From NCBI GenBank assembly GCA_964577305.1, contig CAZNYS010000008.1:12635-76634 (forward strand): a stretch of 64,000 bases of DNA. Direction: 5' to 3'. Source of the stretch: an uncultured Rikenellaceae bacterium. GTDB lineage: Bacteria; Bacteroidota; Bacteroidia; Bacteroidales; VadinHA17. Positions 1 to 64,000 of this stretch are shown one piece after another (the first letter of the stretch is position 1; every line of letters begins with the position of its first letter). The position numbers and the translations under genes are program-made. The notes under the pieces were generated by a model. That model was not told the DNA's origin. It ran no database searches and worked only from the letters and a program-made list of their open reading frames with translations.

Positions 1-714
1 TTCAACGGTGGCAATCTCAGGAATGCTATCCCGAGAGAGGCATTTGCTCATATAATGTGCGATAAGGAATATGTTAATGACATTAAGAGGTATACGGCTG
101 AATATATCTACCAACTGAAGGAAGAATATTCATCCACTGACCCTGGTATAGATATTTCAGTAAGCAAATCAGGTTTACCTTCTTTTGTTATGGATCAGAA
201 AAGCCATAAATCGCTTCTGAATGCCCTTGAGAAATGCCCTCATGGTGTTATAGCCTGGTCTGCAGATATAGAAGGGCTTGTTGAAACATCTACCAACCTG
301 GCATCCGTAAAATTTACAGATGATAGCATCAGGATAGTCACAAGCCAGCGCAGTTCAGTAGACTCATCCAAGAAAGAGATTGCCGGCAGAGTAAGCAGGA
401 TCTTCACAGAAAATAATGCTACCGTGAATCACTCAGGAGGTTATCCCGGGTGGAAACCTGACACCAACTCGGAGATACTTAGAATTACATCATTATCATA
501 CCAGAAGCTGTTTAAGACCAAACCTGTGGTCAGAGCCATACATGCCGGACTGGAATGCGGGCTTATACTGGAGAAATATCCAGGGCTCGACATGATCTCA
601 TTTGGTCCTACAATAAAAGGGGCACATACACCACAGGAGAGACTTGATATTGAAACAACAAAGAAATTCTGGGACCTCCTTGTTGATGTGCTTATTAATA
701 TCCCGGCGAACTAA
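1..714 (+). CDS. pepD: Aminoacyl-histidine (Xaa-His) dipeptidase PepD, peptidase M20C; C-terminal ~237 aa, 5' end outside the window
   Basis: Frame 1 is open from nt 1 into the listed ORF 55..714. The C-terminal block [40 protein letters not shown] matches the conserved PepD C-terminus. Confidence 0.8.
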
Positions 715-872
715 TTAATTTTCTCAAATTCATTTTTACCCGCCCCGCACACAGGACATACCCAGTCGCCAGGCAGATCATCAAAAGCTGTGCCTTCAGG
801 AATTCCTCTTTCCTTATCCCCTTCTTCCGGATTATACTCATGACCACATACACTACATTTATAAATACTCAT
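711..872 (-). CDS. Rubredoxin (53 aa), absent from the ORF track because it is under 60 aa
   Basis: Hand translation of the minus strand gives [53 protein letters not shown]. It has the two CxxCG knuckles (CSVCG, CPVCG) and the DLPxDWxCP motif of rubredoxins. It starts 23 nt downstream of the citF stop. Confidence 0.85.
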
Positions 873-895
873 AATATACATTTTTTATAGCCTTG

Positions 896-2458
896 CTACT
901 TTTCAATCTTTACTTTTCTTACAATATCTATTACTGTTCCGTCAACCCATTTTATTGCTGCAATAACTTTATCATCCAGCTGTACTTTCTCCGGTATTCC
1001 GCAGATGCGTTCAGCCTCCTCTTTGAGCTCATAAACAGACTTAAGAGGTAAACCAGAATCTCTGACCTTTTCAAGCAGGTCTTTTCTCAATGGATTTACT
1101 GCTATACCTCTTTCAGTTACAATAACATCAATAAGTTCACCCGGTCCACAGAGCGTTGTCACCTCATCAATTATCACCGGCACCCTGTCGCGTACCAGTG
1201 GCAGAGGTAATATAACTGTTTTTGAAAACAGGCAGTTTTGCCAGCCTCCTATACCATGCAGAAGATAACCATCTGAATGAGTGACCACATTGGCATTGAA
1301 ATTCACATCCACCTCTGTAGCACCCAGTATTGCAACATCGACAAGTGGGGCAAAGTTACCCTTACCATGGTAATTATAACTTGTAAAAGGGCTTGTCCAC
1401 ACATGCCTGGGGTTTTCACGCATTGATCTCACTCCATCAAGGTCAAAAGTCTGACCGTCAAGTATATAATCAACAAGTCCCTCTTCCAGCATCGATACGA
1501 GATATTTATTACTGCCACCACGGGCAAACCTTGCCCTTATCCCCTTCTCTTTCATAATAGCTTTAAAGAACTCCCCTACAGCCAGTGATGTTCCGCCTGC
1601 GCCGCTCTGGAATGAGAAACCATCCCTGATAATGCCTGCTGCATCACAGAATTTAGCAGTCAGTTCGGCAAGCATCAGCCGATCAGGGCTCTTCGTTATT
1701 TTCGTGGTACCTGATACTATTCGTTCAGGTATACCCAGCTTATCCACTTCAACGGTAAAATCAACATAATTACCCTGTATTTGCCATGGTATACATGGAA
1801 AAGGAACCATATTATCCGTTACGACCATAACTTTATCAGCATACTGAGAATCAGCCAGGGCAAAGCCGAGCAAACCGCATGCTGAATCGCCTTCCAGACC
1901 GTTAGCATTTCCAAAAGGATCTGCCATGGGCGCTCCAATTACAGCTATATCTATCTCAACCTCACCATCCTGCACTGCCTGGTATCTGCCACCGTGCGAT
2001 CTAAGCACAGCCATTCCTTTCATCTTACCTTCGGATACATATTTACCCAGTGGTCCGTTCATACTTCCCTCTATATGGTGTATGGTGCCATTATCAAGAT
2101 ATTGCATAAGGTGTTCATGGCATGGGAATGAGGCTGAAGGGAACCATCTTATATCCTTAATTCCCAACTCATTGACAGCATCAAACAGCATGTTGGCCAA
2201 GAGATCACCATTCCTGAAATGGTGATGGGTTGAGATTGTCATACCATTCTTTATACCTGCCTTTACCAGGGCTTCCTTAATGGTTTTTACTCTTTTATCC
2301 CCATCATCCGGGTAATAAGCGCAGCTTGATATACGGGGAGCATATTTTCTGCCTTCAGGTTTATATTTACCCACACCTTTGAAAGGCACGGCCGGTTGTC
2401 CGTTTATTTCAGTAACAACCTCGCGGCCTGCGGCATTCCTCACCATTTTGTTTGCCAT
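896..2458 (-). CDS. citF: Citrate lyase alpha subunit (citrate CoA-transferase)
   Basis: 520-aa ORF. The length and N-terminal region (...PFKGVGKYKPEGRKYAPRI...ISTHHHFRNGD) are typical of CitF. It lies directly downstream of the CitE-like gene. Confidence 0.88.
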   Translation of the reverse strand: MANKMVRNAAGREVVTEINGQPAVPFKGVGKYKPEGRKYAPRISSCAYYPDDGDKRVKTIKEALVKAGIKNGMTISTHHHFRNGDLLANMLFDAVNELGIKDIRWFPSASFPCHEHLMQYLDNGTIHHIEGSMNGPLGKYVSEGKMKGMAVLRSHGGRYQAVQDGEVEIDIAVIGAPMADPFGNANGLEGDSACGLLGFALADSQYADKVMVVTDNMVPFPCIPWQIQGNYVDFTVEVDKLGIPERIVSGTTKITKSPDRLMLAELTAKFCDAAGIIRDGFSFQSGAGGTSLAVGEFFKAIMKEKGIRARFARGGSNKYLVSMLEEGLVDYILDGQTFDLDGVRSMRENPRHVWTSPFTSYNYHGKGNFAPLVDVAILGATEVDVNFNANVVTHSDGYLLHGIGGWQNCLFSKTVILPLPLVRDRVPVIIDEVTTLCGPGELIDVIVTERGIAVNPLRKDLLEKVRDSGLPLKSVYELKEEAERICGIPEKVQLDDKVIAAIKWVDGTVIDIVRKVKIEK

Positions 2459-2480
2459 AATTCCATCCTAATAAATGTTC

Positions 2481-3716
2481 TTACTCATTTTCCTGGTTGT
2501 CCGGTTCATCCGGAATAAGATTCAGTTTTTCTGCCAGGTCTATTGTACGCCTGGCCCGTGCAACCACGGGAAGGTCTATCATTTTTGATCCTAAAGATAC
2601 AACTCCCAGTCCTTTCTCCTCAGCTTCCCGAAATGCCTGTACTATCTCAGAAGCTTTTTTTATCTCCTCCGGCTCGGGAGCGAAAGAAGACTTTATTACC
2701 TGTATCTGCCTGGGATGTATACACCCCATTCCTTCGAACCCGAAGGATTTGGATAATTTTGCGGTAGCTTTTAGTGCATCGGTATCAGATACATCAGAAA
2801 ATACAGAATCTATTGGCTGCACCCTTGCTGCTTTAGCAGCATTTACAAGCCTCAGCCGGGCATATAGGGATTCGTTGCCTTCATTTGTTCTCTGCACACC
2901 AAGATCTGCAGTATAATCTTCAAGACCTATGGCTATTGCAACCACATTATTAACTGCTGAGGCTATTTCATAAGCCTTTTCCACTCCCAGGGCACTTTCT
3001 ATAATAGGCATGAAGAAAATATCCTGTTTAATATTATTGTCAGCCAGGATACTATCTGCGCTTTTTGCCAGTTCTTTAAGGTATTCACTGCTTTCACATT
3101 TCGGAACAAGGATAAGATGCACATTATGAGGCAATACACATTTCAGGTCTTCAAAGCCCCTCTCTCCCTGGTTGATCCTGACCATGCGCTCAGCACCATA
3201 GAAATTTACCTGCCTGAGTGCATTCCTGACAAGGAATCTGGCCTCATGTTTTTTAGCAGGCGCCACAGAATCCTCAAGGTCAAGTATAATCCCATCAGGT
3301 GAATGAAGACCGGCATTTAACATCATGCTCGGAGTATTACCCGGCAGATATAGCCTGCTGAACCTGAACCTTTCCCTTTCAGATGGGTACGTATTGCTGT
3401 CTGACATCGCCGGGAGCAGTTCTTTATTTGTTTTAACAAGAGTTTTAACTGCAGCCTCGAGCCTGGCCATATGAACAAATGGCAGGGCACCGGAATCATT
3501 TACATCAAGAAAAGCATGTTTTATATCAAAAAAGCCCAGGCCATCTTTCATCAGCCTGGTAATAGAATTACCATACATTGCTTTGACCCTTGATTCAAGG
3601 TTTATTTTTATCCCTCCACTTGATTTTATTTCAAGTTTTAATTCACAGTCAGATCTTATCCGTGGGCCTGTGTTACCCGTAACAGCAACTTTCTTCATCA
3701 GGCATATTTTGAACAC
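2481..3716 (-). CDS. citE: Fusion of citrate lyase acyl carrier protein (CitD, N-terminal ~95 aa) with citrate lyase beta subunit (CitE, citryl-ACP lyase, HpcH/HpaI fold)
   Basis: The N-terminus (VAVTGNTGPRIRSDCELKLEI...DSGALPFVHMARLEAAV) resembles CitD, including the Ser that carries the prosthetic group. The rest (RLYLPGNTPSMMLNAGLHSPDGIILDLEDSVAP...) is CitE-like. An alternative start is Met7 (nt 3698). Confidence 0.78.
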   Translation of the reverse strand: MFKICLMKKVAVTGNTGPRIRSDCELKLEIKSSGGIKINLESRVKAMYGNSITRLMKDGLGFFDIKHAFLDVNDSGALPFVHMARLEAAVKTLVKTNKELLPAMSDSNTYPSERERFRFSRLYLPGNTPSMMLNAGLHSPDGIILDLEDSVAPAKKHEARFLVRNALRQVNFYGAERMVRINQGERGFEDLKCVLPHNVHLILVPKCESSEYLKELAKSADSILADNNIKQDIFFMPIIESALGVEKAYEIASAVNNVVAIAIGLEDYTADLGVQRTNEGNESLYARLRLVNAAKAARVQPIDSVFSDVSDTDALKATAKLSKSFGFEGMGCIHPRQIQVIKSSFAPEPEEIKKASEIVQAFREAEEKGLGVVSLGSKMIDLPVVARARRTIDLAEKLNLIPDEPDNQENE

Positions 3717-3748
3717 TAATTAATACAAACCTAAAGATACAGAAAAAT

Positions 3749-5092
3749 TTATCCAAGGAAACTCAATAATATTCCTGCTGCAACAGCTGATCCAATAACA
3801 CCTGACACATTCGGAGTCATGGCATGCATTAAAAGGTGGTTTGTCGGGTCAGCTCTGAGGCCTTCATTCTGAACTACCCTTGCACTGTCAGGAACAGCCG
3901 ATACGCCCGCAGCCCCGACGAGTGGATTTATCCTGTTATCTCCCCTGAGGAATAGATTCATAATTTTGGCAAATATTAATCCACCGGCTGTGGCAATCAT
4001 AAACGAGATGGCTCCCAGTATAAAAATCAATAAGGAATCGGGCGTAAGAAACACGTCTGCCTGGGTTGAGGCTCCAACTGTAAGCCCAAGCAGTATTGTT
4101 ACAATATCAACCATTGATGTGCGTGCTGTTTCAGCAAGACGCTTTGTGACCCCTGATTCTTTCAACAGGTTACCAAAGAAAAGCATACCAAGCAGGGGCA
4201 ATGAGCTTGGTGAGATAAATGCTGTAAGCAGTAAACCTATTATCGGGAACAGTATTTTTTCAGTTTTTGACACTGCCCGGGGAGGTTTCATCCTTATTTT
4301 CCTTTCTCTTTTTGAAATAAGAAGTCTCATTATAGGTGGCTGAATAACAGGCACAAGTGCCATATATGAATAGGCAGCAATAGCAATTGGCCCGATCAGG
4401 TTTTTTACGGTTGTTCCGTCAGACAATATATTAACGCCATTGGCCAGTCGCGATGATAGGAATATTGCCGTAGGGCCATCGGCACCCCCAATTATACCTA
4501 TGGCACCAGCTTCTGGAGGAGCAAATCCCAGCATCAGTGCACCGAGGAAAGTAAGGAAAATACCTATCTGTGCAGCTGCACCCAGCATCATCAGGCGGGG
4601 GTTTGAAAGCAGTGATGAAAAATCAGTCATTGCTCCCAGACCCAGGAAGATAAGTGGTGGATACACACCTTTTAACACTCCGAAGTATAAATAATTTAGC
4701 ACGCTGCCCGTCTGGTATATCCCAAGTTGGAGGTTTATATCACCTTCCTGGTAAAAAGGTATATTGCCTATGATAATACCAGTACCGATAGGTATAAGAA
4801 GCAATGGCTCGTAATCATATCTTATAGCCAGGAAAATAAAAAACAGGCCTACAATTATCATTATAAGATGTCCTTTGGTAGCATTCCTGAACCCGGAATA
4901 TTCCCAGAATTTCCTGATACCCCTGGTAGCTCCTTCAGTGTCTGTATCCTGATTTAAAAGTACATTGATTCCAGGATTCGCCACATTTTCAGTCTTATAC
5001 AGGTTCTCCTTTTCTTTTTCCGGTTTAATAAATGCTGTCCAGCTAAGTGACAGTATAATAAGAACACCAATAACAGTTATAAACCTCCTCAT
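3749..5092 (-). CDS. mmdB: Na+-translocating decarboxylase beta subunit (OadB/MmdB/GcdB family integral membrane protein)
   Basis: 447-aa polytopic membrane ORF with typical OadB-family blocks (GIGAMTDF-like GLGAMTDFSSL, GGADGPTAIF). It is in an operon with the carboxyltransferase and biotin carrier. Confidence 0.85.
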   Translation of the reverse strand: MRRFITVIGVLIILSLSWTAFIKPEKEKENLYKTENVANPGINVLLNQDTDTEGATRGIRKFWEYSGFRNATKGHLIMIIVGLFFIFLAIRYDYEPLLLIPIGTGIIIGNIPFYQEGDINLQLGIYQTGSVLNYLYFGVLKGVYPPLIFLGLGAMTDFSSLLSNPRLMMLGAAAQIGIFLTFLGALMLGFAPPEAGAIGIIGGADGPTAIFLSSRLANGVNILSDGTTVKNLIGPIAIAAYSYMALVPVIQPPIMRLLISKRERKIRMKPPRAVSKTEKILFPIIGLLLTAFISPSSLPLLGMLFFGNLLKESGVTKRLAETARTSMVDIVTILLGLTVGASTQADVFLTPDSLLIFILGAISFMIATAGGLIFAKIMNLFLRGDNRINPLVGAAGVSAVPDSARVVQNEGLRADPTNHLLMHAMTPNVSGVIGSAVAAGILLSFLG

Positions 5093-5094
5093 AA

Positions 5095-5517
5095 TCAGTT
5101 CATTTCAATTAAGACCTCCTCCTGGAGTACCGATTGCCCCTGGTTAACCTTTACGGAAATAATTTCACCATCAATTTCTGCTTTTATTTCGTTCTCCATT
5201 TTCATAGCTTCCATCACAATCAGTTTCTGCCCTTTTGATACTTTATCACCTGGTCGTACCAGAACCTGCATTATTATACCGGGCAATGGGGCTTTAATTT
5301 CCAGTTTCGGACCTCCTTCTTTCTTGTCAATATTCTTCTGGGGTTCTCTTAATACAGGACGTACCAGTGTTGGTGTTTTTACGGTCTTCACTTCCTTGTG
5401 TATCTCAACCAGGTATGGTGTCCCGTTGACTTCAAGTTTTGCAATATCACCCTCGATCTCAAGTATCTCCACCTCGTATGTATTGCCACTTATTGTAAAT
5501 TTATAATTTTTCATCAC
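5095..5517 (-). CDS. mmdC: Biotin carboxyl carrier subunit of the decarboxylase (biotinyl/lipoyl domain)
   Basis: The C-terminal biotinylation motif EAMKMENEI is present, and the length is 140 aa. Confidence 0.85.
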   Translation of the reverse strand: MMKNYKFTISGNTYEVEILEIEGDIAKLEVNGTPYLVEIHKEVKTVKTPTLVRPVLREPQKNIDKKEGGPKLEIKAPLPGIIMQVLVRPGDKVSKGQKLIVMEAMKMENEIKAEIDGEIISVKVNQGQSVLQEEVLIEMN

Positions 5518-5525
5518 GCCTTATC

Positions 5526-5894
5526 TTAACGTTCAAGGTTTCTCATATTATACAGTTTGGAATTCCATGGGGAATAGGCTTTTGACACTTTCCTTATGGT
5601 AATCACATTGCTTTCATAATCATGTATCTCATCAAAATACAGATACAGGGCAGTAGCTATAGCAGCGTTCACCTCCCCTGTTAATACTTGTTTTTCAGAA
5701 TCATCCAGGGCTCTGCCTTCCCTTGCAGCCCGGCGGTACATTTTAAATTTGAAAAAAAGTGGCATTATATATCTGAAAACAAGATAAAGGGCAACCAGGG
5801 CTAGGAACACAATCAGGTAGCCTACAACCACTATTATTGTGGCCTGTCTGTCAATACCTGCAAACGGACTTGTCAGAAGCAGAATGGTATTCAT
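5526..5894 (-). CDS. mmdD: Small membrane-anchor subunit of the decarboxylase (OadG/MmdD-like)
   Basis: 122 aa with a single N-terminal TM helix. It sits between the carboxyltransferase and biotin carrier genes, as in mmd/oad operons. Confidence 0.6.
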   Translation of the reverse strand: MNTILLLTSPFAGIDRQATIIVVVGYLIVFLALVALYLVFRYIMPLFFKFKMYRRAAREGRALDDSEKQVLTGEVNAAIATALYLYFDEIHDYESNVITIRKVSKAYSPWNSKLYNMRNLER

Positions 5895-5907
5895 GACCTG
5901 TAAATAT

Positions 5908-7467
5908 TTAAAGAGGTATATTTGAATGTTTTTTCATCGGTCCCGGATCTTTCTTTGTGCTAATTGTACGCAGTGCCCTGATGACCCTGAATCGTGTATT
6001 CCTTGGTTCAATAACATCATCAAGATACCCGTAACGTGCCGCTTCGTATGGATTAGAGAATTTCTCCCTGTATTCTTTCTCCTTGGCAGTTATGAACTCT
6101 GCCTTTTCTTCTTCATTTTCTATTTCTGCTATCTTTTTGCCTTCAAGCACTTCAATGGCTCCCTGTGGTCCCATAACGGCTATCTCGGCTGAAGGCCATG
6201 CATAATTGATATCGCCTCGTAACTGCTTGGAAGACATAACACAGTGTGCTCCTCCATACGATTTCCTCAGTGTTACGGTTACTTTTGGTACTGTTGCTTC
6301 CCCGTAGGCAAACATCAGTTTAGCACCATGCACGATAATACCACCATATTCCTGGCTACTTCCAGGCAGGAATCCCGGCACATCTACAAATGTTAACAGC
6401 GGTATATTAAAGGCATCACAGAATCGTACAAAACGGGCAGCTTTTCTAGATGCATTTATATCGAGCACTCCTGCCAGGAAATTAGGCTGATTAGCTACTA
6501 TGCCAACTGACATACCTCCCATTTTTGCAAATCCCACCACAATGTTTTTTGCATAATTAGAATGTATTTCAAGAAATTCCTCGTAATCAATCACCTTATA
6601 TATTATATCCTTAACATTATAAGGATGATTAGGGTTTTCAGGAATAATGATATTCAAATCATCTTCAAGCCTGTCTATAGGATCATCGCAGTCAGAAAGA
6701 GGAGGATCCTCCATATTATTCTGTGGCATGTAACTCAATAGTTTCCTGATCAACAGTAGTCCTTCTTCTTCATCTTCAACAACAAACTGCGCAACACCTG
6801 ACCTTGTGGAATGGATCCTGGCGCTACCCAGGTCTTCGATGGATATATCCTCACCTGTAACTGCTTTTGTTACTTTAGGTCCTGTAACAAACATATAACT
6901 GCTCTGTTCGCTCATTATGACAAAGTCAGTTAAAGCAGGTGAATAAACAGCACCGCCTGCACATGGACCGAAAATGGCTGATATCTGTGGTATAACACCT
7001 GAAGCCAGGATATTTCTTTCAAATATTTCAGAATAACCGGCAAGGCTTCTCACTCCTTCCTGTATTCTGGCTCCCCCACTATCGTTGATTCCTATGACAG
7101 GCGCACCAATTTTCATAGCCTGATCCATCAGCTTACATATTTTGTTGGCAAAGGTTTCAGAGAGAGAACCACCAAAAACTGTAAAATCCTGGGCAAATAC
7201 ATACACCACGCGGCCATCAATTGTACCATGGCCAGTAACAACACCATCTGAAAGGTATTTCTTGTCTTTTAATCCAAAATCATCGGTTCGGTGAGTAACA
7301 AACATATCATATTCTTCAAAGCTGCCTTCATCAAGAAGTATTTCTATCCTTTCACGGGCTGTCATCTTACCTTTTGCATGCTGGGAGGCTATCCTTTTTT
7401 CTCCACCCCCCATCTTTGCTTTTTCGCGCAGCTCAATTAGTTGCCTTATTTTATCCTGGCTGTCCAT
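5908..7467 (-). CDS. mmdA: Methylmalonyl-CoA decarboxylase alpha subunit (acyl-CoA carboxyltransferase, PccB-like)
   Basis: 519 aa. Carboxyl-transferase family blocks are present ([42 protein letters not shown]). Confidence 0.9.
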
Positions 7468-7485
7468 CTTTTAGAAATATTAAAA

Positions 7486-7899
7486 TTATTTATCAGATTT
7501 ATCTTCACATAGCTCTGTAAGTACACCGAAAGTAGACTTTGGATGTATAAAAGCTATATCAATGCCTTCAGCACCTTTTCGTGGTTGTGTGTCAATCAGC
7601 CTTACACCTTTTGATTCTGCCTCTTTAAGCTTTGTAGCCAGTCTGCTAACTGCAAAAGCTATATGATGGATGCCTTCTCCCTTTTTCTCAATAAATTTTC
7701 CAATAGGCCCTTCCGGATCGGTTGATTCAAGCAACTCAATCTTCGTCTGGCCAACCCTGAAAAATGCCGTTCGTACTTTCTGATCAGCAACTTCTTCAAT
7801 GTTATAACACTTCAGGCCCATGATGTTTTCATAGAAAGGTATGGCCTGTTCAAGACTATTTACAGCAATACCAATATGCTCAATATGTGTTGGTTCCAT
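7486..7899 (-). CDS. mce: Methylmalonyl-CoA epimerase (VOC/glyoxalase fold)
   Basis: 137 aa with HIGIAV...GEGIHHIAF motifs. It is the first gene of the mmd array. Confidence 0.82.
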   Translation of the reverse strand: MEPTHIEHIGIAVNSLEQAIPFYENIMGLKCYNIEEVADQKVRTAFFRVGQTKIELLESTDPEGPIGKFIEKKGEGIHHIAFAVSRLATKLKEAESKGVRLIDTQPRKGAEGIDIAFIHPKSTFGVLTELCEDKSDK

Positions 7900-7928
7900 A
7901 AAAATGTGGGTTATTGTGAAATATGGAA

Positions 7929-7936
7929 CAAAAGTA
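7929..7936 (-). promoter_or_regulatory. Bacteroidota-type -7 promoter box (TACTTTTG on the minus strand) for the mce-mmd-cit array
   Basis: Exact match to TAnnTTTG, 30 nt upstream of the mce ATG. Confidence 0.5.
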
Positions 7937-8076
7937 ATGCTAATAATGATATATTAATAAGGATAAAAGTCATATTTTACCGACATTTTCGGGTGTGTTG
8001 GAATGTTTGAGTTTGCAGCCAGGGTGATGAGTTCAACGAAGCTGATGGGGCTGTCTCAAAATGGGAGGGCATTCTT

Positions 8077-9636
8077 TCAGAACGGGAACTCTTCCATTTC
8101 CTGTACCTCTAGCTCTTTCTCTTCAGGTTTTTTTGCATCCTGGTGAACAGGGTTTCCGTCAACGAATATTGCTTTATAGGGTTTGGTGGGGCATGCATAT
8201 TCACAGGCGCCGCATCCAACACATATCTCATTGTTTATTTCAGGAATAACCAGGTTACCTATATAAGGCACCATTTGAACTGCTTTTGTTGGACAATTCT
8301 CTGAACAGGCCCCACAGTCTGTTCTTTCTGTTTCAACAATACAATTTTCCTTTATAAAATTAACCTTTCCGATCTGTGTAAGCTTTTTTGCTTCCAGTGC
8401 AAGGGGAAGTAATGCACCCGAGGGGCAGACTTCAGTACACCTGATACATTCATAATTACAGAATCCCTTATGATAGTCCATTCTTGGCTGCATGATGCCT
8501 GCAATACCATATTCATTTACAGACGGTATAATAACATTATTCGGGCATGCACTTACACACAGGGAGCAGGCAGTACAATAGTTGTTGAAATGTTCAATAC
8601 TTATTCCGCCGGGAGGGCAAGCCGGTGATGTGCGGTTTTCAGGTACTGTAGATTCTTTCTTCGGAACAGGTGTATCCTGTGCCTTTAAAGTACGGGGTAT
8701 GAAAGCGAGCAAAGCAAGTATACCTGTTATAAAACCTCTCTTATCCTGATCAGGCTCAGTGTCAGTTTTTCCTGGGCCAATTTTCCATAACCCATACGAT
8801 ATAGCCTTATCGTTGCATACAGTAAGACAGTTAAAGCATGTCACACATCTGCTCAGGTCAACATTCTCATTTTTAAAATCAATACATGATGCCTTACATT
8901 TGGCAGCACATAGCCCGCAATGAGTACAGCTCTCTTCATCAATCCTGATTCTTAAGACTGATAGCCTTGATATAAAACCAAGGAAAGTACCCAGGGGGCA
9001 TACAGTATTACAATAAAGACGACCTCTCGTAAATGACATATAGCTTACCAGGCCCAGCAACAAAACAGGAATAATAAAGGCAGCAAAAGGAATTTTAATG
9101 AAATCTACTTTAAATATGGTATAGTTATCAAACAATGCTGATACAGCAGCGATAAGGTTATTACCCATTATTACAACAGGTTGAAGCAAATATGTTGCAG
9201 ACCGCCCAAAAATACTGTAGGGATCCAGCAGGCTAATGAGAAATACAGATCCTGCCAGCATCACTATAAGGGTCAGTGCAAGGATTACATACCTGAGTAT
9301 GTTATAGGGCTTCCCATAGCCAAAGCGGCGGAATTTTCCCTTAAACCTGCCCCCAACCCTGCTTATTATGTCCTGGTAAATACCAAGGGGGCAGAGAACA
9401 GAACAATAAGACCTGCCGGTTAGTATTGTCAGTACCAGCACGAAGACAAATCCTGCTGATGCAAGCACCTGTATATTCATAAAATCGAGTACTGAAGGCA
9501 CAAATTGCAGGAAAAGGACAATATTAAACCATTTATCAGGGATAATTTGCCTGAAATCTATGAATGATAGTGTTATTATTACAAATACTAAAACCGCAAG
9601 TATTATCCTGACTTTACGTAAAGCTGAAGATCTCAT
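8077..9636 (-). CDS. Membrane-bound polyferredoxin (NapH/MauN-like N-terminal membrane domain plus multiple 4Fe-4S ferredoxin motifs)
   Basis: Several TM helices carry CSVLCPLG and CNTVCPLG motifs. These are followed by CxxCxxCxxxC(P) clusters (CTHCGLCAAKC, CTACSLCVSACP, CIRCTEVCP, CGACSENCP, CVGCGACEYACP). Confidence 0.8.
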   Translation of the reverse strand: MRSSALRKVRIILAVLVFVIITLSFIDFRQIIPDKWFNIVLFLQFVPSVLDFMNIQVLASAGFVFVLVLTILTGRSYCSVLCPLGIYQDIISRVGGRFKGKFRRFGYGKPYNILRYVILALTLIVMLAGSVFLISLLDPYSIFGRSATYLLQPVVIMGNNLIAAVSALFDNYTIFKVDFIKIPFAAFIIPVLLLGLVSYMSFTRGRLYCNTVCPLGTFLGFISRLSVLRIRIDEESCTHCGLCAAKCKASCIDFKNENVDLSRCVTCFNCLTVCNDKAISYGLWKIGPGKTDTEPDQDKRGFITGILALLAFIPRTLKAQDTPVPKKESTVPENRTSPACPPGGISIEHFNNYCTACSLCVSACPNNVIIPSVNEYGIAGIMQPRMDYHKGFCNYECIRCTEVCPSGALLPLALEAKKLTQIGKVNFIKENCIVETERTDCGACSENCPTKAVQMVPYIGNLVIPEINNEICVGCGACEYACPTKPYKAIFVDGNPVHQDAKKPEEKELEVQEMEEFPF

Positions 9637-9645
9637 CCGGGCAGC

Positions 9646-10566
9646 TTACATTTTAATTCTGTGGATATTCAGGTTCTCAATATCCATTCTCCCTATGCCC
9701 TTCTCATTGGCCAGGGGAATATAATCAATCTGTTCTGGACTCATCTTAATCATACTTGCTGCAGCAGTATCGGCAGCCAGCATATCAGTTGATATGATCT
9801 GTGCTTTCATAACCATCGAATCGCTTACAGATGTACCCTGTGGCCCATGTCGCATCATTACCCTGTAGCAGTCAATAATATTAAGTGTTGGCTTCTTTTC
9901 AAATGTAGCATAGTCAGCTATACACTGATGCAGGTTATTTGAATGCCAGAATCCCCTATCCCATACATTACCCATGAGATTCTTCATGGTAGCTGTCATC
10001 TTTGTACTTGAATGATGTTTTAAGACAGGAACATTAATGAATACATCCGATTCAAGAATCAGTTCATGTACCTTTGCCTTCTTGAGTATACTTGCTCCCG
10101 GTATAGTGACTTCATGATAATAGTTTTCAGTATTGGCAGGTACTATCTTTGCCCCGGCGTCCTTAGCAGCTTTCTCAATCCCTGAGTTTTTATATGATTT
10201 TACCCAGTTGGAGATGGTATGATCAAAAACATATACTTTACCGGCACCTGCCCTTATGCAATGTTCAACAATACGTTTAATAAGCAATGGATTCGTATTG
10301 GCTGCCATCTCAGGAGTCTTGTCCCATCCTATATTTGGTTTAATAACTACAGTCTGGCCTTTCTTAACAAAATTTGTTATGCCTCCCAGTGCACTGATTC
10401 CTTTGTCGAACATAGCATCTGGCTCACCACCCATTATAGCAACCATATCATAAGTTGTTGCTGAAGCTGGTGATGCCCATAGTTTGTTATATCCTCCCAT
10501 GCTGAATGCTGCCCCAGCGGCTAAACCAGCTCCGACTGACTTTATGAAAAAATCTCGCCTTTTCAT
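9646..10566 (-). CDS. Tat-signal DUF362-family protein, function unknown
   Basis: The N-terminus MKRRDFFIKSVGAGLAAGAAFS is a twin-arginine signal. The body resembles DUF362 proteins, which are commonly paired with 4Fe-4S proteins. There is a 9-nt gap to the polyferredoxin gene. Confidence 0.65.
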   Translation of the reverse strand: MKRRDFFIKSVGAGLAAGAAFSMGGYNKLWASPASATTYDMVAIMGGEPDAMFDKGISALGGITNFVKKGQTVVIKPNIGWDKTPEMAANTNPLLIKRIVEHCIRAGAGKVYVFDHTISNWVKSYKNSGIEKAAKDAGAKIVPANTENYYHEVTIPGASILKKAKVHELILESDVFINVPVLKHHSSTKMTATMKNLMGNVWDRGFWHSNNLHQCIADYATFEKKPTLNIIDCYRVMMRHGPQGTSVSDSMVMKAQIISTDMLAADTAAASMIKMSPEQIDYIPLANEKGIGRMDIENLNIHRIKM

Positions 10567-10695
10567 TTTTCATTTATTTTTTTACAAATCGACTACAAAT
10601 ATTCAAATTAAATGTATCACTGCAAAATAGTATTATTATTATTACAATTAATATGCTTAATATTATCTTAGTGGTTGTTTTATGATACATAACTC

Positions 10696-11874
10696 ATGAA
10701 TACACTCTATTACGAATGTTTTTCAGGGATTAGTGGGGATATGAACCTTGGTGCAATGATAGATCTCGGGATTGACAAGGATTATCTTCTAGGCGAGCTG
10801 AAGAAACTGAATCTTGAAGGTTGGAACATGCGAGTCGAAAAAGACCAGCGTCATGGTATTACAGGTACAAAAGTAACTGTTGTACTTACAAAGGAAGAGA
10901 AGAAACACCGTCATCTATCTGATATTAATAATATTATTGAGAAAAGTAGCCTGGACCCGGATGTTAAAACAGTTACACTTCAAATATTCAGGAAAGTTGC
11001 TGAAGCTGAATCTAAAGTACATGATATACCTCTTGAAAAAGTACACTTTCATGAGGTGGGTGCTGTTGACTCAATAATAGATATAACAGGAGCAGCCATA
11101 TGTTATGTCAAACTGGGGATAAAAGACATTATTGTATCCCCCATAGAACTGGGTAGTGGGTTTGTAAAATGTGCACATGGTTTACTTCCGGTTCCTGCAC
11201 CTGCTACAGCGGCGATTCTGGAAGGTATTCCTGTACACAAAGGTAAAGTGGACTTTGAAGCAACTACACCTACAGGAGCAGCAATACTAAGTATTCTGGG
11301 AACCAGGTTTGAAAGTGAACTGAATATGAAGGTTCACAGAACCGGTTATGGTATAGGACAGAGAAATAACCCGGAATTGCCAAATGTGCTGAGAGTTTAC
11401 CTGGGGGAGTCTGCAGGTTTGGAACCAGGAGGGCATCTTTCGTACCTGATAGAGAGCAATATTGATGATATGAATCCTGAAATGTACGAGAACCTTGTAA
11501 ATAAGTTGTTCGAAGCAGGCGCTGCAGATGTATTCCTTTCAAATATTATTATGAAAAAGTCCCGTCCGGGAATAAAAGTCAGTATAATTTGTCAGGCCGG
11601 TAATATTGAAGCTATTAAAGATATTCTATTCCTGGAATCTACAACACTGGGCCTGAGGATTATTCCGTTTGACAAACACACCGCCAGCAGGCAAATAAAT
11701 ATAATAGATACACCATACGGCCCTGTAACAGTTAAATATGCCTATCACGACAATAAACTGATTTCTGCAAAACCTGAAATATCAGATTGTATGGCTATAG
11801 CAGAAAAGAACAAACTGCCTCTTGTTGAGGTTTATAATAATATCATTGCAGTTATTCATGCCGGTAAAAAATAA
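10696..11874 (+). CDS. larC: Nickel-pincer cofactor biosynthesis protein LarC (Ni insertase, DUF111 family), single fused ORF
   Basis: N-terminus YYECFSGISGDMNLGAMIDLG, plus HFHEVGAVDSIIDI, both typical of LarC. Confidence 0.85.
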   Translation: MNTLYYECFSGISGDMNLGAMIDLGIDKDYLLGELKKLNLEGWNMRVEKDQRHGITGTKVTVVLTKEEKKHRHLSDINNIIEKSSLDPDVKTVTLQIFRKVAEAESKVHDIPLEKVHFHEVGAVDSIIDITGAAICYVKLGIKDIIVSPIELGSGFVKCAHGLLPVPAPATAAILEGIPVHKGKVDFEATTPTGAAILSILGTRFESELNMKVHRTGYGIGQRNNPELPNVLRVYLGESAGLEPGGHLSYLIESNIDDMNPEMYENLVNKLFEAGAADVFLSNIIMKKSRPGIKVSIICQAGNIEAIKDILFLESTTLGLRIIPFDKHTASRQINIIDTPYGPVTVKYAYHDNKLISAKPEISDCMAIAEKNKLPLVEVYNNIIAVIHAGKK

Positions 11875-12661
11875 AGTAAAAATATTATGCAGATCTTTCA
11901 GTGACTCGGATAATATCCTGGTAGCATTCTCGGGGGGAGTAGACAGTTCTTTCCTGTTATATGTGCTCAGGATGTTCTCAGGGGCAAGAGTATCAGCGAT
12001 AACAATAAAAACACCTTACATACCTGAATGGGAGATAGATGAAGCAAAAAGTTTCTGTAAATCCTTCAATATAAATCATGAGATTATTGAATTACCCCTG
12101 CATAAGTCTATCATTATGAACCCACCCGACCGGTGTTACCTGTGCAAATCAATATTATTCGGACAGATAAAAGCATATGCTGCCAAAAAGGGATTCAATA
12201 TTATTGCAGACGGCAGTAATGCAGATGATAAGAAGGACTATCGGCCGGGAATGGAAGCGCTTAAAGAGCTTGAGATAAGAAGTCCATTGCTCGAATCGGG
12301 TTTCAGTAAGGAAGAGATAAGGAAACAGCTCAGGGAATACGGCCTGGAAATATGGGACAAGCCTGCCTATGCATGTCTGCTTACACGTATCCCCTATAAT
12401 ACAAGGATTGATAAACGTGATCTCAATATCATAGAAGAAGGAGAAAGATTACTTCACAGCCTTGGTTTCAGAGGTGCACGCGTTCGCCTGCATAACAATA
12501 CAGCGCGTATAGAACTCAGTCCCGGATATTTCAATAAGATACTTGAAGATAAGGTCAGGAAAAAAATAATACGTTCATTCAAAGCCCACGGCATCGAATT
12601 TATCAGTCTCGATCTTGAAGGATACCGTATGGGCAGTATGAACCCAAAAAACATTAAATAA
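11858..12661 (+). CDS. larE: LarE, ATP-dependent sulfur transferase (PP-loop ATP pyrophosphatase)
   Basis: The PP-loop AFSGGVDSS is present. I prefer the ATG at 11858 over the TTG at 11822 listed in the track. It overlaps the larC end by 17 nt. Confidence 0.85.
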   Translation: MPVKNKVKILCRSFSDSDNILVAFSGGVDSSFLLYVLRMFSGARVSAITIKTPYIPEWEIDEAKSFCKSFNINHEIIELPLHKSIIMNPPDRCYLCKSILFGQIKAYAAKKGFNIIADGSNADDKKDYRPGMEALKELEIRSPLLESGFSKEEIRKQLREYGLEIWDKPAYACLLTRIPYNTRIDKRDLNIIEEGERLLHSLGFRGARVRLHNNTARIELSPGYFNKILEDKVRKKIIRSFKAHGIEFISLDLEGYRMGSMNPKNIK

Positions 12662-12666
12662 ATAAT

Positions 12667-13416
12667 ATGAACAGGGAAGGACTAAAAAAAATACTGGAGG
12701 AACTCTCTGAAGGAAAGATAAATGTAGATGATGCAATTGAAAAATTAAAGTACTTTCCATTCAGTGATCTTGGCTTTGCCCGCATTGATCATCATCGTGA
12801 AATACGGACAGGATATCCTGAAATAGTGTTCTGCGAAGGTAAAACCATTGAGCAGGTAAGGGATATTTTCAAACATATATCTGATACGGGACAGAACGTT
12901 ATAGGCACGAGGGCAAGTAAGGATAAATTCAATGCGGTACATTCAATAGCCCCCGAAGCATTGTGGCATGAAGAAGCCAGGATAATAAGTATTATCAGGG
13001 AGAAACATAAAATTGCCGACTCTCCTATTGCAGTTATTACTGCAGGTACATCAGATATACCTGTTGCTGAAGAAGCTGCTGTTACCTGTGAGTTGCTGGG
13101 CAACAGGGTTACCCGTATTTATGATGCCGGGGTAGCAGGAATACACAGGCTCCTGGATCAGCTACCCGAAATAAAGAAATGCAGGGTTGTAATCGTTATT
13201 GCCGGTATGGAGGGAGCACTTGCAAGTGTTGTGGGCGGACTTATTGACAAGCCAGTCATAGCAGTACCGACAAGTGTAGGGTATGGTGCAAATTTCAAGG
13301 GAGTATCAGCCCTCCTCGCTATGCTTACCAGCTGTGCATCAGGAGTAAGCGTGGTAAATATTGATAATGGTTTTGGAGCAGCTTTTAATGCTAGCATGAT
13401 TAACCAGTTAGAATAG
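12667..13416 (+). CDS. larB: LarB, pyridinium-3,5-biscarboxylic acid mononucleotide synthase (PurE-like NaAD carboxylase/hydrolase)
   Basis: 249 aa. It has a PurE-like core (IAVITAGTSDIPVAEEA...VVIVIAGMEGALASVVGG) with the LarB-type N-terminal extension. Confidence 0.88.
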   Translation: MNREGLKKILEELSEGKINVDDAIEKLKYFPFSDLGFARIDHHREIRTGYPEIVFCEGKTIEQVRDIFKHISDTGQNVIGTRASKDKFNAVHSIAPEALWHEEARIISIIREKHKIADSPIAVITAGTSDIPVAEEAAVTCELLGNRVTRIYDAGVAGIHRLLDQLPEIKKCRVVIVIAGMEGALASVVGGLIDKPVIAVPTSVGYGANFKGVSALLAMLTSCASGVSVVNIDNGFGAAFNASMINQLE

Positions 13417-13419
13417 ATC

Positions 13420-14037
13420 GTGGACCGGTACTTATTGATTCTCTCAACAGCATATTATCCACCTGTACAGTACTTTGCCGAGATAATAAAATCAGGGAAG
13501 GTACTTATCGAACAGCATGAGACCTACCCTAAACAAACATACCGTAACCGTTGCTATATTTATTCAGCCAACGGTGTTCTACCTCTGAGTATCCCGGTAG
13601 AAAAAGGTAGTTTTCATAAAGTTAAACTCAGGGATATTAAAATTGATAATTCCAGGAAATGGCAAAGAGAGCATATACATGCTATAAGGTCAGCATATAA
13701 TTCATCTGCATTTTTTGAATTTTATGCTGAGCAGGTATTGCAGCCCCTTGAATCAAAATATGAGTATCTCATTGACCTTAATATGGATATACTGGATATA
13801 TTATTCAAAATCCTGGAAATGAATATTACTGCAGAAAAAACAGTATCATTCATTAAAGAATACGGGGATGATTGCCGGGACATGAGATATAGCCTGTCGC
13901 CGAAATATGGAATCACTTATAAGCCCTGTGAATATTTCCAGGTTTTCAGTCCCGTTCACGGCTTTCAGCCAAACCTGAGCATTATTGATCTCCTGTTTAA
14001 TATGGGACCAGAAACCTGGTCGTGCCTCAGAACCTGA
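13420..14037 (+). CDS. WbqC-like family protein, function unknown
   Basis: GTG start 3 nt after the larB stop. The N-terminus AYYPPVQYFAEI...QTYRNRCYIYSANGVLPLSIPV fits the WbqC-family pattern. Confidence 0.65.
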   Translation: MDRYLLILSTAYYPPVQYFAEIIKSGKVLIEQHETYPKQTYRNRCYIYSANGVLPLSIPVEKGSFHKVKLRDIKIDNSRKWQREHIHAIRSAYNSSAFFEFYAEQVLQPLESKYEYLIDLNMDILDILFKILEMNITAEKTVSFIKEYGDDCRDMRYSLSPKYGITYKPCEYFQVFSPVHGFQPNLSIIDLLFNMGPETWSCLRT

Positions 14038-15508
14038 ACCCAAGAGTTGCTGTTACGAGGTGCCTGTTATAAGTTATCTCAGCAGGATTAATATCAGGAT
14101 GATTATACATGAAGTACATTTCATGGTTTGTTCTCAGGGCATAAGACACGTCAAATGAAAAATTCCTTTGCCTTAAGCCTATACCGCCTGAGTACACAGA
14201 ATGAAAATTATCTTCATTATCCTCTCCTTTTATAAAAGGGCTTCCGTAAATAGCATACCCTGCCCTCATATACAGGGTATTCATTCTGAATTCAGCACCT
14301 AACCGGAGGTTATGTGCTATATCATAAATATCTTTTATGTCCTGGTTTTCATTATAGTAGTTATAATCATCCGAAGCCCTGGAAAACCTTGCCATCCTGT
14401 AATCAACAAATTCATAATCAGCACTAATCATACCTGATTTACCCAGCTGCACAGCTGCACCAGCCATAGCCCTTAAAGGTGTGGTAAGGGTATATGAGAA
14501 CCTGAAAGGTTCATTTTCCCATGTATAGTAGTCACCATTATCAAATTCTGACCTTATATCATCGTAATAGTACTCATCGAGCCGGTAAACTGTTGGTGTA
14601 TGAAAGGCAAAGCCCAGTCTGAGCATTTCTATTGGTTTGACTATCACACCAATTTTGAATGAATAACCCGTACCGGAAGCTTCAACAACATCTCTGTAAG
14701 TAAAGCTATTAAAATCAAATATCAGGTTTTCATTATCCAACTCTGTATGTTCATATGTTGAATATGAGTCAATTTTATTAATCCCCAGAGTGGCTCCCAC
14801 GTATAATTTATGGCTGAAGTTTGCTGACACGCTGAAAGCGTGCTCTCCTGCATATCCTTCACGTGTGATAAGCCGTCTTACTGACTGGCCGTATGTTGAA
14901 TTAGTATTCTCCCCGTATTGAGAGAAGATAGTAGCATATTCATAACCACCTGAACCGCTTAAAGTATCAAGGATCCACACTTCAAAAGCAGCGCCCGGTG
15001 CACCATCGATGTCAGTATAATAGATACCACTGGCAATATCAGTCCAATAGTCGGCCATGGAACTATTATTATTAACACCCCTGATGACTGCATTAACATT
15101 AAAATTATTATTACGGTTAAAGGCATATGCAAAATTTATGCCCGAAAGGCCATCTGTTTTATCCTTGCTGACAAGGGGATAAACAAAGCCTGCCTGGTTG
15201 AGGTTGAATTTATGTGCATATTCGCTGGACTCAGTGTTATTATACTTTGAAAGTGAATTATTATAGTACATTTGCGGGGATAAGCTTATTTCCATTGACC
15301 TGTATACTCCCAGTCCGGCCGGATTCTGGCTCAAAACGGAAAGGTCTCCTCCAAGTGCAGTAAAGGCACCGCCCATAGCCTGGAACCTGGCTGATCCTCC
15401 ATAAAAAAGTTGCGAATACCACAGAGCTTCATCGATAGTCTGCGCCCTGCTTAAAGTCATTGTAGCAATGAAAGTTATAAGTATTATTAATGCTCTTTTC
15501 ATTTTCAT
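14027..15508 (-). CDS. Outer-membrane beta-barrel protein, FadL/PorV-like
   Basis: It has a signal peptide, the N-terminal motif GSARFQAMGGAFTALGGDLSVLSQNPAGLG (similar to FadL/PorV family N-termini), alternating aromatic beta-strand patterning, and a C-terminal ...TATLGFRF. Confidence 0.55.
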   Translation of the reverse strand: MKMKRALIILITFIATMTLSRAQTIDEALWYSQLFYGGSARFQAMGGAFTALGGDLSVLSQNPAGLGVYRSMEISLSPQMYYNNSLSKYNNTESSEYAHKFNLNQAGFVYPLVSKDKTDGLSGINFAYAFNRNNNFNVNAVIRGVNNNSSMADYWTDIASGIYYTDIDGAPGAAFEVWILDTLSGSGGYEYATIFSQYGENTNSTYGQSVRRLITREGYAGEHAFSVSANFSHKLYVGATLGINKIDSYSTYEHTELDNENLIFDFNSFTYRDVVEASGTGYSFKIGVIVKPIEMLRLGFAFHTPTVYRLDEYYYDDIRSEFDNGDYYTWENEPFRFSYTLTTPLRAMAGAAVQLGKSGMISADYEFVDYRMARFSRASDDYNYYNENQDIKDIYDIAHNLRLGAEFRMNTLYMRAGYAIYGSPFIKGEDNEDNFHSVYSGGIGLRQRNFSFDVSYALRTNHEMYFMYNHPDINPAEITYNRHLVTATLGFRF

Positions 15509-15597
15509 TTTTATTAAATGTTACCCTGCCCATCCCATTCGCGGGATGATTTAATCAATTAATGTAACAAGCTAATTCCAATATTTATTCTATCACT

Positions 15598-16905
15598 CTA
15601 TCTCCTGCCTGAGCTTCTGGAACTCGTCGAGGAAGAACTTCTTCCACTGGATGATGACGACCTGCCACTGCTTGATGATACAGAGCTTGAGCGGCCGCTA
15701 CTCACGGATGAAGATCTGCCTACAGAAGAGACACTGCTAGATCCCCTGGAGGACCCCATTGAGGATGATCTTGAATTATTAATAACACTCCTTCCTGATG
15801 TTGAAGAGCGGTTAATAACTGACCTGCTTGTATTTCCAGAGGATGATCTGTTAATGATTGACCTTCCTGACGAACTGTTAATGTTTGTGCTGCTTGATGA
15901 GCGGTTATTTACTACACGTCCTGCGTTACTGTTGGTAACGGTACTGCTTCTACTGTTAGAATTATTATAGGTAGGACGGGTGGTCAGCCTTGGATTTGTA
16001 TATGTTGGCCTGTATGTCCTGCTCTGAGTATTATACTCAGGTTGTGAAGCAGCACGTGTTGTGGTATTAACCTGTGTCCTTCTGTTCAGGCTTGAACTTA
16101 CTGATCTTTCCTGAGGATTAGTGGCATTTCTGACATTTGTATTGCTCGACACCACTGTCTGATTTATCCGTCTGCTGCCTTCGGTACTTCTTGCATTATC
16201 AGATACAGTGGCTGTTGTTCTCCTTGATGATCCTATACTTGATCCGGATCTGTTCCCGGAAGAACTAACATACCTGTTAGACAATGTACTGTATGAACTT
16301 CTTCTTCTTACCGGAGTTGTATAATAATTATTATTACTGTAATACCCAGTATAATATGGCGACATCCATGAGTAGCCATATCCCCAGTACGAGTATGGGC
16401 TGTAATAATAAGAACTACCCCAATAAGGTGAAAAGAACGGATCATAGTAATATGAATAATAATAGGGGCTGTAGAAAGGATCCCACATCCTGTATGAATA
16501 ATACGGGAATCCGTATGTTAATCCATACCTGAATCCGTAATAGAAAGGATCTCTCCAATACGGATCAAAGTAATTACCATAAAAACGGTTCAGGTGGCTT
16601 GCATAAGATACCCTGTCATAATAATCAAAGGCACTGCTTCTATCACTATCATAATACATTAGATCCTTATCATATTCAGCCGGATCGAGATATTCATCTG
16701 CAACCAGTGTATCAAGGTTAAACTGGTCTTCAATTGCTGAAATTGATTCATATGCCTGGTCAGGCACTCCTGCATCCTGCACATATATTTCTCTTGGAGC
16801 AGGTGTATAATAAAGATCATCATATTCACCACTCATATAAAGCGATGAAGAACAACTGCTTAGAAGAAATATTGCTAAAACTGCTATGTAAAGATAAGTT
16901 TTCAT
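15598..16905 (-). CDS. Lipoprotein with a Tyr/Trp/Pro-rich central region and a Ser/Arg/Asn-rich basic tail; no recognised family
   Basis: Lipobox LLSSC; centre ...YYYSYYYDPFFSPYWGSSYYYSPYSYWGYGYSWMSPYY...; tail ...GRSSSVSSSSGRSSSSSGRSSSSTSSRSSGRR. GGAGGT lies 5 nt before the ATG. Confidence 0.7.
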   Translation of the reverse strand: MKTYLYIAVLAIFLLSSCSSSLYMSGEYDDLYYTPAPREIYVQDAGVPDQAYESISAIEDQFNLDTLVADEYLDPAEYDKDLMYYDSDRSSAFDYYDRVSYASHLNRFYGNYFDPYWRDPFYYGFRYGLTYGFPYYSYRMWDPFYSPYYYSYYYDPFFSPYWGSSYYYSPYSYWGYGYSWMSPYYTGYYSNNNYYTTPVRRRSSYSTLSNRYVSSSGNRSGSSIGSSRRTTATVSDNARSTEGSRRINQTVVSSNTNVRNATNPQERSVSSSLNRRTQVNTTTRAASQPEYNTQSRTYRPTYTNPRLTTRPTYNNSNSRSSTVTNSNAGRVVNNRSSSSTNINSSSGRSIINRSSSGNTSRSVINRSSTSGRSVINNSRSSSMGSSRGSSSVSSVGRSSSVSSGRSSSVSSSSGRSSSSSGRSSSSTSSRSSGRR

Positions 16906-16997
16906 TTTTAACCTCCGATCATATTATTTCATCCTAATATTATAAAAGCAAAAACCATACCAATTAATAAAGTATATCGGGCAATGGGCTTCAGTAA

Positions 16998-17005
16998 CAA
17001 ATATA
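16998..17005 (-). promoter_or_regulatory. Candidate -7 box (TATATTTG on the minus strand) for the 15598..16905 gene
   Basis: Exact TAnnTTTG match, but 93 nt upstream of the ATG, which is a longer leader than at the other boxes. Confidence 0.35.
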
Positions 17006-17048
17006 AGATTTTTCTTTGAACCTGGTAGTTTTTCATGATTAATGAAAT

Positions 17049-17075
17049 AAAAAAAAGCAGGCTGTTAACGCCTGC
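17049..17075 (-). terminator. Rho-independent terminator overlapping the stop codon of the 17065..18168 gene
   Basis: The minus strand reads GCAGGC-GTTAACA-GCCTGC followed by T8. The 5' stem arm encodes the final ...GRR-stop. Confidence 0.7.
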
Positions 17076-18168
17076 CTCTTGTTGTTGATGTGGATTTGCT
17101 ATTGTTCCCTGAACTTGAATTGCGCCTTACAGCTTTACTTCCTGAACTCCGGTTACCTGAGCTTTTGACTGCACTGCTGCGTGAGTTTCTGCTGGTTGAA
17201 CTCCTAACTGCACTGTTGCTTGAGCTTCGGCCGGATGAACTTCTAACTGCACTGTTGCGTGAGCTGCTGCTGGTTGAACTTCTAACTGCATTGCTGCTTG
17301 AGCTTCGGCCGGCTGAACTTCTAACTACACTGTTGCGTGAGCTGCTGCTGGTTGAACTTCTAACTGCATTGCTGTTGTTAGTTCTGCCTGTTGAGCTTCT
17401 TACGACAGTGCTGCGTGAAGAAAGATTACCAGTATTATTCCTGTTATTGGTCCGTTCAAGGTTATCTACATTAACCTGTGTTGTCCTTCTGCTATTGTCA
17501 GACCGTACTACATCTGTTGTACGTTGAACGGTATTCCTGTTATAACTTGTCCTGTTTGCACTGGACTCAACACGCCGGCTGTCTTCAGGTCTACTGTAAG
17601 ATGCATACTGTCGTGACGGATAGCGATAATAACTATCGTGGCCAATGTATTTCTGGTAATGATGTTGGGACCTGTAATAGTTATTTGCATAATAGTAGTT
17701 ATTATAGATATGATAATGGTTTCTTATCCTTACCCTGTACCTTACTGTTGGGTATGACCAGTAATAATAATCCGGGTAATAATCCCAGTAGTAATAATCA
17801 GGATAATATCCACCATAGTAAACCCATGGATCGTACCATCCGGTATAATAATATGGATATCCAAAAGTCCAACCAATTCCAAAAGTTGTATTACCGGCAT
17901 ATATACTAATACCCCAGGATGCAGGACGGTAATTATACCAGTATGACTCTGTATAAACCGGGGCATAAAATCCGAAAGATACATATGAACTATGGAAACG
18001 TCTTATTCTGGAGGCGTAGTAGAAATCATGGCCTCTTACCGATGCAGTAACAAGCACACCCGGGCTTGTTTTGTAGTAATCGACCTCTGCAGGTGCCTCC
18101 GCTGATTGTAGTGGAGCTGTTATTGCTAACATTCCTGCTATTAATCCGGTAAAATATTTTGCTTTCAT
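17065..18168 (-). CDS. Secreted paralogue of the Tyr-rich / Ser-Arg-rich protein
   Basis: It has a signal peptide (..APLQSAEA). 26 of 63 residues are Tyr in GYPYYYTGWYDPWVYYGGYYPDYYYWDYYPDYYYWSYP...NNYYYANNYY. The tail consists of 13-aa RSS...AV repeats and ends in GRR like its neighbour. Confidence 0.7.
   Translation of the reverse strand: MKAKYFTGLIAGMLAITAPLQSAEAPAEVDYYKTSPGVLVTASVRGHDFYYASRIRRFHSSYVSFGFYAPVYTESYWYNYRPASWGISIYAGNTTFGIGWTFGYPYYYTGWYDPWVYYGGYYPDYYYWDYYPDYYYWSYPTVRYRVRIRNHYHIYNNYYYANNYYRSQHHYQKYIGHDSYYRYPSRQYASYSRPEDSRRVESSANRTSYNRNTVQRTTDVVRSDNSRRTTQVNVDNLERTNNRNNTGNLSSRSTVVRSSTGRTNNSNAVRSSTSSSSRNSVVRSSAGRSSSSNAVRSSTSSSSRNSAVRSSSGRSSSNSAVRSSTSRNSRSSAVKSSGNRSSGSKAVRRNSSSGNNSKSTSTTRGRR
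17128..17400 (-). repeat. In-frame tandem repeat, about 7 x 39 nt (13-aa RSSxxxxxxNxAV units, also readable as 3 x 78 nt)
   Basis: Residues 257-347 read RSSTGRTNNSNAV / RSSTSSSSRNSVV / RSSAGRSSSSNAV / RSSTSSSSRNSAV / RSSSGRSSSNSAV / RSSTSRNSRSSAV / KSSGNRSSGSKAV. Near-identical DNA copies are visible around 17200-17350. Confidence 0.8.
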
Positions 18169-18263
18169 GACATCCTCCTGCTTTTATATTAACTGTAAGT
18201 TTATTTACTTTGTGCGATAATTTCAGTTTCACTTAACAATTTACAAATTCCATACCAAACACC

Positions 18264-19739
18264 ATGGCAGAATTTTTGACAAAAATGGAAGATAATTATG
18301 CGCAATGGTATAATGACCTGGTAATCAAGGCAGATCTTGCTGAAAACTCTGCAGTGAGAGGATGCATGGTTATTAAACCCTATGGGTATGCTATCTGGGA
18401 GAAGATACAATCTGAACTGGATAAATTATTCAAAGATACCGGTCATGTAAATGCATATTTCCCTCTTTTTATACCCAAGTCTTTCTTTGCAAGGGAAGCT
18501 GATCATGTTGAAGGCTTTGCCAAGGAATGCGCTGTTGTTACACATTACAGGTTAAGAAACAGGCCGGATGGTAAAGGAATAGAAGTTGACCCTGGCGCAA
18601 AACTTGAGGAAGAGCTAATAATCAGGCCAACCTCGGAGACAATTATATGGAATACTTATAAGAATTGGATCCAGTCGTACCGGGATCTACCCATACTTAT
18701 AAACCAGTGGGCAAATGTTGTGAGGTGGGAAATGCGTACAAGGCTCTTCCTTCGGACAACCGAGTTTTTGTGGCAGGAAGGTCATACAGCCCACGCAACC
18801 AGGCAGGAAGCTATTGAAGAAACAAAAACCATAATTGACCTGTACGCTCATTTTGTACAGGATTATATGGGGATCCCGGTACTGAAAGGGTATAAGTCTG
18901 AATCAGAGAAATTTGCCGGGGCAATAGATACATATGCTATTGAGGCACTTATGCAGGACGGTAAATCACTGCAGGCAGGTACCTCTCATTTCCTCGGGCA
19001 GAATTTTGCAAAAGCCTTCGATGTGCAATTCACTGATAAATCAGGAAAACTCAAATATGTATGGTCAACATCATGGGGTGTTTCCACAAGGCTTATGGGG
19101 GCACTGGTGATGGCCCATGGTGATAATCATGGTCTTGTTCTGCCACCAAACCTGGCACCCATACAGGTTGTTATTGTGCCCATTTATAAAGGTAATGACC
19201 AGCTTGATTCAATATCATCCACGGCACTAAAGATCAAATCAGATCTTGAAAAACATGGTCTGAGAGTTAAATATGATGACAGGGATACACATAAACCGGG
19301 ATTTAAATTTGCTGAATACGAACTCAAAGGTGTTCCCTTACGACTGGCTATTGGCCCAAGGGATATAGAGAATGGTACTGTTGAAGTGGCCAGGCGTGAT
19401 ACAATGAGTAAAGAGATAATAAATGTTAATAAGACTGTTGAACACCTAAGTAGCTTACTTACTGATATTCAAATGAACATTTTTAATAAATCATTGGAGT
19501 TCAGAGACAGGAACACCTATAAGGTTGATACCTGGGATGAATTCAGGGATTCAATTGAAAACAGGGGTGGTTTCCTCCTTGCACATTGGGATGGGACAGC
19601 GGAAACAGAAGAAAAGATTAAAAATGAAACCAAGGCGAGCATAAGGATAATACCCTTCGGTAATACATCCGAAGAAGGGAAGTGTGTGTACTCAGGTAAA
19701 CCATCACAAAAAAGAGTGGTTTTTGCAAGGGCATACTGA
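18264..19739 (+). CDS. proS: Prolyl-tRNA synthetase (archaeal/eukaryote-like type, as in Bacteroidota)
   Basis: 491 aa. Class II aaRS motifs are present, and the C-terminus ends in ...ARAY. Confidence 0.93.
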
Positions 19740-19804
19740 TTGTCTGCCATATTCATTACAGGAATTTTTAGTACATTGCCATATTCAACAATATTGATCT
19801 CTCA

Positions 19805-20497
19805 ATGGAACTTAACGAGCAAAAACTTAAGATCGTAGAAACACTGCAGTATAAGTCGGTTCTCAAACAAAATGTATATGATAATACCGAAGCTGCATTT
19901 GATAAGATAAAAAAACTGCTTGCAGCTTTAACACGTGAAATAAACAGGGATATCATGGATAGCGACAGGAGGATAAGGCTGGTTTATAAGGAAAACGGCA
20001 AATTCGATGTCTCGATAAAAGTAGCAGGTGATATCCTGCTTTTCAGTGTGCATTCTAACGTCTTTGAATTCGACAGGGACCATCCGATCTGGAAAACACC
20101 TTATATCCAAAAGAATAAAGATAATTCATATTCAGGTATAATCAGTATATATAACTTCCTGTCAGATTCATTAAAGTATTCAAGACAGGATGATCTGGGT
20201 TATCTTATTGCCAGAATATTTATTAACCGTGAAAACCAGTACTTTGTGGAGGGCAAGCGCCAGATGGCCATGCTCTTTTCCAACTTCGGAAATGAAGAGC
20301 TGGGAAGGGAAGCACTTAAGAGAATAATCTTTACTGCCATACAATACTCTCTCGAGTTTGACCTACTGGTACCTCCCTATGATAATGTAAAAATAGCCTC
20401 GGTTGGCCAGCTTGAAAAAAAGATTCAGTTATCAAAAATGGTTACAGGCAAAAGACTGGGCTTCAAGTTCAATTCTGATGATGTGCTGAAAGAATAG
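19805..20497 (+). CDS. Hypothetical protein (230 aa), no family recognised
   Basis: Clean ORF with no overlaps. It is followed after 36 nt by the Omp85-like gene. Confidence 0.55.
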   Translation: MELNEQKLKIVETLQYKSVLKQNVYDNTEAAFDKIKKLLAALTREINRDIMDSDRRIRLVYKENGKFDVSIKVAGDILLFSVHSNVFEFDRDHPIWKTPYIQKNKDNSYSGIISIYNFLSDSLKYSRQDDLGYLIARIFINRENQYFVEGKRQMAMLFSNFGNEELGREALKRIIFTAIQYSLEFDLLVPPYDNVKIASVGQLEKKIQLSKMVTGKRLGFKFNSDDVLKE

Positions 20498-20533
20498 TCT
20501 GTGCTGCTGAAAAAAGGTAAAGGAAAAATTATT

Positions 20534-22453
20534 ATGGCTAAATTCAGGCAAATATCATTACTGCTTGGGGTTATAATGTCATTATATACAATACGCTCCT
20601 ATACTCAAACAAATACCTTTCTGAAGCCTGTAAGAGTAGCCGGGGGATCATACGTGAGCATAAACGACTCACTGGTTTACCTCAAAAATGACACAGTCAT
20701 ATACATATCAGACAGCTACATGCCTCAGGACACCAGCATTTATAACCAGACTCTGGTCTTTTATGATTCGCTTAAAGCAAAGGCTGAAAGGAAAAATTTC
20801 ACAAAAATACTCTATGACCTTGTTATTATCCCTCCGGCAAAGGCAAGTTCCAAGAGAATAAATGAGAGAAATATTGATAACTATACTGAGCACAACGGTA
20901 AAATTATAAGGCATATATTCATTAGGAGACTCAATGCATTCGGATCGACAATCAATGATCCCGAGTCTTCCCTGGAAAATGAACCGGAGTTCTTCCTTAA
21001 CAAAACCCATATAAAAACCAGGGAATATATAATTAAGAATTATCTCCTTATTGAAGAAAATGACAGCCTTGTACCACATAAAGTATCTGAAAGTGAACGC
21101 CTTCTGAGGCAACTGCCGTATATTCATGATGCCAGGATTGTCATCATACCGGTAAACAGCATGGAAGTTGACATAATGGTTATAACAAAAGATATTTATT
21201 CATTGGGCTTAATGCCAGATATCCATGGTTATAATGTGGGAAAGATATCAATCTTTGATAAAAACCTTTTCGGCTTTGGTCATGAGCTGGAAGTGGAAAT
21301 CCCATACGATTACAGGAACTATAACTCCATCGGCTTTGGTGCCGCCTACACTTTGAAAAATATCAGCCGGACAATGATCGATGTTAAACTGGAATATAAA
21401 GATGCTTTCAACAGAAGGGTTGCAGGAGTTGATATATCAAGAAAATTCCTGACTGCTTATACAAAATATGCAGGTGGTATAGCGCTATATGAATCATACG
21501 TTTTAGAAGACCTTGACACCCTTACTATACCTGAACCGGTGGAATACAATAATTTTGACTTATGGTTCGGCAGGTCATATCTAATTGATAATAATTTTAC
21601 AAGAGCGGTTATTTCAGGCCGATACATAAATAATAATGTATGGAACAGACCTGAAATAACAAGTACCTCGTATTATGTATATCAGAAATACAAAATTTAC
21701 CTTGCATCCTTTTCTCTGGTATCACAACGATTCTACAAGTCCAATCTGATTTATAATTACGGAAGGAGTGAAGATATACCCTACGGTGGTATTGTTGAAT
21801 TGACTTACGGTAAGGAATATAGTGAATTCGACATAAGAGATTATATTTCCATTAAATCTGCTTTTGGCAACTTTGTTCCTAATGTCGGATATTTATATGG
21901 CCGGGGGATAATATCAACATTTGTGAAAGAGAACAGAACTGAACAGGGCCTTCTTCAATTGCACTTTAAATATATATCCGATTTATATGATCTCAGGTCA
22001 TATAAACTCAGGTTATTTGGAACACTTGACTATAGCAAGGGCTTTTACAGGTATAAGGATGAACACCTTGCTATTGGAGAAGATAACGGAATACGTGGCT
22101 TCAAGAATAATTATCTTTTCCCGGATCAGAGGTTATACCTTAACCTCGAAGCTGTGGCATTCAGTAAAGTATTTTTTTATGGATTCAGGTTTGCTGTTTT
22201 TGGTTTTGCTGATATCGTATTATTTGCACGGGACAAAATGTTCTATGAATATGACAACATGGTGTCAGGTTTTGGCATTGGCTTCAGGGTAAGGAATGAG
22301 AACCTGGTTTTTAAAACATTCCAGGTAAGATTTGGTATATATCCCGGTGCACCACCACACTCAATAATGCAATATGTCGATATCGACGGTGAACGATTGC
22401 TCAATCCACCGGGCTTCGATCCACAGGCTCCCGGTGTAACAAAATTCCGATAA
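20534..22453 (+). CDS. Putative Omp85-superfamily outer-membrane protein (POTRA-like segment plus beta-barrel)
   Basis: The ATG at 20534 gives the signal peptide MAKFRQISLLLGVIMSLYTIRSYTQ (the track lists GTG at 20501). There is a POTRA-like stretch IIRHIFIRRLNAFG...SERLLRQLPYIHDARIVIIPVNSMEVDIMVITKD, and the C-terminal half is rich in aromatic/Gly residues. Confidence 0.5.
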   Translation: MAKFRQISLLLGVIMSLYTIRSYTQTNTFLKPVRVAGGSYVSINDSLVYLKNDTVIYISDSYMPQDTSIYNQTLVFYDSLKAKAERKNFTKILYDLVIIPPAKASSKRINERNIDNYTEHNGKIIRHIFIRRLNAFGSTINDPESSLENEPEFFLNKTHIKTREYIIKNYLLIEENDSLVPHKVSESERLLRQLPYIHDARIVIIPVNSMEVDIMVITKDIYSLGLMPDIHGYNVGKISIFDKNLFGFGHELEVEIPYDYRNYNSIGFGAAYTLKNISRTMIDVKLEYKDAFNRRVAGVDISRKFLTAYTKYAGGIALYESYVLEDLDTLTIPEPVEYNNFDLWFGRSYLIDNNFTRAVISGRYINNNVWNRPEITSTSYYVYQKYKIYLASFSLVSQRFYKSNLIYNYGRSEDIPYGGIVELTYGKEYSEFDIRDYISIKSAFGNFVPNVGYLYGRGIISTFVKENRTEQGLLQLHFKYISDLYDLRSYKLRLFGTLDYSKGFYRYKDEHLAIGEDNGIRGFKNNYLFPDQRLYLNLEAVAFSKVFFYGFRFAVFGFADIVLFARDKMFYEYDNMVSGFGIGFRVRNENLVFKTFQVRFGIYPGAPPHSIMQYVDIDGERLLNPPGFDPQAPGVTKFR

Positions 22454-22528
22454 TGAACATCCCGGGAAAAGGCATCCTGATATTCATCTGCCTTTTTATT
22501 ACTTTTACAATTACGAAACTAATAACTG

Positions 22529-23854
22529 ATGAAAGAACAGTTCGAACAATACCGGCAGCAAAAAAACATTTTTTCCAGGAATGATAAGATTCTGCTGGCT
22601 GTAAGCGGTGGTATCGATTCTGTTGTAATGCTGGATATATTTATTAAGGCAAAATATAATATAGCAGCTGCACACTGCAACTTTCAGCTTAGAGGGATAG
22701 AATCTGATGGAGATGAGGCATTTGTCGAAAACCTTTGCAGCAAGGCCGGGGTAAAACTTTATAAGACGAGATTCATGACTGCTGAATATGCCACTGATAA
22801 GGGTGTATCAATACAGATGGCCGCACGTGATCTTAGATTTGAGTGGCTGGCTAAAATAAAGGAAGAAGAAAATTTTGACCTTGTGGCTACAGGCCATAAC
22901 CTGAATGACAGCATAGAAACCATACTTATTAATCTTACCAGGGGTACAGGTATAAATGGCCTTACCGGAATAAGTCCAAGGTCAGGATATATTATTCGGC
23001 CAATATTGTTTGCAACAAGACAGATGATCCGGGAATATGCTATAAATAATAATATAGAATATCGGGAAGATTCAACCAATATTCAAACAAAATATACAAG
23101 GAATAAAATCAGGCATAATGTTATTCCTGTACTGGAACAAATTAACCCATCGGTTCTTCACTCTATTGATGAAACTTCTGATTACCTTAAATCAGCATAT
23201 ATCATTTATGAACAGGCGATTGCATCGAAAAGGCAGGAAATAATAGAGTACAGTGGTAAAACAGTCTTCGTTAAAACCTCTGAATTAAGCATATTAAAGC
23301 CAGCGGAGACATGGGTTTATGAACTCTTTAAAGACTGGAATTTCGGCAAGCAGCAGGTTGGCGACATCATTCAGCTTATTAATGCAGAAACTGGGAAACA
23401 GCTATTCAGTAACAGCCACATTTTAACCAAAGACAGGGATAGGATAATTATTACTCCTTTAAATACTGAAGAAGGAAAAGTAATTACTATTAATTCTGCT
23501 GATGATTTGAGGAATAACGTCATAATAGAAAGTTATAAAATATTACCACGAAAAAATCTCAATATCAACAATGATTCCGCTTATGCATATCTTGATGCTG
23601 ACCTTATACAGTATCCCCTTACAATACGCAGATGGAAAGAAGGCGATTACTTCTACCCATTAGGCATGCAGGGCAGGAAAAAAATCAGTGACCTTCTTAT
23701 TGATATGAAAATGCCCCTGCCTGAAAAGGATAATATTTACGTTCTGGAAATGAATGGTAAAATAATATGGGTCATAGGCCTTAGGATCGACGACCGGTTT
23801 AAAGTCACTGAATCAACTGTTGAAGTTCTAATAATCCGAAAAAGGATGGGTTAA
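22529..23854 (+). CDS. tilS: tRNA(Ile)-lysidine synthetase
   Basis: The PP-loop LLAVSGGIDSVVM is present and the length is 441 aa. Confidence 0.9.
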   Translation: MKEQFEQYRQQKNIFSRNDKILLAVSGGIDSVVMLDIFIKAKYNIAAAHCNFQLRGIESDGDEAFVENLCSKAGVKLYKTRFMTAEYATDKGVSIQMAARDLRFEWLAKIKEEENFDLVATGHNLNDSIETILINLTRGTGINGLTGISPRSGYIIRPILFATRQMIREYAINNNIEYREDSTNIQTKYTRNKIRHNVIPVLEQINPSVLHSIDETSDYLKSAYIIYEQAIASKRQEIIEYSGKTVFVKTSELSILKPAETWVYELFKDWNFGKQQVGDIIQLINAETGKQLFSNSHILTKDRDRIIITPLNTEEGKVITINSADDLRNNVIIESYKILPRKNLNINNDSAYAYLDADLIQYPLTIRRWKEGDYFYPLGMQGRKKISDLLIDMKMPLPEKDNIYVLEMNGKIIWVIGLRIDDRFKVTESTVEVLIIRKRMG

Positions 23855-24639
23855 TTATCGGTCATTCCTGTATTATTACGAAGCCTGTCAAAAAGATCGT
23901 GTAATTCTTTCTCCTCGTTATTTTCCAGCATCCTTATCAGTTCATCCAGCCTGCTGCTTATTTCGTAAAGCTTATCAACCGAATATTTATTCAGCAGGAT
24001 TCCACTCAGCAGGTAATCATCTTCTGACAGTAAACCGTGTGCTATTTTAAGATGGTTTCTGAAAGTAGTTCCCGGTACTTCCAGCTTTTTCATGCATGCA
24101 GAAAATACGATGGTTGAACTGAATGGTATTGACAGTGAGTAAGCAATTGTTTTGTCATGCTCAACGAAATCATATTCATATATCTTCAGGCCCAGGTCCC
24201 CGTAAAAAGTCCTAAAAAAATCCGTTCCCTCCGGGTCTGATTCTGAAATTATTATAGCGCTTTCTCCCTGCAATTCCTTAACATTTCCAAAGGTGGGTCC
24301 AAACATTGGATGGGTCGAAACAAATCTGAAACCACATCCTGCATAAAACTCTGCCAATCCGTTTTTCACCGATGCTATATCAGAGATAATGCAATCTTCA
24401 GGTATATAAGGCAAGATCTGATTATAGGCTGTTATCGTTTGTTTTAATCCTGTGGCATTTATCAGTAGTTGAGGTCTGAAATCGGCTATTTCATTTAATT
24501 CCTTAAACCTAAATGTATTAAACAGGTATTTCAATTTGCGTGGATCATAATCATAAACTCCCACATCATAATCAAGGCAAAGTGTCTCGGCAAGCCACGA
24601 ACCCATATTGCCAGCTCCTGCTATCAGTATTCTTTCCAT
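23851..24639 (-). CDS. tyrA: Prephenate dehydrogenase
   Basis: It has an N-terminal Rossmann motif IAGAGNMGSWLA and the HPMFGP motif. It is the last gene of the aromatic operon. Confidence 0.8.
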   Translation of the reverse strand: MERILIAGAGNMGSWLAETLCLDYDVGVYDYDPRKLKYLFNTFRFKELNEIADFRPQLLINATGLKQTITAYNQILPYIPEDCIISDIASVKNGLAEFYAGCGFRFVSTHPMFGPTFGNVKELQGESAIIISESDPEGTDFFRTFYGDLGLKIYEYDFVEHDKTIAYSLSIPFSSTIVFSACMKKLEVPGTTFRNHLKIAHGLLSEDDYLLSGILLNKYSVDKLYEISSRLDELIRMLENNEEKELHDLFDRLRNNTGMTDN

Positions 24640-25632
24640 TTACTTAATTCCTCCGTATATTGCCCTGTTTATAAGAGTCAGGTCAGCCAGTGCCAGGGAT
24701 ACAGCTGCTTCTATAATTACCGGTATTCTCAGTGCTATACATGCATCGTGCCTTCCTTCAATCTTTAGAACATCCATTTCATCCTTTTCAATGTTCCAGG
24801 TTTGCTGCTCTTTCGAAATACTTGAAGGCGGTTTAACGGCCATCCTAAGTATTATATCGTTCCCATTACTTATTCCACCGTTAATACCTCCTGCATTATT
24901 ACTGGATGTTTTACCGTCCATACTTATTATCGGATCATTATGCTCTGAGCCCCTCATTGAAGCTGCCCGGAAACCCGATCCGAATTCAATGCCTTTTATT
25001 GCCGGTATTGAGAATACTGCCTGACTTATAGCTGATTCAGTCGTGTGGCAGAGTGGTTCTCCGAGTCCTGCCGGTATACCTGAGACCACACATTCTATCA
25101 AGCCTCCGATTGAATCACCTTCCTCCAGTACTTTGTCTATTTCTGAGTCCACATCTGTACTTCCTCCGGCGCTTATCAGCTCTGCTTTTACCTCTGCAGG
25201 TTTAATTATTAATCTGGCAATTGATCCTGCGACAACCATTCCCCAGGTGAGCCTGCCTGAAAGATGTCCACCCCCACGGTGATCAGAATAACCTTTGTAT
25301 TTTTGCCGGGCAACCATGTCAGCATGACCCGGCCTGGGTATAGCAGTAAATTCACTGTAATCAGAAGAGCGTTCATTAGTATTCCTGGTCATTATCATTA
25401 ACGGTGCACCTGTGCTTACTCCGTTGAACACCCCGCTGACTATTTCCGGCATATCATATTCCCTCCTGGCTGTAGTTCCCTTTTTACCACTTCGTCGCCT
25501 GTCGATATCTTTCAGGATCATTTCATCGTTAATTGACAGGCCGGGAGGACATCCATCAATAAGAACACCTATCCCCGGGCCGTGCGATTCGCCAAATACG
25601 GAAATCCTGAATATTTTTCCTAATGTATTCAT
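24640..25632 (-). CDS. aroC: Chorismate synthase
   Basis: The N-terminus FRISVFGESHGPGIGVLIDGCPPG is the chorismate synthase signature. Confidence 0.9.
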   Translation of the reverse strand: MNTLGKIFRISVFGESHGPGIGVLIDGCPPGLSINDEMILKDIDRRRSGKKGTTARREYDMPEIVSGVFNGVSTGAPLMIMTRNTNERSSDYSEFTAIPRPGHADMVARQKYKGYSDHRGGGHLSGRLTWGMVVAGSIARLIIKPAEVKAELISAGGSTDVDSEIDKVLEEGDSIGGLIECVVSGIPAGLGEPLCHTTESAISQAVFSIPAIKGIEFGSGFRAASMRGSEHNDPIISMDGKTSSNNAGGINGGISNGNDIILRMAVKPPSSISKEQQTWNIEKDEMDVLKIEGRHDACIALRIPVIIEAAVSLALADLTLINRAIYGGIK

Positions 25633-25636
25633 CTTC

Positions 25637-26914
25637 TTATTCTGATATTTTTATTTTTACTCCAAGGTGTAAAAGGTCCCTGAAAAAAGAGGGGTAAGAC
25701 TTATTTACTGATTCAGCTCCCGAGATAATTACACTGCTTTCAGCTGCAACAGACAATACAGCAAGGGCCATGGTTATCCGGTGATCGCCATGCGAATCAA
25801 CCCTCCCGCCTTTTATTACCGAGGGGCCTTCAATTTCAATCCTGTTGCCGTAATTTGAGATCTTTACTCCCATTTTTAAAAGCTCAGTCATAAGCGTATC
25901 TCCCCTGTTGCTTTCCTTTACCTTTAGTCTTTCCGTCCCCCGGATAATAGTTTTCCCACGGCAAAAAGATGCCAGTACTGTAAGTGGTGGAGCCAGATCG
26001 GGGCACTCAGATATGTCAGTCTCAAAAGAGTTTAGTTCAGCCTGTTTTACTGTAATCTCATTTTCAGTCATTTCAACAATAGCACCTGCTTTTCTGAGAA
26101 TATCAATGATTGCAATGTCAGATTGGGTTGACATATAAGATATATCTCTTACTCTAACCTCTCCGGCAATGGCTGCCAGTACAAACAGGAAGGCTGCTCC
26201 ACTCCAGTCTCCTTCAACGATATATGATACAGGTTTGTATTTCTGCAAACCAGGAATATTAAAAACTGCATAATTTTCATTAATAACCTCTATGCCAAAA
26301 TGATATAAAACTCTAATTGTCAGGTCTATATACGGCTTGCTCTTAAGATTATTAACAATAATCTTTGAGTCAGAATCCAGTATGGGCAGAGCAATAAGCA
26401 GACCGGTCAAGAACTGGGAGCTTACTGAACCATCAACAAAAACGAGGCCTCCCTTCAGGGGACCTTTTATCTTCAGGGGCAGGAATCCATTTGTTGTAAT
26501 AACTTCTACGCCCATTTGTGTAAGTGTTTCCGATAACATATTTACCGGACGTTTAAGCAATGACCCGCTACCATGGACTTCTATCCAGTCTTTGTTTAAA
26601 GAAGCCAGCACAGAAAATACCCTTGCTCCCAGTCCCGATTCAGCACAAAATATCTTATTGCAGACCGGATGATAACCTCCTTCAATTATTACCCTGTCTG
26701 AAAGGCTCTTAATATCAGCACCCAGGCATTCAGCCATTTGCATTGCAGCAAGTGCATCTTCACATAATGATGGATTAATAATTTCAGATCTGCCTTCTGC
26801 AAGTAAAGCACAGGCAACAGCTCTTTGCATGGCACTCTTTGACGGTGGTGCATATATAGTGCCATTGACAGATGATGCCTCTACTGCAACTTTCATATTA
26901 AGAGGTTTTATCAC
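25637..26914 (-). CDS. aroA: 3-phosphoshikimate 1-carboxyvinyltransferase (EPSP synthase)
   Basis: 425 aa with EPSP synthase blocks (PPSKSAMQRA, LKVKESNRGD, GDHRITMA). Confidence 0.9.
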   Translation of the reverse strand: MIKPLNMKVAVEASSVNGTIYAPPSKSAMQRAVACALLAEGRSEIINPSLCEDALAAMQMAECLGADIKSLSDRVIIEGGYHPVCNKIFCAESGLGARVFSVLASLNKDWIEVHGSGSLLKRPVNMLSETLTQMGVEVITTNGFLPLKIKGPLKGGLVFVDGSVSSQFLTGLLIALPILDSDSKIIVNNLKSKPYIDLTIRVLYHFGIEVINENYAVFNIPGLQKYKPVSYIVEGDWSGAAFLFVLAAIAGEVRVRDISYMSTQSDIAIIDILRKAGAIVEMTENEITVKQAELNSFETDISECPDLAPPLTVLASFCRGKTIIRGTERLKVKESNRGDTLMTELLKMGVKISNYGNRIEIEGPSVIKGGRVDSHGDHRITMALAVLSVAAESSVIISGAESVNKSYPSFFRDLLHLGVKIKISE

Positions 26915-27929
26915 GTAATTTATTCATAATTTCGTCAAGCTGATATTCCTTCTGTATTGCCGTGCCTATGCCATTAAGCAGTATAAAATAAATATTAGTG
27001 CCCTTCCTTTTTTTGTCTGCAAGGATCTTATCACTTATATCCGGCCAGCTGGTTTCTTTTGCTGGCAGTAATCCCAGCCGTTTAAATGTATACCTGATCC
27101 TTTCTGTTTCTCCCTTAGTTATTAGTCCTTCATCATATGATATCTCCACAGCAGCCATCATGCCCGCTGCAATTGAAATGCCATGGCCTAATCCTGTTGC
27201 TGACTCGATAGCATGGCCCAGTGTATGTCCAAAGTTCAGCACTCTCCGTTCACCAAGTTCCTTTTCATCTTTTTCAACAATAGATGCTTTTATTGCAATA
27301 GATTCTGATATTAATTTCTGCAGCAGGCCCTCTTCTCTTTCCAGTATACGGTTTATATTTTTCTCTATTAATTCAAATAATTCATAATCCCTGATAAGAG
27401 CATGTTTCACCAGTTCACCCAGGCCTGAAATGAATTCCTCATCAGGCAGGGTTTTCAGCAGACCTATATCGCAAATGACAAATGAAGGCTGGTTAAAACA
27501 ACCGATAATGTTCTTTATTCCGTTTACATTTACCCCGTTTTTCCCTCCTATACTGGCGTCCACCTGTGAAAGCAAGGTTGTCGAAACAAATCCGAATTTC
27601 GTACCCCTCATGAATATTGAAGCTACAAAGCCTGTAATATCACACACAATACCTCCACCTATACCAAGAAGGAATGAGGATCTGTCAGCACCAATAGCCA
27701 GAAGGTGTTTTATTATGGTTTCCACTGTATCCGGTTCCTTCACAGCTTCGCCAGTACCTATTGTTATTACAGGATATTCCGGGAAATGATGACCGTAAAG
27801 ACCACCTACATTTATATCAGTAATAATAATAACGTCCTTTCCCGGCAGCATTTCATCAATTAATTCCCATGCATTGCCCATATAGACATTGGTCCCGGAA
27901 TTACCATATTTTATTTCCATTTTATACAA
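26898..27929 (-). CDS. aroB: 3-dehydroquinate synthase
   Basis: 343 aa with the blocks GGGIVCDITGFVAS, GGKNGVN and FGHTLGHAIE. Confidence 0.9.
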   Translation of the reverse strand: MYKMEIKYGNSGTNVYMGNAWELIDEMLPGKDVIIITDINVGGLYGHHFPEYPVITIGTGEAVKEPDTVETIIKHLLAIGADRSSFLLGIGGGIVCDITGFVASIFMRGTKFGFVSTTLLSQVDASIGGKNGVNVNGIKNIIGCFNQPSFVICDIGLLKTLPDEEFISGLGELVKHALIRDYELFELIEKNINRILEREEGLLQKLISESIAIKASIVEKDEKELGERRVLNFGHTLGHAIESATGLGHGISIAAGMMAAVEISYDEGLITKGETERIRYTFKRLGLLPAKETSWPDISDKILADKKRKGTNIYFILLNGIGTAIQKEYQLDEIMNKLRDKTS

Positions 27930-27969
27930 CGGTAGATATTTAATCCTTAAAGGTATTAAATCGAATCAA

Positions 27970-29049
27970 CTAATTCATCACCTTATTCTGGAAGCTGATG
28001 GATTCCTGATGTATCTGTTTAAATATTTGTATAATAAACTGATCACTCATCCCCATCTGCCTGGCTTTTGCCAGCCTGTCTTCCAGTATTTCAGACCAAC
28101 GCCCGGTTTGCAGAATTGTAATATTCTCTTTTTTCTTATACTTACCTATCTCCTCAGATATTAACATCCTGTTTCTTAACACTCTTATTAATTCAGTATC
28201 CCAATGGTCGATCTGCCTCCTGTATTCGGTCAGACCTTCCAGTTGTCTTGTATTATCGATTTCTGATTTTCTGTGAATAAGGCCTGCAAGTAATGTTTTC
28301 AATTCATCAGGTGTAATTTGCTGATCTTTATCACTCAAAGCAGTCTCAGGCTTATAATGCGATTCAATAAAAAGTCCATCAAAATCCAGGTCCATAGCTG
28401 TTTGCGATATGTTGAAAAGTAAATCCCGATTCCCGCATATATGGCTTGGATCAGTAATGACAGGCAATTCCGGTATTCTTCTTTTTAGTTCAATTGGAAT
28501 TTCCCACTGCGGCATATTGCGATAAGGCGAATGCCCATAATAACTGAATCCCCTGTGTATGGCAGCAAGTTTTTTTATCCCGGCCTTATTCAACCTTTCA
28601 AAAGCACCTATCCACAGTTCTATATCCGGATTAATGGGATTTTTAATAAAAACAGGAATATCGAGTCCCCTGAGTCCGTCAGCCAGTTCCTGCACTGCAA
28701 ATGGATTAGCGGTAGTACGTGCTCCCACCCATATAATATCTACCCCATATTTAAGTGCTTCTTTTAGATGCCACACATTTGCCACTTCTATGGCAGTGAG
28801 CATACCGGTCTCTTCCTTTACTCTTTTTATCCATGGCAGGGCGACTGAACCCAATCCCTCAAATGTGTCAGGCCTGGTTCTGGGCTTCCATATACCTGCC
28901 CTGAATATTTTTACCTTACTATCAGCCAGAAGTCTTGCTGTTTCAATAACCTGTTCCTCAGACTCGGCACTGCAGGGGCCTGAGATTATCAATGGTTTTT
29001 TATCCTTTCTGAACAGGCTGTTCTTGTTAAGATCCAGTTTGTCTTGCAT
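27970..29049 (-). CDS. Bifunctional DAHP synthase (type I-beta, KDO8PS-like) / chorismate mutase (C-terminal AroQ-class CM domain)
   Basis: The N-terminal ~265 aa is DAHPS-like (IISGPCSAESEEQV, DPSHICGNRD). The C-terminal ~90 aa is CM-like (ELIRVLRNRMLISEEIGKYKK...). Confidence 0.85.
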   Translation of the reverse strand: MQDKLDLNKNSLFRKDKKPLIISGPCSAESEEQVIETARLLADSKVKIFRAGIWKPRTRPDTFEGLGSVALPWIKRVKEETGMLTAIEVANVWHLKEALKYGVDIIWVGARTTANPFAVQELADGLRGLDIPVFIKNPINPDIELWIGAFERLNKAGIKKLAAIHRGFSYYGHSPYRNMPQWEIPIELKRRIPELPVITDPSHICGNRDLLFNISQTAMDLDFDGLFIESHYKPETALSDKDQQITPDELKTLLAGLIHRKSEIDNTRQLEGLTEYRRQIDHWDTELIRVLRNRMLISEEIGKYKKKENITILQTGRWSEILEDRLAKARQMGMSDQFIIQIFKQIHQESISFQNKVMN

Positions 29050-29056
29050 AATGTAG

Positions 29057-30205
29057 TTATTTTACTCTTTCCATAGCTTCTTTTATCCTTGATTCTTTAA
29101 GACTTAGAGATGTTCTGACATACCTCCTTCCATTCAAACCAAATACCAATCCGGGCGTAATAAACAAGTGGTATTTATCCAAACAGTGGTCTGAGAACTC
29201 ATATGAATCAGCAAATCTATCCGGTATTCTCGACCAGAGGAACATCCCGGACTGATCACTCGTTGTTGAGCAACCAAGACGAAGAAGCAAATCATAAACC
29301 ATTTGCTGTCGTAGCGAGTATATTAAATTGAGCTTATCATACCAGTCCTGCCCAATTCTGAAGGCTTTGATTGCAGCCTGCTGTATAGGAAGAAACATCC
29401 CTGAATCAATATTACTTTTAATCTTAAGGATATCATTTATGTGTTCTTCATGGCCAACTACCATTCCCAGTCTCCATCCTGCCATATTATGAGATTTACT
29501 TAGTGAGTTAAGCTCAAGAACATTTTCAAATGAATTAACTGATGAAAGAATGCTCAGGGGTTTATTGTTAAGAATGAAACTATAAGGATTATCGTTAACA
29601 ACTAAGATATTATGTTTACGGGCAAAATTAACCAGATCCCTGAATAATTTATCTGTTGCCCTCACTCCGGCAGGCATATTCGGATAGTTAACCCACATCA
29701 GTTTAATTCCCTGTAAATCGGTGCTCTCTATACTTTTCAGATCAGGCATCCAGTTATTTTCTTTACTCAGATCATAATAGATACACCTGGCACCACATAT
29801 CCTGGCGGCTGTCGCATATGCAGGGTAACCAGTGTCAGGAACAAGGACAGCATCCTCCATGTTCAGGTATGCCATACTTATATGCATTATTCCTTCTTTG
29901 GAGCCAATGAGTGGAAGTACCTGGCTGCCAGGATCCGGTTTAACATCGTAATAACGGTAATACCAGTCAGATATGGCTGATCTCAATTCGTCAATACCTC
30001 TATAGGGTTGATAACCATGAGCTTCTGCATTATTGCAACTGTTGGTGAGAGCATCAATAACTTCATCTGGTGGCAGAATATCAGGATTTCCAATTCCCAT
30101 GTTTATGATATCGATACCAGCTGAAATCATCTCCCTTATTATGGATAATTTGCCTGAGAAATAGTATTCTTTTGCCTGTTTTGTTCTGTTTGCTGAATCT
30201 ACCAT
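29057..30205 (-). CDS. Class I/II PLP aminotransferase, likely aromatic/prephenate aminotransferase; first gene of the aromatic operon
   Basis: 382 aa with the SLSKSHNMAGWRLG PLP-lysine motif. The functional guess rests on operon context. Confidence 0.8.
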   Translation of the reverse strand: MVDSANRTKQAKEYYFSGKLSIIREMISAGIDIINMGIGNPDILPPDEVIDALTNSCNNAEAHGYQPYRGIDELRSAISDWYYRYYDVKPDPGSQVLPLIGSKEGIMHISMAYLNMEDAVLVPDTGYPAYATAARICGARCIYYDLSKENNWMPDLKSIESTDLQGIKLMWVNYPNMPAGVRATDKLFRDLVNFARKHNILVVNDNPYSFILNNKPLSILSSVNSFENVLELNSLSKSHNMAGWRLGMVVGHEEHINDILKIKSNIDSGMFLPIQQAAIKAFRIGQDWYDKLNLIYSLRQQMVYDLLLRLGCSTTSDQSGMFLWSRIPDRFADSYEFSDHCLDKYHLFITPGLVFGLNGRRYVRTSLSLKESRIKEAMERVK

Positions 30206-30211
30206 AGAGTT

Positions 30212-30238
30212 AAAAAAAAGCCCCTCCTGAGGAGGGGC
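30212..30238 (-). terminator. Attenuator terminator in the 5' leader of the aromatic operon
   Basis: The minus strand reads GCCCCTCC-TCA-GGAGGGGC followed by T8, ending 6 nt before the aminotransferase ATG (30205). Confidence 0.7.
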
Positions 30239-30274
30239 TGTGTTTTAAATATTATATATACGAATATATCCCTC

Positions 30275-30331
30275 CTACTTTACTTCATTGAAGTAATAAT
30301 AGTAGAAGAAATAGTTATTCGCATTTATCAT
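30275..30331 (-). CDS. Candidate Tyr/Phe leader peptide MINANNYFFYYYYFNEVK (18 aa)
   Basis: Hand translation gives ATG ATA AAT GCG AAT AAC TAT TTC TTC TAC TAT TAT TAC TTC AAT GAA GTA AAG TAG, with eight consecutive Tyr/Phe codons. The stop codon abuts AGGAGGG, which can pair with the 5' arm of the terminator. Confidence 0.6.
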   Translation of the reverse strand: MINANNYFFYYYYFNEVK

Positions 30332-30349
30332 CCCTTATCAATTTGGCAT

Positions 30350-30357
30350 CAAAATTA
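30350..30357 (-). promoter_or_regulatory. -7 promoter box (TAATTTTG on the minus strand) for the leader and aromatic operon
   Basis: Exact TAnnTTTG match, 19 nt upstream of the leader ATG. Confidence 0.45.
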
Positions 30358-30448
30358 AGCTTGTTTATTTTATTTGCAAATAATTATCCTGATTTTATGT
30401 TTTTTCTTACAACATTTAAGTGAAATATGTATTATTGTATATTGCCGT

Positions 30449-31102
30449 ATGAGAATAAGAGAAAGATATAAGGGAGTAATTGACTATTTCCTCGAGCACA
30501 GGCCTGTTGCAGAAACAGAACTTATCTATACAGACCCATTTGAACTAATTGTTGCAGTTGTTCTATCTGCGCAGTGCACTGATAAACGGGTAAATATGAT
30601 TACCCCGGAGCTATTCCGCCGCTTTCCCGGAGCAAAAGAAATGGCAGAGGCCGATACAGATGAAATCCTGGAATATATCAAATCATGTTCTTATCCCAAT
30701 AGTAAAGCAAGATATCTTAAAGCGATATCAGAGGTACTGGTTTCCAAATTCAATAATACAGTTCCCTCTGATATTAGTGAATTACAAAAGCTACCGGGTG
30801 TAGGCCGTAAAACAGCCAATGTAATAGCCTGCGTAATATTCAACCAGCCTGTAATGCCTGTTGATACTCATGTTTTAAGGGTCTCGGCTCGAATCGGTCT
30901 GACAAATAATGCCCGGACACCACTGGCAGCAGAAAAACAGCTTACAGCAAATATCCCTGAAAAACTTATCCCGCTTGCTCATCACTGGCTGATACTTCAT
31001 GGCAGGTATGTCTGTAAGGCCAGGAAACCATTATGCCAGCAATGTGGCATAAATGATTATTGTAAATATTATAAGCTGCATAGCAAACAGGAAAGAAAAT
31101 AA
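30449..31102 (+). CDS. nth: Endonuclease III
   Basis: It has an HhH-GPD motif (LPGVGRKTANV) and a C-terminal 4Fe-4S loop (CKARKPLCQQCGINDYC). I prefer the ATG at 30449 over the upstream start of the listed ORF (30374). Confidence 0.9.
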   Translation: MRIRERYKGVIDYFLEHRPVAETELIYTDPFELIVAVVLSAQCTDKRVNMITPELFRRFPGAKEMAEADTDEILEYIKSCSYPNSKARYLKAISEVLVSKFNNTVPSDISELQKLPGVGRKTANVIACVIFNQPVMPVDTHVLRVSARIGLTNNARTPLAAEKQLTANIPEKLIPLAHHWLILHGRYVCKARKPLCQQCGINDYCKYYKLHSKQERK

Positions 31103-31113
31103 AATAATAATTA

Positions 31114-31121
31114 TACTTTTG
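31114..31121 (+). promoter_or_regulatory. -7 promoter box TACTTTTG for the sensor kinase gene
   Basis: Exact TAnnTTTG match, 25 nt upstream of the ATG at 31146. Confidence 0.45.
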
Positions 31122-31145
31122 ACCAAATAAAATATTTTCGTCCGT

Positions 31146-33278
31146 ATGCGAATAAAAACGAAAATAAACCGGCTTCTGGAGGTAAATGCAGAACTGAAGA
31201 AAAAAGTTGAAGAGCTTGAGAACCAGGCGAGCGAAAGAGATTCAGTAAGTTCAAATTTTGATAACCTGCTGAAAGAAAAGGCCCTGCTGGAGACACTTAT
31301 TGACACAGCTCCTGAATCTATAGTACAAACTACGACCGAGGGTGTAATTGAAAGAATTAATGAGGAATTTATAAGGGAATTCGGATATACCAGGGAAGAA
31401 GCTATAGGCAAAAATATTGATGACCTTGTTGTACCACCTGAATTGAGGAATGAAGGCATCAGTTATACCCGGCGAACAGCAAACAATGAAACTATAAGCA
31501 CTGATACTTACAGGATAAACAAGAATGGCGAAAAAATATATGTAAGCCTGATCATGCAGCCTGTAATGTTAAATGAGAATATCACTGCGTTGTATGCTAT
31601 TTACCGCAATATCTCAGTCAAAAAGAAGGACGACGATACAAAGTCAGTTATATATAATATTTCTGCAGCTGCGCTTACAATGACAGAGTTTTCTGATATT
31701 TTCAACTCAATAAAAGATGAGATTGGAAAAATATGGGATACGAAGAATTTCTATATAGTCCTTTATAATAAAGATACTGAAACCCTTACCTTATCCTTCT
31801 TCCAGGATGAGAAAGATCATTTTGAAGAGGTGCCTGTAAAAAACACCATTACCGGATGGCTAATAAAGGAGAACAGGCCCGTACTCCTCAAAGAGGCTGA
31901 TATTGATGAACTTGAGAGACAGGGCGAAATAGCATTGGTTGGTACACCATGTAAGGTATGGCTTGGCGTGCCACTGAGCGTTGAAAATGAAATAACGGGA
32001 GCCATGGTACTCCAGGATTATAATAATGAAAATATATTTACAAAGGACGACCTGCGGCTGCTCAGTCTTATAGGTAACCAGATAGCTCTTGCCATACAAC
32101 GTAAACGAATGCTGAACAATCTCATCCTCGAAAGAAGGAAGGCTGAAGAAGCAGCAAAGCTGAAACAACAATTTATGTCCACTATGAGCCACGAAATAAG
32201 GACTTCCCTGAACGAAGTTATAGGTATTAACAACCTCCTTCTCCAGGGTAATCCACGTGAGGACCAGATGGAATATATAAAGACATTGCGTTTCTCAGCC
32301 AATCATTTACTAACCCTGGTAAATGATGTTCTTGACTATACAAAGCTGGAATCAGGGAACATCAGCTTTGAAAGAACGAGGTTTGATATCTTCGAGTTTG
32401 CAGATGAATTAAAACGATCATATTCATTCAAAACAAGAAACAAGAATCTCGATTTTATACTGAAAGTAGATAGAAGTATCCCATCTGATATAATTGGTGA
32501 TCCTGTCAGACTTAACCAGATATTATCAAACCTCCTTTCAAATGCGGTAAAATTCACTTCTAAAGGTAGTATTGAACTGATTGTAAATGAAATATCAAGG
32601 TCGAATAAAGAAATAAACCTTAACTTCATTGTGAGGGATACTGGCATTGGTATACCATCCGACAAGCAGGAGGTAATCTTTGAAAGCTTTAAACAGGCTT
32701 CGGATGATACAACCAGGAAGTATGGAGGGACGGGACTGGGCCTTTCAATAAGTAAAAAGCTTGTTGAGCTCCAGGGAGGAAGTCTTAATGTGGACAGCAA
32801 ACCAGGTCAGGGATCAACCTTCTTTTTCAATATGAGATTTATAGTGGCATCCAGTCATGAAAAGAAAAAAATTGCCGGTGAAGTTGAGGAACGCTGGGAT
32901 GAATTAACAGGGAAGAAGATCCTCATTGCTGAAGACAATAGGATCAACTTCTTTGTAGCCAATAAATTCTTAACAAAATGGGGTATTGTAGTAACACATG
33001 CTGAGAATGGTAAGATAGCACTTGACCTTATTAGGGATAATAAATACGATCTTATATTAATGGATCTTCATATGCCTGATGTTGATGGCATTGAAGCAAC
33101 GGAAATAATAAGAAATTCGGATAATCCAGAGATAAAAAATCTGCCCATTGTTGCACTCACAGCAGCAATAATGTCGGACAATGAGAAAAAGCTCGAGGAA
33201 TTAGATATTAATGACTTTATCCTGAAACCATTTAAGCCAAGGGATCTGTACATGAAGATCCTTAAACATGCCAGGTAG
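31146..33278 (+). CDS. Cytoplasmic hybrid sensor histidine kinase / response regulator (coiled coil, PAS, GAF, HisKA, HATPase_c, REC)
   Basis: H-box STMSHEIRTSLNEV; N and G boxes (LLSNAVKFT, DTGIGIP, GGTGLGLSI); receiver domain ...DLILMDLHMPDVDG...KP. No TM helices are evident. Confidence 0.85.
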   Translation: MRIKTKINRLLEVNAELKKKVEELENQASERDSVSSNFDNLLKEKALLETLIDTAPESIVQTTTEGVIERINEEFIREFGYTREEAIGKNIDDLVVPPELRNEGISYTRRTANNETISTDTYRINKNGEKIYVSLIMQPVMLNENITALYAIYRNISVKKKDDDTKSVIYNISAAALTMTEFSDIFNSIKDEIGKIWDTKNFYIVLYNKDTETLTLSFFQDEKDHFEEVPVKNTITGWLIKENRPVLLKEADIDELERQGEIALVGTPCKVWLGVPLSVENEITGAMVLQDYNNENIFTKDDLRLLSLIGNQIALAIQRKRMLNNLILERRKAEEAAKLKQQFMSTMSHEIRTSLNEVIGINNLLLQGNPREDQMEYIKTLRFSANHLLTLVNDVLDYTKLESGNISFERTRFDIFEFADELKRSYSFKTRNKNLDFILKVDRSIPSDIIGDPVRLNQILSNLLSNAVKFTSKGSIELIVNEISRSNKEINLNFIVRDTGIGIPSDKQEVIFESFKQASDDTTRKYGGTGLGLSISKKLVELQGGSLNVDSKPGQGSTFFFNMRFIVASSHEKKKIAGEVEERWDELTGKKILIAEDNRINFFVANKFLTKWGIVVTHAENGKIALDLIRDNKYDLILMDLHMPDVDGIEATEIIRNSDNPEIKNLPIVALTAAIMSDNEKKLEELDINDFILKPFKPRDLYMKILKHAR

Positions 33279-33281
33279 ATT

Positions 33282-34490
33282 CTACCTTATACAGTATTTA
33301 CTTAACATACCCGATGCTTTCCTGTTGCCATATCTTAAGGCCATCCTGAAATCATGACATGCCTCTTCTGTTTTTCCCGAGTTTAATAAAGCAATCCCCA
33401 AGTTATAATAAGCATCCCCATCTCTTGGCCACAGGTCAAGTGCCATTGAATAATCATAAACAGCAGCATCCCAGGATTTAATTTTGAGATAAATATCTGC
33501 ACGGTCAGTAAAGCATTGCGCCTTACCGGGATGATTTTCAATGTTTTTTGAGAAATAGCGCAAGGCTTTGTTGTATTCACCCTTCTCGCCGGCTATTAGA
33601 CCTGCCTGCCTGTTTGAAAGTTCATCATCAGGATACAGTCCAAGATATTCCTCAGCCACCTCCAGCGCCCTGTCACGATCATTGGCCTTCCTCAGGTTTT
33701 CTGATTTCATAAATATCAATGCTGTTTCACCCGGGAAATATCCAAGTGCCCTGTCGCATGCATTTGCAGCACTTATATAATTACCAGTCTCCGCCAGTTG
33801 TTCTATGTATAATTTCCAGGTATTGTAATCTGCATCATCCCTGGCTACAGCTTTGGTAAGGTATTCAAGAGCCTCTGTGTTTTTATTACTTGCAGCTGAA
33901 ATCATCCCTTTTACGTAAAGTATCACCGGTTGCTCTCGGTATAAATTTTCAACCCCGGATAAAATATCTTCGGCCTTTTTTATTTTACCCGCTTTAATAT
34001 AATATTCAATTTCAGCAACAGCTTCTTCCAGCTGATTATACCATTCAGTTTTCCATAACTGCCTCCATTCAGGTGTTTCTTCCATGGAAGATAAATATCT
34101 GTCCAGCAAAATTTCCTTTCTGGGTAACCTGAAGTCTGACTGAAGATGATGCTGCAGGTTGGCAATAGCTTTTTCAGTCTCATTATTAATAGCATAAGCC
34201 CTGGCCAATCCCAGGTAACCAGAACCCGGTTTAAGCTTATTCGCCATTCCGAAGTCATTCACAGCAGCATCAGTTTTGCCTATCATCAAAAATGCTTCTC
34301 CCCGTCCTGTAAAAAGGCGATAATCATCACTCTTTTCCATTGCTGTAGTGTACAGGGTAATAGCCTCAGAATACAATGCCCTGTCCTTAAAGGCTGCAGC
34401 TTTAGTGAGATATTCATTATTATCCTGGGCTGAAATAATACTGCCCTGAAGTATAATAAATGCTAATAATATGTTGTATCTGAATCTCAT
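33282..34490 (-). CDS. Secreted tetratricopeptide-repeat protein
   Basis: It has a signal peptide and repeated TPR-like A..Y......A...F..AL motifs. Confidence 0.75.
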   Translation of the reverse strand: MRFRYNILLAFIILQGSIISAQDNNEYLTKAAAFKDRALYSEAITLYTTAMEKSDDYRLFTGRGEAFLMIGKTDAAVNDFGMANKLKPGSGYLGLARAYAINNETEKAIANLQHHLQSDFRLPRKEILLDRYLSSMEETPEWRQLWKTEWYNQLEEAVAEIEYYIKAGKIKKAEDILSGVENLYREQPVILYVKGMISAASNKNTEALEYLTKAVARDDADYNTWKLYIEQLAETGNYISAANACDRALGYFPGETALIFMKSENLRKANDRDRALEVAEEYLGLYPDDELSNRQAGLIAGEKGEYNKALRYFSKNIENHPGKAQCFTDRADIYLKIKSWDAAVYDYSMALDLWPRDGDAYYNLGIALLNSGKTEEACHDFRMALRYGNRKASGMLSKYCIR

Positions 34491-37100
34491 CTATTTATAT
34501 TCTACATTGACCGGTTCTGCTCCTTTTTCAGTTATCACATGGATAAATCCTGAAAGACTATATTCTTCGAGCCCTGTAATCCTTCTTTCATAAACATCAC
34601 ACTGATAAAAATATACTCCGGGGTTAACTATTGAACCTTTATAAGTGCCGTTCCAGTTCAACCTTGGTTCATCTGTCTGGTATACCAGCATGCCTCCCCT
34701 GTTAAAGAGTTTAAAATTAACTTTCTCCACCAGGCCTGATGTTTTGGCCCTGAGAATATCATTTTTACCGTCGTTATTTGGAGTGAATACATTTGGTATC
34801 TCATAAAAGTTGCATGAATCAACGCAAATAACAAGTGAAAGAGGACTTTCATTACCGGCATCATCGAAAGCCAGGATAGCGTAACATCCGGCAACAATTT
34901 CGCCCGGGTAATGAATATACTCAAATATGTTCCTGTCATCAAAAGTGATAAGCAGGCTCAGGTCACCATCAAAATCGCTTTTATAAAACAATCTGTAGCC
35001 GGCTATATCCTCAAAACAATCAGGATCATCAATTGACCAGGTTATATGGTTATACAGACTATCACAGTTTGTTGACACATTAAGTGAGGGTGTGCACGGT
35101 GGCTCATTATCCACAGGGATCATACAGGCTTCCTGTGAAAAATTTACCAGGTCTTGCGGTAATCCCGGACTCTGATACGAACCTGATGATCTTACGTAAT
35201 AGCAATATTCCTGCCCGTTCACCAGTCCGGTATCAGCATATTCCAGCAGGTTAGTACTGGCTATTGAATCAAATGTGGATGTAACATCATTCCACCTGAA
35301 AATATCATAGCGGTAATTCACCCATGGCACATTGCGCTTGATTATAAACCTTACCTTCCTGTCCCCCGGTGAAAGCTCAATAAACATTGAGGATGCAACC
35401 CCGGGTTCACCAACAAGGAACCTATCGCCCGGACTGTCATTATACAATTCAATCTTGTATATATATCCAAGTTCAAGTGTATTTATCTCGCTGTCAACGT
35501 AAGTGGTATCATTCAGATCGCTGGTTTGTATTGAATCGATGGGAATAAATCCATTTCCTGAATGCCCTTCTGACCGGTAAATAATATATTCATAGGGTCC
35601 TGTTGCCGGGATTGTATCCAGATGGTCCGGTTTAGACCATGCAATGAATATTTCTCCATCAGTTGAGCCTGTATTTGTAACGCTTACATTTGTTATCAGA
35701 GGGACGCCGGAAACAAGAGTTGAGTTTATTTCGTTTGATGCTTTGCTTTCGGTACCGTTAGGATAAACAGCAACTATACGGTAGGCATATTCAACCGCAT
35801 TTTCGAGACCCTCGCCTTCATTTGTATCAATAAAAGTAACTGTTGAAGCACCATCGGCAAAGCCAACTTTTTCAAATCCGTATTGAGCGGGTATACCGTT
35901 TGTACAACTATCAGGCTGAAAATTAGTTGCTGATTCCTTCCTGTAAATATTATATCCTTCCACGTAATCTGATTCATATAATTCCCAGCCCAGCCGCATA
36001 TACTTCCCTGAAGGACTGGCAGTTGTCAGAACAGGTGCCGGGCCAAGTACTTTTATTCTGAAATTATCCAGGTCTACCAGTTCAAGGTCTTCGTTATTAT
36101 CCTCTGCCTTTATAAGGACATCATAGGGTTGACCCCTGACACTTTCATGGCATGGTATCCATGTAAGGAGAGAACTGGATATGCCGGGGGCCGAACTAAT
36201 ACTGTCAAATACTGCCGGGCATTCATCAAGTATATAAATACCTGATGTAGACAGGATATTAATAAGGTCATTATCCGGGTCAGTAGCAGTAACTTCATAT
36301 TCCAGTGTATCAACTGCCTCAATACAAAAATCTCTTAAAGGTCCGTTCTCAGGCGGGTTATTATCGGTCTCATATACTTCTATCTGCATGTCCCTGACAA
36401 CTATCCCTATTTTTATACCATTGCGCCATTCATTTATTTCCATCGCTACATTATAAAAACCCAGCTGTGTGGGCGCATCCCATACAAGATCACCTGTAAT
36501 ACTGTCAACATAAAAAGCATTTGATGCTGGAGGATAGGTATAATTCTCTATTGGCTTACCATCCTCTTTGGTACAAATAGTAAGGTTATACGAGAGGCTG
36601 TCTCCGTCAGGGTCATAAGCACCAGGGTTGTGAATGAACTTATGACCCAGTGCAGCTTTATCGTAAGGCGGATTAAGTAATACAGGTGTACTGTTAAGTC
36701 CCATCCCGGGGTTTACCATGAGAACTGTGGAGATGGAAAAAACAACATTAACTGAATTCGGTATATTTACTATCCCGTAGTTCCTGTTGGGATCCTGCAC
36801 CACGATCTTATAGATCCCCGGTCCGGGGTAGGTATGCTTGATCTTGTATATATTCTTCTGGTAATAATTTGGCAACTGGCCCTTGAAGATCCTCGCGGCA
36901 GTTGATATTGTACCGTCACCCCAGTCAACATCCAGGAAATCCCTATCAGCCTGGCTGAGAACGTATGTAAAAGTAGTTATGGTTATCTCATAAGTCAGGT
37001 CCGATAGCTGCTCATAGGTTATCTCGCCAGCCCTGTTGTGTGTACCGTATGAGCTAATAACAAAAGTAAATAGCAGTACTATGGTCAGTATATACTTCAT
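34491..37100 (-). CDS. Large secreted protein with a T9SS type-B (gliding motility-associated, CHU_C) C-terminal sorting domain
   Basis: It has a signal peptide. The C-terminal ...IPNVFTPNNDGKNDIL...GTYKG...VNPGVYFY... is the characteristic CTD motif. Confidence 0.75.
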   Translation of the reverse strand: MKYILTIVLLFTFVISSYGTHNRAGEITYEQLSDLTYEITITTFTYVLSQADRDFLDVDWGDGTISTAARIFKGQLPNYYQKNIYKIKHTYPGPGIYKIVVQDPNRNYGIVNIPNSVNVVFSISTVLMVNPGMGLNSTPVLLNPPYDKAALGHKFIHNPGAYDPDGDSLSYNLTICTKEDGKPIENYTYPPASNAFYVDSITGDLVWDAPTQLGFYNVAMEINEWRNGIKIGIVVRDMQIEVYETDNNPPENGPLRDFCIEAVDTLEYEVTATDPDNDLINILSTSGIYILDECPAVFDSISSAPGISSSLLTWIPCHESVRGQPYDVLIKAEDNNEDLELVDLDNFRIKVLGPAPVLTTASPSGKYMRLGWELYESDYVEGYNIYRKESATNFQPDSCTNGIPAQYGFEKVGFADGASTVTFIDTNEGEGLENAVEYAYRIVAVYPNGTESKASNEINSTLVSGVPLITNVSVTNTGSTDGEIFIAWSKPDHLDTIPATGPYEYIIYRSEGHSGNGFIPIDSIQTSDLNDTTYVDSEINTLELGYIYKIELYNDSPGDRFLVGEPGVASSMFIELSPGDRKVRFIIKRNVPWVNYRYDIFRWNDVTSTFDSIASTNLLEYADTGLVNGQEYCYYVRSSGSYQSPGLPQDLVNFSQEACMIPVDNEPPCTPSLNVSTNCDSLYNHITWSIDDPDCFEDIAGYRLFYKSDFDGDLSLLITFDDRNIFEYIHYPGEIVAGCYAILAFDDAGNESPLSLVICVDSCNFYEIPNVFTPNNDGKNDILRAKTSGLVEKVNFKLFNRGGMLVYQTDEPRLNWNGTYKGSIVNPGVYFYQCDVYERRITGLEEYSLSGFIHVITEKGAEPVNVEYK

Positions 37101-37110
37101 TAATTTATCT

Positions 37111-37611
37111 TTATGGTATTACTTCTGCCTTAACCAAGTTAAGCTTTTCTTTTAAATAAGTACCGGAAAAACGAAAAGCAAGCTCGTTTTTTTCATCCTT
37201 ATAAATAAAAAGATTTACCTGGTCAAGATATATAGCGGTTAAAATTGTATTACTTATATCAATGCTTTTTATTTCACCCTCATATTCAACAAATAGGCGC
37301 ATTATTGTTTCAATCTCAAGTTTTTCTGTTTCCAACAATCTTGCAGTGTGTTGTTTATCGTTTATCTTAATTTTAAGTTTTTCATTTATGTAATCTTCAT
37401 ATATATCATCCGGACCCGTATAAACATGATCAGCAATGTTTTGTTCGGGCAGTTCATACAAGTTTAAAAGATCCAGCAACAGGTCATCGCTGTACATCCG
37501 TACCGTAATTCTAAATCCCTTATCCTGTGTTATATATTCCATGCTGGACATTGATACATGTACAGGATGTAACAATAATGAAAATAAGGATATTGTTAAA
37601 TACTTTATCAT
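37111..37611 (-). CDS. Small secreted hypothetical protein (possibly DUF6702-like, HPVHVS motif)
   Basis: 166 aa with an N-terminal hydrophobic segment followed by HPVHVSMSSMEY. It lies 10 nt upstream of the T9SS cargo gene. The family assignment is from memory only. Confidence 0.45.
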   Translation of the reverse strand: MIKYLTISLFSLLLHPVHVSMSSMEYITQDKGFRITVRMYSDDLLLDLLNLYELPEQNIADHVYTGPDDIYEDYINEKLKIKINDKQHTARLLETEKLEIETIMRLFVEYEGEIKSIDISNTILTAIYLDQVNLFIYKDEKNELAFRFSGTYLKEKLNLVKAEVIP

Positions 37612-37675
37612 CTTCTAACAGGAATAAATCCCAGATTAGGCATCAAAAATCAGACCAATATCAAGTGTTAATTAA

Positions 37676-39097
37676 TTAACTTACCCTCTCCTTCAGGTAC
37701 TCAACAGACCCCACTTCAATGTAGGAGGATCCGGCACCCCTGTTAAAGTTACCGGCAAGTATAATAAGTATATCATTATCTTTCAATTCATGCGCCTCCA
37801 GAAGATTCTCAAGGGCTATCTTCAGAAACATATCCGATGATTTGTGTTTTTCCTGCAGTCTGGGATAAACCCCGTAAGACAGAGCAAGTTCCCGCATGGT
37901 CCTGGCGGAATAGCACTGGGCCATAATATAATTGATTCCCCTGTAGGCTGACATATTCCTTATTGTACGCCCGCGTACTGTATCCGAAATAATACATTTT
38001 GCGCCCACTCTTGCAGCTGTCCTTACAGCAACCTTGGCAAGGTACGCAGATACTTCCCCTGTGAGTGATCCGGCGGGCAGGTCAAGGAATTTTTCCTTGT
38101 TTTTCTCCACTTCCCTGGCTACCCTGGTCATTGTTTCAACTGATTCAACGGGATATTTACCATAAGCTGTTTCGCCACTAAGCATAATTGCATCAGTCTG
38201 CCAGTAAATAGCATTTGCTATATCACTAACCTCCGCACGTGTGGGTCTCGGATTCTCAATCATTGAATGAAGCATCTGTGTGGCAACTATAACGGGTTTT
38301 CTTTTCTTTATACATTTATTAATGATCCTGCGCTGTATACCTGGAATTTTTTCGTAAGGTATCTCAATGGCCAGGTCCCCTCTTGCTACCATAATACCAT
38401 ATGAATTTTCAAGTATTTCGTTAAGATTATCAACTCCCTCCTGGTTCTCAATCTTGGCAATGATTTTTATCTGGCTGTTTTTTTCATCCAGTAGTTTCTG
38501 GACATCCTTAACATCTTCTGCCGACCTGACAAAAGAATGCGCTATAAAGTCTATATCGTTCTCAATGGCAAAATCAATATATCTTTTATCCTTTTCGCTG
38601 ATTGAAGGCAGGTTAAGTTTTACCCTGGGCACATTCACACCTTTTCTTGAGCCAAGGGAAGCATCATTAAGCACTTTACATTCAAGGGTCTGACCGTCTT
38701 TTCCTATTACCTGCAGTTCAAGTATCCCATCATCAATTAGTATGTGTGATTCCACAGGTACATCCCTCGCAAAATCAGGGTATGTTACAGCTATAACTGA
38801 TTGGTTTGTGCGTGTTTCAGGCTCACCAATAATTTTCACGTGTTCACCTTTACTGAAGCTTACAGTTCCCTCACACACAGTTGTCCTCACCTCAGGCCCT
38901 TTGGTATCGAGAAGAAAGGCAATCTTATCTGATACTTTTCTTACGTTCTCCATGACTCTAATTGTTCCCTCAATATCCTGATGTGCTGTATTTATACGTA
39001 CCACATCCATACCTGCCTTATATAATTTCCGGATAAATTCCGGTTCAGCCCTTTTATCAGAAATAGTCGCAACAATTTTAGTCCTTTTCCAGTTCAT
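37676..39097 (-). CDS. pyk: Pyruvate kinase
   Basis: 473 aa with the blocks TKIVATISD, MVARGDLAIEIP and ATQMLHSM. Confidence 0.95.
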   Translation of the reverse strand: MNWKRTKIVATISDKRAEPEFIRKLYKAGMDVVRINTAHQDIEGTIRVMENVRKVSDKIAFLLDTKGPEVRTTVCEGTVSFSKGEHVKIIGEPETRTNQSVIAVTYPDFARDVPVESHILIDDGILELQVIGKDGQTLECKVLNDASLGSRKGVNVPRVKLNLPSISEKDKRYIDFAIENDIDFIAHSFVRSAEDVKDVQKLLDEKNSQIKIIAKIENQEGVDNLNEILENSYGIMVARGDLAIEIPYEKIPGIQRRIINKCIKKRKPVIVATQMLHSMIENPRPTRAEVSDIANAIYWQTDAIMLSGETAYGKYPVESVETMTRVAREVEKNKEKFLDLPAGSLTGEVSAYLAKVAVRTAARVGAKCIISDTVRGRTIRNMSAYRGINYIMAQCYSARTMRELALSYGVYPRLQEKHKSSDMFLKIALENLLEAHELKDNDILIILAGNFNRGAGSSYIEVGSVEYLKERVS

Positions 39098-39528
39098 CTT
39101 TTATCATTTAAAATATTTAACAAAGCTTCTGTAGCAAGCCTGTACCCATCCAGGCCAAAACCGAACAAGCTTCCTTTACAGTAAGGTGCAATAAGCGATT
39201 GGTGCCTGTACTCCTCCCTGCCCAGAATATTGCTTATATGTACCTCAATAACCGGAACAGGAATAGCTGCCACGGCATCAGCAATTGATACCGATGTATG
39301 AGTAAAGCCTGCTGCATTCAGTATAATACCCTGCCCGTCACTTGCAGCCTCATGTAAGGCATTTATTAATTCCCCCTCAATGTTTGACTGAAAATATCTG
39401 AAATCGATCCCTGGATAAATCTTTTTCAAATCCTGAAGGTAATCTCCGAATTTTTTATCTCCATAAATATTCTTCTCCCTGTCACCCAGTAAATTTAAGT
39501 TGGGACCGTTTATTATTGTAATTATCAT
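39094..39528 (-). CDS. aroQ: Type II 3-dehydroquinate dehydratase
   Basis: MIITIINGPNLNLLGDRE...NAAGFTHTSVSIADA...EVHISN. The start is set at the ATG at 39528 (the track extends to 39585). There is an ATGA overlap with pyk. Confidence 0.9.
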   Translation of the reverse strand: MIITIINGPNLNLLGDREKNIYGDKKFGDYLQDLKKIYPGIDFRYFQSNIEGELINALHEAASDGQGIILNAAGFTHTSVSIADAVAAIPVPVIEVHISNILGREEYRHQSLIAPYCKGSLFGFGLDGYRLATEALLNILNDKR

Positions 39529-39552
39529 GGTAGGTTCATTACTTGTAAGTGA

Positions 39553-39560
39553 CAAAGATA
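39553..39560 (-). promoter_or_regulatory. -7 promoter box (TATCTTTG on the minus strand) for aroQ-pyk
   Basis: Exact TAnnTTTG match, 25 nt upstream of the ATG at 39528. This supports the shorter aroQ start. Confidence 0.5.
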
Positions 39561-39629
39561 ACAAATTTGACACTTGATCTCTCAAGAACAGGACTTAAAC
39601 TAAAATTTTGAACTTATGATACTTAGTGA

Positions 39630-39637
39630 TACTTTTG
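39630..39637 (+). promoter_or_regulatory. -7 promoter box TACTTTTG for xerD
   Basis: Exact TAnnTTTG match, 19 nt upstream of the ATG at 39656. It lies inside the GTG-extended ORF of the track, which argues for the ATG start. Confidence 0.5.
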
Positions 39638-39655
39638 GATAATCATAATTACAAA

Positions 39656-40558
39656 ATGAGGGAAAACTGGACAGATTGCATCAGGGAATTTAAAAACTAC
39701 CTTACAATAGAACGTTCACTGTCAGAAAACAGTATTCTCGCCTATATGCTTGATGTGAACAAGCTACGTGAATACTGTGAAAACCAGTCGCCTGCATTGA
39801 TGCCCCAGGATGTGACATTCAATCACCTGTCGGGTTTTATCAAATGGCTGGATGTTGACAACCCAAGGACGCAATCACGAATTTTATCAGGTATAAGGAG
39901 TTTCTTCAGGTATTTGATTATTGAAGGGAAAATAAGTGAAAACCCGGCCACAATGCTTGAATCACCGCGGGCCGGGACAAGGTTACCCGATGTTCTTTCT
40001 GTTGAAGAGATTGACAGGATCATCTCGGTCATTGACCTCAGCAAGCCTGAAGGGCAGAGAAATAAAGCAATTATTGAAACATTATATGGCTGTGGATTAC
40101 GTGTTTCTGAGCTTATTAACCTGAAGCTTACCGATATACACTTTGAAGAGGAATATATTACAGTTACAGGCAAAGGCAATAAACAGAGGCTTATACCGCT
40201 CAATCAAAATAATATAAAGCAGATAGAATATTATCTGCAGGACAGGAACAGGCTAAAGACAATTGTGGATCAGAATATACTCTTCCTGAACCGCCGGGGT
40301 AAAAAACTCAGTCGTATTATGATATATACTATTATCCGTGAGTTATGCAAACTGGCCGGCATCAGGAAGAAGGTCAGTCCCCATACTTTCAGACATTCAT
40401 TTGCCACCCATCTGGTACAGGCCGGTGCCGACCTGAGGGCCGTACAGGAAATGCTGGGACATGAATCTATCCTGACTACCGAGGTTTATACTCATATCGA
40501 CCGCATTTACCTGAAGGAAACCATTGGCCTTTATCATCCCAGGGCGAAGGAGAGATGA
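39656..40558 (+). CDS. xerD: Site-specific tyrosine recombinase XerD
   Basis: The C-terminal catalytic region HTFRHSFATHLVQAGADLRAVQEMLGHESILTTEVYTH is present, and it is divergent from aroQ. Confidence 0.88.
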   Translation: MRENWTDCIREFKNYLTIERSLSENSILAYMLDVNKLREYCENQSPALMPQDVTFNHLSGFIKWLDVDNPRTQSRILSGIRSFFRYLIIEGKISENPATMLESPRAGTRLPDVLSVEEIDRIISVIDLSKPEGQRNKAIIETLYGCGLRVSELINLKLTDIHFEEEYITVTGKGNKQRLIPLNQNNIKQIEYYLQDRNRLKTIVDQNILFLNRRGKKLSRIMIYTIIRELCKLAGIRKKVSPHTFRHSFATHLVQAGADLRAVQEMLGHESILTTEVYTHIDRIYLKETIGLYHPRAKER

Positions 40559-40694
40559 GTCCGCCTCCGCCGAGGCTACTGCGGACAATGCATGGGGCAA
40601 TTGAGACGGACTCCGGTCTGAAACCATGCAAAAGCTTTTCTTTTTTGAACAATTTTCACTTTAAATGACTTATAGAATAAAAGGAGGACAATAA

Positions 40695-41951
40695 ATGGAA
40701 TACATAAGGGATTTTCTTAATGAGCTGTATTTCATAACAACAGAGATGGCTCCCTACCTTCTGCTGGGATTCTTCTTCGCTGGTATATTATATCTGCTTT
40801 TCCCAAAGAAACGGGTGCAGCAATATATGGGACGAAACAGGAATAGTGCCATTGTTAATGCAACCATACTGGGTATTCCCCTACCCCTTTGCAGTTGTGG
40901 TGTGATACCAACCGGTTTATCATTTTACAGGAATGGTGCTTCCAGGGGCTCAACGGTGTCATTTCTTATTTCAACACCTCAGACCGGGATTGATTCAATA
41001 CTGGTAACCTACTCCATGCTGGGACTTCCCTTCGCACTCATCAGGCCCTTCGTTGCCCTTGTAACTGGAATATCGGGAGGTTTCCTGACCAACAGGCTTA
41101 CCAGGAAAGAAAAAGAAGAGCAGGTTATGGGAGCTTCTGATAACAACACCCTTCCTTCAGGTTTCTTTCCAAGGGTAAAAGCCATGTTCCGCTATTCTTT
41201 TGTTGAATTTCTGCAGGATATAATGGGATGGCTTATTATCGGGTTGCTGATAGCTGCGCTGATAGCTGTTTTTGTCCCTGACGATTTTTTTGCCGGCAGG
41301 GCAAGCAATGATATACTCGAAATGTTTGTAATACTTATTGCAGCCATACCTGTATATATCTGCGCCACTGCCTCTGTTCCGATAGCTGCAGTATTAATGC
41401 TTAAAGGTCTGAGTCCGGGTGCTGCCCTTGTATTGCTTATGGCAGGTCCTGCAACAAATGCTGCAACCATTACCATGATAGGTAAAGTGATGGGCAGGAA
41501 AAGCCTTGTCAGTTACCTGGTATCAATTATCTCAGGTGCAATAATTTTTGGATTCCTGATAAACACCTTATTACCGGAAAGATGGTTTGTGCTGCCCCAG
41601 CAAATGATGTCACATGACCACGAGATGTTACCCGCATGGCTGAGCATAGGGTCTGCAGTAGTACTGGTATTATTAATAATCAATGGATATATGAAAAGAT
41701 TTTTGGGAAGGAATAAAGATAAAACGACAGGTAAATCCCCGGTAACAGGGCCGGGTGTTATCACAATGAATGTCAAAGGAATGACATGTAACCACTGCAG
41801 GCAGACCGTTGAGAATGCGACTGCCTCTGTTGATGGTGTTGAATCTGCGACAGCTGATCTAGCCAGGGGTAGTCTTTCTATCAGTGGTAAAGATTACGAC
41901 CTTGAAAAGATTAAATCAAATATCCGGGCTGTAGGATACGAGGTCGAATGA
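40695..41951 (+). CDS. Metal permease (DUF318 / SO_0444-type) fused to a C-terminal heavy-metal-associated (HMA) domain
   Basis: Polytopic membrane ORF with PLCSCGVIP. The C-terminal domain has GMTCNHCRQTVENA. The canonical SD AAGGAGGA lies 6 nt before the ATG. Confidence 0.75.
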   Translation: MEYIRDFLNELYFITTEMAPYLLLGFFFAGILYLLFPKKRVQQYMGRNRNSAIVNATILGIPLPLCSCGVIPTGLSFYRNGASRGSTVSFLISTPQTGIDSILVTYSMLGLPFALIRPFVALVTGISGGFLTNRLTRKEKEEQVMGASDNNTLPSGFFPRVKAMFRYSFVEFLQDIMGWLIIGLLIAALIAVFVPDDFFAGRASNDILEMFVILIAAIPVYICATASVPIAAVLMLKGLSPGAALVLLMAGPATNAATITMIGKVMGRKSLVSYLVSIISGAIIFGFLINTLLPERWFVLPQQMMSHDHEMLPAWLSIGSAVVLVLLIINGYMKRFLGRNKDKTTGKSPVTGPGVITMNVKGMTCNHCRQTVENATASVDGVESATADLARGSLSISGKDYDLEKIKSNIRAVGYEVE

Positions 41952-41957
41952 TAGTTA

Positions 41958-42015
41958 TGAATATCGAATAATGAATATCGAACGCTGAATGATGAAGAAG
42001 ATGCTGGATGATTCT
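41958..42015. repeat. Short-period tandem repeat arm (2 x TGAATATCGAAnnn, then TGAATGA TGAAGAAGA TGCTGGA TGATTC)
   Basis: Read directly. It starts 7 nt after the permease stop. GAATATCGAA is the reverse complement of TTCGATATTC in the 42111..42143 arm. Confidence 0.7.
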
Positions 42016-42110
42016 TGCTGAAATGGTCCTTGTAGTTTTCATATTTAATTTTATTCTACACAACTACCTATCCTAACCCCTAGCTATGACCTTTATGGTT
42101 GTCAATCCTT

Positions 42111-42143
42111 CTCGATATTCGATATTCGATATTCACATCTTCG
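42111..42143. repeat. Heptamer tandem repeat arm (CGATATT x3), inverted relative to 41958..42015
   Basis: The sequence ctCGATATTCGATATTCGATATTcacatcttcg is read directly. Confidence 0.7.
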
Positions 42144-42300
42144 TTTCTTTGTACCCTGGGGAATATAGTTGTTGGTATTTAAGTTATATAATAGAGATGA
42201 GTTATAAATAATATGAGTGTTTACAATATTCTGAGCTATGTAACTCTTGATTTACGGTCAAATATCGTAACTTGAATACATATATTGATTTAACCTTCTC

Positions 42301-43350
42301 ATGATTGCATTAAAAATTATTCTGATTACACTTGGTGTTCTTATAGCCATCATACTTTCTTACCTGACAACTATAATATTCTTCCCGGTTCTGAAAATAA
42401 AGGACCAGGCTTTGGAAATAAGTAAAAATAATGGAAATGCAACTACTCCTCCCCCTGAATGCAGGTATGATGTTACAATTAAATCTGAAGGTGTTAATCT
42501 AAGTGCCTGGCTCTATTTGCCTGAAAATATTTCAGGCACTCTGCCCTGCATAATTATGAGCAATGGCTTCGGTGGAACAAAAGATATGATTCTGGAGCAA
42601 TATGCATTACGATTTGTAGGTGAAGGTTTTGCTGTAATAAATTATGATTATCGCCATTTTGGAGCTAGTGAAGGAACACCCCGTCAGAATTTTAATATGT
42701 TTAAACAGATTGAAGATCTTAAATCTGTAATATCATTTGCACGAAGACATAATGACATAGATGAGAAAAAAATTGCATTATGGGGTACCTCTGCTGCAGG
42801 AGGATATGGATTGATAATAGCCGCTGAAGACAAAGAGATTGCATGTGTTATAGCGCAGTGTCCGGCACTCGACAGCAGGGAAGATGGTAAGCTGGCACTG
42901 GAAAGAGAAGGTCTGGGATTTTTTCTACGACTGTTTATGCATGCACAACGTGATAAGGGACGTTCAAGATTCAGGTTATCCCCACATATGGTACCTATAG
43001 TAGGCAAACCCGGCACAATGGCTTTTATCAGAGCACCTGGTGCATTTGAAGGTTATTCATCTTTGTCAAATAGAGGATTTATAAACAGAGTCTGTGCTCG
43101 TGCCTTATTGAACACTAACAATTATAACCCCATTAATTTCGCTGACAAGGTTGAATGCCCAGTACTTCTCTGTATTTGCAGGGATGATAATCTGGTATCA
43201 GAAAAATCATATAAAAGTACTGCAGATATCCTGGGAGATAAGTCAACAGTGATGGTTTATCCAATAGGTCATTTTGATATCTACAAAGGAGAAAATTTTG
43301 AAAAAGTTGTAAATGACCAGATAGATTTTCTGAAGCGAAATCTTTCATGA
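42301..43350 (+). CDS. Membrane-anchored alpha/beta-fold hydrolase
   Basis: It has an N-terminal TM helix and the nucleophile elbow GTSAAGG. Length is 349 aa. Confidence 0.7.
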   Translation: MIALKIILITLGVLIAIILSYLTTIIFFPVLKIKDQALEISKNNGNATTPPPECRYDVTIKSEGVNLSAWLYLPENISGTLPCIIMSNGFGGTKDMILEQYALRFVGEGFAVINYDYRHFGASEGTPRQNFNMFKQIEDLKSVISFARRHNDIDEKKIALWGTSAAGGYGLIIAAEDKEIACVIAQCPALDSREDGKLALEREGLGFFLRLFMHAQRDKGRSRFRLSPHMVPIVGKPGTMAFIRAPGAFEGYSSLSNRGFINRVCARALLNTNNYNPINFADKVECPVLLCICRDDNLVSEKSYKSTADILGDKSTVMVYPIGHFDIYKGENFEKVVNDQIDFLKRNLS

Positions 43351-43463
43351 GTTAATCATTAGATGTATCTTTTGCCTGATTAAGATTTAAGCCCAGCATT
43401 TGAAGTACCTATTTTGAACCAATGCCCCCCTACACAAATACTAAAATCTTAAATCGTTGATCT

Positions 43464-45722
43464 TCAATCTTCAATCATCCGGGCTCCCGGTTCAAGATTT
43501 TCAAGCCAGAATTTTTCCATCGTTTCCCATACATGGTATGATGTGTTTTCCCTTTCATATATACCATGCGATCTCATGGGATATATCATCTGGTCAAATA
43601 ATTTGTTATGTTTTATCAACTCATTGGTAAGCATTTCAGAACTCTGGTAGTGAACATTATCATCGGCAGTACCATGCATTATCAGGAGTTTACCCTGCAG
43701 GTTATGTGCATGCGTTATCGGTGAACCATCCCTGTATCCTTCGGGATTATCCTGCGGAGTACTCATATATCTCTCCTGGTATATTGTATCATAGTTTTTC
43801 TGATCTGAAACGAAAGCTACTGCTATTCCTGTCTTATACAGTTCAGGGTACCTGAACATACAGTTAAGTGTCATCTGTCCACCTCCACTCCAGCCATAGA
43901 TTCCTATCCTCGAACCATCAACGAAGGGATAGGTATCAATCACTTTCCTAACAGCTGCAGCATGGTCCTTTGGAGCCACTATACCAATTTTCCTGTAAAT
44001 AATTTTGCGCCATTCCCTGCCCCTTGGTGACCTTGTTCCCCTGGGATCAATACTCAGAATAAGGTAACCATGCTGTGCCATATACTGATGCCACAGGTCG
44101 CCTCCTCCCCAGCTATTCTGCACAGTAGCACCTGCGGGTTCACCATAGATATATATTATCACCGGGTATTTCTTTGAAGGATCAAAATCGCGTGGCTTTA
44201 TCATCCATGCATCCAGTTCAACCTCACCTATATCTACCCTAAAAAATTCCTTGGGATTCAAACCCAGCTTATCGTATCGGTCTTTAGCTTTCTGGTTGCT
44301 TACGAGCAGACGGGCTTCTTTATGCCCTGGAAGGCTCACAAGTGATATACGCGGAGGTGTAACAACGTTCTGATATGTATGAATAGCCCATCGGGCATCT
44401 GCCGACACCTGGTATGAATGCTGACCCGGCATATTATCCGGAGTAACCTTTTCGGCTTTTCCACTGCCATCCAATCTGCTCCTGTACAGATAACGGTCAA
44501 CAGGTTTATCAGGTGAAGCAATATAATACACATACCCTCCAACAGGATCAATACAGCTTATATTAATAACATCAAAGTCACCCTTTGTAATAAGTTCCAT
44601 CTGTTTTCCATCCCTTGACACTTTATAAAGGTGCAGCCATCCGTCGCGTTCACTTGACCAGGTAAAATACTGCTCATTATCAAGCCAGATAATATTATCA
44701 TGGATATCGAGGAAAGCCTCGTCCCTTTCGGTAAGGATATTTGTCAGCTCCATGGTATTAATATCACCAACCCATACAATATTGGTATTCTGTTTACGGT
44801 TAAGCTGCTGTATCATCACTTCATCCGAACCCGGGATAAAATCCATTCTTGCCAGGTAATTATTACGTGGGTCACCCGGTATATCAAACCACCTGGTTTC
44901 ACCACTGACTGAAGGTATTACCCCAATTTTCACTGCTGAATTGATCGTTCCGGCCTTGGGATATGGCAGAGGTATTGGAACAGAATACACCGAATCAACA
45001 TTGTTTATCAAATAGAAAACACCAGTTCCTTCGGTATCTGTCTGCCAGTAAGCTATATTTTCTCCGTCCGGGCTCCACCTGAAACCATCCCTGCAGTCCA
45101 GCTCCTCTTCATATACCCAGTCGAAGGTTCCATTGATAATATTTTCTCCCCCGTCAAATGTAATCTGGTTTATATTGCCTGTCGACAAATCCTCGACATA
45201 GATATTTTGTTTACTAACATAAGCAACCCGGGTCGCATCAGGTGAAAACTTGGCAAACATCATTGTCGTCCTTTCAACCTCCTTTCCCAGTTGCTGCAAT
45301 TTACCATCTTCAATGTTTAGCACCCAGTAATCTCCCCTGGTATTATATCTCCATACCCTTCTCGTATTAGAAAAGATTAATAGTTTACTGTTATCATCCG
45401 ACCAGGTGTAATCATTTATGCGTAAAGGTTCGGATTCTCCTTCAGGTATAAGCTGAGCCGATGAGATTAATACATAGCGCTTACCTGTCCTGGCATCGTA
45501 CATGACTATATCAGGCGCACCTGTTTCATTATTAAGCTCAAGCGTAGAATATCCTTCAGAGTCTTTCATCCATCTGACAGGACCATATCTTTCCTGGGTG
45601 TATACTCCATCCCTGAAAATATCTTCAAGTTTGAGCTCATTCTTATCCTGAGCATCCAATAAACCTGTGATAATGAATAAAAAAGGCAGTAATAGGAAGC
45701 CTCGTAAATAATAATTCTTCAT
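43464..45722 (-). CDS. Dipeptidyl-peptidase IV (S9B prolyl oligopeptidase family)
   Basis: 752 aa with a signal peptide, a DPPIV N-terminal propeller region, and the catalytic GWSGGG elbow plus C-terminal D/H. Confidence 0.88.
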   Translation of the reverse strand: MKNYYLRGFLLLPFLFIITGLLDAQDKNELKLEDIFRDGVYTQERYGPVRWMKDSEGYSTLELNNETGAPDIVMYDARTGKRYVLISSAQLIPEGESEPLRINDYTWSDDNSKLLIFSNTRRVWRYNTRGDYWVLNIEDGKLQQLGKEVERTTMMFAKFSPDATRVAYVSKQNIYVEDLSTGNINQITFDGGENIINGTFDWVYEEELDCRDGFRWSPDGENIAYWQTDTEGTGVFYLINNVDSVYSVPIPLPYPKAGTINSAVKIGVIPSVSGETRWFDIPGDPRNNYLARMDFIPGSDEVMIQQLNRKQNTNIVWVGDINTMELTNILTERDEAFLDIHDNIIWLDNEQYFTWSSERDGWLHLYKVSRDGKQMELITKGDFDVINISCIDPVGGYVYYIASPDKPVDRYLYRSRLDGSGKAEKVTPDNMPGQHSYQVSADARWAIHTYQNVVTPPRISLVSLPGHKEARLLVSNQKAKDRYDKLGLNPKEFFRVDIGEVELDAWMIKPRDFDPSKKYPVIIYIYGEPAGATVQNSWGGGDLWHQYMAQHGYLILSIDPRGTRSPRGREWRKIIYRKIGIVAPKDHAAAVRKVIDTYPFVDGSRIGIYGWSGGGQMTLNCMFRYPELYKTGIAVAFVSDQKNYDTIYQERYMSTPQDNPEGYRDGSPITHAHNLQGKLLIMHGTADDNVHYQSSEMLTNELIKHNKLFDQMIYPMRSHGIYERENTSYHVWETMEKFWLENLEPGARMIED

Positions 45723-45761
45723 TTTTGTATTTTTTTGATTATATATACCCTGATATTTCTT

Positions 45762-48167
45762 TTAAAGTTTGAACAAAATTTCATATTGCCCACCTGATAA
45801 TTCTAAATTACTATATTGTTCTGATAAATTAATATCTTTTGTTTTCTTATTAGTCACATCATATATCCTGATTTCAGTATTTACATATTGAGGAAGTATA
45901 ACAGCACCTATACATCCATCAGGGATATGGACGTAATAAACATACTCCTTTTCACTCCTTTTTTTCCAGTTTGAGATAATTTCTCCGTAGTTGGTCATGT
46001 AGCTACAATTAACATATTTGAGACTATCAGGAAATTTTGGAGATAGTACGAATCTACTGAAACCCGGGTAAGCCGGATCAGGATTGATCCCTGCCAGGTA
46101 TTTGTAAAACCATTCAGAAACACTTCCAAACATAGGATGACAGTTTGAGTAGGTATTATCACTTTCTTTCCAGGTTTCCCATATAGTATTTGCACCGTTT
46201 TTTATCATAAATCCCCAGCCCGGATAGTCAGTGCTGTTAACCACATCATAAGCAAAAGAGGTTTTCCCGGTTTTTGACAAAGCTGATAGTATATATTTTG
46301 TTCCAAATATACCAGTGGTAAAGTGCCCGTCAGCTTTTTTAATATAGTATTCCAGACTATCCGAAACTTCTTCTACATTATCCTGTGGAATAAGATCATA
46401 ATAAAGCAGAACCGAATACAGAACCTGCTTATTATCAACATCATATCTGGGATATAACCAGAAGTCATTTATTAATAGTTCTGATAGCTTTGATTCCAGT
46501 GCAGTAAATCTTCTAATACCCTGTTTATCATTCATTAAGGCGGCAAATTCTTTCATTATTCCTGCACATTGCAGGTAATGAGCCGTACCGGTTAGTTCAA
46601 CCGGTACACTTTCCAGTGATTCATGATCACTCAAACCAGAACTTACTATGCCATCAGGATGCAATCTGGCGACCTTATCCATCCAGCCAACATCAAGATC
46701 ATATAATTCCTTCACTATATCTGTATCATTATAATAAAGATACAGATAGTACTGTGTTATCAGGAATGCAGATTCCCAGCTCAGGCCGCAATATTTAATG
46801 CCTACATATGGTGCGGTGTCCACAAAAATCGAGTCATTGATGGCATCAATCCAGTCATAGACTGTTTTACTGTAGAAATCCTTCATATCAAAATTATAAA
46901 TAAAGGCTTCACTGGTGGCATTCAGATCACCACCGTAGCCAAATTTCTCACGGGCCGGACAATCTGATTGTACACTTATCAGGTTAGCCCTGAATGTACG
47001 TACAGAAGCATCCTGTATTGAATCAATCAGACCTGAGGAGCAGCTGAAACTGTTAGTATGCAGATCTGTACTAAAGAAAAGACCCCGGATATCTGACAGC
47101 TCAGGTTTGTAATTCAGACCCTTTATTTCCATATATCGATAGGTATGGTAAGTAAATTCAGGGGAGAAATACATTATTGAGTCTTTGCCAAATATATAAG
47201 TATCTGTTTGCCATGCAATATCGGGAGCACCGGGACCTCCCACACCTGCCCTCTTTATCTGACCGCATACAGTAGTCATAGGGTTAAGTTCACCCGATTC
47301 ATATATTCTTTCACCAAAACGGAAAACTACAGAGTCCCCTGATTTGCCCTTCAACATAATTTTATAAACACCGGTGAAATTAACCCCCAAATCTACTATC
47401 CATTTATTATCTGCAAGGCCATATATATCTACAGGGATTATTGTATCTATGACAGCTACAGGAGGGAAAAATTGTTTTTGTAACTGCCCTCCTGGCCCTG
47501 AGTAAATTACAGCCTTACTCCAGTGATTATCTTTGAATCCGGTTTCTTTCCATCCAGGCTCTTTATACGATGCATTATAAACTACTCCAAGATAAACATC
47601 ATTCCTCATTACCGGCCCGTAAGAGAATTTCCATGAATTGTCAGTAATTACCTCCTGAACTGTCCCATCGCCATATTCAATGCTTAATTTTGCTATAAAA
47701 CCAGGTTTCCCAACTGTAAGATTATCTCTCAGATTCAGGTGTCCCCACATTTTAAGGGGCAATGGGTTATAGAAACCATTTCCTAGGCACACACTGATGC
47801 AATTCAGCCCTTTTATAAGGCTTTCAGTAATATCATATTCTGAATAATACACTCGCTTGCTGAAATCAGTCCATGCCGGGCTCAAAATATTGTCTTTTGA
47901 ATAAACGCCATTTATAAAGAATCTGAAGTAGCCTGCTGCTGAAATAAAGAGTCTGGCACTTTCTATATCTTCCTTTACCAGGTATTCTTTTCTGAATAAG
48001 GGTGCCTGATAATTACTGTAGAACAAACTGTCATGCTCTGGTAAAGGAATCGTATCCTGTATCCAGAAAGCATTTTCCAGGTCATGCTGAATTTTTCTAT
48101 CATCACAACTATCGAACAGGACTATCAGGAAGGCCAGGAACAATAAAGTATTAACAGAATGCTTCAT
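45762..48167 (-). CDS. Alpha-L-rhamnosidase (GH78)
   Basis: The N-terminal domain block ARLFISAAGYFRFFINGVYSKDNILSPAWTDFSKRVYYSEYDIT is typical of GH78. Confidence 0.75.
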   Translation of the reverse strand: MKHSVNTLLFLAFLIVLFDSCDDRKIQHDLENAFWIQDTIPLPEHDSLFYSNYQAPLFRKEYLVKEDIESARLFISAAGYFRFFINGVYSKDNILSPAWTDFSKRVYYSEYDITESLIKGLNCISVCLGNGFYNPLPLKMWGHLNLRDNLTVGKPGFIAKLSIEYGDGTVQEVITDNSWKFSYGPVMRNDVYLGVVYNASYKEPGWKETGFKDNHWSKAVIYSGPGGQLQKQFFPPVAVIDTIIPVDIYGLADNKWIVDLGVNFTGVYKIMLKGKSGDSVVFRFGERIYESGELNPMTTVCGQIKRAGVGGPGAPDIAWQTDTYIFGKDSIMYFSPEFTYHTYRYMEIKGLNYKPELSDIRGLFFSTDLHTNSFSCSSGLIDSIQDASVRTFRANLISVQSDCPAREKFGYGGDLNATSEAFIYNFDMKDFYSKTVYDWIDAINDSIFVDTAPYVGIKYCGLSWESAFLITQYYLYLYYNDTDIVKELYDLDVGWMDKVARLHPDGIVSSGLSDHESLESVPVELTGTAHYLQCAGIMKEFAALMNDKQGIRRFTALESKLSELLINDFWLYPRYDVDNKQVLYSVLLYYDLIPQDNVEEVSDSLEYYIKKADGHFTTGIFGTKYILSALSKTGKTSFAYDVVNSTDYPGWGFMIKNGANTIWETWKESDNTYSNCHPMFGSVSEWFYKYLAGINPDPAYPGFSRFVLSPKFPDSLKYVNCSYMTNYGEIISNWKKRSEKEYVYYVHIPDGCIGAVILPQYVNTEIRIYDVTNKKTKDINLSEQYSNLELSGGQYEILFKL

Positions 48168-48175
48168 ATTTTATT

Positions 48176-50602
48176 TTAATCAATATCAATATTATACACG
48201 GCTCCTGCTTTGGTTTCAAATTCAAATATTCCGGCTTCGATTTCTTTTTTCCGCACCCTTTTCCCGTATGTAAATATTCTGCAATCTGAGCCAATATTTA
48301 TCCTGCAATTTTCACCTGCCTTTGATATAATCTCCAGATCTGTCAGTTTATTATTTTTCCATTCAAGAGATAGTTCAAAACCTCCCCTGGCGCAAACACC
48401 ACTGAATTTACCATTATCCCATTCATCAGGCAAAGCCGGCAACAGGTCAATTACTCCTTCATGAGATTGCACCAGCATTTCAGTAATCCCTGCAGTTACG
48501 CCCATTGTACCATCTATCTGCAATGGCGTATAACATTTGGCAAAAAGCTGAGGGTATGCCTGTTCCTTAATATATCCTTTGAAGATTTTATTTGCCCTGT
48601 TACCATCATATAATCGTGCCCACAGGGCCATTTTCCAACCTCTTGAAAAGCCTGTTCCGCCATCACCTCTCTGCTCAAGAACTTCCTTGCAGGCATCAAT
48701 AAGTCCGGGAGTTTTCTTTACTGATATAACATTACCCGGATACAGACCGTACATATGAGAAAAATGCCTGTGTTTTTCTTCAAGCTGTGCATAATCCTCT
48801 GTCCATTCCTGCAATGAGCCGTCTGATCCCACCATCGCGGGTACCAGTCTTTCCCTGGCCTGTTTAACTTTAACCGCAAATTCGTGGTCGAGGTCAAGCA
48901 GGTAAGCAGCCTCAGTATAATATCCGAAAAGGTCGGTTAATATCTGCATGTCAATTGAAGAGCCGTAACAAATAGTTGTGAAATAATACATACCGGTAAC
49001 TTCATCATAGAAGTACCTGTATCCCGGTCCGTCAGGTGGATTTTCCGGGGAATTTGAGGGATTAGTTACAAGCCATTTACCATTTGGATGCTCAACCAGG
49101 AAATCCATAAAGAATTCAACAGAGCCTTTAATCACAGGGTACACATCCCTGAGATAATCCATATCCATGGTATATAAATAGTGTTCCCATAAATGTGTTG
49201 TAAGCCAGGCACCACCGGTAGTGAAAGTTCCCCATGCTGGCCCGTCCATAGGGGCTGCTACCCTCCAGATATCGGTATTCTGGTGAAAAACCCAGCCCCC
49301 GGCACCATAATGTTCCCTGGCAACTTGTGAACCCTGGTCAGTGAGTTCTTTAACCATTGTAATAAGTGGCTCGGCACATTCAGAAAGATTACCTGACTCT
49401 ACAGGCCAGTAATTCATTTCAGTGTTAATATTGGTAGTATACTTTGAGTCCCATGAAGGATTCATATCTTCATTCCATATACCCTGGAGGTTTGCTGCCT
49501 CTGTTCCCTGACGGGAAGAGGATATTAAAACGTAACGGCCAAAATTATAACATAGTGCTGCCAGGTCAGGATCAGAATTATTCTCAAATACTTGCATCCG
49601 CTTATCTGTTGGAAGATATGAATTGTCTGTTTCAGGCAGCTCAAGCTTTACCCTGTCAAAAAGTGTCCTGTAATCATTAACTGCAGAAGTCTTAAGATCA
49701 TTATAGGATTTACCAATGATATTTTCAATATACTCCTCAGCTCTTCTGATTTGATCGGCACTTACATCATTATAACTGACAAAATTGGTAGCTGCCACAA
49801 GGCATAAGGTAACAGCATCTGCATTATCCACTATCAGCTGTGTCCCATCAACTTTCATTTCACCACCCTCGTTAAATGCCTTTAACTGCACACGGTACAT
49901 GATCTTTCCTTCCACACCAAGGTAATCAGCTGATTTACCATTAACCATTAAACCATCGTCACCCACTGCATCCATCCTGAAATAATCAGTGGCATAATTG
50001 GAATGAGCCATGTTCCTGACGCCTCTGAGCTCAGCTTTGAAACTGATCTTATTTTTTCTATCGGCACTTAGCCTGATAATAATAGCCTGGCCAGGAGATG
50101 AAGAAAAAACCTCTCTCTTATATAAAATGCCGCCAGCACTGTACTCAACATGCACTATACCTGTTTTGAGATCAAGCCATCTTTTGTAGTCCGTAATTTC
50201 ACTCTCATTATCAAAAAATATATGGAGATTAGCTGTTGACTGGTATTTCTGTTGTTCAACCGGGTATCCCATCAGGTAACGTCCAAACAGTTTATGTGCT
50301 TTCAATGGTTCTCCATTAAAGATATATTCCTGTATCACAGGTAAAACTTTATATCCTCCTTCAACAACTGTTGAATAAGGGCCACCCGACCAGTATGTCT
50401 CTTCATTTATCTGGATTCTTTCCTCATCATATTTGCCAAATATCATAGCTCCCAGTCTGCCGTTTCCCACAGGCAGAGCTTCTTCCCATTCCTTTGCCGG
50501 CTGCTCATACCATAAAGTATAGGATGGATCAAAAACCCTATCCTGGGAATAGGCAATGGATTGAATACATACGAACAGAAAAAAAACAGCAGCTCCTCTC
50601 AT
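48176..50602 (-). CDS. GH95 glycoside hydrolase (alpha-L-fucosidase-type)
   Basis: N-terminus LWYEQPAKEWEEALPVGNGRLGAMIFG...ETYWSGGP; length 808 aa. Confidence 0.85.
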   Translation of the reverse strand: MRGAAVFFLFVCIQSIAYSQDRVFDPSYTLWYEQPAKEWEEALPVGNGRLGAMIFGKYDEERIQINEETYWSGGPYSTVVEGGYKVLPVIQEYIFNGEPLKAHKLFGRYLMGYPVEQQKYQSTANLHIFFDNESEITDYKRWLDLKTGIVHVEYSAGGILYKREVFSSSPGQAIIIRLSADRKNKISFKAELRGVRNMAHSNYATDYFRMDAVGDDGLMVNGKSADYLGVEGKIMYRVQLKAFNEGGEMKVDGTQLIVDNADAVTLCLVAATNFVSYNDVSADQIRRAEEYIENIIGKSYNDLKTSAVNDYRTLFDRVKLELPETDNSYLPTDKRMQVFENNSDPDLAALCYNFGRYVLISSSRQGTEAANLQGIWNEDMNPSWDSKYTTNINTEMNYWPVESGNLSECAEPLITMVKELTDQGSQVAREHYGAGGWVFHQNTDIWRVAAPMDGPAWGTFTTGGAWLTTHLWEHYLYTMDMDYLRDVYPVIKGSVEFFMDFLVEHPNGKWLVTNPSNSPENPPDGPGYRYFYDEVTGMYYFTTICYGSSIDMQILTDLFGYYTEAAYLLDLDHEFAVKVKQARERLVPAMVGSDGSLQEWTEDYAQLEEKHRHFSHMYGLYPGNVISVKKTPGLIDACKEVLEQRGDGGTGFSRGWKMALWARLYDGNRANKIFKGYIKEQAYPQLFAKCYTPLQIDGTMGVTAGITEMLVQSHEGVIDLLPALPDEWDNGKFSGVCARGGFELSLEWKNNKLTDLEIISKAGENCRINIGSDCRIFTYGKRVRKKEIEAGIFEFETKAGAVYNIDID

Positions 50603-50788
50603 GATCCGGTTTTTTTAGTGATTCTGGATTTTTATTTAATAACAAAGTAACATTAATTATTAGAAATCGGTCCTTCTCAACATGAAAAGAAATAAGAACT
50701 ACAATTTAAATATATTTTCAAGACTCACATATTGATATCCAGCACTTTAACAATAGACCCGAAATATCAATTTTTCACATTTTTTTTG

Positions 50789-50796
50789 TATATTTG
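50789..50796 (+). promoter_or_regulatory. -7 promoter box TATATTTG for ppdK
   Basis: Exact TAnnTTTG match, 48 nt upstream of the ATG at 50844. Confidence 0.5.
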
Positions 50797-50843
50797 CGAC
50801 TTGAATTTTTTAGAAGAATAATTAATATAAAAAAATAGAATCA

Positions 50844-53552
50844 ATGGCTAAGGTAAAAAGAGTTTACACTTTTGGAGACAAAAAAGCCGAGGGCAACACA
50901 GGTATGAAAAATTTGCTTGGTGGCAAGGGAGCCAACCTGGCTGAAATGAACCTGACAGGTGTACCAGTACCTCCAGGTTTCACAATTACAACTGATGTTT
51001 GTACCGAGTATAATGAGATGGGCAGGGAAAAAGTTGTTGAATTAATCAAAGATGATGTTGAGGTTGCGATAGGGAATATTGAAAAAATAATGGGATCAAA
51101 GTTTGGTTCCAGGGATAATCCATGCCTGGTGTCTGTTAGATCAGGTGCGAGGGTATCGATGCCCGGAATGATGGATACAGTATTAAACCTGGGGATGAAT
51201 GATGATGCGGTTATAGGTCTAGCAAACAAAACAGGTAATGCAAGATTTGCTTGGGACTCATATCGCAGGTTTGTACAGATGTATGGTGATGTTGTAATGG
51301 GCCTTAAACCTGAATCAAAAGAAGATGTTGATCCTTTTGAAGAGATAATAGAGGCCTTGAAGGACGAAAGAGAGATACAAGATGACATTGAACTTACAGT
51401 GGACGACCTCAAATTGCTGGTAACAAAGTTTAAAAAAGCTGTAAAAGACAAAACTGGTCTTGATTTTCCTGCTGATCCCTGGGAACAGCTGTGGGGATCA
51501 ATATGTGCTGTTTTTGACAGCTGGATGAACCAGCGCGCCAGGTACTACCGCCAGATGAACAATATACCCGAAGAATGGGGAACAGCTGTGAATGTACAGG
51601 CTATGGTATTTGGTAATATGGGTAAAAAATCCGGAACAGGAGTGGCATTCACCCGTGATGCAGCCACAGGAGAAAATATTTTTAATGGCGAGTATCTCAT
51701 TGATGCCCAGGGTGAAGATGTTGTTGCAGGTATAAGAACACCGCAGCAGATAACACATGAAGGATCATTGCGCTGGGCCAAACTGGCAGGAATAAGTGAA
51801 GAAGAAAGAGCTTCAAAGTACCCTTCACTGGAGGAGGTAATGCCTGAAGTATACCAGGAATTGTTTACAATCCAGAAAAAGCTTGAAGATCATTATAGTG
51901 ATATGCAGGACCTCGAATTTACCATTCAGGATGGGAAATTATGGTTGCTGCAAACAAGGAATGGCAAGAGAACAGCTGCTGCCATGCTCAAAATAGCTAT
52001 TGACCTGCTTAAAGAAGGAAAAATTGACGAAAAAACAGCATTACTCCGCCAGGAACCAAATAAGCTTGATGAATTACTGCACCCGGTATTCGACGAAAAT
52101 GCACTGAAAAGTGCAGTTGTGATAGGCAAAGGTTTGCCTGCTTCACCTGGTGCAGCTACAGGCCAGATAGTGTTTTTTGCTGACGAAGCAGGTAAATACC
52201 CTGCATCAATACTGGTTCGTATTGAGACATCACCCGAGGACCTTGAAGGAATGAACATAGCCAGGGGTATACTAACTGCACGGGGTGGGATGACTTCACA
52301 TGCTGCTGTTGTCGCAAGGGGAATGGGTAAATGCTGTGTGTCAGGTGCAGGCAATATTAGCATTAACTATAAAACACGCACCATGAAAGCCAGAGATAAA
52401 ACCTTCAACGAAGGTGACTGGATATCTTTGAATGGTAGTACCGGCGAGGTATATGAATCAAAGATTGCTTCAATAAATCCCCAGATGGGTGGTGATTTTG
52501 GCAAGATAATGGACCTGGCAGAAAAGTATACAAGGATGGATGTAAGAACCAATGCCGATACACCCAAAGATGCTAAGATAGCCAGGCAATTTGGAGCTAA
52601 AGGAATAGGACTGACCCGTACTGAACATATGTTCTTCGAAGGTGACAGGATAATCGCCATGAGAGAGATGATCCTTGCTGATAGCGAAAAAGACAGACGG
52701 CAAGCTCTTGAAAAGCTCCTTCCCTACCAGAGAGAGGATTTTGAAGGTATACTGGAAGCAATGCAGGGATATGGTGTTACTATAAGATTACTTGACCCTC
52801 CACTTCACGAATTTGTGCCTCATGAAGAGGAGAACCAGGCCGAAATGGCCAAAGAAATGGGAATCACAGCAGATGAGGTTAAGGCAATGGTGGATTCACT
52901 CCACGAATTTAATCCCATGCTTGGCCACCGTGGTTGCCGTCTCGGAAATACTTATCCCGAAATAACAGAAATGCAGGCAAGAGCAATTATTGAAGCTGCA
53001 TGTAATCTTAAAAAGAAAGGTATTGATGCTAAACCTGAAATAATGGTTCCCCTTATTGGGACAGTAGAAGAACTTAAATTACAGGATCAGATAATACGGG
53101 AAACTGCTGAAACAGTATTCAAAGAGAAAGATATAAGGGTGGATTATCTCGTCGGAACAATGATAGAGATACCACGTGCAGCACTTACAGCTGGTAAGGT
53201 GGCTGAAGTAGCTGAATTCTTCTCCTTCGGTACCAATGACCTTACGCAAATGACATTTGGCTATTCAAGGGATGACGCCGGTTCATTCCTTCCTGTATAC
53301 CTTAAGAAAGGAATACTGAAAGATGATCCTTTCCAGATCCTGGACCAGGAAGGTGTTGGCCAACTGGTACGAATGGGAACAGAAAGGGGCCGTGCTGCAA
53401 GGAAAAACCTCAAGGTTGGTATCTGCGGTGAACATGGTGGTGAACCAAGTTCAGTTGAATTCTGCGATTCTGTGGGAATGAACTATGTAAGCTGTTCTCC
53501 TTTCAGGGTTCCAATAGCAAGATTGGCTGCCGCACAGGCAAATATCCGATAA
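50844..53552 (+). CDS. ppdK: Pyruvate, phosphate dikinase
   Basis: 902 aa with the phosphohistidine motif GGMTSHAAVVARGMGK and the C-terminal PEP-utilising TIM-barrel blocks. Confidence 0.95.
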   Translation: MAKVKRVYTFGDKKAEGNTGMKNLLGGKGANLAEMNLTGVPVPPGFTITTDVCTEYNEMGREKVVELIKDDVEVAIGNIEKIMGSKFGSRDNPCLVSVRSGARVSMPGMMDTVLNLGMNDDAVIGLANKTGNARFAWDSYRRFVQMYGDVVMGLKPESKEDVDPFEEIIEALKDEREIQDDIELTVDDLKLLVTKFKKAVKDKTGLDFPADPWEQLWGSICAVFDSWMNQRARYYRQMNNIPEEWGTAVNVQAMVFGNMGKKSGTGVAFTRDAATGENIFNGEYLIDAQGEDVVAGIRTPQQITHEGSLRWAKLAGISEEERASKYPSLEEVMPEVYQELFTIQKKLEDHYSDMQDLEFTIQDGKLWLLQTRNGKRTAAAMLKIAIDLLKEGKIDEKTALLRQEPNKLDELLHPVFDENALKSAVVIGKGLPASPGAATGQIVFFADEAGKYPASILVRIETSPEDLEGMNIARGILTARGGMTSHAAVVARGMGKCCVSGAGNISINYKTRTMKARDKTFNEGDWISLNGSTGEVYESKIASINPQMGGDFGKIMDLAEKYTRMDVRTNADTPKDAKIARQFGAKGIGLTRTEHMFFEGDRIIAMREMILADSEKDRRQALEKLLPYQREDFEGILEAMQGYGVTIRLLDPPLHEFVPHEEENQAEMAKEMGITADEVKAMVDSLHEFNPMLGHRGCRLGNTYPEITEMQARAIIEAACNLKKKGIDAKPEIMVPLIGTVEELKLQDQIIRETAETVFKEKDIRVDYLVGTMIEIPRAALTAGKVAEVAEFFSFGTNDLTQMTFGYSRDDAGSFLPVYLKKGILKDDPFQILDQEGVGQLVRMGTERGRAARKNLKVGICGEHGGEPSSVEFCDSVGMNYVSCSPFRVPIARLAAAQANIR

Positions 53553-53563
53553 ATTGGAATATT

Positions 53564-53621
53564 GGATTAATGGAATAATGGGTTATCAGAAAACTATCTC
53601 TTCCCAGTATTCCGTTAATCC
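53564..53621 (+). terminator. Long hairpin downstream of ppdK, built from octamer-repeat arms (likely terminator; member of a dispersed repeat family)
   Basis: GGATTAATGGAATAATGGG, a 20-nt loop, then CCCAGTATTCCGTTAATCC (19-bp stem with 2 mismatches), followed by a T-rich tract. Confidence 0.55.
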
Positions 53622-53690
53622 ATTATTTCTTCTCTAGGTACAATTCATAATCCAGGGCGAAAATTTCATCTATCTCCCTCAAATATTTTA

Positions 53691-53698
53691 TACCTTTG
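53691..53698 (+). promoter_or_regulatory. -7 promoter box TACCTTTG for pckA
   Basis: Exact TAnnTTTG match, 26 nt upstream of the ATG at 53724. This supports that ATG over the TTG at 53703. Confidence 0.5.
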
Positions 53699-53723
53699 GT
53701 TCTTGAACCCAAAATTTACAGTA

Positions 53724-55343
53724 ATGGTCACCAATAAAGATCTCCTTGAATATAATATTAAAGACCCTGAAGAGATAATCTATAACCCTGACTACGAACA
53801 CCTGTTCCATGCTGAGACCAGCCCTGATCTGCTTGGTTTTGAAAAGGGAATCATAACCGATACTGGAGCTGTAGCTGTTGATACAGGAATTTATACAGGC
53901 AGGTCACCCAAGGACAAGTATATTGTGCTTGATGATAAGACAAGAGACACAATATGGTGGAAATCAGAAAAAGCACTGGTGTCTGATAATAAACCTATAA
54001 GCAAAGAGGTTTGGGATCATTGTAAACAGCTGGCCTCCAATCAGCTTTCAGGCCAGAAATTATATGTCATGGATTGTTATGCCGGTGCAAACGAGAGCAC
54101 AAGACTGAAGATAAGGTTTATCATGGAAGTGGCATGGCAGGCACATTTTGTAAAGAATATGTTCATACGGCCATCGGAGGAGGAGCTTGAATCATTTAAG
54201 CCGGATTTCGTATTTCTTGTTGCCTCGAAAACAAGCAACAGCAAATGGAAAGAACAGGGTCTTCATTCCGAAACATTCGTTTTTTTCAACCTTACTGAAA
54301 ATATGGCTGTGCTTGGTGGCTCATGGTATGGAGGGGAACTGAAGAAGGGAATCTTTTCTGTTATGAACTATTACCTCCCACTCCAGAAAATAGCTGCCAT
54401 GCATTGCTCGGCCAACGTTGGCAAAGATGATGATGTAGCTATTTTCTTTGGGCTTTCCGGGACAGGCAAGACAACTCTTTCAACCGATCCCGAAAGGGCA
54501 TTGATAGGTGATGATGAACACGGCTGGGATGATGATGGTATCTTTAATTTTGAGGGAGGCTGTTATGCTAAATGTATACACCTATGCAAGGAGAAAGAAC
54601 CTGATATTTACAATGCCATAAGAAGGGATGCCCTTCTTGAAAATGTTGTAGTTAGAGAAGACAGATCCATAGATTTTGAAAGTGACAGAAAAACTGAAAA
54701 CACAAGAGTATCCTACCCCATTTATCATATTAATAATATTATTAAGCCTGTTTCCAAGGCCGGGCATGCTTCCAGGGTAATTTTCCTGACTGCTGATGCC
54801 TTTGGAGTATTGCCACCGGTTTCAAAGCTGAATAAAGGACAGACGAGTTATTACTTCATCAGCGGGTATACTGCCAAGGTTGCAGGTACAGAAAGGGGAA
54901 TTAAAGAGCCACAACCATCCTTCTCTGCCTGTTTTGGTGCAGCATTCCTTTTGCTCGATCCTATCATTTATGCCAATGAACTGGTGCGTAAGATGGAAAT
55001 GCACGGAGCTGATGCCTGGCTGGTTAATACAGGGTGGATGGGTGGACCCTATGGAGTAGGTAAGAGGATCGACTTAAAATCTACCAGGGAAATTATAAAT
55101 TCTATACTGAATGGATCAATCATTGAGGCTGATTTCCATGACATCCCAATTTTCAACCTGTCAATACCTGCTGATGTTCGGGGCGTAGACAGTAAGCTCC
55201 TTGAACCTGCCATGGCATGGGAAAATCCGGATGAATGGCATGAAGCTGCCAGCACACTTGCCGGTAAATTCATCCAGAATTTCAAAAAATTTACAGATAA
55301 CAAGGATCTGATCGGACTAGTAAAATATGGACCCCAACTATAA
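53724..55343 (+). CDS. pckA: Phosphoenolpyruvate carboxykinase (ATP)
   Basis: It has the kinase-1a motif [11 protein letters not shown] and the blocks IGDDEHGW and FEGGCYAK. Confidence 0.95.
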
Positions 55344-55971
55344 ATTTTTCATACTTGTCTCCCTGTTTGCATACGCACTGGGTTCTCTGGCAACCTCAGT
55401 GTGGGCAGGTAAACTATTCCATGGAATAGATATACGGGAACATGGAAGCGGCAATGCGGGTGCAACAAACACCATAAGGGTTCTTGGATGGACAACAGGA
55501 ATACCGGTACTTTTGATTGATATCGGCAAAGGATGGCTGGCAGCCAGTCTGCCGGCTTTACTGAAATTAGCACCCCCCGGATCTGCTGAATTGATCAATA
55601 TGCAAATCATTACAGGCATGATCGCTATAGTGGGACATGTTTTTCCTGTTTTTGCAGGTTTTAAAGGTGGTAAAGGCGTAGCAAGCACATTCGGAGTACT
55701 GCTTTCACTGAATCCTCTGGTTACACTTTTGTGCATGGCTGTATTTCTTGTAATACTTCTTATTACAGGATATGTATCAATAAGCTCAATTTCAGCAGGT
55801 ATTGCTTTCCCCCTTATATCACTGGTATTCTTTGAAAGCCACTCCTTAATGTTTGCCATTTTCTCAATTCTGATCGCACTGGCTCTCATTATTACACATA
55901 AGAAAAATATCAACAGGCTGTTGAAAGGAGAAGAAAACAGGTTTATCTGGAAAAAACGTGATTCCAGTTAA
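55327..55971 (+). CDS. plsY: Glycerol-3-phosphate acyltransferase PlsY
   Basis: It has GSGNAGATN and GGKGVA motifs and 5-6 TM helices. It overlaps the pckA end by 17 nt. Confidence 0.9.
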
Positions 55972-56525
55972 TAACTGTTATATGATATCACTTCTTCAGG
56001 TTTCTTGCGTCTTTTTAACCTGTGGGGTTTGGAAGGATAACCGAGTGTTATAATAAGTTCGGCCCGTTTTGATTCAGGTACACCAAGCAACTCTTTTACC
56101 TTCTTTTCATTGAACCACCCGAGAATACATGTTCCAAGACCTTCTGACAGTGCCTGTAAACATATGTTTTCTGCAGCTATACCTATATCAATTAAAGAGT
56201 AATCCTTTCTTTTTAATGCTCCACCTGCCTGTGAGATAAGGTTAGGTTTTTCCCTTATTATAACAAGTAACACTGGTACCTGGTATACAAAACTGTTGAA
56301 GCCCAGTTCCCTGGCAGATGCTGCTTCTGCAACCTTCTTTCTAAGTTCAGGTTCATTTACAACTATGAATTTCCAGGGCTGTGAATTACAGGCTGACGGT
56401 GACATACGGCCGGCCTCAAGTATCCGCTCCAGCTTATCTCTTTCTACTTCTCTGTCATGATAGCCTCTTTCACTTTGCCTTGATATAATCATCTCAAGCA
56501 TTTCATTTCCTGAAATATTCGTCAT
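55968..56525 (-). CDS. Nitroreductase-family flavoprotein
   Basis: 185 aa with RQSERGY...SPSACNSQPWKFIVV, typical of the family. Confidence 0.8.
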   Translation of the reverse strand: MTNISGNEMLEMIISRQSERGYHDREVERDKLERILEAGRMSPSACNSQPWKFIVVNEPELRKKVAEAASARELGFNSFVYQVPVLLVIIREKPNLISQAGGALKRKDYSLIDIGIAAENICLQALSEGLGTCILGWFNEKKVKELLGVPESKRAELIITLGYPSKPHRLKRRKKPEEVISYNSY

Positions 56526-56626
56526 ATATTTATTTCCGTTTATTGAAATCTACATTTTCATTCGTAAATATAACTCTTTCATCCTATAATTTGTTCCTGA
56601 TATTGATTCATTAAAAATATATAGAT

Positions 56627-57541
56627 ATGAAAACCTACCTGTCAGCAGCATTATTAATCTCAGTAATAATAATAACGGGCTGCAATAAAGAAAAAGGCAC
56701 TGAGTATAACCTTTATTATCTTGGTGGACAGTCTAATATGGAAGGCTACGGTTATTGCACGGAATTACCTGACAGCCTGAACATTGTGTTTGATGATATT
56801 CGTATATTCCACGGCAACACCGGGGTTGATGGTGAAGAACCTGACGGAAGAGGTAAATGGTCACCATTAAGACCAGGTAATGGCGGGGGTTTCAGTTCAG
56901 ATGGCAACCAGAATCATTACTCTGACAGGTTTGGCTGTGAGCTAAGCTTCGGGTTAAAAATGCAGGAGCTAAACCCGGGATCAAGGATCGCCTTATTGAA
57001 ATATGCAAGGGGTGGAAGTTCAATAGATGAAGAGGCAGCAGGTAATTTCGGTAGCTGGGATCCCCAGTACCTTGACGGAGAAGGAATCAACCAATATGAT
57101 CATTTCCTTGCCGCTGTCAAAAATGCACTTGCAATAAAGGATATTGATGGCGACGGTAAGGCAGACAGATTGATACCATCAGGCATAATCTGGATGCAGG
57201 GTGAATCGGATGCAGCTTTTACTGAAGAAATAGCCGGACGGTATTATGATAACCTCAACGAACTGATGAACCTGATAAGGGAAGCCCTTGGTTATCCTGA
57301 GATACCAGTCGTTATTGGCAGAATCTCAGATTCAGGGAATGACCCCTCTGGCAAAGTGTGGGAATTTGGAGATACAGTCAGAAAGGCTCAGCATAAATTT
57401 GCTGAAGATGACTCCCTGGCCGCAATTGTCACATCAACTGATAATTATTCATATTCAGATCCCTGGCATTACGATTCCGAAGCATATATTGACCTGGGAG
57501 AGAAATTTGCCCAGGCCCTGGATTCACTGGTTAAAAAATAA
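56627..57541 (+). CDS. Lipoprotein, sialate O-acetylesterase-like (SASA/DUF303) carbohydrate esterase
   Basis: Lipobox ITGC, plus the GGQSNMEGYG and WMQGESD motifs. Confidence 0.7.
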   Translation: MKTYLSAALLISVIIITGCNKEKGTEYNLYYLGGQSNMEGYGYCTELPDSLNIVFDDIRIFHGNTGVDGEEPDGRGKWSPLRPGNGGGFSSDGNQNHYSDRFGCELSFGLKMQELNPGSRIALLKYARGGSSIDEEAAGNFGSWDPQYLDGEGINQYDHFLAAVKNALAIKDIDGDGKADRLIPSGIIWMQGESDAAFTEEIAGRYYDNLNELMNLIREALGYPEIPVVIGRISDSGNDPSGKVWEFGDTVRKAQHKFAEDDSLAAIVTSTDNYSYSDPWHYDSEAYIDLGEKFAQALDSLVKK

Positions 57542-57554
57542 TAAAAGTAGGATT

Positions 57555-58748
57555 CTACTTCAATTTACCAAGAGCTTCCTTGATCCTTCTGCACGCTTCT
57601 GTCAGTTCTTCATCAGATGCTGCATATGATAAACGCAGGCAATCAGGTGCACCAAAACCAGCACCTCCTACCACAGCCACATGTGCCCTTTCAAGGATAT
57701 ACATTGTGAGATCCGTGGAATCACCTATGGTTGTCTCGCCATCGCTTTTGCCAAAAAAACTGCTTACGTCGGGAAAGACATAGAATGCACCCTGGGGTAC
57801 CCGTATCTTAAGTCCATCTATTTCTTTTAACAAACCACACATAAGGTCCCTCCTTTTAAGGAAGGCATCTCTCATTTTCCGGCATGAATCACCTGTGGAG
57901 TTAATGGCAGCAAGTGCTGCCCTCTGGGCTATTGATGAAACTCCTGAAGTGAACTGCCCCTGCAGCTTATTAACTGCTTTTGCCAGCCATAACGGCGCTC
58001 CGATATACCCAATTCTCCAGCCGGTCATGGCATACCCTTTTGATACTCCGTTAACGGTAATAACCCTGTCATATATAAAATCAAATGAAGCCAGGCTCTC
58101 ATGTTTACCACTAAAGGTAATATGCTCATATATCTCATCTGAGATTATAAACAGGCCTTCGTGTTTTTCCACAACCCTGGCAATTTGTTCCATCTCCCTG
58201 CGTGTATATACCATACCGGTGGGATTTGAGGGTGAGTTAAAAATAATAAGCCTGGTACGTTCAGTAATACCATCCTCCATCTCTCTGGCAGTGAGCTTGA
58301 AATCATTCTCTATGCTTGTTTCAAGAATTACTGGTTTACCTTCAGCAAGTATAATCTGGTCATAATAACTTACCCAGTAAGGAGCTATGATTATTACTTC
58401 ATCGCCGGGATTAACAAGGCTCAGTATTACATTTATGATAGAATGCTTACCCCCTGCTGAAACTACAATCTGGTCGGGAGAATATTCAAGATTATTTTCC
58501 CTTTTGAATTTATCAGATATTGCCTTCCGCAGGTCAGCGTATCCGGGTACAGGAGGATAATGAGTATAATTATCATCGATTGCTTTCTTTGCAGCTTCCT
58601 TGATATCGTCCGGTGTATTGAAATCGGGTTCCCCGATACTGAGATTAATAACATCAATGCCCTTTTCTTGCATATCGCGGCTCTTCTGGGCCATAGCAAG
58701 TGTCTGAGATATGGAGAGTGATTTGATACGATCTGATAGGTATTCCAT
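57555..58748 (-). CDS. aspC: Aspartate aminotransferase (class I PLP aminotransferase)
   Basis: MEYLSDRIKSLSISQTLAMAQKSRDMQEKGIDVINLSIGEPDF...NGVSKGYAMTGWRIGY. The start is set at the ATG at 58748. The 47-codon extension in the track runs into a non-coding repeat. Confidence 0.9.
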   Translation of the reverse strand: MEYLSDRIKSLSISQTLAMAQKSRDMQEKGIDVINLSIGEPDFNTPDDIKEAAKKAIDDNYTHYPPVPGYADLRKAISDKFKRENNLEYSPDQIVVSAGGKHSIINVILSLVNPGDEVIIIAPYWVSYYDQIILAEGKPVILETSIENDFKLTAREMEDGITERTRLIIFNSPSNPTGMVYTRREMEQIARVVEKHEGLFIISDEIYEHITFSGKHESLASFDFIYDRVITVNGVSKGYAMTGWRIGYIGAPLWLAKAVNKLQGQFTSGVSSIAQRAALAAINSTGDSCRKMRDAFLKRRDLMCGLLKEIDGLKIRVPQGAFYVFPDVSSFFGKSDGETTIGDSTDLTMYILERAHVAVVGGAGFGAPDCLRLSYAASDEELTEACRRIKEALGKLK

Positions 58749-58831
58749 AGTTCCTTTATTAATTTTATTGAAGCTTAAAATTAATTGTTTTTTCCAAATT
58801 AGCATTCTGGCAGAGACAATTTGTATACGCC

Positions 58832-58883
58832 TGGAATGATGGAATACTGGAGTACTGGAGTATTGGAGTACTGGAATATTGGG
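58832..58883. repeat. Octamer tandem repeat arm (about 6.5 x nTGGArTA)
   Basis: TGGAATGA TGGAATAC TGGAGTAC TGGAGTAT TGGAGTAC TGGAATAT TGGG, read directly. CTGGAATATTGG (58871..58882) is the exact reverse complement of CCAATATTCCAG at 59187..59198 and at 59211..59222. Confidence 0.8.
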
Positions 58884-59186
58884 TAACAAGGAATATAGTC
58901 ATGCTATCAGACAGTGCAGCGGTCAGGCATGCAATAACATGATTTATTCATAGGACTTATCTATACTCTGAAAACTAGTAAGTTGGAGAGCTTGAGAGTT
59001 GGCTATTGAAACGCGCTAATTTATTTTATGATGAAAATAAATATCCATATTATACTTAATAATCCATCATGCGATCATAACATTATTCTATTATTCCATT
59101 ATTTCTCGCCCCCACCTACCACAATCACTTGCCGCTCGCGAGCTCACAGGCCTCGCGTGCTTTCAGCACACTCGCCCTGTTCGGTT

Positions 59187-59222
59187 CCAATATTCCAGCA
59201 TTCCATTAATCCAATATTCCAG
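59187..59222. repeat. Inverted partner arm (CCAATATTCCAG x2 with 24-nt period); contains an 18-nt exact inverted copy of 53556..53573
   Basis: The sequence ccaatattccagcattccattaatccaatattccag is read directly. The reverse complement of 59203..59220 equals 53556..53573 (ggaatattggattaatgg). Confidence 0.8.
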
Positions 59223-59296
59223 TAAATTTATATAGCTTGTTATGATGAGCAGGGACAATTCAGATTATCGGTACAATGCAATATCAATTAAATTTA

Positions 59297-59304
59297 TAAG
59301 TTTG
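59297..59304 (+). promoter_or_regulatory. -7 promoter box TAAGTTTG for the 59332 gene
   Basis: Exact TAnnTTTG match, 28 nt upstream of the ATG. Confidence 0.45.
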
Positions 59305-59331
59305 TATACATAACCTCATATAGCTTAAGCA

Positions 59332-59853
59332 ATGGAACTATTAAAAGAAATACTTTTTATAACGATACCGGCTCTGCTTGTATTCTTAACTGCATATTTG
59401 CTCATCAGGAAAACGATAGAGAATGATCGTGAGAAGAGACGTCATGAAATCGTACTGCAAAACTCAAGAACAATAACACCTGTGAGGTTACAGGCATATG
59501 AAAGGCTAACGCTTTTCCTTGAAAGGATATCAATGGAGTCATTGATTATGCGCACACAAAAACAGGGTATGGATGCCAAGAAACTGCACTCTACACTTCT
59601 CAGCACAATCAGGTCTGAATATGATCACAATCTTGCACAACAGATCTATATTTCACCCCAGGCATGGGAGGTACTGAAGAGTGCCCGATCTAATACAATA
59701 AAGCTTATTAATACCATTGCTGAAAAGATTCCTCCCACAGCAACCGGATCAGAACTTTCCAAAAACCTGCTTGAGGCCGTAATGGAAATGGACCAGGAAC
59801 CTGCAAAAGTTGCCCTGGATTTTCTTAAAAAAGAGATTTCAAGGATGCTATAA
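59332..59853 (+). CDS. Hypothetical membrane-anchored protein (173 aa)
   Basis: It has one N-terminal TM helix (ILFITIPALLVFLTAYLLI). No family was recognised. Confidence 0.5.
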   Translation: MELLKEILFITIPALLVFLTAYLLIRKTIENDREKRRHEIVLQNSRTITPVRLQAYERLTLFLERISMESLIMRTQKQGMDAKKLHSTLLSTIRSEYDHNLAQQIYISPQAWEVLKSARSNTIKLINTIAEKIPPTATGSELSKNLLEAVMEMDQEPAKVALDFLKKEISRML

Positions 59854-59875
59854 GCTAATAGTAAAATGAGAATGA

Positions 59876-59920
59876 GTTGAGAATGAGTTTATTATCAAAA
59901 ATATTCAACTCATTCTCAAC
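59876..59920. terminator. Bidirectional hairpin between convergent genes (14-bp perfect stem)
   Basis: GTTGAGAATGAGTT, a 17-nt loop, then AACTCATTCTCAAC. The left arm is part of an 11-nt direct duplication TGAGAATGAGT x2 (59867..59888). Confidence 0.65.
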
Positions 59921-60015
59921 TTTATTCAACCTTTTTCAACATTATTAATACATCCCCGGCCTGATGCTCACAATATGCTCGGCAGGGATACCCCCCATAA
60001 AGGATAATTTAATAG

Positions 60016-62061
60016 CTATAATAATTCAATACTCCTCTTAACGAATGTACTGAGTTTCTCTCCTTTAAGCATATTATTGGCCAGTAAAGCAAGGTCGATA
60101 AGTTGTTGTACAACAGGCCTTTTATCTGCAAATTTGGTTATTATTTCCTTTTTCTTCTCTTCAGCTTTGGTTTTCTTTTTATTAAGAGCCTCAAGTTTAT
60201 CTTTTTCAGCCTGGCTTATTTCTTCATCTTTTTTCCCTTCCTGTGATTTCTCCGTCTCCCTTATTTCCTTTTCAAGTGAAGCTATTGATTCAGACTGCTT
60301 TTTAATGGCTTCACCTATTTCTTTTTCAACATCTGAGGCCAGATTCTCAATGATTGAATGGTTTATATTGATTACCAGGTTAAATGAATCAGGCATACCG
60401 CCATAGAAGTTCATACCACCCCCCAGTTTTGACATATCTTTCATTCTCCTCATAAATTCCGATTGTGTTATTATCACGGGAGAATCAGATTCATGCATTG
60501 CTTCAGTTACAGGGATAAAGCTGTCTTTTCCCTTCATCTGACTGGAAAAGACCATCTTAACTATTTCCTGTTGCTCCTGGTCAAGCTTCGATTCAATCTT
60601 TTCTTCTTTCTCTATAAGTTTCTCAATAACATCGGAATCAACCCTTACAAAGCGGCTGTCCTTGAATTTAGTTTCCAGGTGGTTAATAAGATGTGGTTCA
60701 AGCTCTCCGTCCATAAGCAGTACGTCATAACCTTTAGCTTTTGCCTTGTCGATATAACTGAATTGTGAATCTTTATCAGTGGCATAAAGGTATACCAGTG
60801 TCTTGTTTTTATCAGTATGATTTTCTTTTATTATCTTCTCATACTCCTCGAATGTAAAATATTTATCATCAGTATTTTTGAATAATGCAAACTTCAGTGC
60901 CCGGTCATAGAACTTTTCTTCAGTTATCATACCGTATTCTATGAATAGTTTCAGATCATCCCACTTTTTCTCAAAATCTTCACGGCTTTCCTTAAATATT
61001 TCGTGAAGCCGCTCAGCCACTTTCTTGTTAATATGACTCGAAATTTTCTTTACATTGGAATCACTCTGCAAATAACTTCGTGACACATTAAGAGGGATGT
61101 CAGGTGAGTCAATAACACCATGCAGTAATGTAAGGAATTCGGGAACAATTCCCTCTACAGAATCAGTAACGAATACCTGGTTGCAGTAAAGTTGTATCTT
61201 GTTTTTCTGTATTTCAATATTATTCTTTATCCTGGGAAAATAGAGTATTCCTGTGAGGTTAAAGGGGTAATCAACATTAAGATGTATATTGAATAATGGC
61301 TCATCTGCCATAGGGTATAGCTCACGGTAAAATGCCTTATAGTCTTCATCCTTCAGGTCTGCTGGTTTCCTGGTCCATGCAGGTTCAGTATTATTAATTA
61401 TTTTGTCCTTATCGGTTTCAACGTACTTATCATCTTTCCACTCTTTCTCTTTGCCGAATGCTATCTCTACGGGCAGAAAGCGGCAGTATTTCTTAAGCAA
61501 TTCCTGAATTTTAGATTCTTCCATGAAATCTTTTGAGTCTTTATCCAGGTGTAGAACAACATCTGTTCCTACCCTTTCCCTTTCAGCTTCTTCAATAGTA
61601 TATTCCGGGCTGCCATCACATGTCCATTTTACAACAGGTGAATCCTTCTGCCATGATTTGGTAATTACCTCAACCCTATCGGAAACCATAAATGAAGAAT
61701 AGAAGCCAAGTCCAAAATGACCTATTATTGCATTTGATTGCTCCTTGTATTTATCCAGAAAATCATTGGCACTGGAGAATGCTATTTCGTTGAGATATTT
61801 CTTTAGTTCATCAGTAGTCATTCCCACACCATAATCAGATACCGTTATTGTTTTATTCTTCTTGTCAACTGACACCCTTATTGTGGTATCACCCATTTCT
61901 TCCTTATAGTCACTTACTGATGCCAGGGTTTTAAGTTTTTGAGTGGCATCCACAGCATTTGAAATCAGTTCACGGAGAAAGATCTCATGATCAGAATACA
62001 GGAACTTTTTTATTATCGGAAAAATATTCTCAGTAGTTACTCCAATCTTACCTTTTTGCAT
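60016..62061 (-). CDS. htpG: Molecular chaperone HtpG (Hsp90)
   Basis: FLYSDHEIFLRELISNAVDA and GHFGLGFYSSF motifs are present. The start is set at MQKGKIGV (ATG 62061) rather than the 16-codon extension in the track. Confidence 0.95.
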   Translation of the reverse strand: MQKGKIGVTTENIFPIIKKFLYSDHEIFLRELISNAVDATQKLKTLASVSDYKEEMGDTTIRVSVDKKNKTITVSDYGVGMTTDELKKYLNEIAFSSANDFLDKYKEQSNAIIGHFGLGFYSSFMVSDRVEVITKSWQKDSPVVKWTCDGSPEYTIEEAERERVGTDVVLHLDKDSKDFMEESKIQELLKKYCRFLPVEIAFGKEKEWKDDKYVETDKDKIINNTEPAWTRKPADLKDEDYKAFYRELYPMADEPLFNIHLNVDYPFNLTGILYFPRIKNNIEIQKNKIQLYCNQVFVTDSVEGIVPEFLTLLHGVIDSPDIPLNVSRSYLQSDSNVKKISSHINKKVAERLHEIFKESREDFEKKWDDLKLFIEYGMITEEKFYDRALKFALFKNTDDKYFTFEEYEKIIKENHTDKNKTLVYLYATDKDSQFSYIDKAKAKGYDVLLMDGELEPHLINHLETKFKDSRFVRVDSDVIEKLIEKEEKIESKLDQEQQEIVKMVFSSQMKGKDSFIPVTEAMHESDSPVIITQSEFMRRMKDMSKLGGGMNFYGGMPDSFNLVININHSIIENLASDVEKEIGEAIKKQSESIASLEKEIRETEKSQEGKKDEEISQAEKDKLEALNKKKTKAEEKKKEIITKFADKRPVVQQLIDLALLANNMLKGEKLSTFVKRSIELL

Positions 62062-62174
62062 TTTTATTGATTTTATATGTTTTACATTTTTACATCTGCT
62101 CATTTTCAAAGCTCATGCCAATCCGGTTGTTATGACAATTCGTCACTCCCCTGTGAAAAAAGTGCAGATTAATG

Positions 62175-62202
62175 GCAAGGAGCAGGGGGCAGGGAGCAGG
62201 GA
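62175..62202. repeat. Heptamer tandem repeat GCAAGGA GCAGGGG GCAGGGA GCAGGGA
   Basis: Read directly. It abuts the stop codon (62203..62205) of the upstream minus-strand gene, and it is GC-rich in an AT-rich spacer. Confidence 0.75.
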
Positions 62203-63018
62203 TTATTCCTGATTATTTGTATTCCTCAGTTCTATATCTTCGATGAGAATCAGTTTGCCGTCTTTTATTTCAAATGCATCATAGGAAAAATCAGGGCCAT
62301 AGTACTTATATTGCCCTTCGAACATGGGTGATGATGGTGAAAGGTGGTCAAATATGATCATTGAACGTTCGGGATTAAATTTCAGCATCATGGTGGCCAG
62401 GGGTGAATATTTGAAGATCATTCTTGTAAGAACCTTGTTCTTTGTTGAAAAAATCTTCTTACCGAAAACAGGGTTACCCTGTTCATCAAAATGCATTACT
62501 TCAATAACCTTGGCATTCATATTAATATTATCAGGATCAAATCCGAGCAGGATATAGGTCATCTCACCTGGCAGATCCACAGGTTGTATATCATAATATA
62601 ATGATCCATACCAATTATGGCTTTTTATTACAGCATCTGTTTCAATATCTGACAATCCTTCTTCTCCCCTCAGCAATATGTTCTTACCCAGTATACTGTT
62701 GTATATTATGCAGTTATATACATTATTCCCTTCTGTAACCGGTATATTCCAAGAGAATATTTTAATAAGGCTGTCAGGTGAGGTAATCTGGCCGAGATAA
62801 CTCACATCAGATAAATCAGCCCGTGTTATATCCCCAACTGATTCAAGATATGTAAGTATGGTATTTGTCAGGGAATCATTATAAACAAGCTTTTCTTCAT
62901 CACCCGGTGCAACGGCTATCTTATTGAAATAATGGTTAATTTCGCCAATTGTCTGGGCAAAACCAGGCTGATTTATCAATAAAAGTTGAAACAGTAGCAG
63001 AGCCCTAGGATATTTCAT
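62203..63018 (-). CDS. Secreted hypothetical protein (271 aa from the ATG at 63018)
   Basis: It has the signal peptide MKYPRALLLFQLLLINQPGFAQ. No family was recognised. It overlaps the preceding gene by 14 nt. Confidence 0.5.
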   Translation of the reverse strand: MKYPRALLLFQLLLINQPGFAQTIGEINHYFNKIAVAPGDEEKLVYNDSLTNTILTYLESVGDITRADLSDVSYLGQITSPDSLIKIFSWNIPVTEGNNVYNCIIYNSILGKNILLRGEEGLSDIETDAVIKSHNWYGSLYYDIQPVDLPGEMTYILLGFDPDNINMNAKVIEVMHFDEQGNPVFGKKIFSTKNKVLTRMIFKYSPLATMMLKFNPERSMIIFDHLSPSSPMFEGQYKYYGPDFSYDAFEIKDGKLILIEDIELRNTNNQE

Positions 63019-64000
63019 CAATAGTTTTAATAATTGTATCGACTGCATAATCAATTTCTTCATTATTAATTATAAGCGGTGGAGATATACGAAATGAGTC
63101 CCTGCAGAAAAGAAATTGATCAAGTATCAGGCCATTTTTTGTTCCCTGTGAAATAAATTTACCTGTCATATCTGTCGAGGATAGTTTCACAGCAAGGAAC
63201 AAACCTTCTCCCCTTATCTCCTCGATATTTTTATGCCTTAATTTTCCCCGGAACCTTTCTCCCTTTTCCACAGCAGTAAGATGTAATTCATTATCTGTAA
63301 TATATTCCAGTGCAGCCAATCCTGCAGCACATGATACCGGGTGGCCTCCGAATGTAGTAATATGTCCTAATGCAGGATTATCTGACAGGGTTGATATGAT
63401 TTTCTTTGATGAGACAAATGCTCCCAGGGGCATACCACCGCCAAGCGATTTTGCCAGGCATATTATGTCAGGTACAACTTTGTATCGTTCATAAGCAAAC
63501 ATGGTTCCGGTTCTGCCGAAACCTGTTTGTATCTCATCAAAAATGAGCAATGATCCTGTTTGATTGCATCTGTTTCTTATCTCAGTAAGAAAGTCATTCT
63601 GTGGTGTTATTATTCCGGCTTCAGCCTGTATGGGTTCAACTATAACAGCAGCCACATTCTTATCAATCACCGACAAGGAATCATTATTATTGAATTCAGC
63701 CTGCACCATGTCAGGAACCAGTGGCATAAAATTGGATTTAAAGGTGTTTTCACCGTAAAGGCTCATAGCCCCCAGTGTTGAACCATGATAGGCATTTTTA
63801 AATGAAACCACCCGTGAACGTGAGGTAAATCGCCTTGCTGTTTTTATTGCCCCTTCAACTGCCTCAGAACCGGAATTCACAAAATAAACGGTTTCAAAAT
63901 GACCCTTAAGCACATCGATCAGTTTTTTGGCATAATTTACCTGAGGGGATTGTACAAGTTCACCGTAAACCATCAGGTGCATATATTTATCAAGCTGTTC
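63005..64000 (-). CDS. Class III PLP aminotransferase (acetylornithine/GABA aminotransferase-like); N-terminus outside the window
   Basis: LIFDEIQTGFGRTGTMFAYE...ICLAKSLGGGMPLGAF is present. The frame stays open past the listed Met (63982) to the window edge. Confidence 0.85.
   Translation of the reverse strand, partial: EQLDKYMHLMVYGELVQSPQVNYAKKLIDVLKGHFETVYFVNSGSEAVEGAIKTARRFTSRSRVVSFKNAYHGSTLGAMSLYGENTFKSNFMPLVPDMVQAEFNNNDSLSVIDKNVAAVIVEPIQAEAGIITPQNDFLTEIRNRCNQTGSLLIFDEIQTGFGRTGTMFAYERYKVVPDIICLAKSLGGGMPLGAFVSSKKIISTLSDNPALGHITTFGGHPVSCAAGLAALEYITDNELHLTAVEKGERFRGKLRHKNIEEIRGEGLFLAVKLSSTDMTGKFISQGTKNGLILDQFLFCRDSFRISPPLIINNEEIDYAVDTIIKTIDEIS

Follow-up and report, generated by a model that had tools for sequence, protein, structure and literature searches.

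A predicted Tat-exported DUF362 protein and its polyferredoxin partner as candidate nickel-pincer nucleotide clients

The 64,000-nt window analysed here (positions 12,635-76,634 of contig CAZNYS010000008.1, assembly GCA_964577305.1, from an uncultured Rikenellaceae bacterium; Bacteroidales; VadinHA17) carries larC, larE and larB, and raises the question of which enzyme uses the cofactor, nickel-pincer nucleotide (NPN), that their products would make. Nickel-pincer clients of the AKR and cyclodeaminase types exist, and NPN-dependent enzymes other than LarA are recognised as a class that is still open (PMC13524815). A preliminary description of this DNA had proposed the neighbouring DUF362 and polyferredoxin genes as the client module, an idea that drew on adjacency and Tat logic alone.

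Layout of the locus and the NPN pathway

The open reading frames of that description were all recovered, as were the 9 nt that separate the polyferredoxin gene from the DUF362 gene upstream of it and the 129-bp gap between larC and the divergent DUF362 gene (Table 1). This gap, which has no Rfam match, is the control region shared by the two genes. The same compact divergent layout is found in 49 related loci, with gaps of 88-349 bp that contain recurrent elements.

Table 1 Features of the lar-DUF362 locus (window coordinates).
Feature	Position	Strand	Description
Polytopic polyferredoxin, 519 aa	8077..9636	-	Fer4_5 + Fer4 families; NapH-like part, TMD5, NapG-like part
Tat-type motif inside the polyferredoxin, with TMD5 of low hydrophobicity (DKRGFITGILALLAFIPRTLK)	8683..8745	-	(R/K)-R-x-F-(I/L/V)
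DUF362 protein, 306 aa	9646..10566	-	Candidate NPN client; PF04015, E=2e-49
H185-x9-K195-x12-H208 segment of DUF362 protein	9943..10014	-	His (putatively catalytic), Lys (putative NPN tether), His (putative Ni ligand)
Twin-arginine signal peptide of DUF362 protein, residues 1-36	10459..10566	-	MKRRDFFIK...h-region...ASA
Divergent control region, 129 bp	10567..10695	.	Common to larC and the DUF362 gene
larC	10696..11874	+	CTP-dependent nickel-inserting cyclometallase, LarC1 + LarC2 domains; PF01969, TIGR00299, NF052512
larE	11858..12661	+	ATP-dependent sulfur insertase, [4Fe-4S]-type; PP-loop SGGVDS, CXXC-C motif CYLC...C; TIGR00268
larB	12667..13416	+	NaAD carboxylase/hydrolase, first NPN synthesis step; NF033503
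WbqC-like gene	13420..14037	+	PF08889, E=4e-34; 3 nt after larB

The three lar genes are intact, as had been claimed, and each product scored above its curated equivalog cut-off in profile searches: LarC reached 220 bits for LarC1 (cut-off 90) and 134 bits for LarC2 (cut-off 50), with E=1.2e-141 against PF01969, while LarE reached 285 bits (cut-off 150) and LarB 303 bits (cut-off 175). The 17-nt overlap of larC and larE holds if larE starts at the ATG at 11858; the reading frame is also open from an alternative TTG at 11822. The sulfur-donor site of LarE proteins is either a single Cys or a CXXC-C arrangement that binds a [4Fe-4S] cluster (PMC9283937), and the SGGVDS, CYLC and distal Cys of the window protein indicate the [4Fe-4S] type. 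Judged by these profiles and motifs, the cytoplasmic NPN pathway, from LarB through [4Fe-4S]-type LarE to LarC, is complete at the locus. The WbqC-like gene, which the preliminary description did not mention, is probably co-transcribed with larCEB.

The DUF362 protein and its relation to LarA

PF04015 was the only Pfam match reported for the DUF362 protein, even at a maximum E of 10. The protein matches neither the Lar_N (PF09861) nor the LarA_C (PF21113) model, and by these profiles it is not a canonical LarA (DUF2088). DUF362 and LarA nevertheless belong to one Pfam clan, CL0471 (PMC11770544), a kinship that had been overlooked; the claim that the window lacks larA therefore holds for canonical LarA only, because the DUF362 protein is itself a LarA-clan member. 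The Pfam DUF362 HMM matches residues 82-245 of genuine LarAs (P0275-P0277; E=1e-5, 25.7-26.1 bits) and gives 22.5 bits for an L. plantarum-type LarA, the cut-off being 24.

The proposed comparison with LarA was made by profile and by structure. Profile-profile comparisons were not significant (E 0.13-0.21). A Foldseek search of the PDB with the AF2 model (pLDDT 94.1; residues 1-40 low, structure beginning at residue 41) returned the LarA family for all of its best 19 matches (probability 1.00; E 1e-6 to 2e-4; 213-290 aligned columns), with TMq values of 0.39-0.52 (0.43-0.52 in 18 of the 19). Matches beyond these dropped to E>1e-3 and a TM of about 0.2, and the fold relatives in the PDB are only NPN enzymes or apo forms of them. 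On the evidence of its model, the DUF362 protein is a LarA-fold homologue.

H185, K195 and H208 are 100% conserved in 164 loci and >90% conserved in relatives at 33-55% identity. The H-x9-K spacing equals that of LarA H174-x9-K184, and H185/K195 align with H174/K184 in three weak alignments (E 0.015-0.21); in L. plantarum LarA, K184 tethers NPN by a thioamide. When the LarA profile was made more diverse in a fourth run, the best local match shifted to another region. H208, invariant in the 164 loci, lies 13 residues after K195, and the Lys-to-His spacing among LarAs varies from 16 to 26 (PMC12611868). The equivalence of K195 with K184 and of H208 with H200 is putative.

The Tat signal recognised in the preliminary description was confirmed: the protein starts MKRRDFFIK...ASPASA, and the elements of such a signal (S/T-R-R-x-F-L-K motif, h-region and AxA site) are recognisable in MKRRDFFIKSVGAGLAAGAAFS...ASPASA. 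R3 and R4 are present in 159/159 loci in which the N-terminus is covered, the remaining 5/164 being without it. The RR motif is thus invariant in a protein without a Cys motif for an Fe-S site, a combination which implies that the cofactor is loaded, or the protein folded, in the cytoplasm. These features predict that the DUF362 protein is Tat-exported.

The polyferredoxin partner

The N-terminal part of the polyferredoxin consists of four NapH-like TMs with CxxxCP pairs at residues 78 and 209, followed by predicted cytoplasmic [4Fe-4S] motifs (CxxCxxCxxxC) at 237 and 264. The C-terminal NapG-like domain has four [4Fe-4S] motifs, whose 16 Cys (residues 354-482) are each 99-100% conserved. The CxxxCP motifs of the preliminary description form two pairs, and its "at least five" CxxCxxCxxxC clusters proved to be four canonical and two variant four-Cys motifs, giving six predicted clusters. 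Among 125 homologues, 29 of the 30 Cys are at least 98% conserved (28 at ≥99%, C251 at 98%) and C340 (26%) is the sole variable one. The internal Tat motif, K299-R300 in the window protein, is similarly retained, position 299 being R or K in 124/125 homologues and R300 occurring in 122/125 (RR in 70, KR in 54). It precedes TMD5, which has a Kyte-Doolittle value of 1.45 compared with 2.3-2.7 for TM1-4 and is followed by R315 and K318.

A Sec/Tat dual-targeted class of NapH-NapG fusions with a periplasmic ferredoxin domain has been validated experimentally (PMC5449189), and these motifs place the polyferredoxin, as a predicted member, in that class. Given the conserved internal Tat motif in such a fusion, the four [4Fe-4S] clusters should therefore face the periplasm. 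The gene adjoins or follows the DUF362 gene in 79/80 genomes. In one distant relative (L081), DUF362 is accompanied by genes for a NapH-like protein, a Tat-signal ferredoxin, TatA and TatC, and the free-standing homologue begins MRRITRREFLKF. Assignment of the polyferredoxin as a NapH/NapG orthologue was rejected (NapH, 75.7 vs 213 bits; PRK09477, 71.6 vs 234; NapG, 42 vs 269), and its NapF match was likewise below the cut-off.

A candidate NPN client and its alternatives

We consider, with a probability of about 0.5, that the DUF362 protein is an enzyme that depends on NPN, is loaded in the cytoplasm, leaves it by Tat and is connected to the quinone pool. The locus would then couple a complete cytoplasmic NPN pathway with a two-gene extracytoplasmic redox module. 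Apo-DUF362 would fold in the cytoplasm and receive NPN there, probably as a thioamide at K195, while H208 would complete the coordination of nickel; in LarA these roles belong to K184 and H200. The loaded protein would be exported folded via Tat and dock on the periplasmic NapG-like domain of the polyferredoxin, where the tethered pyridinium-nickel cofactor could perform hydride chemistry on a periplasmic substrate, in a compartment without NAD(P). By way of the polyferredoxin, electrons would pass to or from the menaquinone pool, by analogy with NapGH-NapA or MsrQ-MsrP. For NPN there is, to our knowledge, no precedent for coupling a hydride cofactor to Fe-S clusters one electron at a time, which counts against the proposal. 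The pair is a testable candidate for the first NPN-using enzyme outside the cytoplasm.

The proposed linkage with larBCE was borne out in part. A larC or larB gene is found no more than 10 kb from DUF362 in 35/80 genomes and 53/93 informative loci, and adjacency holds in 100% of the window's DUF362 clade (about 43 loci) and requires at least five state changes on the tree. On a GC-0.66 contig, DUF362-polyferredoxin-larC-larE-larB forms a rearranged, self-contained operon (L031) with only these five genes before polA; its DUF362 nests among low-GC Bacteroidales on the tree, consistent with co-transfer of the pair with the lar genes. However, adjacency is limited to two DUF362 clades, and the 10 kb around most DUF362-polyferredoxin pairs are free of lar genes, including those of Ignavibacteriota, Desulfobacterota, high-GC relatives of L031 and relatives at 39% identity. 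At three loci (L024, L034 and L049) the lar genes are gone from an otherwise syntenic site while the H185/K195/H208 triad is intact. Conservation of lar adjacency exceeds that of ordinary synteny within lar+ loci by a small margin only (WbqC 33/35, FadL-like 28/33, MMCE 30/38), and no more than about two independent linkage events can therefore be taken as certain.

These limits agree with another reading, which we regard as possible but the less likely: larCEB and the DUF362-polyferredoxin pair are neighbours because a single Bacteroidales lineage inherited them so, NPN is not used by DUF362, and the cofactor serves a client elsewhere in the genome, which could be a LarA homologue, an AKR of the NphT type, a cyclodeaminase of the NPAD type or another enzyme. 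Besides the two-clade distribution, the housekeeping flanks (kept almost as often) and the many lar-less pairs, it is favoured by the AKR and cyclodeaminase clients already known and by the absence of larE from 9/39 lar+ loci, which shows that lar genes may lie apart from their partners. It would nevertheless make the LarA-like fold and invariant Lys/His motif a coincidence, and the five-gene operon argues against it. LarA homologues are moreover rare in Bacteroidota (9/192 organisms, 4.7%), and the surroundings offer no other client of the known types. Profile searches found no Lar_N, LarA_C, AKR or OCD (ornithine cyclodeaminase) domain in the 50 ORFs of the window or in 10 kb beyond its start, leaving the 74 kb around the lar genes without an alternative client of LarA, AKR or OCD type. 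tblastn with LarA 5HUQ found nothing in the window, tblastn for LarA only found none in the 164 related loci, and the recurrent neighbours in related loci include no LarA, AKR or OCD. The client proposal thus keeps the LarA fold, the invariant H-x9-K...H, the Sec/Tat fusion class, the L031 operon and the rarity of LarA on its side, against a linkage confined to two clades, close to ordinary synteny and lacking in most pairs.

It is rather improbable that the LarA fold here holds a different cofactor. The DUF362 protein would then act independently of the lar genes as the periplasmic subunit, catalytic or substrate-binding, of a polyferredoxin complex linked to quinol, and its conserved His/Lys/His/Asp site would accommodate a simple metal ion or some other ligand. 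The triad shows the same invariance with and without adjacent lar genes, the residue equivalence with LarA is unproven, the protein fails both LarA models, and DUF362 is a very large family (5091 representative clusters at E<1e-3) that may extend beyond the range of the lar genes. Such a subunit, however, would lack a Cys motif for an Fe-S site while carrying an invariant Tat signal that calls for a cofactor inserted in the cytoplasm, its only PDB fold relatives would be NPN enzymes or their apo forms, and the L031 operon would be left unexplained. That the WbqC-like protein is the NPN-related partner (client or fourth maturation factor) and DUF362 a bystander is very unlikely: the gene shares a transcription unit with larCEB and follows larB in 33/35 related lar+ loci, but it is missing from the L031 operon, L054 and L131, stays beside lepB and dapB where lar genes are absent and next to DUF362 in lar-less L024, L034 and L049, belongs to a family otherwise found in polysaccharide loci and yielded no connection with nucleotide cofactors by fold or by motif. 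Its link to the lar genes is possibly only syntenic.

As an NPN-dependent redox module, the pair would follow the logic common to the NapGH/NosGH quinol dehydrogenases and MsrPQ, in which a quinol-interacting membrane subunit and a periplasmic Fe-S relay serve a Tat-exported, cofactor-loaded catalytic subunit; its catalytic partner, however, is neither a molybdoenzyme nor a copper enzyme, and the NapH, NapG and NapF NCBIfam scores are far under cut-off. The closest parallel to the polyferredoxin is PFD (Q1NSB0, MLMS-1; Tooke et al. 2017, PMC5449189), which likewise has four NapH-like TMDs that carry CxxxCP motifs, clusters on the cytoplasmic side, a TMD5 of weak hydrophobicity preceded by a twin-arginine-type motif and followed by positive charges, and four periplasmic [4Fe-4S] motifs. 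The window protein differs in having K-R rather than R-R and two predicted cytoplasmic clusters rather than three, and the PFD study made no mention of a DUF362 partner.

The DUF362 protein resembles the LarA superfamily (DUF2088: PF09861 + PF21113) in Pfam clan, Foldseek fold, HMM cross-match and invariant residues recalling the His-x9-Lys then His of LarA (H174/K184/H200), and its gene adjoins larBCE. It differs in its mature length (about 270 aa vs about 424 aa), its twin-arginine export signal, its obligate polyferredoxin partner and its lack of Lar_N/LarA_C matches, and is of a kind without a characterised member. Relative to the catalytic H108 and H174 of LarA, the position of its putative second catalytic His (116) varies, being His in 105/164 loci and Asn in 55/164. 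NphT (an NPN-dependent aldo-keto reductase with a TIM barrel) and the NPAD-dependent ornithine cyclodeaminase have folds unrelated to DUF362 and are cytoplasmic, without an electron-transfer partner; NphT nevertheless holds its cofactor with a His/Lys pair, as is proposed for DUF362, and both non-canonical clients were found via larBCE adjacency in larA-less genomes.

The most economical reading of the locus, with a probability of roughly one half, is that the DUF362 protein is loaded with the nickel-pincer nucleotide cofactor (NPN), exported by the Tat pathway and exchanges electrons with menaquinone through a NapG-like domain of its polyferredoxin partner.

Lar genes and kinship of the DUF362 protein with LarA

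The open reading frames of larC, larE, larB, DUF362 and the polyferredoxin lie exactly where the preliminary description had placed them. A gap of 129 bp separates larC from two genes on the opposite strand, DUF362 and then the polyferredoxin. The absence of larA from the window was also borne out, with no Lar_N or LarA_C domain detected by a Pfam scan of all window ORFs of at least 90 aa and by tblastn with L. plantarum LarA (query sequence identical to PDB 5HUQ), which covered the window and all related loci. The same Pfam scan found no aldo-keto reductase or ornithine cyclodeaminase domain in the window ORFs, and none of these four domains occurs in the 10 kb preceding the window.

Features of the window, with neighbouring genes
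Feature	Position	Strand	Observation
Citrate lyase and decarboxylase run	896-7899	-	Operon-like; citrate lyase (CitF, ACP-CitE fusion), methylmalonyl-CoA epimerase, OAD_beta-type sodium-pumping decarboxylase with biotin carrier and carboxyltransferase; typical propionate or citrate fermentation equipment
Polyferredoxin	8077-9636	-	519 aa; 9 nt after DUF362
Internal Tat-type motif	8683-8745	-	DKRGFITGILALLAFIPRTLK; between the polyferredoxin halves
DUF362 protein	9646-10566	-	306 aa; PF04015
larC-DUF362 spacer	10567-10695		Both spacer elements only as degenerate versions
larC	10696-11874	+	Full length; far above curated NCBIfam equivalog cut-off
larE	11858 or 11822 (start) to 12661	+	Full length; far above NCBIfam equivalog cut-off
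larB	12667-13416	+	Full length; far above NCBIfam equivalog cut-off
WbqC-like gene (PF08889)	13420-14037	+	Starts 3 nt past larB stop
435-aa ORF	15598-16905	-	Lipoprotein-like; Tyr/Pro-rich middle, very long Ser/Arg-rich low-complexity tail; no Pfam match
ORF	17065-18168		Adjoins and resembles the 435-aa ORF
Aromatic amino-acid operon	23851-30205	-	Contiguous; prephenate dehydrogenase-like, chorismate synthase, EPSP synthase, dehydroquinate synthase, DAHP synthase-chorismate mutase fusion, aminotransferase
Recombinase and permease	39626-41951	+	XerC/D-type tyrosine recombinase, then ArsP_1-family permease fused to heavy-metal-associated (HMA) domain

The DUF362 protein begins with a typical twin-arginine signal (MKRRDFFIK...ASPASA), and the public annotation of the gene, from an uncultured Bacteroidales MAG, reads only 'DUF362 domain-containing protein'. 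Since PF04015 and PF09861 both belong to Pfam clan CL0471, DUF362 serves as the outgroup for LarA trees in the LarA-superfamily literature (PMC11770544). The Pfam DUF362 model matches genuine lactate racemases over residues 82-245 (E = 1e-5; 25.7-26.1 bits against a gathering score of 24 bits), a region that takes in H108, H174, K184 and H200, and scores 22.5 bits on L. plantarum-type LarA. An AlphaFold model built on an alignment of 100 sequences with 33-82% identity (pLDDT 94.1) was compared with 350,542 PDB chains, as the preliminary description had proposed, and its best 19 matches all belong to the LarA family (E 1e-6 to 1.7e-4, probability 1.00, 213-290 aligned columns), with a TMq of 0.43-0.52 in 18 of them and 0.39 for 9q3k_A. 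These matches include LarA from two species, the malate racemase Mar2, the Isosphaera enzyme, single-histidine LarA homologues and 4NAR; beyond them, only generic Rossmann-like folds followed (TM ~0.2). A model from a shallower alignment of 40 close homologues (pLDDT 55) was discarded, and sequence searches of the PDB with DUF362 (phmmer, hmmsearch) returned nothing relevant.

On the strength of the DUF362-model matches and the fold search, the protein is a compact LarA-fold homologue. DUF362 is thus not unrelated to LarA, a point added to the preliminary description; it is not a canonical LarA either, because it matches neither Lar_N nor LarA_C. The family comprises more than 7,900 close homologues and 5,091 representative clusters, and no informative fused domain was found on its long representatives.

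The polyferredoxin partner

The polyferredoxin follows DUF362 in 79 of the 80 species genomes, the sole exception being truncated by a contig end, and also in relatives at 39% identity. Its N-terminal half is NapH-like, with four strongly hydrophobic helices, CxxxCP past TM2 and TM4 and two predicted cytoplasmic ferredoxin motifs, and its C-terminal half has four cluster motifs made up of 16 cysteines. Where at least five CxxCxxCxxxC clusters had been counted before, we found four canonical and two variant four-Cys motifs, together with the two CxxxCP pairs. Conservation in 125 homologues reaches at least 99% for 28 of the 30 cysteines and 98% for C251; C340, at 26%, is the one variable position.

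Between the two halves lies a Tat-type motif with the consensus (S/G)-(R/K)-R-x-F-(I/L/V) followed by ~15 hydrophobic residues in the 125 homologues, of which 122 keep R300. The window protein has K-R at this site, as do 54 homologues, whereas 70 have R-R. The hydrophobicity of the segment is 1.45, compared to 2.3-2.7 for TM1-4, and positive charges lie downstream. At L081, a related locus at 39% identity (L081:10001-13069), a Tat-DUF362 gene is followed by a 221-aa NapH-like protein without a ferredoxin domain, a 197-aa Tat-signal polyferredoxin, TatA and TatC; the two polyferredoxin halves are thus separate genes there, the free ferredoxin starts MRRITRREFLKF, and tatA and tatC end the operon.

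The 'polytopic polyferredoxin' is a NapH-NapG fusion in which, as experiments showed, Sec deals with helices one to four and Tat then inserts the fifth (Tooke et al. 2017, PMC5449189), a paper in which DUF362 is never mentioned. The internal motif marks the window protein as a Sec/Tat dual-targeted fusion of this kind, and from membership of this class the four C-terminal clusters should face the periplasm, the compartment of exported DUF362. Because its NapH and NapG NCBIfam scores are far under the cut-off, the polyferredoxin probably works like NapGH without being its orthologue.

Linkage of DUF362 and polyferredoxin to the lar genes

A larC or larB gene lies within 10 kb of a close DUF362 relative in 35 of 80 species-level genomes, and within that distance in 53 of the 93 loci with enough flanking sequence. 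On the DUF362 tree, lar adjacency is 100% in the window's clade (~43 loci) and recurs in a second clade, with lar-less lineages between the two and at least five state changes by parsimony. The compact divergent larC/DUF362 layout occurs in 49 loci with recurrent spacer elements. The strongest single case is L031, a GC-66% contig binned as Competibacteraceae (L031:10001-15725), which carries a same-strand operon of DUF362, polyferredoxin, larC, larE and larB, then polA; its DUF362 nests among low-GC Bacteroidales sequences, and the five genes appear from this placement to have moved horizontally as one unit. No second same-strand operon of this composition was found in a metagenome scan anchored on L031.

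Several observations count against the link. The L031 relatives with downstream sequence have no lar genes, lar adjacency is absent in Ignavibacteriota, Desulfobacterota and more distant clades, and relatives at 37-44% identity gave contexts that were either short contigs or without lar genes. In three further loci (L024, L034, L049) a WbqC-like gene abuts DUF362 in place of larCEB. Ordinary synteny is almost as conserved in lar-positive loci: the WbqC-like gene follows larB in 33/35, a FadL-like gene is kept in 28/33 and MMCE in 30/38. No more than about two of the linkage events can clearly be called independent. Inherited synteny, with the NPN client encoded elsewhere, would fit the conserved flanking genes and is the strongest competitor of the client reading; with the L031 operon on the other side, we consider it less likely than that reading.

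Adjacency is also an imperfect measure of gene content. Nine of 39 informative lar-positive loci (L007, L008, L011, L015, L023, L048, L059, L074, L077) lack larE between larC and larB, and since larC abuts larB there, these genomes must encode the essential sulfur insertase elsewhere. The lar genes are thus dispersed in some genomes, and non-adjacency does not imply genomic absence.

As to the spacers, an element GCTAATATAC(A/T)ATTTACA is present at a conserved position in at least 19 of 49 larC-DUF362 intergenic regions (L003, L010, L017, L020, L044 and others), and the DUF362 start is preceded, ~48 nt upstream, by a TTGTATTTTT(C/G) box. These elements could be a shared operator or promoter. 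An Rfam search gave no match, and a sigma-70 scan did not rise above chance (27 sites, 23.9 expected).

Putative cofactor site and comparison with known systems

In LarA, K184 is the tether of NPN; it lies ten residues past the catalytic H174, and the last nickel ligand is H200. The spacing in DUF362 is H185-x9-K195, then H208; in LarA homologues of solved structure the Lys-to-His spacing is anywhere from 16 to 26 (PMC12611868). Positions that are >90% conserved in 100 relatives (down to 33% identity) include K76-P77-N78, D174, K183, H185, K195, N196, G199, R204, H208 and D232, and across 164 loci from genomes and metagenomes there is no variation at H185, K195, H208 or either signal-peptide arginine. 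In three independent alignments of weak statistical support, H185 falls on H174 and K195 on K184. By hhalign, none of three LarA profiles gave a significant match (E 0.13-0.21), and with the most diverse profile the best local match moved to another segment; for these reasons we do not claim residue equivalence, which is a good lead, not a result. A DUF362 protein that keeps the LarA fold with a different cofactor would suit the shifting alignments but is improbable.

A third candidate, the WbqC-like protein as the real NPN partner, is very improbable: its gene, 3 nt after the larB stop and hence probably the fourth of the lar transcript, stays beside DUF362 in the lar-less L024, L034 and L049, where lepB and dapB flank it, and we found no PDB relatives and no functional literature for WbqC.

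Under the client reading, LarB, LarE and LarC would make NPN in the cytoplasm, where DUF362 would fold and take up the cofactor, with K195 as the probable attachment site and H208 as the probable nickel ligand. Such cytoplasmic loading would explain the invariant Tat signal on a protein without an Fe-S motif. The holo-protein would then dock on the periplasmic NapG-like domain and swap electrons with menaquinone while acting on a substrate.

NPN is made without LarA in hundreds of prokaryotes, where its users are an explicit open question, and only two non-LarA clients are known, the NPAD-dependent ornithine cyclodeaminase and the aldo-keto reductase NphT; both came from larBCE adjacency, in a screen from which LarA-related neighbours had been excluded on purpose (PMC13524815). 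LarA homologues occur in 9 of 192 Bacteroidota of the COG set. Our literature search found no paper tying DUF362 to NPN use, export or a polyferredoxin, and a possible connection to the nickel cofactor of cable bacteria was examined and rejected. The locus nominates a large, highly conserved family with a LarA-like fold and an intact Lys/His signature as NPN clients. More tentative is the proposal that Tat-type DUF362 proteins form a new nickel-pincer branch, the first extracytoplasmic one and the first wired to respiration (through the Sec/Tat NapH-NapG polyferredoxin), in which covalently tethered NPN would stand in for NAD(P) in the periplasm; by extension, some of the 'missing' clients in the many larBCE-positive prokaryotes without larA could be DUF362 proteins. 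The hypothesis is unusually easy to test, with a cofactor adduct of ~+450 Da upon LarBCE co-expression as a simple read-out. If true, organometallic nickel chemistry would reach the periplasm, a hydride-transfer cofactor would be joined to an iron-sulfur and quinone electron-transfer chain, and DUF362 and its Sec/Tat polyferredoxin partner would gain a function in abundant anaerobes (Bacteroidales, Ignavibacteriota, Desulfobacterota).

Two further features can be compared with characterized proteins. Residue 116 of DUF362, past the second core β-strand, is His in 105 loci and Asn in 55, which recalls the His-to-Asn swap at a catalytic position in a LarA subfamily, although the residue affected in that subfamily is H174. 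In the window LarE the PP-loop reads SGGVDS, and a CXXC-C motif makes the enzyme one of the catalytic [4Fe-4S] type known from Thermotoga maritima, unlike the sacrificial LarE of L. plantarum (PMC9283937).

Follow-up and report, generated by a model that had tools for sequence, protein, structure and literature searches.

A tyrosine-rich lipoprotein, its lipid-less paralog and a FadL-fold barrel as a candidate outer-membrane module of uncultured Bacteroidales

Architecture and kinship of the two tyrosine-rich proteins

What do two exported proteins, each carrying a block crowded with Tyr and a long, basic Ser/Arg-rich tail, do next to the gene of an outer-membrane barrel? The question is raised by three open reading frames of the window, a stretch of 64,000 nucleotides from an uncultured Rikenellaceae bacterium. 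All three were recovered where the initial annotation had placed them: gene A (17065..18168) and gene B (15598..16905), directly upstream of the barrel gene C (14027..15508), all on the minus strand, as are the features within them. The composition of A and B is beyond chance. Among the 49 window ORFs of at least 150 aa, the Tyr count per 63 residues reached 26 in A and 24 in B, with a median of 5 and a next best of 12, and the S/R/N/T/V count per 150 residues was 125 and 119, with 63 for the next ORF; no third ORF of the 49 came close. The totals are 46 Tyr and 43 Arg for A, and 52 and 43 for B. The front halves are each about 31% aromatic and are followed by Ser/Arg/Asn/Thr tails of 180-240 residues (net charge +28 in A, +32 in B), both ending in GRR. 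The architecture described initially (Tyr block, S/R/N/T/V tail, GRR end) was thus reproduced, including the exact count of 26 Tyr in 63 residues of A, and it is retained in 64-73 orthologues per protein. Two details needed correction: the acidic N-region holds for the B family (median net charge of the head -10) and not for the A family (+4), and the tail length of 170-200 residues suits A (183 aa) and not B (about 235 residues).

Protein A (367 aa; supported by its ORF, 30 homologues, their alignment and dN/dS) starts with a signal peptide, MKAKYFTGLIAGMLAITAPLQSAEA (18094..18168), read from the sequence, which lacks a lipobox; A contains no Cys anywhere, only 1 of 75 A orthologues has a lipobox, and the N-terminus MKAKYYIG...A-Q is conserved in the family alignment. 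It continues with an aromatic core, DFYYASRIRRFH...YWYNYRPASWGISIY (17899..18027), defined by invariant alignment columns, among them S-R-I-x-R-F-H, and common to B and to the hybrid lipoproteins described below. The Tyr block (17674..17862, residues 103-165), whose DNA holds 2.4 copies of a 27-bp repeat, and a His/Asn/Tyr region lead to the polycationic tail (17068..17616), of 183 aa and predicted to be disordered (pLDDT about 40); residues 185-367 are 80% S/R/N/T/V, and a 78-bp (26-aa) unit is repeated there 3.2 times in tandem (17168..17418). AF2 gave no fold for A (mean pLDDT 42). The C-terminus is R[RK] in 55 of 75 orthologues.

Protein B (435 aa; supported by its ORF, 22 homologues, their alignment, full-length orthologues and motif counts) is, as judged by its signal peptide, lipobox and invariant Cys, a bacterial lipoprotein. 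The signal peptide (16852..16905) ends in LLSSC, Cys18 is invariant in the alignment and is the sole Cys of B, and the lipobox is present in 70 of 74 orthologues. Shortly after it lies EYDDLYY (16807..16827), a candidate docking segment in which D29, D30, L31 and Y32 are invariant; DDLYY stands at +11 or +12 from the lipid Cys in all 70 of 70 orthologues, and most of the hybrids examined have a motif of this type between +9 and +14. An acidic linker separates it from a diverged core, YASHLNRFYGNYFDPYWRDPFYYG (16534..16605), homologous by hhalign to the SRIxRFH core of A, whose pattern recurs in 58/74 orthologues. The Tyr/Gly block that follows, YYYSYYYDPFFSPYWGSSYYYSPYSYWGYGYSWMSPYY (16351..16464, read from the sequence and beginning, as quoted, at residue 148), keeps its Y/G/F/W/M/P composition among orthologues and not its sequence. 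The Ser/Arg tail (15601..16311) spans 237 aa; residues 199-435 are 78% S/R/N/T/V, and across the family the medians stand at 235 aa for length, 80% for S/R/N/T/G/K/Q/P content and +23 for net charge. It embeds short motifs, one of them QPEYNTQSRTYRPTYTNPRLTTRPTYNNS (15958..16044), with the pattern PxYxxxxRxYxPxYxNPR in 64/74 orthologues; hybrids carry a related RTYT[PS]P motif. B ends in Arg-Arg in 69/74. In the tails, sequence varies, but charge and composition are conserved, as are the embedded motifs and the RR at the end.

Neither protein has a match in Pfam, NCBIfam or the PDB; in Pfam this held at E up to 1 for both, Por_Secre_tail included. Relatives occupy at least 351 places in species-representative genomes, all of uncultured Bacteroidales, and a profile built on the A core matched 465 clusters. 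On these searches A and B are members of an undescribed family, in keeping with the initial remark that no characterised family has this composition. They had also been called paralogs. A direct BLASTP of A against B was not significant (E 0.57). Profile-profile alignment with hhalign joined them at 99.1% probability (E 6e-19), and each matched the same hybrid lipoproteins, single genes found in other lineages, with BLASTP E values of 1e-15 to 1e-16. By these profile and hybrid matches, A and B are distant paralogs, and the same two results point to their origin from a hybrid-type lipoprotein.

The barrel gene, its linkage and the signals around it

Gene C encodes a 493-aa protein with more than 3500 homologues, some of them named OmpP1/FadL (Pfam Toluene_X, E 7.7e-7). 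Against PF03349 it scored 28.4 bits, with a gathering threshold of 29.7, and many of its orthologues have a precomputed PF03349 match. The AF2 model (pLDDT 90.2, pTM 0.83) has a FadL-type fold and an N-terminal plug, with short helices (residues 24-68) ahead of the first strand. Foldseek returned EcFadL, PaFadL, TodX, TbuX, CymD and BamG at E 1e-12 to 3e-15, with a probability of 1.00 for the first five. Of the initial description of C as a FadL/PorV-like barrel, the FadL half agrees with the modelled fold. The PorV half does not hold, as PorV_fam (NF033709) gave 32.8 bits against a 90-bit cut-off, over residues 36-103 only, and no PorV structure was among the 50 Foldseek matches listed.

Linkage of the Tyr-rich gene(s) to a barrel of about 490 aa was found at every sufficiently long locus among the 86 loci. 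Four further loci keep the pair, with Maf, DUF1294, nuo or TerC genes downstream, and their barrels are full-length C orthologues (31-34% identity). The pair, Tyr-rich protein and then barrel, lies divergent from proS in five different gene neighbourhoods, so that the synteny to which the initial annotation had pointed holds up under changes of the flanking genes. The gap between B and C is 78-85 bp in most loci.

This spacer contains a conserved stem-loop, TCATCCCG-CGAA-TGGGATGG (15530..15549, minus strand), and directly after it a conserved box (15509..15529, minus strand). The stem pairs at 6/6 positions in 35 of 42 spacers (null mean 2.3), with compensatory variants and 44 G-U cells, and has no match in Rfam. 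Gene A is followed by an intrinsic-terminator-like hairpin, GGCAGGC-GTTAACA-GCCTGC plus T8 (17049..17076, minus strand), in which the Gly-Arg-Arg codons of A make up the 5' arm and the stop codon lies in the loop; close relatives share this arrangement, and a hairpin of -8 kcal/mol or stronger with a T run follows A at 35/75 loci. Upstream of B there is a -7 box of the Bacteroidetes type, TATATTTG (16998..17005). At two hybrid loci (L087 and L091) terminator-like hairpins separate the hybrid gene from that of the barrel. Together with the structured spacer before C, the terminator that follows A suggests an excess of the Tyr-rich proteins over the barrel.

Possible roles of the three genes

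We tentatively propose that B, and through B also A, docks on C, and that the polycationic tails reach into the periplasm and bind an anionic partner, a reading that we regard as possible rather than probable. A, B and C would then form a lineage-specific outer-membrane module. B would be the cognate outer-membrane lipoprotein of C, with its anchor in the inner leaflet and its protein part towards the periplasm, and A its lipid-less paralog, derived by duplication of an ancestral single lipoprotein. The lipidated N-terminal segment of B (Cys, with DDxYY at +11) and the aromatic core would dock it on the barrel; A would join via like-with-like contacts of the Tyr/Gly-rich cores, and the Tyr-rich proteins would outnumber the barrel. 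The disordered Ser/Arg-rich tails (180-240 residues, net about +25) would extend into the periplasm and serve as tether, spacer or scaffold. Their partner could be peptidoglycan, phospholipid or LPS head groups or, alternatively, a protein recognising the RxYTPxYxNPR and C-terminal Arg-Arg motifs. The module is favoured because the pairing survives rearrangement of the neighbourhood and because FadL-family barrels of Bacteroidota are documented docking platforms for lipoproteins; the invariance of the N-terminal segment of B, set at a constant spacing from its lipid Cys, is a further argument, as are the missing surface-sorting signals, the lack of a predicted fold in A, the conserved features of the tails, the common origin of A and B and the expression signals. 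Against the module, the terminator argues that A is at least partly a separate transcription unit, and periplasmic proteases would have access to a basic tail of such length and disorder.

The initial annotation had instead proposed a surface matrix, adhesive or polyanion-binding coat of self-associating Tyr/Arg stickers, exported or held by the barrel, in which B could be an anchored nucleator and A the abundant extender. The sticker idea fits the Tyr/Arg counts, which resemble those of FUS-type proteins, and both A and B combine a Tyr-rich low-complexity block with an Arg-rich disordered one; that the aromatic block keeps composition and not sequence also speaks for it. An anchored protein with a lipid-less paralog that has its own terminator recalls CsgB/CsgA, and Tyr/Gly/Asn-rich disordered sequence does occur at the cell surface in Bacteroidota, in an extracellular loop of BamA (PMC12578637). 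The sorting signals, however, lend the surface coat no support. Surface export of Bacteroidota lipoproteins is signalled by no fewer than two acidic residues in the six or so positions after the lipid Cys (PMC5080379, PMC12578637), a rule derived in Capnocytophaga, Bacteroides and Flavobacterium, and the position of the signal is critical (PMC5080379). None of 70 B orthologues has D or E in those six positions, so that B does not classify as surface-exposed by this signal, and a T9SS C-terminal domain is absent from both proteins. Moreover, the ancestral state would be a single anchored lipoprotein rather than a two-part fibre system, and we know of no FadL-family barrel that secretes proteins. 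The missing export signal and T9SS domain make a periplasm-facing position likelier than a surface coat, and we consider the latter unlikely. This lineage may depart from the export rule, and an atypical export signal could lie in the conserved DD at +11 of B.

Slightly less likely again, in our judgement, is that A and B have nothing to do with C, being fast-evolving envelope filler or spacer proteins of generic role, kept beside it by an old, rarely broken gene order. Part of the conserved order may indeed be old synteny, since proS, with no obvious functional link, is always adjacent too and is as constant a neighbour as the barrel. The whole 12-gene neighbourhood is frozen in the three-gene lineage, and the terminator of A and the -7 box upstream of B likewise suit independent genes. 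Yet the outer genes on both sides vary across the five contexts, whereas the pair stays together, with one orientation and little space between its members, and the spacer holds a conserved sense-strand RNA hairpin.

We find it doubtful that C simply takes up hydrophobic or aromatic compounds as other FadL-type channels do, with A and B as acceptors or sinks for its substrate on the periplasmic side. Its FadL/TodX/TbuX fold and helical plug region, the OmpP1/FadL transporter label that some sources give its orthologues, the roughly 31% aromatic heads and the many carrier MAGs from reactor, sediment, soil and fen samples (by record titles) would all agree with uptake. Such a role accounts neither for the long polycationic tails nor for their conserved motifs and terminal RR, no binding fold is predicted, and no fatty-acid or aromatic catabolic genes stand consistently near the pair in the loci compared. 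That low-complexity or repetitive DNA merely mimics genes here, as the tandem repeats in the tails, the many partial or frameshifted database entries and the opposite-strand shadow ORFs might suggest, is scarcely credible and already refuted by sequence evolution: frames of 1.1-1.3 kb stay open in at least 70 species, signal peptide or lipobox, invariant motifs and C-terminus are all conserved, and heads and tails alike are under purifying selection (dN/dS about 0.1-0.3; A 0.11-0.29, its tail 0.14-0.29; tail of B 0.16-0.23), which on the homologue side excludes the low-complexity ORFs without homologues that the initial annotation had allowed for.

The docked module could also take a more far-reaching form, in which B, docked at C, nucleates abundant soluble A into a condensate- or gel-like layer inside the envelope, assembled by aromatic-arginine contacts and polyanion binding. 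We regard this as a long shot. If it were true, these Bacteroidales would have a protein-based periplasmic or outer-membrane-proximal scaffold, to our knowledge the first envelope-localised sticker-and-spacer system in bacteria.

Comparison with known systems

Curli combine an anchored nucleator, CsgB, with a secreted major-subunit paralog, CsgA. A and B lack their Q/N-rich imperfect repeats, no CsgG-type channel accompanies them, and their ancestor would be a single lipoprotein. We rejected A and B as curli or Fap amyloids: neither has a Pfam or NCBIfam match, and the adjoining barrel has a FadL fold, not that of CsgG or FapF. Peptidoglycan tethers like Lpp or Pal/OmpA, which use a C-terminal Lys for covalent linkage or an OmpA-like peptidoglycan-binding domain, were likewise discarded, the C-terminus being Arg-Arg in most B and R[RK] in most A orthologues, with no OmpA-family match. 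The FUS family shares with A and B a Tyr/Gly-rich low-complexity block and an Arg-rich disordered block of conserved composition; it is, however, eukaryotic and nuclear, with no homology to them. Loop EL3 of BamA, from the same phylum, is also a disordered Tyr-rich envelope segment, but one of 38 residues in a barrel and not a separate protein. In RcsF, which acts with OmpA/C/F, and in LpoA/LpoB, disordered and partly basic segments of outer-membrane lipoproteins pass through the membrane or stretch away from it and so contact a barrel or a periplasmic target. Those linkers have 30-60 residues and run into a folded domain, whereas A and B have 200-300 disordered residues and none folded; RcsF and LpoA/LpoB have no sequence similarity to A or B.

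Among barrels, C shares with FadL/TodX/TbuX (PF03349) the fold and the N-terminal plug region, with a weak Pfam match; for the characterised channels we know of no dedicated Tyr-rich partner. PorV and PorQ, the T9SS shuttle and anchor barrels, are also FadL-like Bacteroidota barrels that bind other proteins, and C has a weak N-terminal PorV_fam match; their partners carry the T9SS C-terminal domain that A and B lack.

BamG-BamH offers a further likeness, as BamG is a FadL-family 14-stranded barrel with a lipoprotein partner (PMC12611786, PMC12578637), and three BamG structures were among the top five Foldseek matches of C. C is nonetheless about 90 residues longer, and its identity to BamG (12-13%) and TM-scores are similar and equal, respectively, to those against FadL. 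The PDB, which includes three BamG chains, yielded nothing at E up to 10 to a profile of 53 C orthologues, and C was rejected as a BamG orthologue. BamG is marked by 10-12 residues more than FadL at its N-terminus; the highly conserved mature N-terminus of C has some 14 residues before a GGSARF motif, counted by eye and unaligned to FadL or BamG. The lipoprotein BamH is folded and surface-exposed and carries an acidic export signal, whereas B is mostly disordered and lacks the signal. The points of contact are that a conserved lipidated N-terminal segment of BamH binds the barrel BamG, and that the genes of a paralogous pair, BamG2-BamH2, are neighbours in a putative operon (PMC12611786, PMC12578637).

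Two tyrosine-rich proteins and their undescribed family

Three genes lie on the minus strand between wbqC and proS: A (17065..18168, 367 aa), which encodes a Tyr-rich protein with an N-terminal signal peptide and no cysteine; B (15598..16905, 435 aa), which encodes a Tyr-rich lipoprotein whose signal ends in LLSSC and whose lipobox Cys is its sole cysteine; and C (14027..15508, 493 aa), the adjoining outer-membrane barrel gene. In composition A and B stand far apart from the rest of the 49 window ORFs that are 150 aa or longer: counted per 63 residues they reach 26 and 24 Tyr (median 5, next best 12), and per 150 residues 125 and 119 S/R/N/T/V (next best 63). The Tyr block quoted for A in the initial annotation corresponds to residues 103-165 and holds the 26 Tyr in 63 residues claimed; that of B begins at residue 148. 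The same annotation described an acidic/aromatic N-region in both proteins, of which the acidic character did not hold for A overall, and Ser/Arg-rich tails of some 170 to 200 residues ending in GRR. These tails are real (residues 185-367 in A and 199-435 in B; S/R/N/T/V share 80% and 78%; net charge +28 and +32) and both do end in GRR, but that of B is longer than was stated. They contain young tandem repeats, with 3.2 copies of a 78-bp unit in A (17168..17418) and a 27-bp unit in B. The long ORFs on the opposite strand at 17090..17527, 17478..17909 and 16284..16532 (all plus strand; one encodes a Leu-rich sequence) are not genes; they arise as shadows of the codon runs for Ser/Arg and Tyr.

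Since direct BLASTP of A against B was not significant (E 0.57), the proposed paralogy was established through family profiles and through the hybrids, single Tyr-rich proteins of other lineages (435-650 aa, mostly lipoproteins) that are matched by both. The A and B family profiles align at 99.1% probability (E 5.8e-19), a score to which the signal peptides contribute in part, and the hybrid matches are the stronger evidence. The A-core profile recovered the hybrid type at E 1e-14 to 1e-8; with composition adjustment, A of the window matched the hybrid core at E 1e-16, and the alignments of B with several hybrids began at residue 1 (best E 1e-15). The hybrids begin like B, with a lipobox and then DDxYY, continue with an A-like core (YAYSSRIRRFH...YWYNYDP) and a Gly/Trp/Tyr block, and finish with a long basic polar tail containing RTYT[PS]P and a basic C-terminus. 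The simplest history would be a duplication of a single lipoprotein in the window's lineage, after which A would have kept the core but neither the lipid anchor nor DDxYY; B would have kept both of these as well as the tail motif, and its core would have diverged.

As the annotation had supposed, no characterised family accommodates these proteins: neither A nor B had a Pfam or NCBIfam match at E up to 1, and a PDB sequence search with the A-family profile gave no meaningful match. Queries with the non-repetitive N-terminal halves recovered 30 A relatives and 22 B relatives, which, where an organism was given, came from uncultured Bacteroidales or Bacteroidetes. A scan of species-representative genomes located at least 351 places encoding an A relative, the best 80 of which were all in MAGs, and the A-core profile gathered 465 clusters at 50% identity (E up to 1e-3), the distant relatives being labelled as Bacteroidales or Bacteroidia bacteria. 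No cultured carrier was found among the relatives, and the carrier species were sampled from reactors, sediments, soils, fens and the like. At least several hundred uncultured Bacteroidales species carry two conserved genes outside any described family. Database entries for the family are in many cases incomplete or carry frameshifts: assemblies break, or lose the reading frame, within the repetitive tails, so that public annotation under-represents these proteins and is often partial or wrong. Contigs often stop inside these tails (loci L012, L013, L014, L036, L037, L065, L069 and L081; proteins P0013 and P0018), and some predicted family proteins switch frame there. Full-text searches of the literature on tyrosine-rich or disordered Bacteroidetes lipoproteins, and on FadL-linked disordered lipoproteins of Bacteroidota, turned up no paper on such a family. 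A make-up of one third aromatic residues with a polycationic (+25) disordered tail is otherwise linked with eukaryotic phase-separating proteins.

Invariant in the A family are S-R-I-x-R-F-H and the following YWYNYxPxSWGISIY, and in the B family the lipobox Cys, DDLY, a D-T-L triplet and FYGNYFxPYWRDPFYY. Across 64-73 orthologues of each protein the heads (the aromatic front halves) contain 31-32% Tyr/Trp/Phe, and the tails measure about 210-235 residues, some 80% of them S/R/N/T/G/K/Q/P, with a net charge of +23 to +25. Judged by their sequences, the tails are not featureless. The motif PxYxxxxRxYxPxYxNPR (window 15958..16044) recurs in 64 of 74 B orthologues, alongside YGRRERPS-like and YSxPSR motifs, and the C-terminus is Arg-Arg in 69/74 B orthologues and R[RK] in 55/75 of those of A. 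A covalent, Lpp-like link of this C-terminus to peptidoglycan is unsupported, the last residue being Arg and not Lys. AlphaFold2 predicted no fold for A past the signal helix (23 sequences, mean pLDDT 42), a model that fits disorder or folding only upon binding. After its core, at residues ~150-185 (window ~17614..17720), A has a His/Asn/Tyr-rich stretch, HYHIYNNYYY...HHYQKYIGH in the window and WNRHNHGYNDYRP in relatives, for which a metal-binding role is conceivable. In B, residues 64-72 (LDTLVADEY; window 16690..16716) hold the invariant D-T-L triplet; the general O-glycosylation sequon of Bacteroidetes is D-(S/T)-(A/I/L/V/M/T), so B may be O-glycosylated at Thr66.

Expression signals around the genes

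A is followed by a terminator-like hairpin with a T8 run (17049..17076), whose 5' arm and loop are formed by the end codons of the gene (GGC AGG CGT TAA), with the stop codon inside the loop, an arrangement repeated in close relatives. A hairpin of at least -8 kcal/mol strength with a T run was present after A in 35 of 75 loci. As the Gly-Arg-Arg codons build the hairpin, in this subclade the conserved end of the protein and the RNA structure limit each other's freedom to change. We rejected the idea that the terminator stem of A alone accounts for GRR, since B and the distant hybrids, which lack that hairpin, have basic ends too. Upstream of B lies TATATTTG (16998..17005), a -7 box of the Bacteroidetes type.

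The spacer between B and C (15509..15597 in the window) is tightly conserved in length, mostly 78-85 bp, and carries a stem-loop at a fixed position (15530..15549), where a hairpin with 5 bp or more is present in 56 of 57 spacers. When the alignment was used to set the 5' arm, the stem pairs at 6/6 positions in 35 of 42 spacers, a count that is somewhat favourable as the 42 were chosen among those already showing the hairpin; in 1000 shuffles scored under the identical register optimisation, the mean was 2.3 and the maximum 8. The arms vary in a compensatory manner (CATTCT/GGAGTG, CATTCT/AGAATG, CATCCC/GGGATG, CTTCCC/GGGAAG, ACCTTC/GAAGGT and TCCCGC/GCGGGA), and the G-U pairs, in 44 of 252 cells, point to a structure in the sense-strand RNA, hence to transcription that proceeds from B towards C. 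RNAalifold returned no structure from the MAFFT alignment of the spacers because the 3' arms are out of register there; counting the best hairpin anywhere in each spacer was uninformative, the DNA being AT-rich, and an Rfam search of window 13800..18400 gave no match. The stem-loop might serve to stabilise a 3' end, as an attenuator or as an operator. Past it, some 20-25 nt before the start codon of C, comes a conserved GGGATAGTnTTTAAnAAAAA-like box. In L087 and L091, two loci with one Tyr-rich gene plus the barrel, a terminator-like hairpin separates the two genes. We read these signals as a design that would yield more Tyr-rich protein than barrel. Shine-Dalgarno sites are uncommon in Bacteroidota; AGGAGG/GGAGG sequences of this kind, at 18170..18185 and 16908..16920, precede the start codons of A and B by 6-7 nt and might mark unusually efficient translation, and none was found before the start codon of C.

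A FadL-fold barrel and its possible tyrosine-rich partners

The initial annotation had called C FadL- or PorV-like. The match of C to the Pfam FadL/Toluene_X family fell just short of the threshold (28.4 bits against 29.7), and the PorV_fam match was weak and N-terminal (32.8 bits, cut-off 90). AlphaFold2 modelled C with confidence (53 orthologues, pLDDT 90.2, pTM 0.83), and in Foldseek against the PDB the top matches were all FadL-family barrels: Bacteroides thetaiotaomicron BamG (E 3e-15), Escherichia coli FadL, Porphyromonas gingivalis BamG, Flavobacterium johnsoniae BamG, Pseudomonas aeruginosa FadL, TbuX and TodX, with no PorV among the 50 matches listed. The TM-scores of C are equal for BamG and FadL (identity 10-13%). 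Many of its more than 3500 homologues carry PF03349, some being named OmpP1/FadL transporters. The FadL half of the proposal was thus upheld and the PorV half was not. Orthology to BamG was rejected as well, since the C-family profile found no PDB match at E up to 10. From the fold matches and this profile result, C belongs to a distinct clade of the FadL fold that is neither PorV nor a BamG orthologue; the fold is known, the clade is new.

In recently reported structures, FadL-family barrels of Bacteroidota act as docking platforms for lipoproteins, as BamG does for BamH (PMC12611786, PMC12578637). By analogy, it is possible, and we propose it tentatively, that B, and through it A, docks on C while the tails bind an anionic partner in the periplasm. 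The contacts of B with the barrel would be made by its aromatic core and by the conserved N-terminal segment that bears the lipid, A would be recruited by homotypic contacts of the Tyr/Gly-rich cores, and the polycationic tails would reach into the periplasm, with RxYTPxYxNPR and the terminal Arg-Arg as specific contact points for the partner.

The annotation itself had speculated on a surface adhesive or condensate coat, suggested by the Tyr/Arg composition, which we consider unlikely. Surface lipoproteins of Bacteroidota carry acidic residues within about 6 positions of the lipid Cys, where position is critical (PMC5080379), a rule also applied in PMC12578637. None of 70 B orthologues has D or E in the six positions after the lipid Cys, and all 70 have DD[LIV]Y at +11 or +12; the motif lies at +9 to +14 in most hybrid lipoproteins examined, and close to the predicted mature N-terminus in the hybrid variants without a visible lipobox. 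No T9SS C-terminal domain was found in A or B. By present sorting rules both proteins should face the periplasm, and the conserved N-terminal segment of B seems more likely to mediate an interaction than to direct sorting.

That A/B and C are functionally independent and merely inherited their gene order seems to us rather improbable. Synteny with the barrel gene, which the annotation had wished to see tested, is conserved, with one order (p650-p230-proS on one strand, A-B-C on the other, then wbqC-larB-larE-larC) in every long-enough locus among 86; ProRS is 72-92% identical across these loci, so that their order alone could be explained as frozen synteny. In four further hybrid-type loci, proS and a divergent Tyr-rich gene are followed by a protein of 472-501 aa, with Maf, DUF1294, nuo or TerC downstream and different genes beyond proS too. 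In the two of these loci that were compared with C, the protein is a full-length orthologue (34% and 31% identity). As the pair persists despite changed outer genes, the core module pairs a FadL-fold barrel with a disordered, Tyr-rich protein.

The neighbourhood has further features. In every context examined, even where every other neighbour differs, proS divergently adjoins the Tyr-rich gene across a gap of about 90-120 bp (window 18169..18263; L001-L091). Downstream of proS, the 230-aa (19805..20497) and 650-aa (20501..22453) proteins have no Pfam family; the former is kept beside proS, L087 included (38% identity), and the latter, with a weak BamA/Omp85 match (TIGR03303, E 1.2e-6, 27 bits, cut-off 297), looks like a distant Omp85-type barrel. 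On the strand opposite to A-B-C, 10696..14037 carries larC (Ni_insertion), a larE-like gene (PP-loop), larB (AIRC) and a WbqC-family gene; the lar genes look like a nickel-pincer cofactor synthesis set and adjoin A-B-C only in the three-gene lineage. A nickel link between LarB/LarC/LarE and the His/Asn stretch of A as the driver of linkage was rejected, because the Lar genes lie on the other strand and are missing beside the module in the four other contexts.

Decidedly unlikely is that C is a conventional FadL uptake channel for which A/B serve as acceptor on the periplasmic side. That the A/B ORFs are artefacts has next to no probability, the dN/dS values of the tails against close relatives (0.14-0.29 in A, 0.16-0.23 in B; heads 0.11-0.23 and 0.09-0.18, C 0.04-0.09; dS is high and the repeats render the alignment uncertain) indicating purifying selection even on low-complexity sequence.

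For docking on C, the fixed pairing with a FadL-fold barrel suggests that the barrel-docking principle of BamG-BamH extends to a disordered partner. Bacteroidota are, to our knowledge, a phylum without Lpp. Should the tails serve the envelope as tether or scaffold, they would be a novel way of organising the outer membrane in this phylum. The closest functional analogies are BamH on BamG and the RcsF- and LpoB-type lipoproteins, which have disordered linkers; in composition, A and B resemble FUS-type Tyr/Arg proteins and the disordered, Tyr/Gly/Asn-rich EL3 loop of Bacteroidota BamA.
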